A stretch of 53,129 nucleotides of DNA, taken from IMG/VR virus record IMGVR_UViG_3300013829_000009, positions 1 to 53,129 of that record; one strand, 5' to 3'. Shown piece after piece: positions 1 through 53,129 of the stretch; the first letter of the stretch is position 1, and each line of letters starts with the position of its first letter. This DNA comes from a virus. Taxonomy: Duplodnaviria; Caudoviricetes. The position numbers and the translations under genes were made by a program. The notes under the pieces were generated by a model. It saw only the letters and a list, made by a program, of their open reading frames with translations, was not told where the DNA came from and searched no databases.

Positions 1-70
1 CTGACTGCACTCGGAGAAGCTCTTGTGGAAGGATTTTCGGACGTGGGTTCGACACCCACCGCCTCCACCA
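1..70 (+). ncRNA. ssrA: tmRNA, 3' portion (truncated by window start)
   Basis: GGAC-GTGGG-TTCGACA-CCCAC T-arm, then CGCCTCCACCA (Ala-type acceptor with encoded CCA); no anticodon arm upstream of the T-arm. Confidence 0.88.
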
Positions 71-73
71 AAC

Positions 74-120
74 ATTGACCGTAGCATTGATACAATGCTA
101 CGGTCAATCCTTTTATTATT
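74..120 (+). terminator. Intrinsic terminator after tmRNA
   Basis: Perfect 16-bp stem ATTGACCGTAGCATTG (74-89) / CAATGCTACGGTCAAT (93-108), then a T-rich tail. Confidence 0.75.
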
Positions 121-129
121 CATATCGAG

Positions 130-193
130 AAAGCCTGTAATACAAAGGATTTGCCCCATAGGGGTACTCAAAATCCTTTGTATTACAGGCTTT
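130..193. repeat. 23-bp perfect inverted repeat
   Basis: AAAGCCTGTAATACAAAGGATTT (130-152) / AAATCCTTTGTATTACAGGCTTT (171-193). Confidence 0.85.
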
Positions 194-429
194 TTCTGCG
201 TTATGGGGCTTCTCCGGCATTCTCGGCTCAAGGGGCAATTTGAATACCCCTTGATAAAAAATAAAATAGTTCAATGAAAAATAACAGAGTACATGGAAAA
301 ATAAAAGGGTTCTAATTGGTGCTGTATACACAGTATTCCCGCATGCTGAGAGCATTGGTCGCATAAGCCTTGTGCTCGGAAAACCAAAAAAATCCAACAA
401 GTAAGCAAAAGAAATATTTTAATGTCCTC

Positions 430-458
430 TTTACTAAACGCTATATTTATGCTATACT
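430..458 (+). promoter_or_regulatory. SigA-type promoter for the HTH-methylase operon
   Basis: TTTACT-17 nt-TATACT with TG extension; overlapping GCTATA direct repeats. Confidence 0.55.
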
Positions 459-491
459 TACTCTATACTGTTGGACAGAGGAGGTACTGCG

Positions 492-710
492 GTGGACATA
501 AGTTCAGAACTAAAAAAACTGAGAAGAAAAAGTCTATTAAGTCAAACCGATTTTGCCAAAGCAATCGGAGTGTCTTACTCCACGGTGAACCGATGGGAAA
601 ACGGGAAGGCTTTACCAAATTTTCAAACTTTGAAAAGAATCAAGGGCTTTTGTGAAGCAAACGATTATCCCTTTGATATTGACACAAAAATATGGGAGGA
701 AACAGAATGA
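492..710 (+). CDS. XRE-family HTH regulator (RM controller-like)
   Basis: [26 protein letters not shown]; GAGGAGG RBS before GTG 492; ATGA overlap with the methylase. Confidence 0.8.
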
Positions 711-1702
711 AAGTAATCAGCCTATTCAGTGGGTGCGGCGGTTTGGACCTTGGATTTGAGAGAGCAGGTTTTGAAATCCCCGTTGCAAATGAATTTGATA
801 AAACCATCTGGGAAACATTTGAAGCTAATCACCCTAACACCAAACTCATCCGTGGTGATATTCGCAACATACAGGAAGATGACTTTCCAGATGAAATAGA
901 TGGAATAATTGGTGGACCTCCCTGCCAGTCTTGGTCCGAAGCGGGTGCACTTCGAGGCATTGACGATGACCGCGGAAAGCTGTTTTTCGAATATATAAGA
1001 ATTCTCAAAAAGAAACAACCAAAGTTTTTCCTTGCAGAAAATGTTAGTGGCATGTTGTCTAATCGCCACTCAGATGCTGTAAAAAGCATTATTGCCATGT
1101 TTGAGGACTGCGGTTATGACGTAAGCATTACCATGGTAAATGCTAAAGACTATGGAGTCGCTCAAGAACGCAAGAGAGTGTTCTATATCGGGTTTAGAAA
1201 AGACCTTGGGATTAAGTTTGTTTTTCCGAAAGGCTCTACCGAAGATGACACCAAAAAAATCACTTTGCGAGATATCATCTGGGATTTGCAGGACACAGCA
1301 GTGCCAGCAGGAGACAAAAACCACCACAACCCATTGGCGGTAAATAACAATGAATATTTTACTGGCGCATATTCTACGATTTTTATGAGCAGAAATCGCG
1401 TCAAAGACTGGAATGAGCAAGCCTTTACGGTTCAAGCCTCCGGTCGCCAGTGCCAACTGCATCCACAGGCACCCAAAATGGACAAAGTAGGAAAGAACGA
1501 CTGTCGGTTTGTAGAAGGACAAGAAGCGTTATATCGTAGAATGACAGTTCGCGAAGTGGCAAGAGTTCAAGGCTTTCCAGACAATTTTGTTTTTATTTAT
1601 GACACAATCGACACAGGATATAAAATGATTGGTAATGCTGTGCCTGTTAACCTTGCATATGAGATAGCAACTGCTATCAAAAGAGCGTTAGAATCGAAAT
1701 AA
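707..1702 (+). CDS. C5-cytosine DNA methyltransferase, M.HaeIII-like (likely GGCC)
   Basis: Motifs [30 protein letters not shown]; [15 protein letters not shown]...[18 protein letters not shown] matches M.HaeIII as recalled. Confidence 0.92.
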
Positions 1703-1716
1703 GGACGAGCGCGATT

Positions 1717-1750
1717 AAAGGCGGAGAGGTTTTTAACCTCTCCGCCTTTT
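1717..1750. terminator. Bidirectional intrinsic terminator
   Basis: Perfect 15-bp stem AAAGGCGGAGAGGTT / AACCTCTCCGCCTTT between convergent genes. Confidence 0.85.
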
Positions 1751-1752
1751 CC

Positions 1753-2649
1753 TTAATCCAAAATAATATCCGGGTTTGTAACATTGCCACGATTTATGTC
1801 ATCTGTAGTTTTTATTCCAAGCGTTCTCATGGCGGCACTTAGACGGGCAAATACAGCATCTCCGCCCTGGAGCAAAGGAGTATTGTATCTCAATCTATAA
1901 TCAAGCATTCCGTCATGAGCGAACCAATCGACATATACAGCAAGTGGTCTATTCCCATCATATTTCTGTGCAATCGTGCGAAAGTTCAATGCCTTACACG
2001 CAAAATAAACCTGTGGATTGCAGTCAACATACGATTCAACTGATATGAGAGCATCGATGGCTTCTTGAGCTGTGTGAACAGGTCGATCTTCAAACAGAAT
2101 AAAATTGGATACCCCACTGTTTTCTATTACTTCACCATCCACGGTTGCATCGCGCTTATCCCCGACAAGATTTGTACCCGAATAGACATCGAGTACTTGC
2201 TCTCGCGATAAAAGCATATTCCCACTTAATTGACCACTCTCCACATTGAGCAACTCGAATTTCCAGCCGAGCGTAATTGCTCCCACTTCAGTACGACCAT
2301 ATCGAGACTTATAGATTAGTTTACGTGAAGCAAATTCTGTGCTCAGATTATTTGTGGCGGTCGAAATTATCCTTTGCCAATCCACACCAAAAAGTTGCTC
2401 GGCTCTTTCCGCATTGGTTTTATTCTCAAGAAAATCGGCATTGCTCTGTTTAAATGAGATTTTAAATTCCTTGACCCTGCGCTGTGAGTTCCGCGCCCCA
2501 ATAAATATATCTGTTTTCGGCTCACCTCTACTGCAAACGGGTTTACCAACCTTGATAACGGTATATTGTTCGCCACCGTAGTTAAAGAGAGTTCCAACCC
2601 GAAACAAATAAAGTACGTTGTGTTCGGATTCACCAAATAATTTTGCCAT
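1753..2649 (-). CDS. Putative type II restriction endonuclease (PD-(D/E)xK fold)
   Basis: GEPKTDIFI...FKISFK resembles the KTD...ISxK site of MspI/HinP1I-like enzymes; convergent with the C5 methylase. Confidence 0.6.
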   Translation of the reverse strand: MAKLFGESEHNVLYLFRVGTLFNYGGEQYTVIKVGKPVCSRGEPKTDIFIGARNSQRRVKEFKISFKQSNADFLENKTNAERAEQLFGVDWQRIISTATNNLSTEFASRKLIYKSRYGRTEVGAITLGWKFELLNVESGQLSGNMLLSREQVLDVYSGTNLVGDKRDATVDGEVIENSGVSNFILFEDRPVHTAQEAIDALISVESYVDCNPQVYFACKALNFRTIAQKYDGNRPLAVYVDWFAHDGMLDYRLRYNTPLLQGGDAVFARLSAAMRTLGIKTTDDINRGNVTNPDIILD

Positions 2650-2673
2650 ATTTACCCCCAATTTCTCACTATG

Positions 2674-3705
2674 TTATTTGTTTTCATGACTTTCTATCCA
2701 TTTGAGTAAGTAAGGTCTGTCATTGTTTGCGGCGGTTTCAAACCATTCACAACAGATGCGATATTGGTTACCACGAATGATTACTGGGTCTTTGTAATAA
2801 TGTAGTTCCGTATCGCGTTCATTTGTCCGAAGCAGTAACGGATACTGGAGGTTAAAGAACTGCTTGCTGTAATCGGTTTTTTGCATAAAGCCAACCTCGT
2901 CCTCTGAAGCGGCTCCGTCCTCAAGCATACGACGCAGAATGGTTCTCGCCAACTGCCCGATTTTCAGTTCCTTGTACGCACCTTCTTCTGCAATTGGTGC
3001 TCCATTTCCGACCGTTAATTTTCTCGGTGGACGCGCCTGCACTGTTTTGACAAATTCCGCAGGCGTATCCGAGAACATAGTAAACATCTGGTAGCTCCGA
3101 AGAAAAAGCTCGGTCGTGTCAGCAACGCCATCGCTCATGAGCAAGATAGGCTGAAGTACCGATTCATTGAATTCATCATTAGCAATTACCCGCAGCGTGA
3201 AATCGAACCCTCGCCCTGCGAGAAGCGTATTTGCATCTTCCATACATGGAGCAAGGTCATTAACAATGGCAGGGTTTATCTTCGGAGAAGCAAAGATGAT
3301 TTCTGCATCCTTCGAGTCCATGAAACCATAAAGGCACATCGTCGTTCGCAGGCTTTTGGAGATGACTTTCATTACGGTTTCGTCCCGAGAACCGTAGTTT
3401 AGCCCACTTTCGTGAAATGCAACATCGACGGCATAAAGATGGTTTCCGTCCTCTTGGATACTAATTCCGACAGCGTCGCATTCGCCCTGCTGGATGAGCT
3501 GCGATAGCGAACTGTTCTTTTTGAAAACCTTATATCCATATTTCGAATCAAAGAGCGTATCGGCTGCAACCATCAACGCTTCGAGCTCGTCCATGTGCTG
3601 AAGGGACCACTGCGGAGAAACTTTCCAGTTTGTTTGGACAACCTGACATTCTTTGACGTGTCGAAGCCACGAATAGAAAAGCGATTCACCCATTTCTATT
3701 TTCAT
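2674..3705 (-). CDS. Hypothetical protein, possible divergent restriction-endonuclease-like nuclease
   Basis: 343 aa; N-terminal E...ECD...AVDVAFH pattern; ATGA-coupled to the RloC-like gene. Confidence 0.55.
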   Translation of the reverse strand: MKIEMGESLFYSWLRHVKECQVVQTNWKVSPQWSLQHMDELEALMVAADTLFDSKYGYKVFKKNSSLSQLIQQGECDAVGISIQEDGNHLYAVDVAFHESGLNYGSRDETVMKVISKSLRTTMCLYGFMDSKDAEIIFASPKINPAIVNDLAPCMEDANTLLAGRGFDFTLRVIANDEFNESVLQPILLMSDGVADTTELFLRSYQMFTMFSDTPAEFVKTVQARPPRKLTVGNGAPIAEEGAYKELKIGQLARTILRRMLEDGAASEDEVGFMQKTDYSKQFFNLQYPLLLRTNERDTELHYYKDPVIIRGNQYRICCEWFETAANNDRPYLLKWIESHENK

Positions 3706-6002
3706 ACCGTTTTCTCCTCCATCATCATGTCGTAGTGTTGAATCTGGTCTAGGCAGTCAAAAATCATCTTGAATACCTCGCGGCACTGCGTGACATCGGT
3801 ACTCTCGTCAACAAAATCCATGCCATCGTTAAAGCCATGCTCCTGTTTGCCGATGTACGACAGCATCGACTGTGCCAGATGGAACTTGGTATCATCATCA
3901 GGGGTGTCATCACCGGATTTCACGATGAAGCAGTCTTTATGGTTTTCGAGAACCTCTTTACGAAGGTTTATTCCATCGTAACCGCAAAGCTGCAGGAAAT
4001 AATACTCAAGGATTCTGCGTATTACGCTCATCGTGGTAATAGAGCCGGACAGTTCTTTGAACTCGCTCCACAGAGCCTTATATGAGTTTTGAACCGGGTT
4101 GTAGTTCTCCATCGTGGGAGGCACCGTATTTCGGTTCTCCCTTACACAAGGTCTGACAGCAGATATGTTGTTCCGTTTCTGAATCAGATAATAGGAAACG
4201 AAATCGTATCTGCCGACCTGATTGTATGTAATCTCCCTATGGAAATAGGTGTTGTGGGTAAGAATGAATATCTGTGCGACCTCATCGCCTTTGAATGTGT
4301 GCGATTCCAAATTGACATTATTGTAGCAGATATCAATCAGTTCCCGAACCAGTGAACTGACGAGGAAAAGAACGCCGCTGTCCAAGCTGGACACTGGGTC
4401 GTCGATGACAACTATTTTCCGCTTCTTTTTCCCGGTTTCCTCATAACTGCCTCTGACCACATGATAGAAATAGAGGAAAGCGATAAAGTTGCGTTCGCCC
4501 TCGCTCAGATTCTTTGCGGGTTTATCACTGCCTTCGCGCCTTACCTCATAAACGTGTTCCTCGTTGGCTTTGGGATAAAGCATGAAGCCCTGCAGTCCGG
4601 CATCCCGCAAGGTTTTATTGACGGCATTTATCGTGGCAATCGTTCCTACACCATCTTTGTTAAGTTCGGTGAGCTCGCGGTCAAGTTCAACTGAGCGGTT
4701 ATGGTTTTTCGTGTAAGTGTCCAAAAAATCGTGGTATTCCTTGTCAATGGAACGGAAGCTGTCATTATACGCCTTTATGTCAGCAGCAAGGGTGAATGCG
4801 ATTAGTTCCTTCGTCTTCTTCTTGCACTCGGTCTGCTTGTCACCCCTTGAGGTAATAATTGCGTTATTCTCATCTATCTGGGTGTTAAAGGCATCAATAA
4901 TAGCGTTAATTTCATCACGAACCGTTTTCACATCATCCAGCACGGCGATGGAGGACGGTTCTTTTATTTTGTCCGCAATTTTCCGTATGTTGTTCTCAAC
5001 CGTTCTCTTGAATAGTTCCAGTTTTGTTTTGTACTCGGCAGTATCGATCTTCGGCAGAATATCGACCTGTAGGTTTGCTTCAAGGACGGTAATAAACCCA
5101 TTCATATCCGCAGTGTATGCTTCAAGAAGTCTTTGCAGATTGGCGACATCCTGCTGATATTGGGCATCAAAGCACGAAGCAATATCCGATTCAAAATCAG
5201 GAGGCAGCTCTTGTTGACAGTACGGACATTTACCTTTCGCTCCGGCGGTGTAGTGTTTGTGACCTTGATTAACCCAGTCAGCGGCATTGAGCGCGCTGAC
5301 AAATCTTGCAAACTCGGTATCACTGCTGCTTGTAATAGAAACGCCGAGCAGTTTGCACGTTTCTCCCATGCCAGCCAGCTGTGTAAACGCTCCCGTCTTG
5401 TTGATGCGAGGATAGCGTCTGCCGTTTGAACTGAAGGCTGTTTCGCACATAGTCTTTAGTTCATGCAAATCATGCTCAACGGGAGTCGCGCCTTTTAGAA
5501 CTTCCGTGGTGAATATATCCTTTGAGCGTTTATATCCTGCCATTGCATCGCTGAAAGCGGTGCGAAGTGCGGAACTGTGGCTCCAGCAAACGGTGCGAAA
5601 GTTCTCAAGCAGAGTATCAAGCTCGGATTTCTTTGCAGTTGCTGATGCTTGCGCTGAAGATGCCGCCGAATCGCAGTCCCGTTTTTCCGCTGTTCTTACA
5701 GCGATTTTCTCCTGTGTGTCGGCGTTTAACTCGCCAACGGTAAACACACCGCGCAGCTTTTCAAAACTGCGGAAATTCGCCTCGACATAATCGCGGTCAA
5801 AAACCAGCGTTTCATAATCGTCTGCGGGAACATCGGGATGCCAAGTCAGCCCTACTTTGTCGTGTATTGCTCTTGCGACAGTTGATTTGCCCGTGCCGTT
5901 ATTTCCGAAAAAGAAATTGATAAGGGTAGGCTCGATAAAAACACCGCTCAAGGTGGCATAGTTAATTTCAATTCGTTCTATTCCGTGCTTGATTTTTTCC
6001 AT
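3702..6002 (-). CDS. rloC: RloC-like ABC ATPase (AAA_13, zinc hook) with C-terminal HEPN anticodon-nuclease domain
   Basis: Walker A GNNGTGKST, coiled coil with CPYC zinc hook, LSEGE signature, Walker B VIDDPVSSLD, LTHN H-loop, RRILEYYF plus distal His. Confidence 0.8.
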   Translation of the reverse strand: MEKIKHGIERIEINYATLSGVFIEPTLINFFFGNNGTGKSTVARAIHDKVGLTWHPDVPADDYETLVFDRDYVEANFRSFEKLRGVFTVGELNADTQEKIAVRTAEKRDCDSAASSAQASATAKKSELDTLLENFRTVCWSHSSALRTAFSDAMAGYKRSKDIFTTEVLKGATPVEHDLHELKTMCETAFSSNGRRYPRINKTGAFTQLAGMGETCKLLGVSITSSSDTEFARFVSALNAADWVNQGHKHYTAGAKGKCPYCQQELPPDFESDIASCFDAQYQQDVANLQRLLEAYTADMNGFITVLEANLQVDILPKIDTAEYKTKLELFKRTVENNIRKIADKIKEPSSIAVLDDVKTVRDEINAIIDAFNTQIDENNAIITSRGDKQTECKKKTKELIAFTLAADIKAYNDSFRSIDKEYHDFLDTYTKNHNRSVELDRELTELNKDGVGTIATINAVNKTLRDAGLQGFMLYPKANEEHVYEVRREGSDKPAKNLSEGERNFIAFLYFYHVVRGSYEETGKKKRKIVVIDDPVSSLDSGVLFLVSSLVRELIDICYNNVNLESHTFKGDEVAQIFILTHNTYFHREITYNQVGRYDFVSYYLIQKRNNISAVRPCVRENRNTVPPTMENYNPVQNSYKALWSEFKELSGSITTMSVIRRILEYYFLQLCGYDGINLRKEVLENHKDCFIVKSGDDTPDDDTKFHLAQSMLSYIGKQEHGFNDGMDFVDESTDVTQCREVFKMIFDCLDQIQHYDMMMEEKTV

Positions 6003-6038
6003 AGTGCCACCTCCTGTGTCGGTACTATTTTGTGTTTT

Positions 6039-6239
6039 TTAGTCTTTAATTTTTCCTTTGCGGACCCATTCGTCCACCTCGGATATTTTGAATTTGTATC
6101 GTTTTCCGGCTCGGTACACCGGGAGTTTGCCTTCGCGAACCCATGTGCGGACTGTATCCTGACTTAAGCTGAGATGCTCGGCAATGTCCTCAAGGTTAAC
6201 CCATTTCTCCGGCATTTCGTTAATCGTTTCTTTCTCCAT
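6039..6239 (-). CDS. Excisionase-like (HTH_17/MerR-type) DNA-binding protein
   Basis: WVNLEDIAEHLSLSQDTVRTWVREGKLP...GKRYKFK...VDEW. Confidence 0.85.
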   Translation of the reverse strand: MEKETINEMPEKWVNLEDIAEHLSLSQDTVRTWVREGKLPVYRAGKRYKFKISEVDEWVRKGKIKD

Positions 6240-6256
6240 GTTTCGCCTCCGTGTAA

Positions 6257-6913
6257 TTAGAATAAGTCGATGTGTGCATCCGATAGCTCCTCAAAAAGAT
6301 TTACTCTTTTTATAGCCCAGTGTGTGCGGTTGAGTTCATTGAAGCAGCTTGCTCCTATTAGGCAAAGCTCTTCCAGAAGCCCATTTAACTTCTGCTGGGG
6401 TATTTCTTTTATAAAACGATATCTGATTTTAATATCCTTCCCGTGAGGGCTGATGCCGATTACGCGACCCCAGTATGCCATTTGACCCTCGTCCGCTTGT
6501 CCGTAGTCACGGTTTTCTCCCATAAACAGCGCAGGATACGATTTTATGGTTTCTCTGTCAGCTTCGGTCATATAGATGAAAGCGTCTCGAATTTCTTTGT
6601 CTGTATATCCTCTTTCGAGAACACGGTCACCACGGACAAGAAAGCTGCCTTCGACGCCTTCAAAAGGTTCAGCGGTGCCGAGAACAAACAGGCTGTAATA
6701 TTCACTGGAAAGCTTGGTACTTGTTCTCTGAATTGTTCCGTCGGGTTTGATTGTTGATGAATCAAAAACCCTGACATGGATTTCATTGTTTACGGTTTCC
6801 GCATGACCTATTTGCGTACCGTTATTTCCCGTCTGGGTGAATGACATCGGGACGGCAGGTTTACTGCCTGTTACGATATCTGAGGATTGAACGGGCTTTA
6901 TTTCATTACTCAT
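6257..6913 (-). CDS. Hypothetical protein with N-terminal RHIM/BASS-like motif and a globular C-terminal domain
   Basis: 218 aa; FTQTGNNGTQIG near the N-terminus; RBS present; 14 bp after the upstream gene. Confidence 0.8.
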   Translation of the reverse strand: MSNEIKPVQSSDIVTGSKPAVPMSFTQTGNNGTQIGHAETVNNEIHVRVFDSSTIKPDGTIQRTSTKLSSEYYSLFVLGTAEPFEGVEGSFLVRGDRVLERGYTDKEIRDAFIYMTEADRETIKSYPALFMGENRDYGQADEGQMAYWGRVIGISPHGKDIKIRYRFIKEIPQQKLNGLLEELCLIGASCFNELNRTHWAIKRVNLFEELSDAHIDLF

Positions 6914-6927
6914 ATTATCTGCCCTCC

Positions 6928-7776
6928 TCAGTCGCCGTGTTTTATGGTCAAGGTTCCGACACTTCCGATTTGGGTACTGTTGTTACCGTTCTGGATAAAA
7001 ACCATCTGATTATTACCCATTTGCTTTGCACCCTGCTTTTGGCTGTCGGACTGTTCTTCGGTAGCATCCTCAATGACCGTTTCCGCATATTCGGATGTGG
7101 TCTCCTCAGAATCCGCCGATGTGGTTGCCTGTACGGAACAGTTCTTCACCGTCAGCTTTTGCGTGAATCCGGCAGTTGGCTGCCAATTTTCAATGGTACT
7201 GCGCCCGATAGTATTGTCGGGACGGTTTTGCAAAATATAGTGCCAAATGCCTACCAGAAAAGCCTGTAGGCAAAAAGCCGTTGATGCCGTCAGTGTTTCC
7301 TTTGAAACGGCGGTGCCGTCTTCAAGAGCAAAAAACTCCGTATCAGCTTCAACGGATGCGTCTTTTGAAATAATCTCGATGAGTGCCTCAACAAGGTACT
7401 CATCTTTTTTTGTGTCCGTTTCCGTATCGAGATAAGTATCCGTGAATGAAAACATGCGGGAAAGCACTGCCCGATAGTCCGTTCTTACACACTCATCAAA
7501 AGCACGGGCTTCTGCGGTCCCATTGAGAGGAAGATGTGCGCCGGCACTCTTTCGGCAGTTCTTATATGAAGATGTATTTTCTTTGAAGGTCTTTCCTGCG
7601 GGAACAGTGTAGTTCGGATAGATAACCCTTATTAGGTCTGCGAATGCTTCCGGGTCGGAAAGCCCATCACTTTCGCTCATATAATGCTCCCGAACTCCGG
7701 CTCTCTGTTTGCGGGCATCAAGCAAATATGTAAAAAACACGCCTCCGCACAGGCGCGGGTAGTCGTTGATTGACAT
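6928..7776 (-). CDS. Hypothetical protein with acidic linker and C-terminal RHIM/BASS-like motif
   Basis: GGAGG RBS before ATG 7776; ends FIQNGNNSTQIGSVGTLTIKHGD. Confidence 0.8.
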   Translation of the reverse strand: MSINDYPRLCGGVFFTYLLDARKQRAGVREHYMSESDGLSDPEAFADLIRVIYPNYTVPAGKTFKENTSSYKNCRKSAGAHLPLNGTAEARAFDECVRTDYRAVLSRMFSFTDTYLDTETDTKKDEYLVEALIEIISKDASVEADTEFFALEDGTAVSKETLTASTAFCLQAFLVGIWHYILQNRPDNTIGRSTIENWQPTAGFTQKLTVKNCSVQATTSADSEETTSEYAETVIEDATEEQSDSQKQGAKQMGNNQMVFIQNGNNSTQIGSVGTLTIKHGD

Positions 7777-8058
7777 ATGTTTCCTCCATAGACAAAGTAA
7801 TATCGCTACTAACGCTAATATCTTTGCTAACCATAGCGCTCTAACTCTATTAACTATTGGATTGCTCTTGTGAGGTTCACAGGAGCAATTTTCCCTTTGG
7901 TAAATGGTTTGCCGCAAAGAAGTAATCCACAACAAATCATACTAAACCAGTATATCACACTTTTATGTAAAACACAATGGGACGAGCATAACTTGTGTAA
8001 AAGTTCATGAAAATTTTCTCCTGTGATTCTCACAAATCAAATCTAAGGAGAAAAAATC

Positions 8059-8631
8059 ATGAAAAACTATCAGAAACTTCACTACGAACACTATTACCGC
8101 ATGGTTTCCAGTGGCGAGACGGTCGAATGCACCCGGCAGGAGTGCTTCGCCCCGGCAGAAACGCCCACGGCGGACAACCCCTTCGTTCAACGCTGGTACT
8201 ACAGCCCCGACCGAGAGATGGCGATACGCCTCCCCAGAAACACGATGGGTGACGATACCCACAAGGCAAACGCCGCCGACCTTAAGAGCCAGGAACGCTG
8301 GACAGCGAGAGCCGTCAAGCACGGCGACCTCGAAATCGATAAGCCAATGTCCCGCACCGATGATGGCGAGGAGAGCGGTTTCGACATCCCTGACGACGAG
8401 GACGGCCCCGTTGAGTTCCTTATAAAAAAGGAAACCGTCACATCCATTCGCATCGCTGTTGACGCCCTTACCCATGAAGAGCGGTATCTGTGGGACGAGC
8501 TTCTGAGCGACAAGACAAAGGCAAAAATCGCGGAGGAATGCGGTCTGAGCGAGGGCGCTATCCGCAAGCGTGTAAAGAAACTCGTACAGACTCTCCGTGA
8601 AAATCCCGCTCTCAAAAACTATTTCGAATAA
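8059..8631 (+). CDS. Sigma-70 region 4-like HTH protein (phage sigma factor/regulator)
   Basis: IRIAVDALTHEERYLW...KTKAKIAEECGLSEGAIRKRVKK; AAGGAG RBS. Confidence 0.75.
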   Translation: MKNYQKLHYEHYYRMVSSGETVECTRQECFAPAETPTADNPFVQRWYYSPDREMAIRLPRNTMGDDTHKANAADLKSQERWTARAVKHGDLEIDKPMSRTDDGEESGFDIPDDEDGPVEFLIKKETVTSIRIAVDALTHEERYLWDELLSDKTKAKIAEECGLSEGAIRKRVKKLVQTLRENPALKNYFE

Positions 8632-8643
8632 TTTCTGCGTTTC

Positions 8644-8701
8644 GGTACGGTTTCCCTCTCTGCCTGTCCTGTACGAGGTGGAGAGGGACAAAACCTCTCA
8701 C
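8644..8701 (+). promoter_or_regulatory. Bipartite repeated element, copy 1 (GGTACGGTTT-N11-TGTCCTGTACGAGGTG plus hairpin)
   Basis: Identical blocks and spacing at 13581 and 45382; lies upstream of an RBS. Confidence 0.8.
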
Positions 8702-8725
8702 AAATAAGAAACGGAGGTAAACCGA

Positions 8726-9052
8726 ATGACAATCACCGAAATCGGGAACGAACTGGTCAACATCGCGGAAACCCTGGCGCGTGTAATCTCGGAACTCACC
8801 TCGCTGGCTGGCAGCGTGACGAAGCTGAGTTCGGCGCTTAAGGCTTACGAGGTTGGCAGTCCCGCTCCCAAAGCACCTCAGAAGAAGACCCCGGAGCTTG
8901 CCGAAGTCCGAGCTCTGCTGGCGGAAGTATCCCGCGGCGGAAAAACGGCGGAGGTAAAGAAGCTGCTTGAAAGCCACGGCTGTGAAAAGCTGTCCGAGGT
9001 CGAAAGTGAGTTCTATGAGGAACTCATGGAGGAAGCGAGGGCGCTGTTATGA
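8726..9052 (+). CDS. Conserved phage hypothetical protein
   Basis: GGAGG RBS; LAEVRALLAEVSRGGKTAEVKKLL...KLSEV domain typical upstream of DUF2800. Confidence 0.75.
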   Translation: MTITEIGNELVNIAETLARVISELTSLAGSVTKLSSALKAYEVGSPAPKAPQKKTPELAEVRALLAEVSRGGKTAEVKKLLESHGCEKLSEVESEFYEELMEEARALL

Positions 9053-9567
9053 ATGACGAACATTGGCTCTCGATAGCAGGCTGGGATGGCTTGTATGAGG
9101 TGTCAAACCACGGGCACATAAAGAGTTTGGAGCGAAAAATAACAGCGGGTTCAAGAACCTATGTGATTCACGAAAGAATTCTAAGTCCAAGGCGTGACAA
9201 GGACGGATACATGATGGTGGATCTTCAGAACGCCGGAAAAGTTATTACTCACAAGGTTCATCGCATTGTCGCTATGACTTTTCTCCAAAACCCCTGTAAC
9301 AAGCCGCAGGTTAACCACAAGGATGGTAACAGAGCTAATAACACCGTTCAAAATCTGGAATGGGTAACTGATTCGGAAAACAAAATTCACAGCCATACGA
9401 AACTCCAGACATCTCGCGGGAAATCGGGTTTATATGGTGTCAACTGGCGATCTGACAGGGGTAAGTGGCGCGCCTATACAACGCTTGGCGGTTATAGGCA
9501 CATAGGTTTATTCAATGATAAAGAAGAAGCCAGAAAAGCGGCAGAGAAAGCAAGGTGCTTATTGTGA
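9049..9567 (+). CDS. NUMOD4-HNH homing endonuclease (AP2-like C-terminus)
   Basis: W..IAGWDGLYEVSNHG.IKS; VHRIVA; VNHKDGNRANN...NLEW; GVNWRSDRGKWRAY. Confidence 0.88.
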   Translation: MNDEHWLSIAGWDGLYEVSNHGHIKSLERKITAGSRTYVIHERILSPRRDKDGYMMVDLQNAGKVITHKVHRIVAMTFLQNPCNKPQVNHKDGNRANNTVQNLEWVTDSENKIHSHTKLQTSRGKSGLYGVNWRSDRGKWRAYTTLGGYRHIGLFNDKEEARKAAEKARCLL

Positions 9568-10679
9568 AAAACAGCATCAAGCATTCTTTACTCGCCCCAT
9601 CTTCCGCATCTCGCTGGATGAAATGTCCGCCGTCGGCGCGGCTTACGGAGTTCCTCGCGGACTCGGTATCAAGCTACGCCTCTGAAGGCACCCTTGCCCA
9701 CAGTGTGGCAGAGGGGAAACTCAACCACCGGCTCGGCAGAGCCAAAAACGCTCCTGCTTGCGACGACGCGGAAATGGATGAATACACATCCGATTACGCC
9801 GACTTCGTAATGGAGCAGACGGAAGGACTCAAAGACCCGGCTGTGTTTGTAGAGCAGCGCGTTGACTGTTCCCTCTATGTCCCGGAATGCTTCGGCACCT
9901 GTGACGCGCTTATCGTATCGGACGGCGTTCTGCACATCATCGATCTAAAAAGCGGACGCGGCGTAAAGGTCGACGCAGAAGAAAATGACCAGCTTTGCAT
10001 CTACGCCCTCGGTGCCATACGGATGTTCGACTTCCTCTATCGGTTCGATACCGTGCGGATGAGCATCTATCAGCCGAGGCTCGGAAATGTGCAGACCTGG
10101 GAGACGACCGCAGAGGCTCTCACAGAATGGGCGGAAACCGTGCTTGTCCCGGCGGCGAAACTCGCATGGGACGGCAAAGGCAGCTATACGGCCGGCGATC
10201 ACTGCCGGTTCTGCAAGGCGAAAGCGGAATGCAGAGCCAGAGCCGAAGCAAATATGGCGCTTGCCGCCTATGATTTCACAGACCCCTCTTTGCTGCAAAT
10301 CTGCGAGGTGGCGGACATCCTCAGAAAAATCGACGAACTGGTTTCCTGGGCGTCGGACGTCAAGGACTACGCTCTTGCCCAGGCACTTTCCGGCACGAAG
10401 TATGACGGTTGGAAGGTTGTGGCCGGCAGAAGCAACCGCAAGTACACAGATGATGATGCCGCTGCAGCCGCGGTCAAGAACGCGGGGTACGACCCTTATG
10501 AACACAGGCTGCTCGGCATCACGGCAATGACCTCACTTCTCGGCAGGAAGAAATTTGATGAACTGCTCGGCGAGCTGACCTGCAAACCCGAAGGCAAACC
10601 AGTGCTTGTTCCGGCATCGGACAAGCGTAACGAACTAAACACGGCGGCGGATGACTTCGCCGACCCTAACGAAAATTAA
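9564..10679 (+). CDS. DUF2800 Cas4-like PD-(D/E)xK nuclease
   Basis: HSLLAPSSASRW..CP; GT.AH; FGTCD..IIDLKSG; HCRFC. Confidence 0.85.
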   Translation: MKNSIKHSLLAPSSASRWMKCPPSARLTEFLADSVSSYASEGTLAHSVAEGKLNHRLGRAKNAPACDDAEMDEYTSDYADFVMEQTEGLKDPAVFVEQRVDCSLYVPECFGTCDALIVSDGVLHIIDLKSGRGVKVDAEENDQLCIYALGAIRMFDFLYRFDTVRMSIYQPRLGNVQTWETTAEALTEWAETVLVPAAKLAWDGKGSYTAGDHCRFCKAKAECRARAEANMALAAYDFTDPSLLQICEVADILRKIDELVSWASDVKDYALAQALSGTKYDGWKVVAGRSNRKYTDDDAAAAAVKNAGYDPYEHRLLGITAMTSLLGRKKFDELLGELTCKPEGKPVLVPASDKRNELNTAADDFADPNEN

Positions 10680-10692
10680 GGAGATTATTATC

Positions 10693-11265
10693 ATGACAAA
10701 TTCTGTTAACCCCACAAAAGTAGTAACCGGCATCGTTCGCCTCAGTTACGCAAATATCTGGACCGCGAAAAGCATAAATGGCGGCGTGCCCAAGTTTTCC
10801 ACCTCCGTACTTATCCCTAAGTCCGATACTGTCACCGTGACCAAGATTAAGACGGCTATTCAAGCGGCCTATGAGGAAGGTCAGGGCAAGCTGCGCGGCA
10901 GCGGCAAAACCGTGCCTCCGCTCTCCGCTCTGAAAACGCCCCTCCGTGACGGCGACATTGAGCGCCCGGACGATGAGGCGTACAAGGGCTGCTGGTTCGT
11001 AAATGCAAACAGCAATAATGCTCCCGGCGTCGTGGATGTCCACTGCCAGCCCATCTTAGATACCTCAGAAATCTACTCCGGCGTGTACGCCCGTGTATCT
11101 CTCAGCTTCTATGCTTTTAATTCTAACGGCAATAAAGGCGTTGCCTGTGGTCTTCAGAACATCCAGAAAATCAAGGACGGCGAGTCACTCGGCGGCAAAG
11201 CGAAAGCTGAAGACGATTTTAGTGACGGCTATCAGAGCGATGCCGATGACGACTTCCTGGGTTAA
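10693..11265 (+). CDS. DUF2815 ssDNA-binding protein (T7 gp2.5-like)
   Basis: VRLSYANIW; PLRDGD; YSGVYAR; GLQNIQKIKDGE; acidic tail. Confidence 0.88.
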   Translation: MTNSVNPTKVVTGIVRLSYANIWTAKSINGGVPKFSTSVLIPKSDTVTVTKIKTAIQAAYEEGQGKLRGSGKTVPPLSALKTPLRDGDIERPDDEAYKGCWFVNANSNNAPGVVDVHCQPILDTSEIYSGVYARVSLSFYAFNSNGNKGVACGLQNIQKIKDGESLGGKAKAEDDFSDGYQSDADDDFLG

Positions 11266-11280
11266 GGGAGGACTGACACT

Positions 11281-11430
11281 ATGACAAACATCCAGTCAAT
11301 GATGCTTGCGGTCTGCTTTGGTGCCGTGGTAGGGACTTTCATCGGCAACATTTTCACTATCGTAAAGTTTGCGATTAATGAGCGCAGAGAGAAAAAACGC
11401 ATCCGCAAGGATAACGAAGAAAAACAGTAA
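11281..11430 (+). CDS. Small membrane protein (49 aa; not in the ORF track)
   Basis: GGAGG RBS; MTNIQSMMLAVCFGAVVGTFIGNIFTIVKFAIN followed by a basic tail. Confidence 0.65.
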   Translation: MTNIQSMMLAVCFGAVVGTFIGNIFTIVKFAINERREKKRIRKDNEEKQ

Positions 11431-11437
11431 CCCGAAC

Positions 11438-11478
11438 GGGCGGCGGAGGGAGACAGTCTTTTCTCCGCCGCTTTTCTT
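11438..11478 (+). terminator. Intrinsic terminator/attenuator
   Basis: GCGGCGGAG...CTCCGCCGC stem followed by TTTTCTT. Confidence 0.7.
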
Positions 11479-11493
11479 ATGGAGGAAACGAAT

Positions 11494-11607
11494 ATGTACG
11501 ATGACAGCTATTACGATTACCTCGACTATATCGAGGGCAGATGCATGAACGATTCAGAAGACTGCGGCTGCCCGGAGGAGGATGACGATGAGGACTCTCG
11601 AAATTGA
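11494..11607 (+). CDS. Very acidic 37-aa peptide (not in the ORF track)
   Basis: GGAGG RBS; MYDDSYYDYLDYIEGRCMNDSEDCGCPEEDDDEDSRN; overlaps the pol start. Confidence 0.5.
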   Translation: MYDDSYYDYLDYIEGRCMNDSEDCGCPEEDDDEDSRN

Positions 11608-13576
11608 CATTGAGACATTCAGCAGCGTGAGCCTACAGAAATGTGGCGTGTATAAATACGCTGAATCTCCGGATTTTCAGATTATCCTCTTCGGATACAG
11701 CGTGGACGGCGGCGAGGTGAAGGTTGTTGACCTTCTGCAGGGTGAAACCATACCGCAGGATATTTTCAATGCCCTCACGGACGATACAGTTGTCAAATGG
11801 GCACATAACAGCGGATTTGAGCGGGTGTGCCTGTCACGGTACCTCGCCGATATGGGCGTCAGTCTTGACCTCTTCCACGATAATCATCCGCTGTCACAGG
11901 AGAGCACCCAGTTTTTGAATCCGTCCTCCTGGCGCTGTTCCATGACATGGGCGGCTTATCTCGGTCTTCCGCTCTCCCTTTCGGGAGTCGGAGAGATACT
12001 CGGTCTTGAAAAGAAAAAGCTGACAGAGGGCAAGGAACTTATTAAATTTTTCTGTCAGCCATGTGCTCCGACAAAAGCAAACGGCGGCAGGACGAGAAAT
12101 CTGCCCTCCGACGCTCCGGAAAAGTGGGGGTTATTTAAGTCATATAACCTCCGCGACGTGGAGGTCGAGATGCAGATAACACAGAGACTTGCTAAGTTCC
12201 CCGTGCCGGACTTCGTATGGGACGAGTATCACCTGTCCGAAGAAATTAACGACAGAGGTATCGGCGTGGATATGCCGTTCGTTTCCGCCTGCCTGTCCCT
12301 GGATGCAAGGTCAACAGACGCGCTGACCGAAGCCATGCGGGAACTGACCGCTCTGGAAAACCCCAACAGCGTGGCGCAGGTCAAGGGCTGGCTTGCGGAT
12401 AACGGGCTTGAGATAGACACCCTCGGCAAAAAGGAAGTGTCGGCACAGCTAAAGAACGCCCCGGCGGAGCTTGTGCCGGTGCTACAGCTCCGCCAGCAGC
12501 TTGCGAAATCATCCGTAAAGAAATACACGGCGATGGAAAACGCAGTCTGTGCCGACAGCCGTGTCCGGGGAATGTTCATGTTTCTCGGAGCATCGCGCAC
12601 AGGTCGATTCGCGGGACGGCTTGTCCAGTTACAAAATCTGCCTCAGAACCATATCCCCGACCTTGAAGAAGCCCGCGCTCTTACTGGTGTCAAAGATTAC
12701 GACGCTCTTGAAATGCTGTATGAGGACATCCCGGATACTCTGTCTCAGCTTATCCGCACGGCTTTCGTGCCGCAGAACGGCAGGAAGTTTATCGTGGCGG
12801 ACTTCTCGGCAATCGAGGCGAGGGTCATATCGTGGTTTGCCAAAGAACAATGGAAATTGGACGCTTTTGCCAAGGACGAGGATATTTACTGCGCCACCGC
12901 CTCGCAGATGTTTCATGTCCCCGTGGTCAAGCACGGCGTAAACGGCGAACTCAGGCAGAAAGGCAAGGTTGCGGAACTGGCTTGTGGTTACGGCGGTTCC
13001 GTGGGCGCGCTAAAGGCAATGGGCGCTCTGGAGATGGGTCTAAAGGAGTCGGAGCTTCAGCCCATCGTGGATTCATGGCGCGGTGCGAACCCCAATATCG
13101 TCAAGTCCTGGTGGGCGGTCGACCGAGCGGCGAAAGCGGCTATCAAAGGTAAGATGCATACAACCGCTTACGGTGTCGATTTTTCCTACGAGAGCGGATT
13201 CCTTTTTATAAGACTTCCTTCCGGCAGACGGCTTGCCTATGTGAAGCCAAGAATTGGAGAGAACCGTTTCGGCGGTGAAGCTATCACTTATGAGGGTACC
13301 GGCGGCACGAAAAAGTGGGAGCGGCTTGAAACTTACGGCCCAAAACTGGTGGAAAACATCGTCCAGGCGACAAGCCGGGATATCCTCTGCCACGCCATGA
13401 AGACTCTGCGCTGCTGTAACATTGTTGCCCATGTACACGATGAAGTCATCATCGAAGCGGACAGGATCATGTCCCTTGACGCGGTCTGTGAACAGATGGG
13501 CAGAACACCGCCTTGGGCGCCCGGTCTTATACTCCGAGCCGATGGCTACGAATGCGATTTTTATAAAAAAGATTAA
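11582..13576 (+). CDS. Phage family A DNA polymerase
   Basis: Exo I IDIET; motif A DFSAIEAR; motif B RQKGKVAELACGYG; motif C VHDE. Confidence 0.93.
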   Translation: MTMRTLEIDIETFSSVSLQKCGVYKYAESPDFQIILFGYSVDGGEVKVVDLLQGETIPQDIFNALTDDTVVKWAHNSGFERVCLSRYLADMGVSLDLFHDNHPLSQESTQFLNPSSWRCSMTWAAYLGLPLSLSGVGEILGLEKKKLTEGKELIKFFCQPCAPTKANGGRTRNLPSDAPEKWGLFKSYNLRDVEVEMQITQRLAKFPVPDFVWDEYHLSEEINDRGIGVDMPFVSACLSLDARSTDALTEAMRELTALENPNSVAQVKGWLADNGLEIDTLGKKEVSAQLKNAPAELVPVLQLRQQLAKSSVKKYTAMENAVCADSRVRGMFMFLGASRTGRFAGRLVQLQNLPQNHIPDLEEARALTGVKDYDALEMLYEDIPDTLSQLIRTAFVPQNGRKFIVADFSAIEARVISWFAKEQWKLDAFAKDEDIYCATASQMFHVPVVKHGVNGELRQKGKVAELACGYGGSVGALKAMGALEMGLKESELQPIVDSWRGANPNIVKSWWAVDRAAKAAIKGKMHTTAYGVDFSYESGFLFIRLPSGRRLAYVKPRIGENRFGGEAITYEGTGGTKKWERLETYGPKLVENIVQATSRDILCHAMKTLRCCNIVAHVHDEVIIEADRIMSLDAVCEQMGRTPPWAPGLILRADGYECDFYKKD

Positions 13577-13580
13577 ATAT

Positions 13581-13640
13581 GGTACGGTTTCCGTCCTTGC
13601 TTGTCCTGTACGAGGTGAGGACGGATTTTCCGTTTATCAC
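13581..13640 (+). promoter_or_regulatory. Bipartite repeated element, copy 2
   Basis: GGTACGGTTT-ccgtccttgct-TGTCCTGTACGAGGTG plus hairpin, upstream of an RBS. Confidence 0.8.
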
Positions 13641-13662
13641 GAATACTGCGGAGGTAGAGAAG

Positions 13663-14049
13663 ATGATTTACACAAAAACAAAGCTGAAGGACGGCGCGGT
13701 CGTGTTCGGTCCCGTCACGGCAAAAAGCACTTATACCCGCTGCGCCGTATGCGGCAAGGAAATTCAGATGGATCTGTGGGAGCTTATTCTCGCCGGAGCG
13801 CAAGACCCCTATGACACGGAAGTGAACTGCGCCGAATGCAGCGCGAAGATGATGCACCGCGGCGATATCAACATCGATATCGTTATCCGTCTGACCGATG
13901 TTTTGCGGGATATCGGCTACGGCATGGAACTGCACGGACTCTGCGAGGATTTCGAGGTCGAGGACGTCCGTGCTCTCGCCCCAGAGGAATATGAGCTTTT
14001 TGTAGACGAACTCCTCGACAAGATTTCGGAGGTGCGTCATGCCGGATAA
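13663..14049 (+). CDS. Zinc-ribbon phage hypothetical protein
   Basis: CAVC...CAEC; GGAGG RBS before ATG 13663. Confidence 0.7.
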   Translation: MIYTKTKLKDGAVVFGPVTAKSTYTRCAVCGKEIQMDLWELILAGAQDPYDTEVNCAECSAKMMHRGDINIDIVIRLTDVLRDIGYGMELHGLCEDFEVEDVRALAPEEYELFVDELLDKISEVRHAG

Positions 14050-14383
14050 CAAAAGAACCCTCGTGTATATTTGCAGTCCTTACTCCGGGGATGTGGCGGC
14101 GAACGTAAAGGCGGCGAGAGAATACTGCCGCCTTGCAGTTGAAAAGGGATACATCCCCGTTGCGCCCCATCTTCTGTATCCGCAGTTCATGGACGATAAC
14201 GACCCGGCGGAACGAAAACTCGGTATGTCCTTTGGTAACGCCCTCATGGATAGATGCGGCGAATTCTGGGTGTGCGGCGACCGCCTCAGTTCCGGTATGG
14301 AGGCGGAGTTTGACAGGGCGAGTGAAAAGAACATGACCATCAAATTTCTTACCAAAGAAAATGAGGAGTGCTCCAATGGCTAA
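14039..14383 (+). CDS. DUF4406-like / nucleoside deoxyribosyltransferase-fold protein
   Basis: VYICSPYSGD...PVAPHL...C.EFWVCG..LSSGM..E. Confidence 0.7.
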   Translation: MPDNKRTLVYICSPYSGDVAANVKAAREYCRLAVEKGYIPVAPHLLYPQFMDDNDPAERKLGMSFGNALMDRCGEFWVCGDRLSSGMEAEFDRASEKNMTIKFLTKENEECSNG

Positions 14384-15287
14384 TACATGGCGGTTTAAAC
14401 CAGGAAATCCTGAATACGAAAGATATATTCACAGCTCCCAATGGAGGCAGACGGCTGATAAACGGCTTGAGCTTGACGGGCATATCTGCTGCGTTTGCGG
14501 CGGCAAAGCTACGGACGTACATCATCTTACTTATGATCGCTTCGGCAATGAAGCAATGGACGATTTGGTGAGTCTTTGCAGAAAGTGTCACGGTCAGGCG
14601 GAGAACTTTTATGACCCCGCTGTTACGCCTTGGGCTATGGACGAAGTAAAACCGAACGGTAATAACTTTATGGCAGCTATGCGTGTAGATGCTCTGAAAA
14701 TAGCGCCTATGGTTTTTGATTATCTGAAGGCGGTGCGAGGTTATGATTTTGACTCGCTGATGCTTCTCCGCCAGCCGGACGATCCTGAAGGAAAGAAATA
14801 CTGGAAAGTATTGCAAAAAGCCGTGAATGCCCTTTGCAGAAAACGTTACTCCCGAAGCTGCGTGGAGGACAGACGAACGATGATGCTCGAAGCCATCACA
14901 AATCATATCGAGGTCATCTGTCTCGCCGAAATTGAACACTATGTCCGAAATGCCGTACAAACTTCTCTCCATGAGATTGTGGTGACGGACTATGCCATTT
15001 TTGGTAAATGGGATGCCGTTGGCGAGGAACTCGGCATTGCAAAAGGAACGACGCAGAAGCTGCGAAAAGACAACGGTACCAGCTTCGGTCCGTCATTACG
15101 CGAAACAGTGCTGTATTACTGCGGGTTAGACGCGGCGGCGGGCATTCGGCCTGTTGATGGTTTCGCCTGCCTGAGTGATACGGATTACAAAAGGCTGAAT
15201 GCAATGGCCGACTACATGACTGCTATATCCGGCGACGGTGCCTTTAAAGGCGAATCCACGAAGGAGGAACAAAGCCGTGCTAATTAA
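14376..15287 (+). CDS. HNH-domain protein with long helical C-terminus
   Basis: Y..YIHS.QW...DGHICCVCG...VHHLTY...LVSLCRKCH. Confidence 0.75.
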   Translation: MANTWRFKPGNPEYERYIHSSQWRQTADKRLELDGHICCVCGGKATDVHHLTYDRFGNEAMDDLVSLCRKCHGQAENFYDPAVTPWAMDEVKPNGNNFMAAMRVDALKIAPMVFDYLKAVRGYDFDSLMLLRQPDDPEGKKYWKVLQKAVNALCRKRYSRSCVEDRRTMMLEAITNHIEVICLAEIEHYVRNAVQTSLHEIVVTDYAIFGKWDAVGEELGIAKGTTQKLRKDNGTSFGPSLRETVLYYCGLDAAAGIRPVDGFACLSDTDYKRLNAMADYMTAISGDGAFKGESTKEEQSRAN

Positions 15288-17622
15288 AATATCTGTCTGC
15301 AACCGCAGGACGGACAAGAAGTATAAAAACAAGGAACTGGAATGGGATTATATCATCGACCGCAACCGGAATCCTATCCGTACCTCGGAAACAGCAGAGG
15401 AATATTCAAAGCTGCCGAAGGCAAAACGCGGTGAACTCAAGGACATCGGCGGTCTTGTCGGAGGCTGGCTGAAAGACGGAATCCGCAAGAACGGAAACGT
15501 GACCTTCCGCACACTGGGCCTACTCGATGCTGACAGCATTCCCGCTGATGTGAATTTCCAGAGCATTGTCCGCACCGCCCTCGACGGCGTTACTTATTTT
15601 CTCTATTCCACCCATAGCCACACCCCGGAAACACCGCGATGCCGTATTGTAATCCTTTTTGGCAGAGAAGTCAGTGAGGACGAGTATCCCGCCGTTATGA
15701 GAATGGTCGCCAAGCAAATCGGTATGGATTTTTTCGATGACTCCACCTACGAATCAAACCGCATGATGTATTGGGCATCCTGCCCGTCAAACGGCGAGTT
15801 TGTGTTCGATGAACAGACCGGCGAACCGCTCGATGTGGATAAGTATCTCGGTATGTACGCAGACTGGCGTGATGTATCACAATGGCCTACATCCTCGCGG
15901 CAGTCAGAGGCTGTCAAGCACGAGGCCGCAAAGCAGGAGGACCCGCTCTCAAAGCCCGGCGTGGTCGGTGCATTCTGCCGCGCCTATTCTGTAACAGCGG
16001 TAATCGACAAATTTCTACCGGAGGTTTACGCACCTTCAGTTATTGAGGGACGCTATGACTATGTTCTCGGCGAGGGTACTGCCGGTGTTGTTGTTTACGA
16101 CGACAAATTCGCGTACAGCCATCATGCGACAGATCCCGCTTGTGGAAAGTTGCTAAACGCCTTCGACCTTGTCCGCACACACCGCTTTGGCAGCGAAGAT
16201 GATAAAAAGTCATTTGGCCAGATGTGTGAAATGGCGCTCTCAGACGACAGCGTAAAACTGCAGATAGCCGAGGAACGACAGGTACAGGCTCAGGAGGATT
16301 TTGATCCCGAAACGGACGACTGGAAAAAGCTGCTCCGTTATCAGACCCGCAGCACTGTGCTTGAAAACAGCGTATGGAATGAAACGCTCATTCTCAACAA
16401 CGACCCGGATTTTGCGAACTTTGCTTATAACGAACTTGCCAGTCGTGTTCAAGTGACGGGTGCTACCCCCTGGGAGCGTCCAATCGATAACTCTTTCTGG
16501 CGAGATGCGGACACAGCACAGCTAAAAGCACTGATAGATGTGCGCTATGTTTCGTTTTCCAGCCGCAATCACGATGTCAGCTTTACAAAGGTTGCTGACG
16601 ATAGGCGCTTCCATCCCATACGTGACTATATGAACGCGCTGCCGGAATGGGACAAAGTTCCAAGAATTGAAACGCTCCTTGTGCGGTGCCTGCAAGCCGA
16701 TGATACGCGTTATGTACGCACAGTTACGAGAAAGACCTTTGCAGCGGCGGTTGCCCGTGTTTACCGCCCCGGCACAAAGTATGACAGTATTCTTGTGCTT
16801 GACGGTGCACAGGGAATCGGAAAAAGCACTATCTTCAAAGACCTTGTGGGTGATGAATACTACTCCGATACACTTTCCCTCACCGACATGAATGACAAGT
16901 CCGGCGCGGAAAAGCTTCAGGGCTTTTGGATCGTGGAGATTGGCGAACTCGCCGGTATGAAAAAAGCGGATATCGAAAAAGTAAAAGCCTTTCTCTCCAC
17001 AGCCGATGACAAGTATCGTCCGAGTTATGGCAAAACCGTAGAAAGCCATCCAAGGCAGTGCATCATCATTGCGTCGGTCAATGGTGAGCGCGGTTATCTG
17101 CGTGATATTACGGGTAATCGTCGCTTTTGGATAGTGAAACTGCATCAAAACGAGCAGAAAAAACGCTGGCATTTCACAAAAGAGGAACGTGACCAGATAT
17201 GGGCTGAAGCCAAGGCCATCTATGAAAGCGGCGAAAAGCTGTATCTTGAGGCCGACATGATAAAAGAAGCGGAAAAAGTGCAGCAATCGGCAATGGAGGT
17301 CGATGAGCGTCAAGGCATGGTCGAAGAGTATCTTGATACCCTGCTGCCGGATGGCTGGGAGAACATGGACATTTATGCCCGTCGCAGCTATGTCAATGAT
17401 AAGAGCGACCCTACTCGCCCAAACGGAGTTACTGTAAAAACGGTGGTATCCAATGCGGAAATATGGTGTGAGTGCTTCTGTCGCAATCTGTCTGAGATGA
17501 AGCCAGCGGACAGTTATGCGATAGCGGCATTAATGACGCAAGTCGATGGTTGGGAGCGTACTAATGAACGCTGTCGGCAGCCCATGTATGGTCGCCAAAG
17601 GCTTTACAGACGTAAAATTTAA
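15277..17622 (+). CDS. VirE/VapE primase-helicase
   Basis: LLDAD, YSTHSH primase-like N-terminus; GAQGIGKST Walker A; TGNRRFW. Confidence 0.9.
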   Translation: MLIKISVCNRRTDKKYKNKELEWDYIIDRNRNPIRTSETAEEYSKLPKAKRGELKDIGGLVGGWLKDGIRKNGNVTFRTLGLLDADSIPADVNFQSIVRTALDGVTYFLYSTHSHTPETPRCRIVILFGREVSEDEYPAVMRMVAKQIGMDFFDDSTYESNRMMYWASCPSNGEFVFDEQTGEPLDVDKYLGMYADWRDVSQWPTSSRQSEAVKHEAAKQEDPLSKPGVVGAFCRAYSVTAVIDKFLPEVYAPSVIEGRYDYVLGEGTAGVVVYDDKFAYSHHATDPACGKLLNAFDLVRTHRFGSEDDKKSFGQMCEMALSDDSVKLQIAEERQVQAQEDFDPETDDWKKLLRYQTRSTVLENSVWNETLILNNDPDFANFAYNELASRVQVTGATPWERPIDNSFWRDADTAQLKALIDVRYVSFSSRNHDVSFTKVADDRRFHPIRDYMNALPEWDKVPRIETLLVRCLQADDTRYVRTVTRKTFAAAVARVYRPGTKYDSILVLDGAQGIGKSTIFKDLVGDEYYSDTLSLTDMNDKSGAEKLQGFWIVEIGELAGMKKADIEKVKAFLSTADDKYRPSYGKTVESHPRQCIIIASVNGERGYLRDITGNRRFWIVKLHQNEQKKRWHFTKEERDQIWAEAKAIYESGEKLYLEADMIKEAEKVQQSAMEVDERQGMVEEYLDTLLPDGWENMDIYARRSYVNDKSDPTRPNGVTVKTVVSNAEIWCECFCRNLSEMKPADSYAIAALMTQVDGWERTNERCRQPMYGRQRLYRRKI

Positions 17623-17760
17623 TGGACAAGACTATGGGACGGGACAACATTTCTCCTTATATTCAAAATGGGTTTTCTATAAGTCAAAAACAAAACCTGT
17701 ACCCACACCCGCGCATAAGTAATATAGGAAAAAGTTGTCCTTTCTGTCCACTCTGTCCCG
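17623..17760. repeat. GGACA/TGTCC iteron-like inverted repeats; putative replication origin
   Basis: GGACAACATTTCTCCTTATATT ... AATATAGGAAAAAGTTGTCC plus further GGAC and GTCC units directly after the primase-helicase. Confidence 0.45.
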
Positions 17761-17773
17761 GTTGGAGGAAATC

Positions 17774-18061
17774 ATGAGAGAAAAACAGATAGAGCGAAAG
17801 CTGACAATCGCAGCAAAAAATATGGGAGGCATTTCGGTAAAGTTCGTGAGTCCCGGTTTCGACGGAATGCCTGATCGCATCGTTCTTTTACCTGGTGGTT
17901 ATATGGCTTTTGTTGAAGTAAAGGCAAAGTGCTGTAAACCGCGCCCACTGCAATTGGCAAGGCACAAACTGCTGCGGGGACTTGGGTTCCGTGTATATGT
18001 TCTGGATGACGAGCGGCAAATTGACCGTTTACTTAAAGAGATTGGAGGTGATGCCGGATGA
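17774..18061 (+). CDS. VRR-NUC nuclease
   Basis: MREKQIE...GMPDRIVL...FVEVK...PRPLQ. Confidence 0.9.
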   Translation: MREKQIERKLTIAAKNMGGISVKFVSPGFDGMPDRIVLLPGGYMAFVEVKAKCCKPRPLQLARHKLLRGLGFRVYVLDDERQIDRLLKEIGGDAG

Positions 18062-19433
18062 AGTTCATACCACATGAGTACCAGAGCCATGCAGTCGATT
18101 ACATCGAAAAGCATAAAAACGCCGCAGTCCTCTTGGATATGGGCCTCGGCTGAGCAAGACGGTCATTACGCTGACGGCGGTTATCAATCTTCTGTTCGAC
18201 AGCTTTGAATCACACCGGGTGCTTGTTATAGCGCCCCTCCGGGTCGCGAGAGATACATGGCCATCGGAGGTTGAGAAATGGAATCACCTGAAAGGTCTCA
18301 TTATCAGTACGGCGGTCGGTACGGAAGAGGAACGGCTTGCGGCTCTAAAAACAAAAGCCGACATTTACATCATAAACCGTGAGAACGTCCAGTGGCTGGT
18401 GGAAAAGAGCGGCGTCCCGTTTAATTATGACACCGTGGTTATAGACGAGCTTTCCTCCTTCAAAAACGGGCAGGCGAAAAGGTTCAAAAGCCTTATGACG
18501 GTAAGACCCAAAGTAAAGCGAATCATCGGTCTGACCGGCACGCCTGCGTCCAACGGCCTTATGGATTTATGGGCGGAGTTTCGTCTGCTGGATATGGGAC
18601 AGCGGCTCGGCAGATACATCACCCATTACCGAAACGAGTACTTCACCCCGGACAAGCGAAACGGCATGGTGGTATTCAGCTATAAGCCCCTTCCGGGTGC
18701 GGAGGAACGGATATACGAAAAAATATCCGATATGACCATTTCCATGAAGGCGACAGACTTCATCCGTATGCCGGAACTCATATCAAGCGAGTACACCGTG
18801 CGGCTGTCGGAAAAAGAGCGCAAACGGTACGATGCCTTAAAGGACGACCTGGTGCTTGCGCTGCCGGACGGTGAAATAACAGCCGCCAACGCTGCAAGCC
18901 TTACAAACAAGCTCTCCCAGATGGCAAACGGTGCGGTCTACGCCGATGACAGCTCCGTTACCCACATCCACGACAGAAAGCTGGACGCGCTTGAGGATTT
19001 AATCGAGGCGGCGAACGGGAAACCCGTTCTTGTGGCGTACTGGTTCCGGCACGACCTTGAGCGGATAAAAGAACGGCTGCACAGTCTCCATATTCCGTTT
19101 TCCGAGATGGATAAAGCCGACAGTATCCGAAGGTGGAATAACGGCGAGATTCCCGTGGGTCTGATACACCCCGCATCTGCCGGACACGGACTGAATCTTC
19201 AATCCGGCGGCAGCGCCATCGTATGGTTCGGACTCACATGGAGTCTTGAACTCTACCAGCAGACGAACGCCCGATTGTGGCGACAGGGGCAGGAATCCAA
19301 AACCGTGGTGCTTCAGCACATCGTGACCGAGGACACCATAGACCAGCGGATTTTGAAGGCGCTGTCGCAAAAGGACGTCACCCAGCAAAGCCTTATCGAT
19401 GCGGTCAAGGCGGATTTGGGGGCGGTGAAATGA
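18058..19433 (+). pseudogene. SNF2-family helicase interrupted in Walker A by a 5-nt insert (pseudogene or recoded gene)
   Basis: MKFIPHEYQ...LLDMGLG-TGA (18151-53); KTVITL resumes at 18156 in the frame of ORF 18219-19433 (DELS, LTGTP, GHGLNLQ, QTNARLWRQGQ). Confidence 0.85.
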
Positions 19434-19651
19434 CGGACGCATATGAAAATCTCGCAAACGCCATCATTCTGCTGGCGGTCAAGGATTACAGACGGGCGCT
19501 GAAGTTGTTGAGCAAAAACCCGCACAGCAGGTCCGCAATGGCCGCTGTTAATGAAATGGAACGGTTCTTCCGTTCCGCCTGGTACGAAACTCTCACCTCT
19601 GTCGACGGTGAGATGCTGATACGAAAGCTGAGAGAGGAGGCATTTCTATGA
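19430..19651 (+). CDS. Conserved phage hypothetical protein
   Basis: MTDAYENLANAIILLAVKDYR...ERFFRS.W; ATGA overlaps at both ends. Confidence 0.8.
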   Translation: MTDAYENLANAIILLAVKDYRRALKLLSKNPHSRSAMAAVNEMERFFRSAWYETLTSVDGEMLIRKLREEAFL

Positions 19652-20061
19652 CGGCAAAAGAATATCTGCGGCAGGCATACCGGCTCAACGAGCTGATTGA
19701 CTCCCGCATTACGGAACTGGAGCGCTTGCGGGACTACTCCACAAGGCTGACGTCCTGCAGCTTTGAGGGTGAGCGCGTCAGCAAGTCGCGCAGCACCGAA
19801 GCCCCGTTCGCAAGAATTATTGAGAAAATCGTTGACCTGGAAAAGGTAATCAACCGCGACATCGACCGCTATGTGGATTTGAAAACGGAAATGAACGCCG
19901 CAATCGACCGGGTATCCAACGTGGATGAGCGCCTGCTTCTCCGCTACCGATATCTCAATAACTATAATTGGGACGACATCGCACAGCTACTTAATGTTTC
20001 CGGGCGGACGGTACACAGGATTCATTCAAACGCTCTTTATAACTTTTCTGTGCCGGTTTGA
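19648..20061 (+). CDS. RinA/ArpU-family late transcriptional activator (DUF1492)
   Basis: MTAKEYLRQAY...LLRYRY...WDDIA..LNVS.RTVHRIH; sits just before the packaging module. Confidence 0.85.
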   Translation: MTAKEYLRQAYRLNELIDSRITELERLRDYSTRLTSCSFEGERVSKSRSTEAPFARIIEKIVDLEKVINRDIDRYVDLKTEMNAAIDRVSNVDERLLLRYRYLNNYNWDDIAQLLNVSGRTVHRIHSNALYNFSVPV

Positions 20062-20064
20062 ATG

Positions 20065-20109
20065 TTGGCACACTATGGCACAGATTGTCCCAGTCAATAT
20101 AGGTATAAT
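20065..20109 (+). promoter_or_regulatory. Late promoter with tandem activator-binding repeats
   Basis: 10-bp periodic TTGGCACACT/ATGGCACAGA/TTGTCCCAGT over the -35 region; TATAAT at 20104. Confidence 0.65.
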
Positions 20110-20197
20110 GGTAGTATAGAAAACTGTATGATGCGAGAGGCCTTGAGGGAGCAATCCCCCAGGGCTTTTCTTATGAGCGGAAACGGAGGTGAAACGA

Positions 20198-20569
20198 GTG
20201 CCGAAGAAACCAAAAAGACCCTGCAGGATGAACGGCTGTCCCAACCTTGCCGGGGACGGTGATATTTACTGCCCGGAACATAAAACGGAAGCCGAACATT
20301 TCTACAACCGGTACCAGCGACCCACCGACAAGAATGTTTACGGGCGCGCCTGGAAACGGATCAGGGACAGAAAAATCCGTGAGTCTCCCATGTGTGAGGA
20401 TTGCTTGAAGCATGGCATCTACCGTCCGGCGGAGGAAGTTCACCATCATGTACCGCTCTCGGAAGGCGGAACGCATGAACGGTCAAACCTCGTGTCTCTC
20501 TGCCGTTCCTGCCATATGAAAGCGCACGGTGAACTTGGAACACGAAAGCCGCACAGCTTTGACGACTGA
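20198..20569 (+). CDS. Packaging-associated HNH endonuclease (HK97 gp74-like)
   Basis: PC...GCP; PMCEDC...EEVHH...GGTH..SNLVSLCRSCH; upstream of terS. Confidence 0.88.
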   Translation: MPKKPKRPCRMNGCPNLAGDGDIYCPEHKTEAEHFYNRYQRPTDKNVYGRAWKRIRDRKIRESPMCEDCLKHGIYRPAEEVHHHVPLSEGGTHERSNLVSLCRSCHMKAHGELGTRKPHSFDD

Positions 20570-20680
20570 CGCGCCCGGTGGCGTTCGAATCTCTACGGCT
20601 TTTTATCACGAGCAACGGCCTGGGGCTTCGTGTGCAAAAAAGGCCGTATCAAATGGGTAATTGAACCCGGCGCGAAAGGA
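20570..20680. other. Probable cos region
   Basis: Non-coding gap between HNH and terS, where HK97-like cos sites lie; exact site not determined. Confidence 0.4.
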
Positions 20681-20691
20681 AGGTGAAAAAT

Positions 20692-21231
20692 GTGCCAACA
20701 AAATCTGTCAATGTCGGTGGCCAAGGTGGCGCTCGACCGGGCGCAGGACGCAAGAAAGCCGCTGCCATCGATAAAATATCCGACGAAAGCAAGCGTGTGA
20801 AAATTCTGGACATCCCGGATGTCGAGGGTGCGGAGATGCCCAAGCCAAATGACATCCTCTCGGCGCAGCAGAAAAACGGCGAGGCGTTTCAGGCGAAGGG
20901 CATCTACGAGAACACTTGGGTGTGGCTGAACAAAATCGGCTGCACGGCTATCGTGTCCCCGCAGCTGATTGAACGCTATGCCATGTGCTCTGCCCGATGG
21001 ATACAGTGCGAAGAGATGAACAACACCCTCGGTCTGCTGGGCAAGCATCCCACCACGGGAAAGCCGATCCCGTCGCCCTTCATTAACATCGGCATCAGCT
21101 ATATGAATCAGGCGATTCGCCAGTGGAACGAGATATTCCAAATCGTAAAAGAAAACTGTACCACGGAGTATTCCGGCACGAATCCGCAGGACGACCTCAT
21201 GGAACGGCTCCTTCGAGCCAGAAAGGGATAA
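20692..21231 (+). CDS. terS: Terminase small subunit (P27 family)
   Basis: GGARPGAGRKK; IERYAM..ARWIQCE; HPTTG.PI.SP. Confidence 0.85.
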   Translation: MPTKSVNVGGQGGARPGAGRKKAAAIDKISDESKRVKILDIPDVEGAEMPKPNDILSAQQKNGEAFQAKGIYENTWVWLNKIGCTAIVSPQLIERYAMCSARWIQCEEMNNTLGLLGKHPTTGKPIPSPFINIGISYMNQAIRQWNEIFQIVKENCTTEYSGTNPQDDLMERLLRARKG

Positions 21232-21236
21232 CTGCC

Positions 21237-21752
21237 ATGACAGAACAATATGTGGATATTCCTGGCTACGAGGGTGATTACCAAATCTCAAATTTGGGGA
21301 ACATCATCAGTCTGAAAAAGGGCTGCCCAATGCTACTAAAGCCAATGGTTGCTACCAACGGTTATTTAGTGGCCTGCCTGTGGAAATACGGAAAACAGAA
21401 AAAGATTCTTGTGCATCGGCTTGTCACCGGTGCTTTTTTATTGCCGCTCGATGGCTGCAATGAAGTAAACCATATCGACGAGAACAAGTATAACAATCGT
21501 GTTGACAATCTTGAGTGGTGTTCTCATGCCTACAACATGAACTACGGGAGTGTGCGGCAAAAAATCGGTCTTGCCAACACGGGTAGAGTATTTTCTGATG
21601 AGTACCGGCGCAGACAAGCCACCGACACTTCAAACCGCAGGTGGATTAACGATGGAATAAAAGAAAGGTATATCCCCAAACAACTACTCGACAGTTATGT
21701 TGCCGACGATTGGAATGTTGGCAGATTAAGTAGGAGGCATAAAAATGTTTGA
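21237..21752 (+). CDS. NUMOD4-HNH homing endonuclease
   Basis: DIPGYEGDYQISNLG; VHRLV; VNHIDENKYNNRVDNLEWC. Confidence 0.88.
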   Translation: MTEQYVDIPGYEGDYQISNLGNIISLKKGCPMLLKPMVATNGYLVACLWKYGKQKKILVHRLVTGAFLLPLDGCNEVNHIDENKYNNRVDNLEWCSHAYNMNYGSVRQKIGLANTGRVFSDEYRRRQATDTSNRRWINDGIKERYIPKQLLDSYVADDWNVGRLSRRHKNV

Positions 21753-22527
21753 AAAAGTAAACCCAGCACATTGCGATAAAATCGCGGACAGGATTGCCGG
21801 AGCAATCGTCGACTTGGCGTATAAGACCGAACCCGCCCCAAAGATTGCGGTCGAGGTTCTTATCGGTCACGGCAAGTGCCACGCCATCATCGAAACCACA
21901 GCGGCTCTCGACAATGCGGCTATTGACGACGCGGTGCATCGCATAGCCGGAGAGACGGAAACGAACATCGTAATCGTTCCGCAGGACACGCATCTTTCGG
22001 AGAACCAGCAGAACGGTTTCCGCTGCGGCGACAACGGAATTTTCAGAGGTATGCCCGTTACCGAGGAACAGCAGAAGCTGACCCGCATTGCCCGGAACCT
22101 TTACGCCAAGTACCCGTGCGACGGCAAGTACATCCTCGATGGCGGCAGGCTCATCATTTGCCAGAGCAACGCTCCCACGGACGAGCTTCGCTCCCTGTAC
22201 CCGGATGCGGAGATAAATCCGCTCGGTGACTGGACGGGCGGCACCGAGGTGGATACCGGAGCCACCAACCGCAAGCTCGGCTCGGACATGGCGGACAGCG
22301 TTACCGGCGGTGGACTGCACGGCAAAGACCTGTCCAAAGCGGATGTGTCCGTAAACATCTACGCTTTCATCAAAGCACAAAAAACAGGCAAGCCTGTGGA
22401 ACTGTGCTGTGCCATTGGTGACGATACCGTGGACGGCAAGCCCTACTCCGAGATCGTCAGTGAAGCCAAGGAGTTCATTGATTTCGTTGGCGGCTTTGAG
22501 AAGTTTGCAGAATGGGGGCTTGTATGA
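21745..22527 (+). CDS. Compact S-adenosylmethionine synthetase-like protein
   Basis: E.V...HCDKIADRI; GDNG; DTGATNRKL; GGGLHGKDLSKAD correspond to MetK motifs. Confidence 0.8.
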   Translation: MFEKVNPAHCDKIADRIAGAIVDLAYKTEPAPKIAVEVLIGHGKCHAIIETTAALDNAAIDDAVHRIAGETETNIVIVPQDTHLSENQQNGFRCGDNGIFRGMPVTEEQQKLTRIARNLYAKYPCDGKYILDGGRLIICQSNAPTDELRSLYPDAEINPLGDWTGGTEVDTGATNRKLGSDMADSVTGGGLHGKDLSKADVSVNIYAFIKAQKTGKPVELCCAIGDDTVDGKPYSEIVSEAKEFIDFVGGFEKFAEWGLV

Positions 22528-23768
22528 TGGAAAAGACAACCTCCGAAATGCAACTCGTTTCCATCGCCAAACTGGTGCCGTACCAAAACAATGCCCGGAC
22601 GCATTCTCCCGCGCAGATACAGAAACTGCGCTCCTCGCTCCGGGAGTTTGGGTTTATCAATCCCGTGCTCATTGACCGTGACTATGGCGTCATTGCCGGT
22701 CACGGTAGAATCGAAGCCGCCCGGGCGGAGGGCATCACCGAGGTGCCCTGTGTGTTTGTGGATCATCTGACCGATGCGCAGAAGAAAGCATATATTCTTG
22801 CAGACAACCGCATGGCGCTGGATGCCGGATGGGATGAGGAGATGCTCAAAATTGAGCTGTCCGGTCTGCAGGAGATGGGCTATGATTTGGAGCTTACAGG
22901 CTTCGATGCAACGGAACTTTCCGATTTCTTCGGTGCGTATGATGCAACAGAAGATGATTTCGATGTGGATGCCGAACTGCAAAAGCCCACTTTCTCCAAG
23001 GCGGGCGATGTCTGGAAACTGGGCAAGCACACTCTCATTTGCGGAGATGCCACCCAGCAGGAAACCTACGATGCCCTTCTGGGTGATGCCAAGGTCAATC
23101 TGGCGCTGACAGATCCACCGTATAACGTCAACTACGAAGGCTCCGCCGGAAAAATCAAGAACGACAACATGGCGGCAGATAAATTCTATCAGTTCCTTTT
23201 GGACGCATTTACCTGTATGGAGAAATCCATGGCGGCGGATGCGTCCATTTATGTATTCCATGCGGACACCGAGGGTTTGAACTTCCGCAGAGCGTTTGCC
23301 GATGCCGGGTTCTACCTCTCCGGCTGCTGTATCTGGAAAAAGCAGTCCTTGGTGCTGGGGCGTTCCCCGTATCAGTGGCAGCATGAGCCGGTGCTGTTCG
23401 GCTGGAAGAAAACCGGCAAGCATCAGTGGTACACAGGACGCAAGGAAACCACCGTGTGGGAATTTGACAAGCCGAAGAAAAACGGCGACCACCCCACCAT
23501 GAAGCCGATCCCGCTACTTGCCTATGCAATTGGAAACTCCACGCAGACCAACGCTCTGGTGCTTGACCCCTTTGGCGGCAGCGGCAGTACGCTGATTGCC
23601 TGCGAACAGACCGGGCGGGTGTGCTATATGGCGGAACTTGATGAAAAATTCTGCGACGTCATCGTGAACCGCTACATCGAGCAGATCGGCACAGATGAAA
23701 ATGTGTCCGTGATCCGTGACGGACAGACCCTCAAATATGAGGAGGTCAAGAATGGAACAAACGAATAA
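22524..23768 (+). CDS. ParB-N domain fused to an N6A/N4C DNA methyltransferase
   Basis: NNARTH..IAGHGR..ILADNR; TDPPYNV; HPTMKP; LDPFGGSGST. Confidence 0.9.
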   Translation: MMEKTTSEMQLVSIAKLVPYQNNARTHSPAQIQKLRSSLREFGFINPVLIDRDYGVIAGHGRIEAARAEGITEVPCVFVDHLTDAQKKAYILADNRMALDAGWDEEMLKIELSGLQEMGYDLELTGFDATELSDFFGAYDATEDDFDVDAELQKPTFSKAGDVWKLGKHTLICGDATQQETYDALLGDAKVNLALTDPPYNVNYEGSAGKIKNDNMAADKFYQFLLDAFTCMEKSMAADASIYVFHADTEGLNFRRAFADAGFYLSGCCIWKKQSLVLGRSPYQWQHEPVLFGWKKTGKHQWYTGRKETTVWEFDKPKKNGDHPTMKPIPLLAYAIGNSTQTNALVLDPFGGSGSTLIACEQTGRVCYMAELDEKFCDVIVNRYIEQIGTDENVSVIRDGQTLKYEEVKNGTNE

Positions 23769-25974
23769 ACTGGCCCTCGGAAGCCTGTTTGATGGCTCCG
23801 GGGGTTTTCCTTTGGGAGGACTGCTTGCCGGAATACAGCCTGTCTGGGCAAGTGAGGTCGAACCCTTTCCTATCCGGGTAACCACGAAACGGCTGCCCTT
23901 CATGAAACACTACGGTGATGTTACCAAGATGCACGGCGGCGAAGTCGAGCCCGTGGATATCATCACCTTTGGCAGTCCCTGTCAGGATATGTCCGTGGCG
24001 GGGAAAAGAGCGGGACTGGACGGCAGCCGCTCAAACCTTTTCTATGAAGCCGTCCGAATCGTAAAAGAAATGAGGTGTGCAACCAATGGACAAAAACCTC
24101 GATGGCTCTGTTGGGAGAATGTGCCGGGCGCCTTCTCCTCAAACGGCGGTGCCGACTTCAAGGCAGTCCTCGAATCGATATGTAAGATCAAAGACGAAGA
24201 ATTGTCAGTTCCTGAATATGCGAAGTGGGAATCCGCGGGAGAAATTGTGGGAGATGATTTCTCCGTTGCCTGGCGAGTACTCGACGCGCAGTTTTGGGGA
24301 GTACCCCAACGCAGGAAACGAATCTTCCTTGTCGCAGATCTTGCAGGCGGGAGTGCCGGACAAATACTATTTGAGTCCGAAGGCCTGTCTGGGTATACTC
24401 CGCAGGGCTTCCGTGCGTGGGAAGGAACTGCCCCGGGTGCTGCAAACGGCGTTGACCCGTCAAGCATCGGCTTTGACGGATATAACGGCTGTCTGACGGC
24501 AGATAAGTCCGCTACCCTTGGGGTGAACTGCGGAATGAGTACCGGCAGAAACGGTGTGGTACTAAACGACCAGGGCGGTAATCGAATGGATGTAACGGAC
24601 GATGTGACCTGTACTCTCCGTGCGGAAGCGCATCATCCTCCATGCGTTATGGAATCGGCGGGCTTCTGTACCGAGCATTCTGCGAAAGCGAGGTCTGTGG
24701 GATTTGAGGAAGAACGCTCACCCACACTTCGTGCCGGAGTCGTTCCAGCGACCGTGTATGAAAACCACGGGCAGGACACCCGGTTCACAGATACCGGGAA
24801 CATTGCACCCACGGTTCTTTCTACTTATGGCACCGGCGGTAACAATCAACCATTCGTGGTGGGAACGCCAAAGACGCTGAAGATCCGTTCCGGCTGCGAA
24901 GGCGGAGGCAAGGGTGCGCTTATCCAGGAAGATAAATCCGCCACGCTTGGCTGCAACAATGACCAGACCCTCTTTGAACCGAGGGCGTGGAACGGCTCGG
25001 ATATATCGCCGACGCTGACCGCCAACAACGCCGGAGGCAATCAGCGAATGCCGGATAAAGACAACTTTAACTGCGTGGTCGAAGCTTACGGTATCTGTTC
25101 CAAGGACTCCAATTCCATGAAGTCCGATAATCCGCACAGCGGTTTTTATATAGCAGATTCTTCCCGCTGCCTTGACGGCAACGGCGGCAACCCCACCTGC
25201 AACCAGGGAGGCATTGCCGTTGTGGAAGGTATCCCGTTTACGCAAAATCAGCGTGACGAGGTTCGGACGCTCGGAAACAAGAGCGGTGCGCTTTGTAAAG
25301 CTGCCACCAAACAGCAGACATACATTCTGCAAGGTTCTATGATCGGTCGAAAAGACGAGAACGGTCCGCAGGGCGACGGCATCAACGAAGATGTCTGTTT
25401 CACTCTTGACGCGACCGACCGTCACGCCGTTTATGCCATGACGACCGGTGAATACACGCAGGTGTGCGAGGAAAAATCTCCGACGCTGATGGCTCGGGAT
25501 TATAAAGACCCCAATGTCATAAACGAACCCTCCGCATACGGAGTCGGCAGAGATGCCATGAACCAGGGCAGAACTGCGAGGTTTGCTCCGTCCGTAGCGG
25601 AAGAGGTACAGCCTACGCTTGTAGCGAAAGGTCACGGCGCGGTCATTCGGTCAGAAGCCGAATACACCGTCCGCCGCCTTACCCCAACCGAATGCGCAAG
25701 ATTGCAAGGTTTCCCGGACTGGTGGTGCGGAAATCTCGGTATGGAGAACCCATCATACGGAGAGGTCGGTTTCTGGACCGATGTTTTTGAAACGCACCGA
25801 AAAATCATGGGTACAAGTAGCAAGCCGAAGACACAAAAGCAGATTCTCAAATGGCTGAAAGACCCGTACTCCGACGCTGCCGAATATAAGATGTGGGGCA
25901 ACGGTATCGCTCTTCCGTGCGTGTATTTCATTCTTTGTGGAATTGTGTGGTATGCGCACAACGAGGACAAGTAA
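23752..25974 (+). CDS. Large C5-cytosine methyltransferase with a repetitive variable region
   Basis: SLFDGSGG, FGSPCQD, ENVPG, PQRRKR, RRLTPTECARLQGFPD, YKMWGNG. Confidence 0.9.
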   Translation: MEQTNKLALGSLFDGSGGFPLGGLLAGIQPVWASEVEPFPIRVTTKRLPFMKHYGDVTKMHGGEVEPVDIITFGSPCQDMSVAGKRAGLDGSRSNLFYEAVRIVKEMRCATNGQKPRWLCWENVPGAFSSNGGADFKAVLESICKIKDEELSVPEYAKWESAGEIVGDDFSVAWRVLDAQFWGVPQRRKRIFLVADLAGGSAGQILFESEGLSGYTPQGFRAWEGTAPGAANGVDPSSIGFDGYNGCLTADKSATLGVNCGMSTGRNGVVLNDQGGNRMDVTDDVTCTLRAEAHHPPCVMESAGFCTEHSAKARSVGFEEERSPTLRAGVVPATVYENHGQDTRFTDTGNIAPTVLSTYGTGGNNQPFVVGTPKTLKIRSGCEGGGKGALIQEDKSATLGCNNDQTLFEPRAWNGSDISPTLTANNAGGNQRMPDKDNFNCVVEAYGICSKDSNSMKSDNPHSGFYIADSSRCLDGNGGNPTCNQGGIAVVEGIPFTQNQRDEVRTLGNKSGALCKAATKQQTYILQGSMIGRKDENGPQGDGINEDVCFTLDATDRHAVYAMTTGEYTQVCEEKSPTLMARDYKDPNVINEPSAYGVGRDAMNQGRTARFAPSVAEEVQPTLVAKGHGAVIRSEAEYTVRRLTPTECARLQGFPDWWCGNLGMENPSYGEVGFWTDVFETHRKIMGTSSKPKTQKQILKWLKDPYSDAAEYKMWGNGIALPCVYFILCGIVWYAHNEDK
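24077..24496 (+). CDS. Nested out-of-frame ORF, M.EcoHK31I beta-like polypeptide
   Basis: SSLSQILQAGVPDKYYLSPKACLGILRRASVRGKELP..L..AL resembles alternative-frame methylase beta subunits (from memory). Confidence 0.55.
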   Translation: MQPMDKNLDGSVGRMCRAPSPQTAVPTSRQSSNRYVRSKTKNCQFLNMRSGNPREKLWEMISPLPGEYSTRSFGEYPNAGNESSLSQILQAGVPDKYYLSPKACLGILRRASVRGKELPRVLQTALTRQASALTDITAV

Positions 25975-26012
25975 TCCTTTGAAAGATCGTGTGATATATA
26001 TTGCCTGAATGA

Positions 26013-26042
26013 CTGGCTATTTTCGCACACTGACGGTAATAT
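26013..26042 (+). promoter_or_regulatory. Repeated SigA-like promoter, copy 1 (CTGGMT-N16-GGTAATAT)
   Basis: Same blocks and spacing at 27387 and 46023; each is followed by a GGAGG RBS. Confidence 0.6.
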
Positions 26043-26073
26043 CACACTACAAAAAACAAAGGAGGACTGCAAA

Positions 26074-26946
26074 ATGACAGCATTCGAATTCAATTACAAA
26101 GTAACAGGCAATGACCGCAAACGGCTGGTTTCGGCTATCGGCGAGATTCTGGAAGTCCCACCGAAATACCTCGGAGCGCCGACCTTCGCTTATGAGGTTG
26201 ATTACATCACCATCGATATGAACGGCATCGTGAGTTTCGATGACCGTGCCAACAGCGACGAGATTGAAATGTTGGTCGAGGCACTGCTCGAAAAGGGCTT
26301 CGAGCCGGAAGCGCGCTTTGAGGACTTGCAAATGACTGAGGAAGAAGAGTTGGGGCTTGACAGACAGCGCCGCGACCCCATCGGCGAGGATGGTATGCAG
26401 CCGAGCGACGTTCCCGATGAGGACGAGTCTGAAGATTCTGGCGATTCGCTCATCCTTTCCTATCCGCGCAAAGACATCAGTGATGCGGCGCTTGAAAACC
26501 TGCGACTGCTGGTAGCAAGCAAGGAATTGCTAATTAAGAAGGTGCTTGGCGCAAACGCACTTCCAATTGAAGTCACGGACGAGGCGGTCAGCTTTCCGTG
26601 GTTTGCGGGTTTCCCCCAGCCGGAGGAAATCAGCGCTTATGCCCATTTCACCGGCAAGCTAATCGGCATGGCGAAAACGCAGAAGCGAGTCACCGCCAAG
26701 GAAAAAGAAACCGACAATGAGAAGTATGCATTCCGCTGCTTCTTGCTCAGGCTGGGGTTCATCGGTGACGAGTACAAGGCGGCGCGGAAAATCCTGCTCC
26801 GAAACCTCTCCGGCAGCGGCGCGTTCAAGAGCGGCAACCCAAAGGTGCAGGAAATAGCCAAGCGCATTAACGCAGACGCAGACCTTTATGATGATGTCAT
26901 GAGCTTGCAGGACAAGGAGGTGGAGAGTGATGAGATTTCCGAGTAA
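26074..26946 (+). CDS. Phage 'virulence-related' conserved protein
   Basis: G..RKRLV.AI...YLGAPTFAY; ENL..LV.SK..LIKK; NEKYAFRCFLLRLGFIG. Confidence 0.8.
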   Translation: MTAFEFNYKVTGNDRKRLVSAIGEILEVPPKYLGAPTFAYEVDYITIDMNGIVSFDDRANSDEIEMLVEALLEKGFEPEARFEDLQMTEEEELGLDRQRRDPIGEDGMQPSDVPDEDESEDSGDSLILSYPRKDISDAALENLRLLVASKELLIKKVLGANALPIEVTDEAVSFPWFAGFPQPEEISAYAHFTGKLIGMAKTQKRVTAKEKETDNEKYAFRCFLLRLGFIGDEYKAARKILLRNLSGSGAFKSGNPKVQEIAKRINADADLYDDVMSLQDKEVESDEISE

Positions 26947-27160
26947 AGAACTGGTCGAGAGTATCCGCAAGCAGTATCCTATAGGCTGCCGTGTGGAACT
27001 TGTCAGCATGGATGACCCGCAAGCGCCGCCTGTCGGCACGAAAGGCACCGTGCGAGGCGTCGACGATATCGGCTCGATAATGGTTTCGTGGGACAACGGC
27101 TGCGGCCTGTCCGTGGCTTACGGCGAGGACTCATGCCGGAGGTGCGATGATGACAGATAA
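26930..27160 (+). CDS. DUF4314 protein
   Basis: YPIGCRVELVSMDDP.APP.GTKGTV..VDDIG...V.WDNG. Confidence 0.85.
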   Translation: MRFPSKELVESIRKQYPIGCRVELVSMDDPQAPPVGTKGTVRGVDDIGSIMVSWDNGCGLSVAYGEDSCRRCDDDR

Positions 27161-27326
27161 AGTCAAGGAACAGATCCTCGCCATCCGGGACACGGGTCTT
27201 ACGAATATGTTCGACATCCATGCGGTTCAGAAAATCGCCTACGATATGGAGTTCTACGAACTGGTGAATTTCATTGAGGAAAACAGAATCGCGTATGTCC
27301 GCTTTATCCTTACAGGAGATGAATAA
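27150..27326 (+). CDS. DUF5049-like protein (58 aa; not in the ORF track)
   Basis: MTDKVKEQILAIRDTGLTNMFD...FYELV.FIEE...Y.RFILTG. Confidence 0.8.
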   Translation: MTDKVKEQILAIRDTGLTNMFDIHAVQKIAYDMEFYELVNFIEENRIAYVRFILTGDE

Positions 27327-27386
27327 GCCGCTGTAATAAACACAGCTTTTGCCCGAAAGATTGTGTACTATATTAACCCTGAATGG

Positions 27387-27416
27387 CTGGATATACTGTG
27401 CGTTCAGAGGTAATAT
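27387..27416 (+). promoter_or_regulatory. Repeated SigA-like promoter, copy 2
   Basis: CTGGAT-N16-GGTAATAT; ~30 bp upstream also resembles the copy 1 upstream sequence. Confidence 0.6.
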
Positions 27417-27447
27417 GTGTACAACAAAAGGAACGGAGGAAATGGTT

Positions 27448-27675
27448 ATGTGGAAAGAAGGAAGCCTTAAAGTTCACGACAGCGTTTTTCACTACTGGAT
27501 GAAGCAGTACGACGAGGGCTCGCAGTTCGGCATAGACGGCGGTCGCGTCAGCAAGCTGATGCTCAAGCGCGATGGTGCGATAGTTGCCAACTATGACAGA
27601 GGCTGGGATGTGAAGCCCGCCGACCCGGACACGCAGCTTGCGGTCGAGATTCTCCTGCACGGCGAAAACTACTGA
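27448..27675 (+). CDS. Small conserved phage protein
   Basis: MWKEG...YWMKQYDEGSQFGIDGGRVSKL...NYDRGWD; GGAGG RBS. Confidence 0.75.
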   Translation: MWKEGSLKVHDSVFHYWMKQYDEGSQFGIDGGRVSKLMLKRDGAIVANYDRGWDVKPADPDTQLAVEILLHGENY

Positions 27676-27783
27676 GCCCAGCGTAAAAGCCGGGAGCAGC
27701 CCCCAGCGGGGCTGTATCTCGTACAGATAGATTTTGAAGACACCGATGGGTGTCTATTTTTATGTCCGAAAGGAGGCGGCGAC

Positions 27784-29385
27784 TTGCGAAAACTGAAAAA
27801 ATACAAACCTACCGCATTCATGCTGAAGGATTGCCGGTACGATAAGGATGCCGCCGATTATGCCGTTTCCTTTATCGAAAGCCTCTGTCACACCAAAGGT
27901 ACATGGGCGGGTAAGCCTTTTGAACTTATCGACTGGCAGGAACAGATCATCCGCGACCTGTTCGGTATTCTGAAGCCCAATGGCTACCGACAGTTCAATA
28001 CGGCGTATATCGAGATACCTAAAAAGCAAGGCAAGAGTGAACTTGCCGCTGCTGTGGCGCTCCTTCTTCTCTGCGGAGACGGAGAGGAACGAGCCGAGGT
28101 ATACGGCTGTGCCGCCGACCGCAACCAGGCTAAGATCGTATTTGATGTAGCAGTGGATATGGTGCGGTTTTGTCCGGCACTTGCCAAGCGGGTGAAGATA
28201 TTGGAAAGCCAGAAAACGCTCAAGTATCTGCCAACAAACAGCATCTACCAAGTCCTGTCCGCCGATGTGGCGAACAAGCACGGCTTCAACACTCACGGAG
28301 TTATCTTCGACGAACTTCATACCCAGCCGAACAGGAAACTGTTTGATGTTATGACTAAAGGCAGCGGTGACGCGAGAATGCAGCCGTTGTATTTTCTTAT
28401 CACCACAGCAGGCAACGATACGCAGTCCATCTGCTATGAAACCCATCAGAAGGCAAAGGACATCATCGACGGCAGAAAAAACGACCCTACCTTCTATCCC
28501 GTCATCTACGGTGCTGACGAATCCGAAGACTGGACTGACCCAAAGGTATGGAAAAAGGCGAATCCCTCTCTTGGCATTACTGTCGGAATAGATAAGGTCA
28601 AGGCCGCCTGTGACAGTGCAAAACAAAACCCGGGCGAAGAGAACTCGTTCCGACAGCTCCGTTTGAATCAGTGGGTCAAACAGGCTGTGCGATGGATGCC
28701 TATGGATAAGTGGGACGCCTGCTCTTTCCCGGTCGACCCGGAAGACCTCGAAGGGCGCGTCTGCTATGGTGGACTCGACCTTTCGTCTACAACGGATATC
28801 ACGGCGTTCGTGCTTGTATTTCCGCCTACAGATGAGGACGACAAATACAGCATTCTTCCGTACTTCTGGATACCAGAAGACAACATCGATTTGCGCGTCA
28901 AGCGCGATCATGTACCGTATGACCTCTGGCAAAGACAGGGCTTTCTGCAAACCACGGAAGGTAATGTCGTGCATTACGGTTTCATCGAGCAGTTCATTGA
29001 AAGGCTCGGTGAGAAATACAACATCCGGGATATTGCCTTTGACCGCTGGGGAGCCGTACAGATGGTCCAGAACCTTGAGGGCATGGGCTTCACGGTCGTT
29101 CCTTTCGGACAAGGCTTCAAAGATATGTCCCCTCCAACAAAGGAACTGATGAAGCTGACACTGGAGCAGAACCTTGCCCACGGCGGACAGCCTGTGCTTC
29201 GATGGATGATGGATAACATCTTCATACGCACAGACCCGGCGGGAAACATCAAGCCGGATAAGGAAAAATCCACCGAGAAGATTGACGGAGCGGTCGCCAC
29301 GATTATGGCGCTCGACCGTGCGATTCGCGGTGGAACGGAAAACGGCGCTTCGGTCTATGATAGCCGGGGCATTTTATTTATTTAA
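27784..29385 (+). CDS. terL: Terminase large subunit
   Basis: PKKQGKSEL Walker A; IFDELH; ITTAG; GGLDLS; KIDG. Confidence 0.95.
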   Translation: MRKLKKYKPTAFMLKDCRYDKDAADYAVSFIESLCHTKGTWAGKPFELIDWQEQIIRDLFGILKPNGYRQFNTAYIEIPKKQGKSELAAAVALLLLCGDGEERAEVYGCAADRNQAKIVFDVAVDMVRFCPALAKRVKILESQKTLKYLPTNSIYQVLSADVANKHGFNTHGVIFDELHTQPNRKLFDVMTKGSGDARMQPLYFLITTAGNDTQSICYETHQKAKDIIDGRKNDPTFYPVIYGADESEDWTDPKVWKKANPSLGITVGIDKVKAACDSAKQNPGEENSFRQLRLNQWVKQAVRWMPMDKWDACSFPVDPEDLEGRVCYGGLDLSSTTDITAFVLVFPPTDEDDKYSILPYFWIPEDNIDLRVKRDHVPYDLWQRQGFLQTTEGNVVHYGFIEQFIERLGEKYNIRDIAFDRWGAVQMVQNLEGMGFTVVPFGQGFKDMSPPTKELMKLTLEQNLAHGGQPVLRWMMDNIFIRTDPAGNIKPDKEKSTEKIDGAVATIMALDRAIRGGTENGASVYDSRGILFI

Positions 29386-29400
29386 AGGGAGTGATTAAAT

Positions 29401-30738
29401 ATGGGAATCTTCACCGGGCTATTTCGTTCCCGTGACAAGCCCCAGAACCGCACGGTGGGCAGTTCGTATAATTTTCTGTTCGGAGGCTCGACCTCCGGCA
29501 AGGCTGTGACAGAACGTACGGCCATGCAGATGACGGCGGTCTATTCCTGCGTTCGTATACTTGCGGAGGCTGTGGCCGGACTTCCGCTGAACCTATATCA
29601 TTATCTGCCGGATGGCGGCAAGGAAAAGTCCTACGACCATCCGCTGTATCGGTTGCTCCACGACGAGCCAAACCCGGAGATGAGTTCCTTTGTTTTCAGG
29701 GAAACACTTATGACACACCTATTGCTGTGGGGTAATGCTTATGCGCAGATCATCCGCAACGGCAAGGGTGAGGTCGTGGCGCTGTATCCTCTGATGCCGA
29801 ATAGAATGACGGTCGACCGGGAAGAAAACGGACAGCTTTATTACAGCTACAACCGTTCCTCCGACGAAGCACCTACGATGAATGGCTCCACTGTTATCCT
29901 CAAACCGTCCGACGTGCTGCACATTCCCGGTCTTGGGTTTGACGGGCTGGTCGGCTACAGTCCCATTGCAATGGCAAAAAATGCTATCGGAATGGCAATT
30001 GCCTGTGAGGAATACGGCGCTAAGTTCTTTGCAAATGGCGCTGCTCCGGGCGGCGTGCTGGAACATCCCGGCACCATCAAAGACCCGCAGCGTGTGCGTG
30101 AAGCATGGCAGTCGCAATTCGGCGGCAGTGGCAACAGCAATAAGATTGCCGTTCTCGAAGAAGGAATGAAGTACACTCCCATAGGCATCTCGCCGGAACA
30201 AGCCCAGTTCCTCGAAACACGCAAATTTCAGATCAATGAGATTGCTCGAATTTTCAGAGTTCCGCCTCACATGGTCGGCGACCTTGAAAAGTCGAGCTTT
30301 TCTAACATTGAGCAGCAGTCACTGGAGTTCGTAAAATACACCCTCGACCCTTGGGTCATCCGCTGGGAACAGTCCATCATGCGGTCGCTCCTATCATTGG
30401 AGGAAAAGACGCAATATTTCGTCAAGTTCAATCTGGAAGGTCTGCTTCGCGGCGACTACCAGAGCCGCATGACAGGCTACGCCACGGCAAGGCAGAACGG
30501 CTGGATGTCCGCTAACGACATCCGCGAATTGGAAAACCTCGACCGTATACCCACTGAGGATGGCGGTGATCTCTACCTTATCAACGGCAATATGCTCCCG
30601 CTTGCCAATGCGGGTGCTTTTGCAGATACAACATCAACCGACGACGGAAAGGAGGAAACCGATAATGACCAATCCGAAGAAGTTCTGGCATTGGAAAAAC
30701 GAAGCCGGCGCAGAGCCGGAAACGGAGCGGGTGCTTGA
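29401..30738 (+). CDS. HK97-family portal protein
   Basis: AVYSCVRILAE; LLLWGNAY; GYSPI; IARIFRVPP; NIEQQ. Confidence 0.95.
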   Translation: MGIFTGLFRSRDKPQNRTVGSSYNFLFGGSTSGKAVTERTAMQMTAVYSCVRILAEAVAGLPLNLYHYLPDGGKEKSYDHPLYRLLHDEPNPEMSSFVFRETLMTHLLLWGNAYAQIIRNGKGEVVALYPLMPNRMTVDREENGQLYYSYNRSSDEAPTMNGSTVILKPSDVLHIPGLGFDGLVGYSPIAMAKNAIGMAIACEEYGAKFFANGAAPGGVLEHPGTIKDPQRVREAWQSQFGGSGNSNKIAVLEEGMKYTPIGISPEQAQFLETRKFQINEIARIFRVPPHMVGDLEKSSFSNIEQQSLEFVKYTLDPWVIRWEQSIMRSLLSLEEKTQYFVKFNLEGLLRGDYQSRMTGYATARQNGWMSANDIRELENLDRIPTEDGGDLYLINGNMLPLANAGAFADTTSTDDGKEETDNDQSEEVLALEKRSRRRAGNGAGA

Positions 30739-31393
30739 GCTAAACGGCACCATCGCGGAGGAAAGCTGGTGGGATGATGATGTCACACCGCAAATGTTCC
30801 GTGATGAACTGTTCGCAGGCTCCGGCCCCGTTACCATCTGGATCAATTCGCCCGGTGGCGATTGCGTGGCGGCAAGCCAGATATACACCATGCTAATGGA
30901 TTACAAAGGCGACATCACCGTCAAGATTGATGGTGTAGCTGCATCCGCCGCAAGCGTTATTGCTATGGCGGGTACTAAGGTGCTGATGGCACCGACCGCG
31001 CTCATGATGATTCACAATCCCGCGACGCTTGCCATTGGCGATAGCGCCGAAATGCAGAAAGCGATAGATATGCTCTCCGAGGTTAAGGAAAGCATCATCA
31101 ACGCCTATGAGATCAAGACCAGTATGCGGCGCTCCAAGCTCTCACAGCTCATGGATGCAGAGACATGGATGAACGCAAACAAGGCAATTGAATACGGCTT
31201 TGCCGACGGTATTTTGGAGGACAAAAAGAAAGCCTCCGATGCCGTCGTCTCTTTTGCCTTTTCCCGTAAAGCCGTGACAAACTCGCTTATGAGCAAGCTG
31301 CACATCCAGCCTGCTGAAAAAACACCGGCACCACACGGACGTTCAGTCGACGAGCTCAAAAAGCGGCTGAACGACATCAAAAACTATATTTAA
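30665..31393 (+). CDS. ClpP-type head maturation protease
   Basis: INSPGGD; AASAASVIAMAG; MMIHNP; ETWM. Confidence 0.93.
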   Translation: MTNPKKFWHWKNEAGAEPETERVLELNGTIAEESWWDDDVTPQMFRDELFAGSGPVTIWINSPGGDCVAASQIYTMLMDYKGDITVKIDGVAASAASVIAMAGTKVLMAPTALMMIHNPATLAIGDSAEMQKAIDMLSEVKESIINAYEIKTSMRRSKLSQLMDAETWMNANKAIEYGFADGILEDKKKASDAVVSFAFSRKAVTNSLMSKLHIQPAEKTPAPHGRSVDELKKRLNDIKNYI

Positions 31394-31408
31394 CAGGAGG
31401 ATTTGTTT

Positions 31409-32590
31409 ATGAACATCGTAGAAATGCGCGATAAGCGTGCGAAACTGTGGGCCACTATGGAGGGTTTCCTCGACACGCACCGCAGCGAAAAGGGTGTGCT
31501 GTCCGTCGACGACGATACCACCTACAACAACATGGAGAAAGAACTGAACGATCTCACCAACGAGATCAAGCGCATGGAGCGCCGTGACGCTATCGAAGCG
31601 GAGCTCAAAAAGCCCATCGGCATCCCTCTCACCGAAAAGCCCATGAAGCCCGGTGTGGATGAAAAGCAGGGTCGCGCCTCCAACGCATACAAGGAGGACT
31701 TCGGACTGCACCTTCGCGGCAAGAAGATGCTCCACAATGTCCTCTCCGAGGGCGTTGATGCCAACGGCGGCTACCTCGTTCCCGAGGAGTTCGAGCGTCA
31801 GATTGTGGAGGCTCTGAAGGAAGAAAACGTGATGAGAAAGCTCTGCAAGGTCATCACAACTGCCAACGAACGCAAGATTCCCGTCGCCGGTACTCATTCT
31901 GTCGCGGCATGGACGGCAGAAAATGCTCCTTATACCGAGAGCAATCCCACATTCGATCAGAAGACTATCGATGCATATAAGCTGACCGACCTTATTAAGG
32001 TTAGTGTCGAACTTCTGGACGACAGCGCGTTCCCGCTGGAACCGTATATCGCGAAGGAGTTTGCCAGCGCCTTCGGCGTCGCCGAGGAAACCGCTTTCTG
32101 CGTCGGCACCGGTTCCGGGCAGCCTACCGGCCTATTCACCGCGAATGGCGGCGCGGTCGGTATCACGGCGGCTGGTGCTACGGCGGTCACCGCTGACGAG
32201 GTCATTTCCCTCATCTATGCTCTGAAAGCGCCCTACCGCAAGAACGCCAAGTTCCTTATGAACGATTCCACGGTCGCCGCGCTTCGCAAGCTCAAAGACG
32301 GCAATGGTCAGTATCTGTGGCAGCCTTCCATTATGGCGGGTCAACCGGACAAGCTGCTCGGTTATGACATCTATACCAGTCCCTATGTTCCCGTTATGGC
32401 GGCTGGCGCTTATGCCATTGCCTACGGTGACTTTATGAACTACTGGATTGCAGACCGCACCGGCAGAACCGTTCAGCGTCTGAACGAGCTGTATTCCACG
32501 AACGGTCAGGTAGGCTTCGTCGCCACCGAGCGTGTAGATGGCAAGATCATCCTGCCCGAAGGTGTTCAGATTCTCAAGATGCACGCGTAA
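31409..32590 (+). CDS. HK97-fold major capsid protein
   Basis: Coiled-coil delta domain; GGYLVPEEF; G.G..QPTG; LKDGNGQYLWQP; R.DG. Confidence 0.95.
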   Translation: MNIVEMRDKRAKLWATMEGFLDTHRSEKGVLSVDDDTTYNNMEKELNDLTNEIKRMERRDAIEAELKKPIGIPLTEKPMKPGVDEKQGRASNAYKEDFGLHLRGKKMLHNVLSEGVDANGGYLVPEEFERQIVEALKEENVMRKLCKVITTANERKIPVAGTHSVAAWTAENAPYTESNPTFDQKTIDAYKLTDLIKVSVELLDDSAFPLEPYIAKEFASAFGVAEETAFCVGTGSGQPTGLFTANGGAVGITAAGATAVTADEVISLIYALKAPYRKNAKFLMNDSTVAALRKLKDGNGQYLWQPSIMAGQPDKLLGYDIYTSPYVPVMAAGAYAIAYGDFMNYWIADRTGRTVQRLNELYSTNGQVGFVATERVDGKIILPEGVQILKMHA

Positions 32591-32603
32591 GGAGGACTAA
32601 GTT

Positions 32604-32972
32604 ATGGCTGGATATAACGTAAAGAATTATACCGAGCAAGGCGGCGAAAGGACCGTCATCGGCGGAACATTGGAAATCAAGGAGGGAGCCTCGGTAACGG
32701 GGCTTCCTTCTTCTCAAGTACCCGCCGCTACAGAAACCACACTTGGCAGAGTTAAGGCAACTGCTAAAACTGAAACGGATACCGTCCCGGCGAAAATCGG
32801 TACGGACGGAAACCTCTATGTTCCGACTTACCCAACTGTGCCGGAAGTACCCGTTGCGGTAAACCAGGCGGTAAGTACGGCTGAGGATATCACTACACTC
32901 CTTGCCGATTTTAATGCTCTGCTCGAAAAACTGAAAACTGCCGGGCTTATGGCTCCGGACGCGCAGGAATAA
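32604..32972 (+). CDS. Head fibre/decoration protein
   Basis: YNVKNYTEQGG..TVIGG.L; DFNALL.KLK.AGLM; follows the capsid gene. Confidence 0.7.
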   Translation: MAGYNVKNYTEQGGERTVIGGTLEIKEGASVTGLPSSQVPAATETTLGRVKATAKTETDTVPAKIGTDGNLYVPTYPTVPEVPVAVNQAVSTAEDITTLLADFNALLEKLKTAGLMAPDAQE

Positions 32973-32990
32973 AGAAAGGACGGTGGCGGT

Positions 32991-33299
32991 ATGACGCTGC
33001 TTGAGAAAGTCAAAGCAAATCTTATCCTGGAACACACGGCGGATGATGAACTGTTGCAGTTGTACATATCCGCCTCTGTATCCTATGCTGAGAGCTATCA
33101 GCATCTCACTGAATTCTACTACACCGACCATCAGATGCCGCCTACCACAGAACAAGCCATTATCATGCTGTCGTCTCATTTCTATGAATCAAGGGACGGC
33201 AGCACGGGTGGCTTTTTTGCGGACAATGTCAATGCTGGGCAGCAAGTCTGGAATACGGTCAACCTCTTACTTCGGCTTGACCGTGATTGGAAGGTGTGA
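32991..33299 (+). CDS. Head-tail connector (gp6-like)
   Basis: LLEKVKANL...DDELL..YI; QAIIML.SHFYE.R. Confidence 0.85.
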   Translation: MTLLEKVKANLILEHTADDELLQLYISASVSYAESYQHLTEFYYTDHQMPPTTEQAIIMLSSHFYESRDGSTGGFFADNVNAGQQVWNTVNLLLRLDRDWKV

Positions 33300-33301
33300 G
33301 C

Positions 33302-33634
33302 ATGAGCTTTGGTAAGATGAACACCCTCATCGACATTGTCGAAAAAGTGACCATAAAAGATGCAGAAGGATTCCGAACCGAGGTTGACAATATTGTCGCC
33401 TCGGTTAGAGCATACCGGGAGGGTCGGCACGGCAACGAGAAATGGGCAAACCGCGCTCAATTTTCCGAAGCCACCGACCTTTTCTGCTTTCGACGAATCC
33501 CGAATGTGACCGTTACTACCGCAATGGTTGTGATGAACAAAGAAGGTCGTTTTGAAATCACCTCAGTTGAGGATATCAAAGGGCGAAGAATGTATATCGA
33601 GGTGCTTGCCAAGGAGGTGAAGCCGAGTGGCTAA
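33302..33634 (+). CDS. Head closure / head-tail adaptor
   Basis: MSFGKMN...; F.ITSVED.KGR.MY; gene order. Confidence 0.8.
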   Translation: MSFGKMNTLIDIVEKVTIKDAEGFRTEVDNIVASVRAYREGRHGNEKWANRAQFSEATDLFCFRRIPNVTVTTAMVVMNKEGRFEITSVEDIKGRRMYIEVLAKEVKPSG

Positions 33635-34058
33635 AGCAGCATTTAAAATGCCGGAGGACTTCCTTCTGAAGCTATCACGACTTGGAGAGAAAACGGATGA
33701 AATCATCCCAAAGGTGCTGGAAGCGGGCGGCGAAGTTGTGGAGGCAAAAGTAAAGTCCAACCTTCAAGCCGTTATCGGCAGCGGCACAAAGGAAGAAAGC
33801 CGTTCCACGGGCGAGCTGATCTCGGCGCTGGGCGTTTCCTCCGCAAGACAGGATAAGGACGGGAATTTCAATGTAAAAGTTGGATTTTCTGATCCTCGTA
33901 CTGACGGTAAAAGCAACGCCATGATTGCGGGGGTGCTGGAGTACGGCAAAAGCGGACAGTCTCCGAAGCCCTTTCTAAAACCCGCAAAATCGGCAAGCAA
34001 AAGCGCTTGTGTTGATGCGATGATTGCAGCGTTTGAGAAGGAGGTTGAAAACATATGA
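33627..34058 (+). CDS. HK97-gp10-like tail component
   Basis: STGEL; LEYG.S.Q.PKPFLKPA. Confidence 0.85.
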   Translation: MAKAAFKMPEDFLLKLSRLGEKTDEIIPKVLEAGGEVVEAKVKSNLQAVIGSGTKEESRSTGELISALGVSSARQDKDGNFNVKVGFSDPRTDGKSNAMIAGVLEYGKSGQSPKPFLKPAKSASKSACVDAMIAAFEKEVENI

Positions 34059-34393
34059 GCCTGATTCAAGAACTAAACACGCTCCTCTCACCGATTGTAC
34101 CCGTTGAGACAGGCGTATTTTCAGAGTCCGCCCCGAACAGATACGTTGTGATTACACCGCTGGCGGATACCTTCGCTTTGTATACCGATGACAGTCCCCG
34201 TCACGAAACACAAGAAGCGCGGCTTTCTCTTTTTGATAAGGGAAGCTACACAGCTATGAAAAACCAAATTGTCCGCGCCTTGCTGAACGCGGAATTTACA
34301 ATAACAGACCGCCGGTATATCGGACATGAAGACGATACCGGCTATCACCACTACGCCATCGACGTGGCGAAAATTTACGAACTGGAGGAATAA
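34055..34393 (+). CDS. Tail completion protein
   Basis: Gene order; YIGHEDDTGYHH. Confidence 0.7.
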   Translation: MSLIQELNTLLSPIVPVETGVFSESAPNRYVVITPLADTFALYTDDSPRHETQEARLSLFDKGSYTAMKNQIVRALLNAEFTITDRRYIGHEDDTGYHHYAIDVAKIYELEE

Positions 34394-34396
34394 CAA

Positions 34397-34999
34397 ATGG
34401 CTACTATCGGGCTTGACAAACTTTATTACTCAAAAATCACGGAGGCTGTGGACGGAACAGAAACCTACAGCGCTCCAATCTCTCTTGCCAAAGCAATGAA
34501 AGCGGATCTGTCGGTCGAGCTTGCTGAGGCGACGCTTTATGCGGACGACGGTCCCGCCGAGGTCGTGAAGGAATTTAAAAACGGCACTCTCTCGCTTGGT
34601 ATCGACGATATCGGCGTGACAGCGGCCGAGGACCTGACAGGCGCAAAACTCGACGATAACAACGTCGTAGTGTCCGGCAGCGAGGACGGCGGCACTCCCG
34701 TTGCGGTAGGCTTCCGGGCAAAAAAGGCAAATGGAAAGTACCGCTATTTCTGGCTTTACCGGGTGAAATTCGGTATCCCGGCGACCAACCTCGCCACCAA
34801 GGGCGACAGCATCACCTTCTCCACCCCGACCATCGAGGGCACGGTGTTCCGCCGCAACAAACTGGACGGGAATGGCAAGCATCCGTGGAAGGCGGAGGTT
34901 AACGAGGACGATATGAGCGTTCCGGCTTCCGTTATCACCGGCTGGTACACACAGGTCTACGAGCCTGTGTTCACAGCGCAAGCTGGAGGTGAAGCCTAA
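34397..34999 (+). CDS. Major tail protein (phi13 family)
   Basis: IGLDKLYY; LYADDG; AVGFRA.K.NG.YRYFWL; TKGD.I.F.TPTIEG. Confidence 0.9.
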   Translation: MATIGLDKLYYSKITEAVDGTETYSAPISLAKAMKADLSVELAEATLYADDGPAEVVKEFKNGTLSLGIDDIGVTAAEDLTGAKLDDNNVVVSGSEDGGTPVAVGFRAKKANGKYRYFWLYRVKFGIPATNLATKGDSITFSTPTIEGTVFRRNKLDGNGKHPWKAEVNEDDMSVPASVITGWYTQVYEPVFTAQAGGEA

Positions 35000-35385
35000 T
35001 GGCTGACGAAAGAAGCTCCAAAATTACCATCGGCGGTGCAGAGTATGAGATGCTCTTAACCACAAAAGCGACGAAGGAAATCGCTGGGCGCTACGGCGGG
35101 CTATCCAATCTCGGCGAAAAGCTGATGAAAAGCGAGAATTTCGAGATGGCTCTCGATGAAATCGTATGGCTCATTACGCTGCTGGCCAATCAGTCGGTAC
35201 TGGTACACAATCTGAAAAATCCCACAAAAAAGCGCGAACTGCTCACGGAGGAAGCGGTCGAACTTCTCACTTCGCCCTTTGAGCTTTCAGATTATAAAAA
35301 TGCCATCATGGACGCGATGTATAAAGGAACGAAGCGAAATGTGGAAAGCGAGGATGAACCCTCAAAAAACTTGTCGGTCGGGTAA
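34999..35385 (+). CDS. Tail assembly chaperone (gpG-like)
   Basis: Follows the major tail gene; A-AAA-AAC slippery site near the 3' end. Confidence 0.85.
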   Translation: MADERSSKITIGGAEYEMLLTTKATKEIAGRYGGLSNLGEKLMKSENFEMALDEIVWLITLLANQSVLVHNLKNPTKKRELLTEEAVELLTSPFELSDYKNAIMDAMYKGTKRNVESEDEPSKNLSVG

Positions 35386-35573
35386 GCGATGAAGAATTGT
35401 TTGCCCGGCTGATTTTTTATGGAACAACCCTGCTCGGTCGGGCGGAGTCCGAAGTATGGGCGATGCCGATCGGACATCTGCTCGACCAGTGGGAGGTGTA
35501 CAAGCAGTTTAACGGTTTGGCTAAACCAAAGCGTGAGTATTACATTGATGAAATCATACCAAACGGTATATGA
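35364..35573 (+). CDS. -1 frameshift extension (gpGT-like) of the tail chaperone
   Basis: A AAA AAC at 35364-35370; -1 frame reads LVGRVSDEELFARLIFYG...WAMPIGHLLDQW...PNGI to TGA 35571-73. Confidence 0.8.
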   Translation, partial: KKLVGRVSDEELFARLIFYGTTLLGRAESEVWAMPIGHLLDQWEVYKQFNGLAKPKREYYIDEIIPNGI

Positions 35574-35574
35574 C

Positions 35575-35656
35575 ATACAATTGTACGAACAAATAACGAT
35601 TAGTTCGTACAATTGTATTGACAAAGGTGCGGAATCGTGATACATTTATTTCACGA
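35575..35656 (+). promoter_or_regulatory. Moron promoter with palindromic operator
   Basis: 16-bp perfect IR at 35575-90 / 35603-18; TTGACA (35618)-17-TACATT (35641); TCGTGA/TCACGA flank the -10. Confidence 0.8.
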
Positions 35657-35666
35657 GGTGATTGCG

Positions 35667-36113
35667 ATGAATATTAATATTGAAACTTTGCTTCCACTTG
35701 AGAAGCTCCAACAGACGCCAGACGAGATTTTGAAAGTGGTGGATAAGTACGGACAGGTTGTGCTGCTCAAAGACAACGCCCCCTTGTACGTTATCATGCA
35801 GGCTCAGTTGGCTGTTGAGACTGAGAAGAGGAAAGCGGATGCCCTCAAGGAGAATCCCATTCCAGATCCGATTACTCCAACCACAACTTCGCTCACCCTG
35901 CAGGAAGCGATGCGTATTGTTTTAAGTGAAGCCGAGGGGCACCAAATGCATGCGTCAGAACTTGCTGATGCCGTTTATGAACGCCGATTGTATGTCCAAA
36001 AAAATGGTGAAAAAGCAAAATACAATCAGATGCGGGCAAGGTGTGGTCACTATCCTGAAATGTTCGAGGCAATGAAAGGCAATTTTATCCGCTTGCGTAC
36101 CGAAAAAGATTAA
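35667..36113 (+). CDS. Phd/YefM-like domain fused to a winged HTH (HARE-HTH-like)
   Basis: EILKVVDKYGQVVLLKDNAPLYVIM; LTLQEAMRIVL...MHASELADAVYER.LY. Confidence 0.7.
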   Translation: MNINIETLLPLEKLQQTPDEILKVVDKYGQVVLLKDNAPLYVIMQAQLAVETEKRKADALKENPIPDPITPTTTSLTLQEAMRIVLSEAEGHQMHASELADAVYERRLYVQKNGEKAKYNQMRARCGHYPEMFEAMKGNFIRLRTEKD

Positions 36114-36129
36114 GGAGGTAAACAGCTAT

Positions 36130-36339
36130 ATGGCGACCTATAAAGAAATCCAAGAGTTCATTCAGAAAAAATATGGGTACTGCGTGAAGACCTGCTGGAT
36201 AGCTCACATGAAAGAGGTTTGCGGATTGCCTGTGAAAATGGCGAATAACCGCTATTCGCCAGATAGCCGTACTCATCCATGCCCGGTTGAAAAGCAAGCG
36301 GCTATACGTAAAGCGTTTGAGTATTTTCATATGATATAA
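36130..36339 (+). CDS. Small basic protein resembling the C-terminal extension of some RumA/RlmD proteins
   Basis: ATY.EIQ..I...YG..VK...IAH.K..CGL...CP.EK..AI..A...F.MI; AAGGAGG RBS. Confidence 0.7.
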   Translation: MATYKEIQEFIQKKYGYCVKTCWIAHMKEVCGLPVKMANNRYSPDSRTHPCPVEKQAAIRKAFEYFHMI

Positions 36340-36361
36340 CCTAATATTTGCCCATTTTACT

Positions 36362-36387
36362 GGCACTCCGAAAGGGGTGCCTTTTTC
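36362..36387 (+). terminator. Intrinsic terminator closing the moron
   Basis: GGCACTCC-GAAA-GGGGTGCC-TTTTT. Confidence 0.75.
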
Positions 36388-36414
36388 ATGCCCATTTTCA
36401 GGAGGTGAGACGGC

Positions 36415-38748
36415 ATGGCAGACAATTTCGGCTTGAAGATTGGAGTCGAGGGCGAAAAAGAGTTTAAAAAGGCGCTCTCCGACATCAACCAGTCGTTCAA
36501 GGTACTCGGCTCGGAGATGAAGCTGGTCGAGTCCGAATTCGGCAAAAACGAAAACAGCGTCCAGTCCCTCACCTCCAAAAATGAGGTTCTGACCAAACAA
36601 ATCGACGCCCAGAAAGATAAAATCGAAACGCTCCGCAAGGCATTGGAAAACGCCTCTGACTCCTTCGGCGAGAACGACCGCCGCACACAGCAATGGGCGG
36701 TGCAGCTGAATAACGCGCAGGCGGAACTCAATGGCATGGAGCGCGAACTGAAGGACAACGAAAAGGCTCTGGACAATGTGGCCGACAATTTTGACGATGC
36801 CGAGAAGCAAGCCGACCAATTCGGAGACGAGCTTGAAAAAACGGGCAAGGAAGCCGATTCTTCCGGCAGCAAGTTTGAAAAGCTCGGTTCGGTTGTTAAA
36901 GGCATCGGTGCTGCAATGGGTGCAGCTTTTGTTGCTATTGGTGCGGCTACAATAAGCGCAGGCAAGGCACTTGTAGATATGAGCGTGGAAGCAGCCGCAT
37001 ATGCGGATGAAATGCTGACCCAGTCCACCGTGACGGGTATGTCGGTCGAGAGCTTACAGGCATATAGTTATGCCGCAGACCTCGTGGATGTGTCACTCGA
37101 TACTCTGACAGGCTCTATGGCGAAGAACGTCAAGTCAATGTCGAACGCAGCGGACGGCTCCGCAAAATTCGCTGACGCATATGCACGGCTTGGGGTGTCA
37201 GTTACAGATGCCAATGGCAATCTCCGCGACAGTGAGACCGTATACTGGGAAACTATCGATGCGCTTGGGAAAATCTCGAACGAAACCGAACGCGACGCCC
37301 TCGCCATGCAGATCTTTGGAAAAAGTGCACAGGACTTAAATCCTCTTATCGCCCAAGGCAGCGCGGGCATTGCCGCGTTGACAGAAGAAGCAAAACGCAT
37401 GGGTGCTGTTCTCAGTGAGGAGAGCATCGAAAAACTCGGTGCCTTTGATGATTCCGTTCAGCGGCTAAAGCAAGGCTCAGAAGCTGCCAAGCGCGTCATG
37501 GGTACGGTGCTTCTACCACAGCTTCAGACACTTGCGGACGAAGGAACTACTCTGCTCGGCGACTTCACTTCCGGCTTAGTGGATGCCGGGGACGACTTCG
37601 GTAAAATCAGTGAGGTCATCGAAAACACGGTCGGCGGTCTTGTTGACATGATTATGGAGCACTTGCCAAAAATCATACAGGTCGGCATGGACATCGTCAT
37701 GGCTATCGTAAATGCGATTGTAGAAAATCTGCCAACCATTGTGGAATGCGCGTCCTCTATCGTCATGACACTGCTCGAAGGCTTGATTGAAGCTCTGCCT
37801 GCTATCACGGAGGGCGCTCTGCAGCTTGTCCTTGCACTGGTTCAAGGCATCATCGATAATCTACCCGCTATTATAGAAGCCGCGATTCAAATGATCGTTA
37901 CGCTGGCATTGGGTATTGCGGAAGCGCTGCCGGAACTGATTCCTTCCATCGTCGAGGCGATCCTCCTGATTGTTCAGGTGCTGCTCGACAATATGGATAA
38001 AATTCTGGAAGCCGCCTTCGCCATTATAAAGGGACTGGCGGAGGGGTTGCTGAACGCCCTGCCCGAACTGATCGACGCGCTGCCCGAAATCATAACGACC
38101 ATAATCGATTTTATTACAGATAACCTTCCTGAAATTATAGAAATGGGCATCGAACTCACCGTTCAGCTTGCTGCCGGACTGATTCAAGCCATTCCGCAGC
38201 TTGTGGCTAAAATACCGGAGATCATCGCGGCTATCGTGACAGGCCTTGGGAAAGCGGTCGGCGCTGTGTTTGAAATCGGCAAGAACATCGTTTCAGGCCT
38301 GTGGCAAGGCATACAGTCACTGGCTTCGTGGCTCTGGGATAAAGTGTCTGGCTGGATTTCTTCCATATGGGACGGTATCTGTGACTTCTTTGGTATTGCA
38401 TCTCCCTCAAAGGAAATGGGCTGGCTTGGCAAGATGATGGTCGAAGGTCTCGCCGGGTCTATCGACAGCAACGGCAAGTATGCCGTGTCTGCCGTAACCG
38501 ATATGGCAAAGGACATCGACGGCGCTATAAAGGGAATCGCAGACAATATGCAGACCGCGCTGCCGACGGATTTCAAGATGGACATTGACTCGGATATAAA
38601 CCGGGTGATGAACGACACCGCTCTTGATGTGAGGAAAACCGTGGAACATACGGGCATTATCCGGGTGGAGGGCGTCAATTCCGCCGGTGAAATGACCTCT
38701 GTCGTAGATATTATCATTGACAGTCTCAGACAGGAGGTGCGTGTATGA
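36415..38748 (+). CDS. Tape measure protein
   Basis: FGLKIGVEGEKEFK; coiled coil; LP.II amphipathic repeats; FFGIASPSK. Confidence 0.92.
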   Translation: MADNFGLKIGVEGEKEFKKALSDINQSFKVLGSEMKLVESEFGKNENSVQSLTSKNEVLTKQIDAQKDKIETLRKALENASDSFGENDRRTQQWAVQLNNAQAELNGMERELKDNEKALDNVADNFDDAEKQADQFGDELEKTGKEADSSGSKFEKLGSVVKGIGAAMGAAFVAIGAATISAGKALVDMSVEAAAYADEMLTQSTVTGMSVESLQAYSYAADLVDVSLDTLTGSMAKNVKSMSNAADGSAKFADAYARLGVSVTDANGNLRDSETVYWETIDALGKISNETERDALAMQIFGKSAQDLNPLIAQGSAGIAALTEEAKRMGAVLSEESIEKLGAFDDSVQRLKQGSEAAKRVMGTVLLPQLQTLADEGTTLLGDFTSGLVDAGDDFGKISEVIENTVGGLVDMIMEHLPKIIQVGMDIVMAIVNAIVENLPTIVECASSIVMTLLEGLIEALPAITEGALQLVLALVQGIIDNLPAIIEAAIQMIVTLALGIAEALPELIPSIVEAILLIVQVLLDNMDKILEAAFAIIKGLAEGLLNALPELIDALPEIITTIIDFITDNLPEIIEMGIELTVQLAAGLIQAIPQLVAKIPEIIAAIVTGLGKAVGAVFEIGKNIVSGLWQGIQSLASWLWDKVSGWISSIWDGICDFFGIASPSKEMGWLGKMMVEGLAGSIDSNGKYAVSAVTDMAKDIDGAIKGIADNMQTALPTDFKMDIDSDINRVMNDTALDVRKTVEHTGIIRVEGVNSAGEMTSVVDIIIDSLRQEVRV

Positions 38749-39092
38749 GTTATCTAAAAAATGCAGAGACAAGTGAAATCATCACGCGCTTTGTCAGCTT
38801 CCGAAAAACCCAGGAGATCATCCGAACGGTGCAGACTGCCCTTGACGGGACGGAATATCTGACCCGTTTCGGTTCGCCGACCGTGCATTATGAGCTGACT
38901 CTCTATGTTAATGAAGCCGGGAAAGCCGCGCTGATGGAAGCCGAGGATAGCGTTCCGCTACTTGAGTGCTCGGTAAAACAGGGCGTTTTCAGTGGAAGAA
39001 TTACTGAACTCGGCGATTTTGATTATCAGGCGGCGGGTTGGTACAAGGTCACAGCCACCCTTGCGGCGGTAAGCGAGGTGAGCGACCCGTGA
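38745..39092 (+). CDS. Tail protein (Dit-like position)
   Basis: Follows the TMP gene with overlap; TALDG motif. Confidence 0.6.
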   Translation: MSYLKNAETSEIITRFVSFRKTQEIIRTVQTALDGTEYLTRFGSPTVHYELTLYVNEAGKAALMEAEDSVPLLECSVKQGVFSGRITELGDFDYQAAGWYKVTATLAAVSEVSDP

Positions 39093-40492
39093 GAAACATA
39101 CCAACGGCGCTGAAAGAAAAACTTGCTAACCGCTTCAAGGTAGAAAACACGGACAGCTTAGCAAAACTCCGTGTGGTAGCCACGCAGACCTCCGTCAACT
39201 CGCTGCTCTCCGAGCCGATTCACGAGGATATTGCTCCCGCTTTCGGCGATGTGGCTGTGCGCCAGACTGCCGGTGAATCCGATTTATCTCTGGCTTATGC
39301 CATCTGTCTGGACGATGGCGTCGCAAAGATATATAAACGGAAGTTTCCAGCGGGCTTGGAGTATCCGTGGGAGTACCAGTGGACGCTCGGTACAGCAACC
39401 GATCTGGCGATTGAATTTAACGGCGTGTGGAAAATGAACGCCGAAAAGGAATGGTATTACCTACAAACCGAGGAATACCCTTATGTTTTTTATGTGCGGA
39501 ACGGCAATCTGTATGTTCAGGCCTGGCGCGACAGCGATAATGCCTCTCTGCTTGCCACCGGCGTTTCCCAGATATCCGCCTGCAAGGGCTGGCAGTCCAG
39601 CGTCGAACAAGACCTTGACCAGGGCTTAATCATCGGCTACCTCAAGAGCGGTTCTGTGTATTACCGGGCGCTCTGCTGTCAGGAAAACGGCTCTTATGTC
39701 TGGGAAGCAGAGCATGAAGTATCCACCCTTGGTATGGGAAACACGACGCTGTCAGTTATCCGTACCAATGATTTTCGTATCGGCTTTCTGACACAGAATA
39801 GTGGACGAATGCTTCTGGCACTGACGCACCGAAACTATGCCGGGATGAGCGTCCGGCCGGAAACGGTCCACATCAACGCTTCAAACGTGAAAATGTGGAT
39901 TTCCGATATAACCGAACTGGACACGCTGAACACTGAATACGCTTCCGGAAATACTGCCTATCCCTATGTTCTGCTGGACGAGCCGGACACGGAAGAAATC
40001 TCCGTAGTCTCGGTGGAGAAGCTGAACCGCGATACAGGCTTTGTGTGCTATGGCTTTAAAATCCATCTTACAAGGCCTTTGAACGGAAGTATCAATGCGG
40101 GATTCCCGGTGAAATGCACACTCTCCGTTTCCGGGGTGACCGTTGCCTCTGCTTCCTATGACAGCGAGGAGCAGGCGCTTGTTCTATATACGAGCTCCGA
40201 TATCCGCAGGACGGTAGCAGTAACCGTTACAATGCCGGAATACCGTTCTCTCTGGTATTACAAGCTCGGTTTGCAAAGATGGTTTTTGCCCGCTCTGAGC
40301 GCTGTAGCCGCCGCAGAAACTATGGACTACTTCACTTATGAAAACGAGACTGCAGCCATATCCACGATTTCGGCGGGAGTTTGGATTGACGGAGCTGTTT
40401 TTACCGAGTGTTTCCAGCCTGCGCATACGGCTGTCATTGCGGTTGTGGCTTCGTCTGTAAGCCTGCAGCCTGTTTCAACATTACCGATTTAG
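39089..40492 (+). CDS. Tail/baseplate structural protein
   Basis: Beta-rich ORF in the tail module; GTGA overlap. Confidence 0.65.
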   Translation: MRNIPTALKEKLANRFKVENTDSLAKLRVVATQTSVNSLLSEPIHEDIAPAFGDVAVRQTAGESDLSLAYAICLDDGVAKIYKRKFPAGLEYPWEYQWTLGTATDLAIEFNGVWKMNAEKEWYYLQTEEYPYVFYVRNGNLYVQAWRDSDNASLLATGVSQISACKGWQSSVEQDLDQGLIIGYLKSGSVYYRALCCQENGSYVWEAEHEVSTLGMGNTTLSVIRTNDFRIGFLTQNSGRMLLALTHRNYAGMSVRPETVHINASNVKMWISDITELDTLNTEYASGNTAYPYVLLDEPDTEEISVVSVEKLNRDTGFVCYGFKIHLTRPLNGSINAGFPVKCTLSVSGVTVASASYDSEEQALVLYTSSDIRRTVAVTVTMPEYRSLWYYKLGLQRWFLPALSAVAAAETMDYFTYENETAAISTISAGVWIDGAVFTECFQPAHTAVIAVVASSVSLQPVSTLPI

Positions 40493-40504
40493 GAGGTTTT
40501 CAAA

Positions 40505-42793
40505 ATGAAGATACAAGAACGAGCTGTTCTTCACAACCGTTTTGACGTTAAGGTCGTCGATGCCGAAAGCGGTAAAATCAAGCAGACAGCAGTCGGCTTC
40601 AACGTCATTACAAACTACTATTTTAATAGCAGGCTGACGGCTTCTCCGCTGAGTAAAACGACAGACCTGTTCAGATATATCGCAGTTGGTACTGGAACAG
40701 GGACGCCCGCCGTTACGGATACCGCCCTTTTTACACATCTTACGCGCAAATCCGTAACGACGCTGGAAACGGTTTATGAATACCCGACTTCGCATACTAC
40801 AAAGCAAATCAAGCTGGAAGCGACCGAGTGTAACGGCTCCACCATTACCGAGGTGGCTCTGGAGGGTTATTACAGCGGCACATGGTCAACCACTTACTAC
40901 ATCATGTCCCACGCCATGCTGCAGGATTCCGAAGGGAACCAGATCGCCATCGCAAAGACTGATACAGATGTGGTGTATATAACCGCAACCTTCTACGCTA
41001 CCTGCACGCCTTCCGGTTTCGGTACAAACGGCATTTATCCCACGGCGGCTAACAACTACCTGTTTAAATGGCTTCTCACAGGAAGTACGGACGATTATGT
41101 TCGCTTTTCCCGCTTCCCCGTGGAGTACTCCTCAGATATGAACGTGAAATATCACGGCAGTAAAAGCTATTCCTTCAGCGGCGGTACGGGGAATACCACT
41201 ACCTATCAGTATGACCTGCCCGTAACCACGTTCCTTGACAGCGAGTCAAACAACCGCATCATCAAGCACCTCGGTGTCGCCGGGGTTGGCGCGTTCACCT
41301 TCCCAAATCATGATGTTTTCCCACCCTACGCGGTCGACCATCTCGTCATCGGCGAGGGTGACGGAGCTACAACCGAGTTCAGCATGAAGTGCCCATTGAT
41401 ACAATCCGGGACGGTCCGCATTTTTGTAAACGACACGGAAATGACAGAAGGCACGGACTATACTGTGGATTTGGAGAACAACTGCGGTGACTGGTATGAA
41501 AACTACCATACGGCGGCGATAACCTGCAAAAGCGTCGGAGTATCCTTTGGAGACATCGCATCAAAGACTCCAAACAGCAGCTACGACTATCGCGACCCTC
41601 TTGCCTGGTGGAGCTGTTATGACAGGACGGTATATCCATCCTCCTGCACGGTGAGTGATGTCAATCCGATTAAAATAGATTTCGGAACAGCAAAGGCCTG
41701 CAATACTCTTAAGATTGATATTCTGACCGTACCGACCGCAAGGCTCGATACCCTTAAAATACAGCATTCAGCAAATGATGCCGACTGGACGGATGTAACA
41801 GGGCTTTCAAGGACAGGTCAGGTTTGGAAGTTTACAGAAACATCAGCGAGGTATTGGAGAGTATTCCTAAGCGGAGAAGGCAATGCCACCGTTGTCGTAA
41901 CATCAAGCGGCATGACAGGTTCGCCGATAACCCTTTCCATGCCGGTGGCCTCATCGGATACGGCGAGCATAGTGGCGGGCAAGATAAAAACAGCCATTGA
42001 AGACAATACGAATATTTCAGCTTTATATGATACGTCGGTCTCAGGTACGGATGTGATCTTAACCGCTAAAACGCCGGTGGCTAATGTTTCAAGCTTGAAT
42101 ATCGCACTTTCAAACGGAACTTGCGCTGGACTGACCACCGTTTCAACCTCGACCAATACGACAGCCGGAGTCGCCGCCGTAAAGCAACAGGAAAATATCT
42201 ATGTGACCGGAACCATAGTGACTGCGGGAAACGCGACGGTTGTCGTAACGGCCGCTGGAATGGTAAACTCTCCGATAACCCTTTCGGTGCCGGTTACAAG
42301 CGGAGACTCTTCGACAGTAGTTGCGACAAAGGTAAACGCTGCTCTCGCACAAAACCCCGATATCACGGACTTCTTTACAATCAGCCCAGATAACGGAAGA
42401 TATGTGCGGCTGACCGCTAAAGTGGCTGCGGATAATGATCCTACCCTGAATATCAGCATTGCAAATGATACTTGCACAGGACTCACCGCCATACCGACAT
42501 CCACCGTTGACGCCGCAGGCAATGCGGGAACAAAACAAGTAGAGACCTTAACCGTAGCAGGCAGTGTCAGCTACAGCTGGACATACAATTTATATTACCA
42601 GAGCTTTCCGACAAGGGACGGACAGAGCTTCGGCTCAACCTTCTTTTTGGGGAAGACCGTGCCAGGGTTGAAGTTCACATCACCGCCTGCGGCAGGTGCA
42701 TCGATCACAGCCAGCTTTGCGCTTGAGTACCCGTTTAAGACTGCGAACAATCTGCTGCGCTTCACCTACTCAGTTCAGCTGCAAAGAGGGTGA
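40505..42793 (+). CDS. Tail fibre / receptor-binding protein with tandem ~116-aa repeats
   Basis: YIAVGTG...TAL...ITEVAL fibre N-terminus; GEGDG.TTEF; F5/8-like SARYWRV; two repeats at 41879 and 42227. Confidence 0.75.
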   Translation: MKIQERAVLHNRFDVKVVDAESGKIKQTAVGFNVITNYYFNSRLTASPLSKTTDLFRYIAVGTGTGTPAVTDTALFTHLTRKSVTTLETVYEYPTSHTTKQIKLEATECNGSTITEVALEGYYSGTWSTTYYIMSHAMLQDSEGNQIAIAKTDTDVVYITATFYATCTPSGFGTNGIYPTAANNYLFKWLLTGSTDDYVRFSRFPVEYSSDMNVKYHGSKSYSFSGGTGNTTTYQYDLPVTTFLDSESNNRIIKHLGVAGVGAFTFPNHDVFPPYAVDHLVIGEGDGATTEFSMKCPLIQSGTVRIFVNDTEMTEGTDYTVDLENNCGDWYENYHTAAITCKSVGVSFGDIASKTPNSSYDYRDPLAWWSCYDRTVYPSSCTVSDVNPIKIDFGTAKACNTLKIDILTVPTARLDTLKIQHSANDADWTDVTGLSRTGQVWKFTETSARYWRVFLSGEGNATVVVTSSGMTGSPITLSMPVASSDTASIVAGKIKTAIEDNTNISALYDTSVSGTDVILTAKTPVANVSSLNIALSNGTCAGLTTVSTSTNTTAGVAAVKQQENIYVTGTIVTAGNATVVVTAAGMVNSPITLSVPVTSGDSSTVVATKVNAALAQNPDITDFFTISPDNGRYVRLTAKVAADNDPTLNISIANDTCTGLTAIPTSTVDAAGNAGTKQVETLTVAGSVSYSWTYNLYYQSFPTRDGQSFGSTFFLGKTVPGLKFTSPPAAGASITASFALEYPFKTANNLLRFTYSVQLQRG

Positions 42794-42797
42794 CGCC

Positions 42798-44126
42798 ATG
42801 ACGCTGACATTTGAATATACCCTTGATACCGGAGCAGGCTTGTATCCGCAGGTGATCCACACCTCGGACAACCTGCTCCGTTTCATATACCTCACCGCCG
42901 ACGGCACCGTGGCTGGAAGTACAGCGAACCCGGTTTTGGGTTTGTACGACAATCTGACCTATACGGAAACCGGCAGGATTTCGCCCGATGAAACGGTGTC
43001 GTATCCGAGCATCAAAAAAGTGGCGCATTACGGCGCATACGGATTCTGGAGCGCCGAGGGCGACCATCGGTTTGTCATGTATATGCTGCCGACCGACATC
43101 ACAAATTCGTTTATTGACGGCTCTGTGAAATTCAGCATCGGCAGCGAGGTCTCGCAGATGTCCTGCACCTTGCTCAACATCAAGGGGGCGCTGCTCAACC
43201 GCTACCGTGCTTTCGTGACGCCCGGCACCAAGATGGAATTGCACTTTTCCCTCGGTAGCAGCGGAGAAATCACGCTCGGCATCTTCTATATCGACCGCGC
43301 TTCGGTCTCGTACCCGGACGAAAAAGTATCCGTATCTGCCAGAAACGCAATTGGCAAACTGCTGAAGGAACAGACCTTCAATGAGGACAATACATTTGAA
43401 GAAACGACGCTTCAGCTGAACCTGCAGGAGATTCTTCGCCTCGCCGAGGTGGAGGATTTTTTTGTTGGAAACAACACAAAGACATGGAAGCTGCGCTTCG
43501 AACCAGATGTCACCATACTGGACGGCATCAAGCGGGTAATCTCTCTGCTTGATGGCTGGAAGGTCGATGAAACGGCAAACGGCGTCATCGGCGTGGCGGC
43601 CGCTACAGACGCCCGTTTCGACCAGCCTGCTGTGTATACATTCGAGCGCGACAAGACCTGCTGGAGCTACAGTGTGGAATACGACGATTCGGAAGCCGTC
43701 AGCAGGGTTTGCGTCACCAGTGCCGATCCGGAAAACACGGTTTACGCCACAGTCCCCAGAAGCAAATGGTGGGTTCAGCCGTCCCACCGCACGACTTACG
43801 TAACAGCCGCCGACGGCTCGACGCTTGCCGAGATAACAGCTATGGCTGAGGAGCTGGCACAGGCCATCGCCATATCCGGCAGGCAGGAGAGCTTCGCCGG
43901 TATCTTCACACCCCAACTCACCATCGGCGATGAGGTGCGCATTGTCAGTGGGGCAACAACCGAAACCATCGGTATTATCACGGATGTGACGCACAATTTT
44001 GGAAGGGGCGGTTTCTATACGGCGTTCACCGTGGACAGCGGCGGACGGAAATGCAAAGCACGTCTTTCGGACTTGATCGGCAAAGCATCTGAAAAACCCA
44101 ATTTAAACGGCGTGACTATTTATTAA
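42798..44126 (+). CDS. Tail hub / Tal-like protein
   Basis: LGIFYID; SARN.IGKLL; P.L.IGD.V...I.DVTH.F..GF.T.F. Confidence 0.65.
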   Translation: MTLTFEYTLDTGAGLYPQVIHTSDNLLRFIYLTADGTVAGSTANPVLGLYDNLTYTETGRISPDETVSYPSIKKVAHYGAYGFWSAEGDHRFVMYMLPTDITNSFIDGSVKFSIGSEVSQMSCTLLNIKGALLNRYRAFVTPGTKMELHFSLGSSGEITLGIFYIDRASVSYPDEKVSVSARNAIGKLLKEQTFNEDNTFEETTLQLNLQEILRLAEVEDFFVGNNTKTWKLRFEPDVTILDGIKRVISLLDGWKVDETANGVIGVAAATDARFDQPAVYTFERDKTCWSYSVEYDDSEAVSRVCVTSADPENTVYATVPRSKWWVQPSHRTTYVTAADGSTLAEITAMAEELAQAIAISGRQESFAGIFTPQLTIGDEVRIVSGATTETIGIITDVTHNFGRGGFYTAFTVDSGGRKCKARLSDLIGKASEKPNLNGVTIY

Positions 44127-44141
44127 TGGAGGAATAACAAC

Positions 44142-44549
44142 ATGAAAGAAATCTGGAATTGGATTCAACTCGCGCTATCGGCAGTCGGCGGCGCACTCGG
44201 CTGGTTCTTTGGAGGCATGGACGGTTTAATTTATGCACTGCTCGTGTTTGTGATCGCCGATTATATCACGGGCGTCATGTGCGCCATTGCGGACAAAAAT
44301 CTGTCAAGTGAGGTCGGCTTCAAGGGTATCTGCAAAAAGGTACTGATATTTGTGATGGTCGGTATCGGACATATCATGGATACCTATCTCATCGGCAACG
44401 GAGAAGTTCTCCGGACAGCCGTCATCTTCTTCTACTGTTCCAACGAGGGCGTCTCGATGCTCGAAAATGCCGGGCATCTCGGACTGCCCATTCCGGCGAA
44501 ACTCAAAGACATTTTGGAACAAATTCATGACAGAACGGAGGACAAATAA
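44142..44549 (+). CDS. Holin (phage holin 4 family)
   Basis: GG.LGWFFGG.DG; DYITG; LSSEVGFKGI.KK; NEGVS.LEN. Confidence 0.92.
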   Translation: MKEIWNWIQLALSAVGGALGWFFGGMDGLIYALLVFVIADYITGVMCAIADKNLSSEVGFKGICKKVLIFVMVGIGHIMDTYLIGNGEVLRTAVIFFYCSNEGVSMLENAGHLGLPIPAKLKDILEQIHDRTEDK

Positions 44550-45263
44550 ATGAACCTGCACAAACTCATTTTGACTAACAACGCCTGCTACAAAGCGGGT
44601 AAAACCATCACACCGAAAGGCATCATGGTACATTCCACCGGGGCGAACAACCCCAACCTCAAACGCTATGTGGGCCCCGACGACGGTCTGCTGGGCAAGA
44701 ACCAGTACAACAACCACTGGAATCAAGACAAGCCCGATGGCAGGCAGGTCTGCGTTCACGGTTTCATAGGCAAGTTGGCTGACGGAAGCATAGCCACTTA
44801 TCAAACCCTACCGTGGAATCATAGAGGCTGGCATGCTGGAGGTGCAGCGAACGATACGCATATCGGCTTTGAAATCTGTGAGGATGGTCTGACCGATGCC
44901 TCGTATTTTTCTGCCGTTTACAAGGAAGCCGTGGAGCTTTGCATATATCTCTGCAAGCAATACGGACTTACGGAGAAAAACATAATCTGTCACTCTGAGG
45001 GTTATAAGCTGGGAATCGCCAGCAACCACGGCGACGTCATGCACTGGTTTCCGAAACATGGAAAGTCGATGGATACCTTCCGTGCTGCTGTAAAGGTTGG
45101 ACTGGCTGCAACGGAAGCACCCGCTCCCGTCACACCGACCACACCAAAAAAATATTACCGTGTGCAGGTCGGTGCGTATTCCGTTAAGTCAAACGCAGAC
45201 GCCATGCTTGCTAAGATTAAGGCAGCTGGCTTTACTGATGCTTTTGTAAAGTACAGCGAATAA
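44550..45263 (+). CDS. Endolysin: Amidase_2 plus SPOR domain
   Basis: IMVHSTG; GWHAG; IGFEICE; ICHSE; NHGD; YRVQVGAYSVK.NA. Confidence 0.92.
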   Translation: MNLHKLILTNNACYKAGKTITPKGIMVHSTGANNPNLKRYVGPDDGLLGKNQYNNHWNQDKPDGRQVCVHGFIGKLADGSIATYQTLPWNHRGWHAGGAANDTHIGFEICEDGLTDASYFSAVYKEAVELCIYLCKQYGLTEKNIICHSEGYKLGIASNHGDVMHWFPKHGKSMDTFRAAVKVGLAATEAPAPVTPTTPKKYYRVQVGAYSVKSNADAMLAKIKAAGFTDAFVKYSE

Positions 45264-45331
45264 AGGATATACCATTGCTGATAGAAAGACCATAAACCAG
45301 CGGTCAAGTTATTGACCTACAGTTATTATTC

Positions 45332-45376
45332 AGACCCGTGGAGATGATTTATTTTCATTTCCACGGGTCTTTTTCT
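45332..45376 (+). terminator. Terminator after the lysis module
   Basis: AGACCCGTGGAGATGA / TCATTTCCACGGGTCT stem followed by TTTT. Confidence 0.8.
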
Positions 45377-45381
45377 GTTTT

Positions 45382-45434
45382 GGTACGGTTTTGCGCCCCG
45401 CCTGTCCTGTACGAGGTGGAGGGAGTGTCCCTCA
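45382..45434 (+). promoter_or_regulatory. Bipartite repeated element, copy 3
   Basis: GGTACGGTTT-tgcgccccgcc-TGTCCTGTACGAGGTG plus GAGGGA/TCCCTC hairpin, upstream of an RBS. Confidence 0.8.
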
Positions 45435-45450
45435 GAACGGAGGACGGAAC

Positions 45451-45858
45451 ATGACCGACAAGCAAAAACAATCCATAAAAGAAAAGAGAGCCATCGGCAT
45501 TGGATATAAGAAAATAGCCCAGGCACTCGATTTGCCCTTGGGGACAGTGCAGTCCTTCTGTCGCAGAGAAAATATAACGGCCGCGAAACCTGTTGTTCAT
45601 GATGAGAATCACTGCCGCCAGTGCGGTAAAACGCTTATTCAGACGGATAAGGTAAAAAGGCGGAAGTTCTGCTCGGATGAATGCCGGGTCAAATGGTGGA
45701 CAGAGCATCCGTGTTCAAAGAACACTGGCTCAAAATCATGCCATGCTGTAGTATGCGAGAACTGCGGCAAGAGCTTTGCCGCCTATGGAAAAGAGCCAAG
45801 AAAATACTGCTCCCACAAGTGCTACGCCGAGGCGAGATTCGGAGGTGGTGCGGTATGA
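45451..45858 (+). CDS. HTH plus zinc-finger protein
   Basis: GYKKIAQAL.LP.GTVQSFCRR; CRQCG..FCSDECR..WW; CENCGK..YCSHKCY. Confidence 0.8.
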   Translation: MTDKQKQSIKEKRAIGIGYKKIAQALDLPLGTVQSFCRRENITAAKPVVHDENHCRQCGKTLIQTDKVKRRKFCSDECRVKWWTEHPCSKNTGSKSCHAVVCENCGKSFAAYGKEPRKYCSHKCYAEARFGGGAV

Positions 45859-46043
45859 CAAAGGAACAGTTTCATAAGGAAATGCTGTACCACGCAAGCC
45901 TCTCTCCTTTCAAAGCTATGCTTGAAAACGGCATCATTTCCGGGGACGATTACCGGGTAATTGATACAATTATGAGGGCGAAATATTCTCCGATTTTTGT
46001 AGAGAAAAGTTATCAAATATCACTGGATAATAAGAGAGAATGA
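45855..46043 (+). CDS. SHOCT-like small protein preceding the recombinases
   Basis: MLENGIIS.DDY..ID..M..KY.P. Confidence 0.75.
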   Translation: MTKEQFHKEMLYHASLSPFKAMLENGIISGDDYRVIDTIMRAKYSPIFVEKSYQISLDNKRE

Positions 46044-46052
46044 CGGTAATAT
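46023..46052 (+). promoter_or_regulatory. Repeated SigA-like promoter, copy 3 (recombinase operon)
   Basis: CTGGAT-N16-GGTAATAT before the AAGGAGG RBS. Confidence 0.55.
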
Positions 46053-46079
46053 GGCTACTACCCAAAGGAGGACTCAGCT

Positions 46080-47384
46080 ATGGAAAAGCAGATTATTGAC
46101 ATTACGCCAACCCGCACAGCCTTTACCGTTAAGAAGCGTGTGGCGGCTTATGCAAGAGTGTCCTGCGACAAGGACACTATGCTCCACTCTCTGGCTGCGC
46201 AGATTGACTATTACCGCAAATATATCATCCGTAATCCCGAATGGGAATTTGTCGGAGTGTATGCAGATGAGGCGAAAACGGGAACGAAGGAAGACAGAGA
46301 GCAGTTTCAGAAGCTACTCTCTGATTGCCGTTCGGGACTTATCGATATGGTGGTCACGAAGTCAATTTCCCGCTTTGCGAGAAATACGGTCACACTGCTC
46401 GGCACGGTGCGGGAACTCAAGGAACTCGGCATCAACATCTTTTTTGAAGAACAGAATATCAATTCAGTCAGCGAAGAGGGAGAATTGATGCTCACCCTTT
46501 TGGCATCCCAGGCGCAGGAAGAAAGCCTCTCATGCAGTGAAAACTGCAAGTGGAAGATTCGCAAGGGCTTTGAGCGCGGTCAGCCCAACACCTGCACCAT
46601 GCTCGGTTACCGTCTCGTAAACGGCGAAATAACGCTTGTGCCGGACGAAGCGGAAATCGTAAAGGAAATCTATGACCTTTACCTTTCCGGCTTCGGCGTT
46701 CAGAAGATTGCCAATACACTGAACGAGCGGGGTGTCCGCACTGAAAAGATACCATACTGGCATCCCGATACCATCCGAAACATTCTGCGAAACGAGAAGT
46801 ATATGGGCGATTTGCTCCTGCAAAAATCCCTAAGCGAAAGCCACCTCACAAAACGCCAAGTCAAAAATGAAGGACAGCTTCAGCAATTTTATATTACCGA
46901 TGACCATGAACCGATAGTGTCCAGAGCTGTTTTCTCCGAAGCGCAGTGCGAGGTTCAGCGCCGTGCCGAGAAGCATAAATACGGTAATGGCGCAAAGAGC
47001 ATCTTCACGGGAAAAATCCGATGCGGTATCTGCGGTAAGAACTACAGACGCAAGACTACGCCCTACAACACGGTCTGGTGCTGTTCCACCTTTAATACCC
47101 GTGGGAAAGCATATTGCTCCTCCAAGGTCATCCCGGAAAACACCCTCAAGGATTGTATTTCGGACGCTCTTGGTAGTAAGTACTTTGCAGAAGATTTCTT
47201 TACGGAAACGGTGGACTTCATCGTTGCAGAACCTTGTAATACTATGCGGTTGATTTTCAAGGACGGCACGGAAAAGAGAATTACATGGCAAGACCGCTCA
47301 CGCTCCGAAAGCTGGACAGACGAGATGCGTGAGGCGGCGAGACAAAAACAGCTTGAAAGGAACGGTGCAAAAAATGAGCAATAA
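46080..47384 (+). CDS. Large serine recombinase 1
   Basis: AAYARVS; TKSISRFARN; ILRNEKYMG; CGICG zinc ribbon. Confidence 0.93.
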   Translation: MEKQIIDITPTRTAFTVKKRVAAYARVSCDKDTMLHSLAAQIDYYRKYIIRNPEWEFVGVYADEAKTGTKEDREQFQKLLSDCRSGLIDMVVTKSISRFARNTVTLLGTVRELKELGINIFFEEQNINSVSEEGELMLTLLASQAQEESLSCSENCKWKIRKGFERGQPNTCTMLGYRLVNGEITLVPDEAEIVKEIYDLYLSGFGVQKIANTLNERGVRTEKIPYWHPDTIRNILRNEKYMGDLLLQKSLSESHLTKRQVKNEGQLQQFYITDDHEPIVSRAVFSEAQCEVQRRAEKHKYGNGAKSIFTGKIRCGICGKNYRRKTTPYNTVWCCSTFNTRGKAYCSSKVIPENTLKDCISDALGSKYFAEDFFTETVDFIVAEPCNTMRLIFKDGTEKRITWQDRSRSESWTDEMREAARQKQLERNGAKNEQ

Positions 47385-49023
47385 GAATGTCACGGTCATA
47401 CCCGCTAAACCGACAGGGTTCATGCAAGGACTGCCAGGTTTGCTAAAAAAGCGAAGGGTGGCGGGATACGCTCGTGTTTCCACGGACAAAGATGAACAGC
47501 AGAACAGCTACGAAGCGCAGGTGGAATATTACACCGACTATATTAAGCGAAACCCAGAATGGGAGTTCGTGGAGGTGTATACCGATGAAGGTATTAGCGG
47601 CACCAGCACCAAGCACCGCGAGGGCTTTAAGCGTATGATTACCGACGCTCTGGACGGTAAAATCGACCTCATCCTCACAAAATCGGTCAGCCGTTTCGCC
47701 AGAAATACGGTCGACAGCCTAACCACCATACGACAGCTAAAGGACAAAGGCACGGAGGTATATTTCGAGAAGGAGAACATTTTTACGATGGATTCCAAGG
47801 GAGAGCTGCTCCTCACCATCATGTCGAGCCTCGCGCAGGAAGAGTCCCGATCTATTTCAAAGAACATCACCTGGGGCAAACGCAAGAGTATGGCAGACGG
47901 CAAGGTGTCCTTCGCCTACAGTTCCTTTCTCGGTTACGATATGGGTGCTGACGGTCATTTATATATAGTAGAAGACCAAGCGAAAATCGTCCACAGAATC
48001 TACGATGAGTTTCTTGCCGGAAAAACCACCTATGACATCGCCGTAAGGCTCACCGAAGACGGTATTCCGACTCCGATGAACAAGGTAAAGTGGCAGGCCT
48101 CCACGGTAAGAAACATACTGCAAAATGTTAAATATCGCGGGGATTCCATTTTGCAGCAATATTTTGTGGAGGATTTTTTAACTAAAAAAATCAAGAAAAA
48201 CACGGGTGAATTGCCCCTTTACTATGTTTCACAAAACCATCCGCCAATCATCCCGCCAGAGAAATTCGAGATGGTGCAGGAGGAGTTCCGCAGACGTAAG
48301 GAAGGTGGTCCGTACACCTGTATTTCGCCCTTTTCCGGCAGAATCGTATGTGGGAACTGTGGAGGTTTCTACGGCAGAAAGGTATGGCACAGCGGCAGCT
48401 CTTACCAGTCTTTCGTCTGGCACTGCAACAATAAATTTACCAAGCGGAAATACTGCTCTACGCCGTCCGTAAAGGAAGACGCCATCATGAAATGCTTTGT
48501 GGATGCTTTCAACAGTCTAATTGCGAAAAAGGATGAGATTGCCCGGAACTACGAGGAGTGCCTTGCCGCCATAACCGATGATGAGGAATATAAACGCAGG
48601 CTTGCCGAAGTCGAGGAACTCTGTGCGGGGCTTGCGGCAAGGATGCACGACAACCTTACCAGGGAGAGCCGCATGATGGATGACTGCAGCGAGGACAGCC
48701 CGCTCAAAAAAGAGCGTGATGAAATAACCGCCGAGTATGAAGCTTTGCAGAAGGAACAGCAGGAGTTGAACTCCAAGATTGCCCTCTGCGCCGCTAAGAA
48801 GGTGCAGGTACGCGGTTTCCTCCAGCTTTTGAAAAAGCAGAAAAAAGCACTGTCGGAGTTCGACCCGCTCGTATGGCAGGCTGCGGTTCACTACATGGTT
48901 ATCAACGAGGACTGCACAGTGAAATTTGTATTCCGTGACGGCACCGAACTGCCCTGGGTGATAGACCCCGGCGTCAAGTCCTATAAAAAAAGAAAGCCGG
49001 TTAAATCATGCCCACAAGAATAA
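47374..49023 (+). CDS. Large serine recombinase 2
   Basis: AGYARVST; TKSVSRFARN; CGNCG; coiled coil. Confidence 0.93.
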   Translation: MSNKNVTVIPAKPTGFMQGLPGLLKKRRVAGYARVSTDKDEQQNSYEAQVEYYTDYIKRNPEWEFVEVYTDEGISGTSTKHREGFKRMITDALDGKIDLILTKSVSRFARNTVDSLTTIRQLKDKGTEVYFEKENIFTMDSKGELLLTIMSSLAQEESRSISKNITWGKRKSMADGKVSFAYSSFLGYDMGADGHLYIVEDQAKIVHRIYDEFLAGKTTYDIAVRLTEDGIPTPMNKVKWQASTVRNILQNVKYRGDSILQQYFVEDFLTKKIKKNTGELPLYYVSQNHPPIIPPEKFEMVQEEFRRRKEGGPYTCISPFSGRIVCGNCGGFYGRKVWHSGSSYQSFVWHCNNKFTKRKYCSTPSVKEDAIMKCFVDAFNSLIAKKDEIARNYEECLAAITDDEEYKRRLAEVEELCAGLAARMHDNLTRESRMMDDCSEDSPLKKERDEITAEYEALQKEQQELNSKIALCAAKKVQVRGFLQLLKKQKKALSEFDPLVWQAAVHYMVINEDCTVKFVFRDGTELPWVIDPGVKSYKKRKPVKSCPQE

Positions 49024-50369
49024 TTCTTCCTAAGTCCGAAAAGCCAGAGAAAAAGCGGATAGCAGCATACTGCCGGGTATCGTCTTCCAGCGAGGAGCAG
49101 ATCCACAGCTATGTAGCACAGGTCAAATTCTACACCGAAATGCTCTCTGCCGATAAGTCCTGCGAGTTTGTCGGCGTGTATGCCGATGAGGGCATAACCG
49201 GCACCTCGGCGAAAAAACGCCCACAGTTCATGGCAATGATTGAGGACTGCCGTGCCGGAAAAATAGATGCCATCATAACAAAGAGCGTGTCCAGATTCGG
49301 TCGCAACACCGTGGACACGCTTTCCTATACCCGTGAACTAAAAGCACTCGGGATTGATGTATATTTTGAGAAGGAAAACCTGCATTCCATCAGTCCGGAC
49401 GGAGAACTGCTGCTTACGCTTATGGCGGCGTTTGCCGAGTCTGAGTCGGTATCAATGTCTGAGAACATTTCGTGGGGATTCCGTAAAAGGTATGCCGAGG
49501 GGGACCTGCGGAGCCTTCCAATTCACAACCTCTATGGTTTAGATAGAAATGCCAAGGGCGAGATTGTTATCCAAGAGGAAGAAGCCAAGATTGTGCGCAG
49601 AATATATGATGAGTTTCTTGCGGGGCAAAACACTCAGTTCATCTCAGATATGCTCAATGCTGATGGTGTTCCCGCGCGGCATAAGGGCGCTATCTGGTAC
49701 AACAAAACAGTAATCAACATTTTGCAGAACGAGAAGTACGCTGGAGATGTACTTTTCCAGAAGACTTTCAGTCCGGGGCCGTTGTCCAAGTGTGTTAAGA
49801 ACCGTGGAGAGCTTCCTCAATATTGGTTGGAAGATGCCTTCTCCGCAATAATCGATAAAAAGCTTTGGCGGGTCACGCAATATGAGTATCGGCGTAGAGC
49901 CAAGAAAACTATGATAAACCAATGCCCTGAGCATCCTTTCATAGGCAGATTCTACTGCGGACTATGCGGCAGACCCGTCATCCAATACTCCAGCCGTGGC
50001 ACAGGCGGAATAATGAATATCTGGTGGCGTTGTGCCACAAAGATAACCCGTTACAAAAAAGCAGATGATAAAACGCACGAAGAGGTGCGTGTTTCTTTCG
50101 GTAGGCCGGAGCAAGTGTTCAAGCAGGCGTGGAATCTGATTATAAGTAAGAAGCCAATGTACATCGCAAGGGTGAAAAAGGTCGCGGAAACGGATGAGAG
50201 CGAACTGACCCGTTACCACGCATCCGAGATGCTCCGTCTAATGGACGAGATGGGTAAAATTACAGAATTCGATTATATGCTCTCTATTAAGGTTCTCGAC
50301 CGCATGGAACTGATGTCGGAGAACAAGCTGGCTGTAGTATTCCTTTCCGGGATACGCATTACAATATAA
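49008..50369 (+). CDS. Large serine recombinase 3
   Basis: AAYCRVSS; TKSVSRFGRN; ILQNEKYAG; CGLCG. Confidence 0.92.
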   Translation: MPTRIILPKSEKPEKKRIAAYCRVSSSSEEQIHSYVAQVKFYTEMLSADKSCEFVGVYADEGITGTSAKKRPQFMAMIEDCRAGKIDAIITKSVSRFGRNTVDTLSYTRELKALGIDVYFEKENLHSISPDGELLLTLMAAFAESESVSMSENISWGFRKRYAEGDLRSLPIHNLYGLDRNAKGEIVIQEEEAKIVRRIYDEFLAGQNTQFISDMLNADGVPARHKGAIWYNKTVINILQNEKYAGDVLFQKTFSPGPLSKCVKNRGELPQYWLEDAFSAIIDKKLWRVTQYEYRRRAKKTMINQCPEHPFIGRFYCGLCGRPVIQYSSRGTGGIMNIWWRCATKITRYKKADDKTHEEVRVSFGRPEQVFKQAWNLIISKKPMYIARVKKVAETDESELTRYHASEMLRLMDEMGKITEFDYMLSIKVLDRMELMSENKLAVVFLSGIRITI

Positions 50370-50431
50370 CGTCGATTACTTTGCCGTTACCCGCACATCT
50401 GCCCCACAATTGCACTTCAAAGCTGCTTTAA

Positions 50432-51625
50432 TTACAGCCCTAATAGCTTTGCCTTGGCGGCGTCAAAATCTACCTGAGAAATTACACCTTGGTCAAGCAA
50501 TCCCTTGAGTTTAGCTAGTTTTTCGTATGGATCCTCGCTTGCTTGTTGTGCTGGCGTAGACGCAGCCTGCGAGTATGGCGACTGCTGCATTGGCTGTTGC
50601 ATAACTCCCATAGCTCCTGCAGCACCTTGCATACCCATACCCATAAAGCCTAAGCCGAGGGCACCGCCATTAGGGTTACTACCTGCCGCTTGTATTCCTT
50701 CGGCAAAAGATGCTTGCAAGTTGACATTCCCTCTTGCTCCCATAAGTGCGTCAGCTTGCCTAACTTTTGACATCAATTCTTTCGTGTCAGCATCATATTC
50801 AACAGAAACAAGGACAGCTTTTACTATTTGAAGTCCTCTGTCTCGCATCCAACCATAATTCAACTCAACAGTTTGAGCAAGAGAGTTTGCAAAGCCAACA
50901 CTATCGCGCTGAATGTTAGCTATTCTGTTCTGTTTGTTTATATCATTTGTGTATGCGCTAAACGCTCCTGCCAATGAACCTACTATTTCGTTAAATAGTT
51001 GTTCTGCTGCTCCATTGTCGTAATCCGCAAAGTCAAAAAACCTCTGGCTATCAGAATAATATGTTACTGGTACAAACCCTTTCAAAAACAGTATAGGGTC
51101 TGTAATTCTCAACGTATATGTGCCATGTGCGATTGCGCCTACCTGAGTGTTCATATATGCATCGTCCCAGTAGATTTCACTCTGAGTGCCAAATTTATTG
51201 TTCGGAATTTCTTTCAGATTAACAAAGTATGCCATCTGCGCAGCCCCGGGAGTTCCTCCGAACTTGAACCTCTCCCACGATTGTTTGATTAGCGAATCAA
51301 CAAGACCGCCACCGCTGAAAAATGATTTGGAGTTCAAATCATCCGATTGCCATTGATAGCCACCAGGGTCTGAAACAAATCCGGTAACCGCCCCATTTTC
51401 CATTGTAATAAGGGCATACCCTTCCGGTATCAGTATCAGAGACCCATTAGTAATGATGTTGTCACTACCCTTGGTATTTGAGCTTCTGTCAAGGTTTGAC
51501 GTGCTTCTAACCGCAGGACATATACCCACCGTTGCCAGTGTCCTAGCAGGGACGGTAAAAAAATCTTTCCATTGATCAGCAAAAGACCCGCCAATAGCAC
51601 CAGCAAATGCTTTAATAAATCCCAT
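50432..51625 (-). CDS. SPFH (YdjI-like) protein with C-terminal SHOCT domain
   Basis: FADQWKDF; N.KGS.NIITNGS; RFKFGG; YFVNLKEI...KFGT; LAKLK.LLDQGVISQ.DFDAAKAKLLGL. Confidence 0.82.
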   Translation of the reverse strand: MGFIKAFAGAIGGSFADQWKDFFTVPARTLATVGICPAVRSTSNLDRSSNTKGSDNIITNGSLILIPEGYALITMENGAVTGFVSDPGGYQWQSDDLNSKSFFSGGGLVDSLIKQSWERFKFGGTPGAAQMAYFVNLKEIPNNKFGTQSEIYWDDAYMNTQVGAIAHGTYTLRITDPILFLKGFVPVTYYSDSQRFFDFADYDNGAAEQLFNEIVGSLAGAFSAYTNDINKQNRIANIQRDSVGFANSLAQTVELNYGWMRDRGLQIVKAVLVSVEYDADTKELMSKVRQADALMGARGNVNLQASFAEGIQAAGSNPNGGALGLGFMGMGMQGAAGAMGVMQQPMQQSPYSQAASTPAQQASEDPYEKLAKLKGLLDQGVISQVDFDAAKAKLLGL

Positions 51626-51640
51626 GATAGTTTACCTTTC

Positions 51641-52282
51641 TTACTCAATTTTGTTTTTTTCAATGATAACAGCATTCCCATTGGCCGTGACTCCAAAGAC
51701 GTAAGGCAAATAAACCGTTCGTGCGTTTTGTGCAGACCATGCTCCATTGTCAACTTCGGGATCAAGGGTTATATAATCAAAATCTACGCCAATAACTGCA
51801 TTACAACCAAGTGCATATGCTGCTTCTTTAAGCTCAGCTATGGCGGTTCTTCTAATTTTTACAAGAGACTCCATTAGGGAAGCACCAACATCTGTTGCAG
51901 TATTATTCCACCAGCTATTTTGTCCACGAGGAATTTGCACAGCATCATCGCCAGAAATGTAACCTGAATATTTCTTAATTGTATACCCATCGAAGTTAAA
52001 ACCCGATGTTACCAACATATTTGCCAAAGCTCGTTTTTTGTCATCGGCTGCTTTTTTCTCGGCGGCTGCTTTTTCAGCCGCCGCCTTATCCGCTGCCGCC
52101 TTCTTCTGAGCTTCTTCCGCTAAATGCTGTGTGAATCCGTTCACTAGAGTTTCGACATTTGAATCATCAATACTGATTCCACTAAATCCATCTTTGAATG
52201 GAACAATACTTGATTTTCTTATGTAGGCTTCAAGAGCATCCGTTTTTAAACCACTTTTCGCCGCGACATCTTTAAGTTTCAT
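51641..52282 (-). CDS. YbjQ/UPF0145 (heavy-metal-binding domain) protein with N-terminal extension
   Basis: VTSG..F.GY.I..Y.G..SG; AI.ELKE.A..LG.NAVIGVDFDY; V.ANGNAV. Confidence 0.8.
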   Translation of the reverse strand: MKLKDVAAKSGLKTDALEAYIRKSSIVPFKDGFSGISIDDSNVETLVNGFTQHLAEEAQKKAAADKAAAEKAAAEKKAADDKKRALANMLVTSGFNFDGYTIKKYSGYISGDDAVQIPRGQNSWWNNTATDVGASLMESLVKIRRTAIAELKEAAYALGCNAVIGVDFDYITLDPEVDNGAWSAQNARTVYLPYVFGVTANGNAVIIEKNKIE

Positions 52283-52308
52283 AAATGTCTCCTCCGTAAA
52301 TTATATTA

Positions 52309-52566
52309 TTATAGATATCTTAATGCCTCCGCATTGTCGGGATCAATGTCTAACGCAAGGCTTGCGTATCGTCGAGCGTTTTTAGGATCTGTTTTGCATT
52401 TTTGAAGAAGTATTGTAACGTCATCATCTAAAGCAATTGTCGATTTGACTGGTATTAAATCATCAATTTGAGTCGTATATTTTGAGCGACAGTATGTACA
52501 AATCCGGCTGCCGTTTCGCTCAAAATAGTCACTCGCTCCGCATTTGGTGCAAGAAACAATCTTCAT
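52309..52566 (-). CDS. Zinc-ribbon protein with TPR-like end
   Basis: CTKCGA...CTYC; ALDIDPDNAEA. Confidence 0.7.
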   Translation of the reverse strand: MKIVSCTKCGASDYFERNGSRICTYCRSKYTTQIDDLIPVKSTIALDDDVTILLQKCKTDPKNARRYASLALDIDPDNAEALRYL

Positions 52567-52956
52567 ACTGCGCACCCCCTCCAAACTAAGGGAACCTCGA
52601 AATATTGAAGTCCCCGACTCGTTTTTTGCAACTCAATGCTTTTTTAGCTTTCTGACAGCGTGAGCTGCATCCGACAGGCAAAAAGCGTTATTGCGGCGAC
52701 AATATGCCAATATATGGCATTATATGGCGCTATTTAGGCGCAGTTATCCCACGGCTGTCTCCTTTCTCTTTAGCTGCGAGTATCGGCAAAAGTTATATAT
52801 CAGGTTCGTAAGCCCGATATTAAAGCTTGCTCTTTGCATGCCTACAACTACCAAAAGCGGCGGGTCTAAAATACATGATTTCTTTGTTTCTTTTGGGTAT
52901 GGACTAAGGCGAATTATTCGTTTATGGTGTGTTGCGAAAGGAGATGAAAATGCACA

Positions 52957-53118
52957 ATGGAAAAAAGTAAAATCTTTGAAATGGCAATCCGTGAACTGAC
53001 GGAAACAGCAATCAACAAACGCAAAGAAACACTGGAGGACAATGAGCTGCAGCTTTATACCGAGGTAATGTTGCTTCTTTTAAGTTATCCACTTTCTCAT
53101 TCCTCCTTGGCTACATGA
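52957..53118 (+). pseudogene. Short, probably truncated ORF (MEKSKIFEMAIRELTE...)
   Basis: AAGGAG upstream; helical N-terminus runs into unrelated sequence near 53067. Confidence 0.35.
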
Positions 53119-53129
53119 ATTTCATGCCA

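What the first reader, a model, noticed from the sequence alone, without database searches (positions are those of the whole stretch)
6257..7776. Candidate amyloid (RHIM/BASS-like) signalling gene pair heading a prophage defence operon
Seen: the upstream gene (7776-6928) ends, after a long acidic/polar linker, in FIQNGNNSTQIGSVGTLTI (~6999-6943). The next gene, 14 bp downstream (6913-6257), carries FTQTGNNGTQIGHAETVNN (~6841-6785) near its N-terminus. The shared consensus is FxQxGNNxTQIGxxxT, and I see no other similarity between the two proteins. Established: a shared Q/N/G-rich motif at the C-terminus of one protein and the N-terminus of the adjacent gene's product is the layout of fungal HET-s/PP and bacterial BASS amyloid signalling pairs, and QIG echoes the RHIM core (I/V)Q(I/V)G. 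Inference: this is a templated-amyloid switch whose partners are neither an NLR nor a Bell/HeLo domain. One partner may be a DNA-binding regulator divergent from the phage sigma-like gene and the other a sensor. It could control abortive infection through the downstream RloC/nucleases, or the lysis-lysogeny decision, since no classic CI repressor is visible.
Basis: partly seen in the sequence, partly recalled or inferred. Interest (0 to 1): 0.9.

Follow-up and report, generated by a model that had tools for sequence, protein, structure and literature searches.

The report
Phage amyloid-like sensor-effector signalling pair
Two neighbouring phage genes share a short, co-evolving asparagine/glutamine-rich tag that most likely lets a small sensor protein switch on a cell-killing effector, a new Firmicute version of the amyloid signalling recently shown in bacterial antiphage defence.

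Summary
Gene A (7776-6928, 282 aa) ends in, and gene B (6913-6257, 218 aa) begins with, a roughly 20-residue N/Q/G-rich motif. They share 11 of 19 residues, and 0 of 2000 shuffles reach the score.

- **Conservation and co-variation.** The motif is kept at the same termini in homologues. Across 38 non-redundant gene pairs the own-partner score averages 51.4 against 32.0 for non-partners (0 of 10000 permutations reach it).
- **Loss in fusions.** The motif is absent where A's and B's globular domains are fused into one protein.
- **A's globular domain.** It is an unannotated all-alpha fold. It also sits at the N-terminus of NACHT+SNaCT14 NLR-like proteins. In three viral loci, A pairs through the same kind of motif with a NACHT protein.
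- **B's globular domain.** Elsewhere it is fused to TIR, bSEFIR-like or kinase domains.

A-B therefore has the anatomy of a BASS/HET-s-type effector-sensor pair, carried by Bacillota phages and mobile elements. Amyloid formation itself is untested.

The concept is already known (BASS motifs; E. coli Bab/Agp, 2024 preprint). I rate this a new variant with a new effector, sensor, motif family and phylum.

The parts
6928..7776 (-). Gene A (282 aa, P0001): effector-side protein made of a globular domain, an acidic linker and a C-terminal motif
   Evidence: ORF and translation. There are 113 homologues and 1239 representative clusters at E<=0.001. Pfam, PHROGs, NCBIfam and PADLOC give no family.
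7162..7776 (-). A_N: all-alpha globular domain (about residues 1-205), the putative effector or adaptor
   Evidence: The AF2 model is mostly confident up to about residue 210 (10-residue block means 60-96, most above 85) and has 9 helices. Foldseek finds no match in PDB or BFVD. The same domain lies at the N-terminus of NACHT+SNaCT14 proteins.
7006..7161 (-). Acidic/polar disordered linker of A (about residues 206-257)
   Evidence: pLDDT is below 50 from residue 217. Across homologues the linkers are 21% D+E with a median length near 60 aa.
6943..7005 (-). A-side motif MVFIQNGNNSTQIGSVGTLTI (residues 258-278)
   Evidence: It is conserved at the extreme C-terminus: 53 of 56 motif-HMM hits lie within 15 residues of the end.
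6914..6927 (-). 14-nt A-B spacer with a GGAGGG ribosome-binding site
   Evidence: Read directly from the sequence.
6257..6913 (-). Gene B (218 aa, P0002): sensor-side protein made of an N-terminal motif and a globular domain
   Evidence: There are 69 homologues. No library gives a family hit.
6785..6847 (-). B-side motif MSFTQTGNNGTQIGHAETVNN (residues 23-43)
   Evidence: It is conserved in the B family. pLDDT is below 50 for residues 1-43.
6260..6742 (-). B_C: beta-rich globular domain (about residues 58-218), the putative sensor
   Evidence: The AF2 model has pLDDT near 90. Only weak Lon-N-terminal-like Foldseek hits appear (E 0.04). Elsewhere the domain is fused to TIR, SEFIR/TIR (bSEFIR-like), a protein kinase or an AbiEi_4 wHTH.
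6039..6239 (-). HTH_17 / MAD1-like small DNA-binding gene that usually follows B
   Evidence: Pfam HTH_17 6e-14 and PADLOC mad1 1.3e-12. It follows 47 of 59 distinct A-B pairs. Whether it belongs to the system is open.
3702..6002 (-). AAA_13 (RloC-like, PADLOC PDC-S06) ATPase: a frequent downstream neighbour, possibly a separate cargo
   Evidence: Pfam AAA_13 1.6e-121 and PDC-S06 6e-204. A homologue follows 44 of 59 distinct pairs.

Best explanation
A and B form a two-gene immune relay carried by temperate phages and integrative elements of Bacillota.

1. B is the sensor. Its globular domain (B_C) detects an unknown cue, most likely from an infecting phage or another invader, and clusters.
2. 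Clustering makes B's disordered N-terminal N/Q/G-rich motif fold into a beta structure.
3. That structure recruits and templates the matching motif at the end of A's flexible acidic tail.
4. This brings together and activates A's all-alpha domain (A_N), which then arrests or kills the cell (abortive infection or superinfection exclusion).

Shown: the motif pair, its partner-specific co-evolution, its loss in fused forms, and the company both domains keep (NACHT; TIR, bSEFIR-like and kinase domains).

Inferred: the direction of signalling, the oligomerisation step, the amyloid (cross-beta, templated) nature of the contact, and what A_N does to the cell.
For: **1. The motif is real and conserved.**
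- 11/19 identity in the window, and 0 of 2000 shuffles reach the score.
- It sits at A's C-terminus and B's N-terminus throughout both families.

**2. Gene linkage.**
- B-seeded search: 140 A-then-B same-strand pairs in 179 sources.
- A-seeded search: 67 of 80 viral loci have B directly downstream.

**3. Co-variation.**
- In 38 non-redundant pairs the own-partner score averages 51.4 against 32.0 for non-partners. 0 of 10000 permutations reach this, and composition shuffles give 22.8 +/- 4.9.
- At least 8 motif classes changed on both sides. Examples are IPNYGT, IYNIE with G-to-A on both sides in Streptococcus, ISGGNN, NQYGEKN.HI and NNYGKGVQ.

**4. Rosetta-stone fusions.** 10 of the best 150 A_N representatives are A_N+B_C fusions. 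The two I read in full, P0173 and L084, lack both motifs.

**5. NLR connection.**
- A_N is the N-terminal domain of NACHT+SNaCT14 proteins (7 of 8 'longer' hits; Pfam).
- In L209, L230 and L231, A is followed by a protein whose N-terminus carries a motif matching A's tail. Pfam finds NACHT+SNaCT14 in the two I scanned, L209 and L231. The L230 gene is cut by the contig end and has the same N-terminus.
- N-terminal position is where bacterial NACHT proteins carry effectors (passages of 10.1101/2022.07.19.500537).

**6. B_C fusions.** B_C is fused to TIR, bSEFIR-like and Stk2/mad6-like kinase domains. I interpret these as outputs activated by proximity.

**7. Amyloid-signalling-like properties.**
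- N is enriched 3.9x and Q 3.0x, with T, V, I and G also enriched. K, L and R are depleted. This agrees with the BASS description (section 9 of 10.1101/2020.01.06.895854).
- Both motifs are low-confidence in monomer models.
- Many A tails carry NG[IV]QIG, the G-phi-Q-phi-G core described for PP/RHIM (passage of PMC7885112).

**8. One effector, two sensors.** L085 and L087 have one A and two B paralogues, each with an A-like head.

**9. Experimental precedent.** E. coli Bab/Agp is an amyloid-signalling abortive-infection pair with a non-NLR sensor in a prophage defence island (10.1101/2024.11.07.622273, sections 3 and 10).
Against: - There is no experiment or amyloid predictor behind 'amyloid'. 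Co-variation and loss in fusions show only that the motifs work together, not how.
- Pfam finds no RHIM or any other family in the motif peptides at E up to 10.
- P is not depleted in the motif (ratio 0.96), unlike the BASS description.
- A_N has no recognisable killing activity. It has no Bell/HeLo hit, its most hydrophobic 19-mer scores only 1.44 on Kyte-Doolittle, and Foldseek finds nothing.
- B_C's fold assignment is weak (E 0.04, TM about 0.25), and its trigger is unknown.
- The pairs are related by descent, so the permutation count overstates independence. I count about 8-10 independent class changes by eye.
- The A-B-HTH-AAA_13 order recurs in 38 of 59 distinct pairs and in Streptococcus phage Javan105. 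A and B may therefore not act alone.
- No defence phenotype has been measured for any member.
Confidence: 0.6

Rival explanations
1. The matched motifs are an ordinary, non-amyloid docking device, such as a beta-zipper or strand complementation. It holds A and B in a stable heteromer, so A-B is simply a split two-subunit protein with no templating or switch.
For: - Co-variation, tight linkage and loss of the motifs in the two fused forms I read are exactly what a plain heterodimerisation tag would also give.
- No amyloid evidence exists.
- Pfam finds no RHIM in the peptides.
Against: - The composition (N 3.9x, Q 3.0x, K/L/R depleted), the roughly 20-residue length, the predicted disorder and the long flexible acidic tether are those described for amyloid signalling motifs.
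- The same kind of motif pairs A with NACHT proteins, the classical amyloid-signalling layout.
- One A serves two B paralogues.
- An experimentally proven analogue exists.
Confidence: 0.25
2. A and B are accessory or regulatory subunits of the downstream AAA_13 (RloC-like, PDC-S06) ATPase system rather than a self-contained sensor-effector pair.
For: - An AAA_13 homologue lies within 1.8 kb downstream of 44 of 59 distinct pairs, and both the HTH and AAA_13 genes in 38 of 59.
- The order A-B-HTH-RloC is also found in Streptococcus phage Javan105, at about 30% A identity.
- No terminator-like site lies between A's stop and the AAA_13 start on the coding strand.
Against: - 15 of 59 pairs are followed by other cargo, including an SNF2 helicase, type I RM genes and choline-binding proteins.
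- A_N-NACHT fusions occupy the same slot in viral contigs. The large downstream ORFs listed for them are far shorter than AAA_13, but I did not search them for it.
- A_N and B_C each occur with other immune modules, and I did not look for AAA_13 beside those forms.
- The shared synteny extends to the whole phage backbone (PolA, SSB, DUF2800), so it may be inherited rather than functional.
Confidence: 0.12
3. A-B is a regulatory switch of the mobile element itself (lysis-lysogeny, excision or transfer), possibly bistable through prion-like templating, standing in for a CI-type repressor.
For: - A-B always sits at the head of the operon transcribed away from the element's replication genes. This holds in Clostridia phages (sigma-like gene, DUF2800, Enc34 SSB, PolA) and in Streptococcus elements (RepB-like, FtsK-like).
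- An excisionase-type HTH follows B in 47 of 59 pairs.
Against: - Neither A nor B has a DNA-binding signature.
- Their domains are fused to NACHT, TIR, bSEFIR-like and defence-type kinase modules.
- The phage has a Cro/C1-type HTH gene at 471-710.
- The slot next to lysogeny genes is a usual place for defence cargo (my own knowledge, e.g. lambda rexAB).
Confidence: 0.05
4. The two motifs do not touch each other. Each is a tag for a common third factor (protease, chaperone, membrane site), or the similarity is a chance low-complexity match.
For: N/Q-rich low-complexity segments are common, and complex prediction gave no usable answer (listed only under Tried and rejected).
Against: - Chance is excluded.
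- A common third factor does not explain lineage-specific changes matched on both sides.
- It also does not explain why the two fused forms I read lack both tags.
Confidence: 0.03

Closest known systems
Bab/Agp (BASS11) antiphage abortive-infection system of E. coli ECOR25 (Ibarlosa et al. 2024, bioRxiv 10.1101/2024.11.07.622273; I read the abstract, section 3 parts 1-2, section 10 and some passages)
   Same: - Adjacent collinear genes.
- A small alpha-helical effector with a C-terminal motif of about 20 residues.
- A non-NLR sensor with the matching N-terminal motif.
- Location in a prophage defence island of a unicellular bacterium.
- The motif family also occurs with NACHT and TIR partners.
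   Different: - The effector here is about 205 aa with no Bell/HeLo match, against a roughly 85-aa Bell-like domain in Bab.
[quoted passage not shown]
- The hosts are Bacillota phages and integrative elements.
- I could not compare the motif sequence with BASS11, because its sequence and profile are in figures and supplements I could not see.
- Nothing here is experimentally tested.
BASS1-10 Bell/NLR gene pairs of multicellular bacteria (Dyrka et al. 2020, bioRxiv 10.1101/2020.01.06.895854; I read the abstract, sections 5, 7 and 9, and some passages)
   Same: - A shared motif at the effector's C-terminus and the receptor's N-terminus.
- Short or overlapping intergenic distance.
- N/Q/G/V/I-rich and K/L-poor composition.
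- The effector domain is also found 'all-in-one' with the NOD module.
- Some relatives (L209, L230, L231) pair with a NACHT-type protein.
   Different: - In this window the receptor is not an NLR.
- The effector is not Bell.
- Hosts are unicellular Firmicutes and their phages, a phylum where that paper reports NLR-like architectures and Bell as rare or absent.
- P is not depleted in the motif.
Fungal HET-S/NWD2 and PP-motif (HELLP) pairs, and metazoan RHIM
   Same: - A templated motif links receptor and executioner.
- The G-phi-Q-phi-G core described for PP/RHIM (passage of PMC7885112) appears as G-T-Q-I-G in B and as NG[IV]QIG in many A homologues.
   Different: - Pfam finds no RHIM family in the peptides.
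- Many motif classes of this family lack that core altogether, for example IPNYGT, IYNIE and ISGGNN.
- I saw no pseudo-repeat of the motif on the effector side.
Bacterial NACHT (bNACHT) antiphage NLR-related proteins with SNaCT C-terminal domains (Kibby et al., bioRxiv 10.1101/2022.07.19.500537; passages only)
   Same: A_N occupies the N-terminal 'effector' position of NACHT+SNaCT14 proteins. Six of these fusions are in viral contigs.
   Different: - The window's system has no NTPase at all.
- The effector is delivered in trans through the motif.
Effector-associated domains (EADs) and bacterial Death-like adaptor domains (Kaur et al. 2020 and 2021; seen only in a search listing, and as cited; the content is recalled)
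   Same: The same logic applies: a module shared by an effector and a sensor encoded side by side couples them by homotypic contact.
   Different: As I recall them, EADs and Death-like modules are folded helical domains. Here the shared element is a roughly 20-residue segment that is predicted disordered and beta-prone.

Membership tests
Amyloid signalling motif pair (BASS/FASS type, operational definition of Dyrka et al. 2020) | The same short motif at the C-terminus of one protein and the N-terminus of the product of the adjacent collinear gene | tested here: met
   The arrangement is conserved: 140 pairs in 179 sources and 67 of 80 A-seeded loci.
Amyloid signalling motif pair (BASS/FASS type) | The receptor-side partner is an NLR (NB-ARC or NACHT) | tested here: not met
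   B has no NTPase domain. Relatives do meet this feature. In L209 and L231 the partner is NACHT+SNaCT14 with a matching N-terminal motif, and L230's partner, cut by the contig end, has the same N-terminus. Bab/Agp shows that an NLR is not obligatory.
Amyloid signalling motif pair (BASS/FASS type) | About 20-25 residues, rich in N/Q/G/V/I, poor in K/P/L, beta-prone | tested here: met
   The core spans about 17-22 aligned columns. N is enriched 3.9x, Q 3.0x and T/V/I/G 1.4-1.5x, while K and L are at 0.31x. P is at 0.96x and so is not depleted.
Amyloid signalling motif pair (BASS/FASS type) | The effector domain also occurs fused directly to the receptor module ('all-in-one') | tested here: met
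   A_N-NACHT-SNaCT14 fusions and A_N-B_C fusions.
Amyloid signalling motif pair (BASS/FASS type) | The motif forms amyloid fibrils or behaves as a prion, and the receptor side templates the effector side | not testable with these tools
   This needs ThT/EM/ssNMR and in-vivo reporters. No amyloid predictor (ArchCandy, ASMscan) was available.
BASS1-11 sequence families | A match to one of the published motif profiles | not testable with these tools
   The profiles and logos are in figures and supplements that are not held. Only a few BASS11 positions are named in the text.
RHIM (Pfam RHIM family) | A significant match to the Pfam RHIM model | tested here: not met
   A Pfam-A scan of four motif peptides at E up to 10 returned no family. 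The whole proteins gave no such hit at E up to 0.1.
RHIM / PP core | [quoted passage not shown] | tested here: inconclusive
   B has G-T-Q-I-G, the window's A has S-T-Q-I-G, and many A homologues have G-[IV]-Q-I-G. Several motif classes lack the core.
Bell / HeLo / Hell membrane-targeting executioner domains | Sequence or fold similarity to these helical bundles | tested here: not met
   There is no Pfam hit, no Foldseek hit in PDB or BFVD and no PDB sequence hit. A_N does begin with a conserved Gly-containing hydrophobic helix (LCGG.FF..LL), which is a lead only.
N-terminal effector/adaptor domains of bacterial NACHT NLR-related proteins | [quoted passage not shown] | tested here: met
   P0184-P0190 carry A_N at residues 1 to about 200. 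Pfam places NACHT from about residue 305-345 and SNaCT14 at the C-terminus in the four I scanned: P0184, P0186, P0187 and P0190. Further examples are L224, L249-L251, L255 and L257.
PADLOC known or candidate defence systems | A or B matches a PADLOC model | tested here: not met
   There are 0 families for A and B and 0 for the A_N-B_C fusion P0173. Only the neighbours match (mad1, PDC-S06, REase_II, MTase_II).

The most novel reading that the evidence does not exclude
The motif may be a fast-diversifying, partner-matched amyloid 'address code'. Dozens of mutually non-matching classes would let one effector domain be wired in trans to interchangeable sensors (the B_C domain, one or two copies, or a NACHT NLR). 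They would also keep co-resident phage-borne immune relays insulated from each other and from decoy motifs of rival phages. On this reading, templated-amyloid signalling is a common, modular wiring principle of mobile-element immunity in gut and oral Firmicutes, not a rarity of multicellular bacteria.
Probability: 0.35. Interest if true: 0.85.

Novelty: new variant of a known kind. Interest (0 to 1): 0.7.

Why it matters
Amyloid signalling between an immune sensor and a death effector has been shown in fungi, animals and, in the literature I found, one E. coli system (Bab/Agp). In bacteria it was first thought to be tied to NLRs and Bell domains of multicellular species.

This family would extend it in several ways:
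- It reaches temperate phages and integrative elements of Clostridia and streptococci.
- It brings two previously unannotated domains: an effector that also heads NACHT proteins, and a small sensor that also drives TIR, SEFIR and kinase outputs.
- It brings a large natural set of matched motif variants.

That set is a ready-made experiment on how about 20 residues encode partner specificity in templated folding. It also gives an uncharacterised NACHT N-terminal domain a handle for functional study.

Tried and rejected
**Complex prediction** on A residues 232-282 with B residues 1-62, each with its own alignment: no verdict (score 0.01, mark 0.32). This is neither for nor against binding.

**Fold and structure searches**
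- B in PDB: only weak Lon-N-terminal-like rows, best E 0.039.
- A in PDB and BFVD: nothing at E<=0.001.
- PDB sequence profiles for both: nothing meaningful.
- ESM Atlas look-ups: unnamed viral clusters for B, nothing usable for A.

**Other negative or uninformative results**
- Pfam on the motif peptides: no family.
- Promoter and terminator scan of 1500-8700: counts no higher than in shuffles, so I make no operon claim from it beyond the short gaps.

**Readings considered and set aside**
- 'DNA-binding regulator' for A or B: no HTH signal.
- 'Lysogeny switch': the domains keep immune company, and an XRE-type HTH exists at 471-710.
- 'A-B is specific to RloC': other cargo follows 15 of 59 pairs.
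- P0183 and P0164 (A_N joined to McrB-like EVE/AAA_5 sequence): I read these as probable deletion chimeras, not an architecture.

**Literature.** I found no paper describing this family in searches.
Full report
**What is there.**
On the minus strand, gene A (7776..6928, 282 aa) and gene B (6913..6257, 218 aa) are separated by 14 nt that contain a GGAGGG.
- A ends ...MVFIQNGNNSTQIGSVGTLTIKHGD.
- B begins ...PMSFTQTGNNGTQIGHAETVNN.

BLASTP finds only this similarity between the two proteins: 11/19 identical, E 8e-4. The ungapped score of A's tail against B's head is 54, compared with 22.5 +/- 4.3 for shuffles, and 0 of 2000 shuffles reach it.

The window is a complete IMG/VR virus record. Downstream on the same strand lie:
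- an HTH_17/MAD1-like gene;
- an AAA_13 (RloC-like, PADLOC PDC-S06) gene;
- an unknown 343-aa gene;
- a type II restriction enzyme, with a C5 methylase opposite.

Neither A nor B matches any model in Pfam, PHROGs, NCBIfam or PADLOC.

**The motif is conserved and the genes are linked.**
A has 113 homologues and B has 69 in the 90%-clustered protein collection. A profile of A finds 1239 representative clusters at E<=0.001.

In both families the N/Q/G-rich segment keeps its place at A's extreme C-terminus, after an acidic linker, and near B's N-terminus. Its sequence falls into many variant forms.

| Search | Sources | Result |
|---|---|---|
| B-seeded (genome, viral and metagenome collections) | 179, including the window | 140 A-then-B same-strand pairs |
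| A-seeded (viral contigs) | 80 loci | 67 have B directly downstream |

In the B-seeded search, 43 B_C ORFs had no A. Most of these were cut by a contig end or were B_C fused to other domains. GenBank phages that carry the pair annotate both genes as hypothetical proteins.

**The two motifs co-evolve.**
The data reduce to 96 distinct pairs, and then to 38 that are non-redundant (A tails at most 75% identical).
- The own-partner score averages 51.4, against 32.0 for non-partners.
- None of 10000 partner permutations reaches the observed mean.
- Composition-preserving shuffles give 22.8 +/- 4.9.
- The true partner is the single best-scoring B for 12 of 38 A tails, and is in the top three for 22 of 38.

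A's tail and B's head are related like old paralogues. Independent drift would therefore not make a tail more like its own partner than like other heads, so the excess means concerted change.

By eye there are at least eight classes in which both sides changed together:
- ..IPNYGT..
- ..IYNIE.., with the otherwise near-invariant G replaced by A on both sides in Streptococcus
- ISGGNN..H.D
- NSG.NG.QI.N
- NQYGN..TQI..V..Y
- NQYGEKN.HI
- NNYGKGVQ
- N.G.V.NQK.I.I..M.G

The pairs are related by descent, so the permutation count overstates independence. The class count is the safer number.

**Fusions say the motifs exist to join A and B.**
Ten of the best 150 A_N representatives carry both globular domains in one chain. 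The two I read in full, P0173 (445 aa) and the 580-aa protein of L084, have different linkers and neither has the motif. This argues against a tag for a third factor.

**Both globular domains keep immune company.**
- *A_N fused to NLR-like proteins.* The all-alpha domain A_N is mostly confident in the AF2 model up to about residue 210 and has no fold match. It is the N-terminal domain of NACHT+SNaCT14 proteins in 7 of the 8 'longer' hits. Pfam confirmed this on four of them. Six more fusions are in viral contigs.
- *Meaning of that position.* The N-terminus is where bacterial NACHT proteins carry effector or adaptor domains (passages of 10.1101/2022.07.19.500537).
- *A paired with NACHT in trans.* In L209, L230 and L231 a normal A is followed by a protein whose N-terminus carries a motif matching A's tail. 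Pfam finds NACHT+SNaCT14 in L209 and L231. L230's gene is cut by the contig end. This is the classical effector-motif plus motif-NLR layout. That motif class is also used by a B subfamily.
- *B_C fusions.* B_C is beta-rich, with pLDDT near 90 and only weak Lon-N-like fold hits. Elsewhere it is fused to TIR, to a bSEFIR-like SEFIR/TIR, to a Stk2/mad6-like protein kinase, or follows an AbiEi_4 wHTH. All of these outputs, like an amyloid nucleus, are of the kind switched on by clustering. That is my inference for what B_C does.
- *One A, two B.* In L085 and L087 one A is followed by two B paralogues, each with a head resembling A's tail.

**Is it amyloid?**
This cannot be tested here. The following points are consistent with it:
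- the length, with a core of about 17-22 aligned columns;
- the composition: N 3.9x, Q 3.0x, T/V/I/G up, K/L/R down, matching section 9 of the BASS paper;
- low model confidence for both motifs in the monomers;
- the flexible acidic tether;
- a G-phi-Q-phi-G-like core in B and in many A homologues.

Against it, or at least not for it:
- no Pfam RHIM match;
- P is not depleted;
- many classes lack the RHIM-like core.

**What is already known.**
BASS motifs were defined on Bell/NLR pairs of multicellular bacteria. That paper reports such architectures as rare or absent in Firmicutes. A 2024 preprint shows experimentally that E. coli Bab/Agp is an amyloid-signalling abortive-infection system. It pairs a Bell-like effector with a non-NLR TPR-GreA/B-C-PIN sensor through the BASS11 motif, and it sits in a prophage defence island. 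A 2026 review still lists only these bacterial cases.

The principle, and even the 'non-NLR sensor in a prophage of a unicellular host' setting, is therefore known. The new elements are the effector domain, the sensor domain, the motif family with its many matched classes, the phylum and the carriage by phages and integrative elements. My searches found no description of this family. The supplements were closed.

A-B heads the operon transcribed away from the replication genes:
- in Clostridia phages these are a sigma-like gene, DUF2800, Enc34 SSB and PolA;
- in Streptococcus integrative elements they are RepB-like and FtsK-like genes.

Downstream, among 59 distinct pairs with enough sequence, an HTH_17 gene follows in 47, an AAA_13 gene in 44, and both in 38. 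The rest have an SNF2 helicase, type I RM or other cargo. A functional tie to the RloC-like gene is therefore possible but not required.

No DNA-binding signature was found in A or B. The phage has an XRE-type HTH at 471-710 and three large serine recombinases at 46080-50369. I therefore give the lysogeny-switch reading a low probability.

**Verdict.**
- Best explanation: a phage-borne sensor (B) to effector (A) relay coupled by a BASS-like motif, confidence 0.6.
- Main rival: a non-amyloid docking tag, 0.25.
- Novelty: new variant of a known kind.
- Interest: 0.7.

Noticed in passing
window 471-710 (+), overlapping the start of the C5 methylase at 692-1702: A 79-aa Cro/C1-type (HTH_3) protein lies directly upstream of, and overlaps, the methylase gene. 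It looks like a restriction-modification controller (C) protein. It is also the only XRE-type HTH found among the 31 small ORFs I scanned.
   Followed up: partly
window 46080-50369 (+): Three consecutive large serine recombinase genes (434, 564 and 453 aa; Resolvase + Recombinase + Zn_ribbon_recom) sit at the right end of the phage, after the amidase at 44550-45263.
   Followed up: partly
P0162, P0204, P0267 (A homologues); L024:6004-7200: Some A proteins carry an FHA domain after the motif, so the motif is internal. One B_C protein is fused to a Ser/Thr kinase. This hints at a phospho-dependent variant of the relay.
   Followed up: no
P0213 (873 aa), P0261 (764 aa): Here A_N is fused to an NTPase with a GxGGxGKT Walker A that looks NB-ARC-like by eye (not scanned with Pfam). 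In P0213 a truncated motif (..VFNQYGNNNTQV..) remains between the two parts, as if a two-gene system had recently been fused.
   Followed up: no
L085 and L087, 3523-5666: One A is followed by two tandem B paralogues (196 and 225 aa) and then an AAA_13 gene. Each B head resembles a different part of A's tail.
   Followed up: partly
P0183 (860 aa), P0164 (275 aa): A_N is joined abruptly to McrB-like sequence (EVE + AAA_5, or only its last residues). These are probably deletion chimeras between A and downstream defence cargo, or assembly artefacts.
   Followed up: no
P0192, P0201, P0205, P0228, P0252, P0275, P0321: These A homologues are 427-464 aa and carry an extra domain of about 150-200 residues between A_N and the C-terminal motif. 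L084's fusion protein has a similar insert. The motif stays at the very end.
   Followed up: no
window 9049-9567 (+): A NUMOD4 + HNH_3 + AP2 homing-endonuclease-like gene lies between the early genes and the DUF2800/SSB/PolA replication module.
   Followed up: no
window 50432-52282 (-): An SPFH/Band-7 protein with a SHOCT tail (397 aa) and a YbjQ-like protein (213 aa) lie on the opposite strand beyond the recombinases. They are possibly host flank or further cargo.
   Followed up: no
L016, L017 (record titles name Prevotella): Two A-B loci lie on short contigs binned to Prevotella, while all other A-B loci in genome contigs are Bacillota. This could be mis-binning or a phage with a different host.
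   Followed up: no
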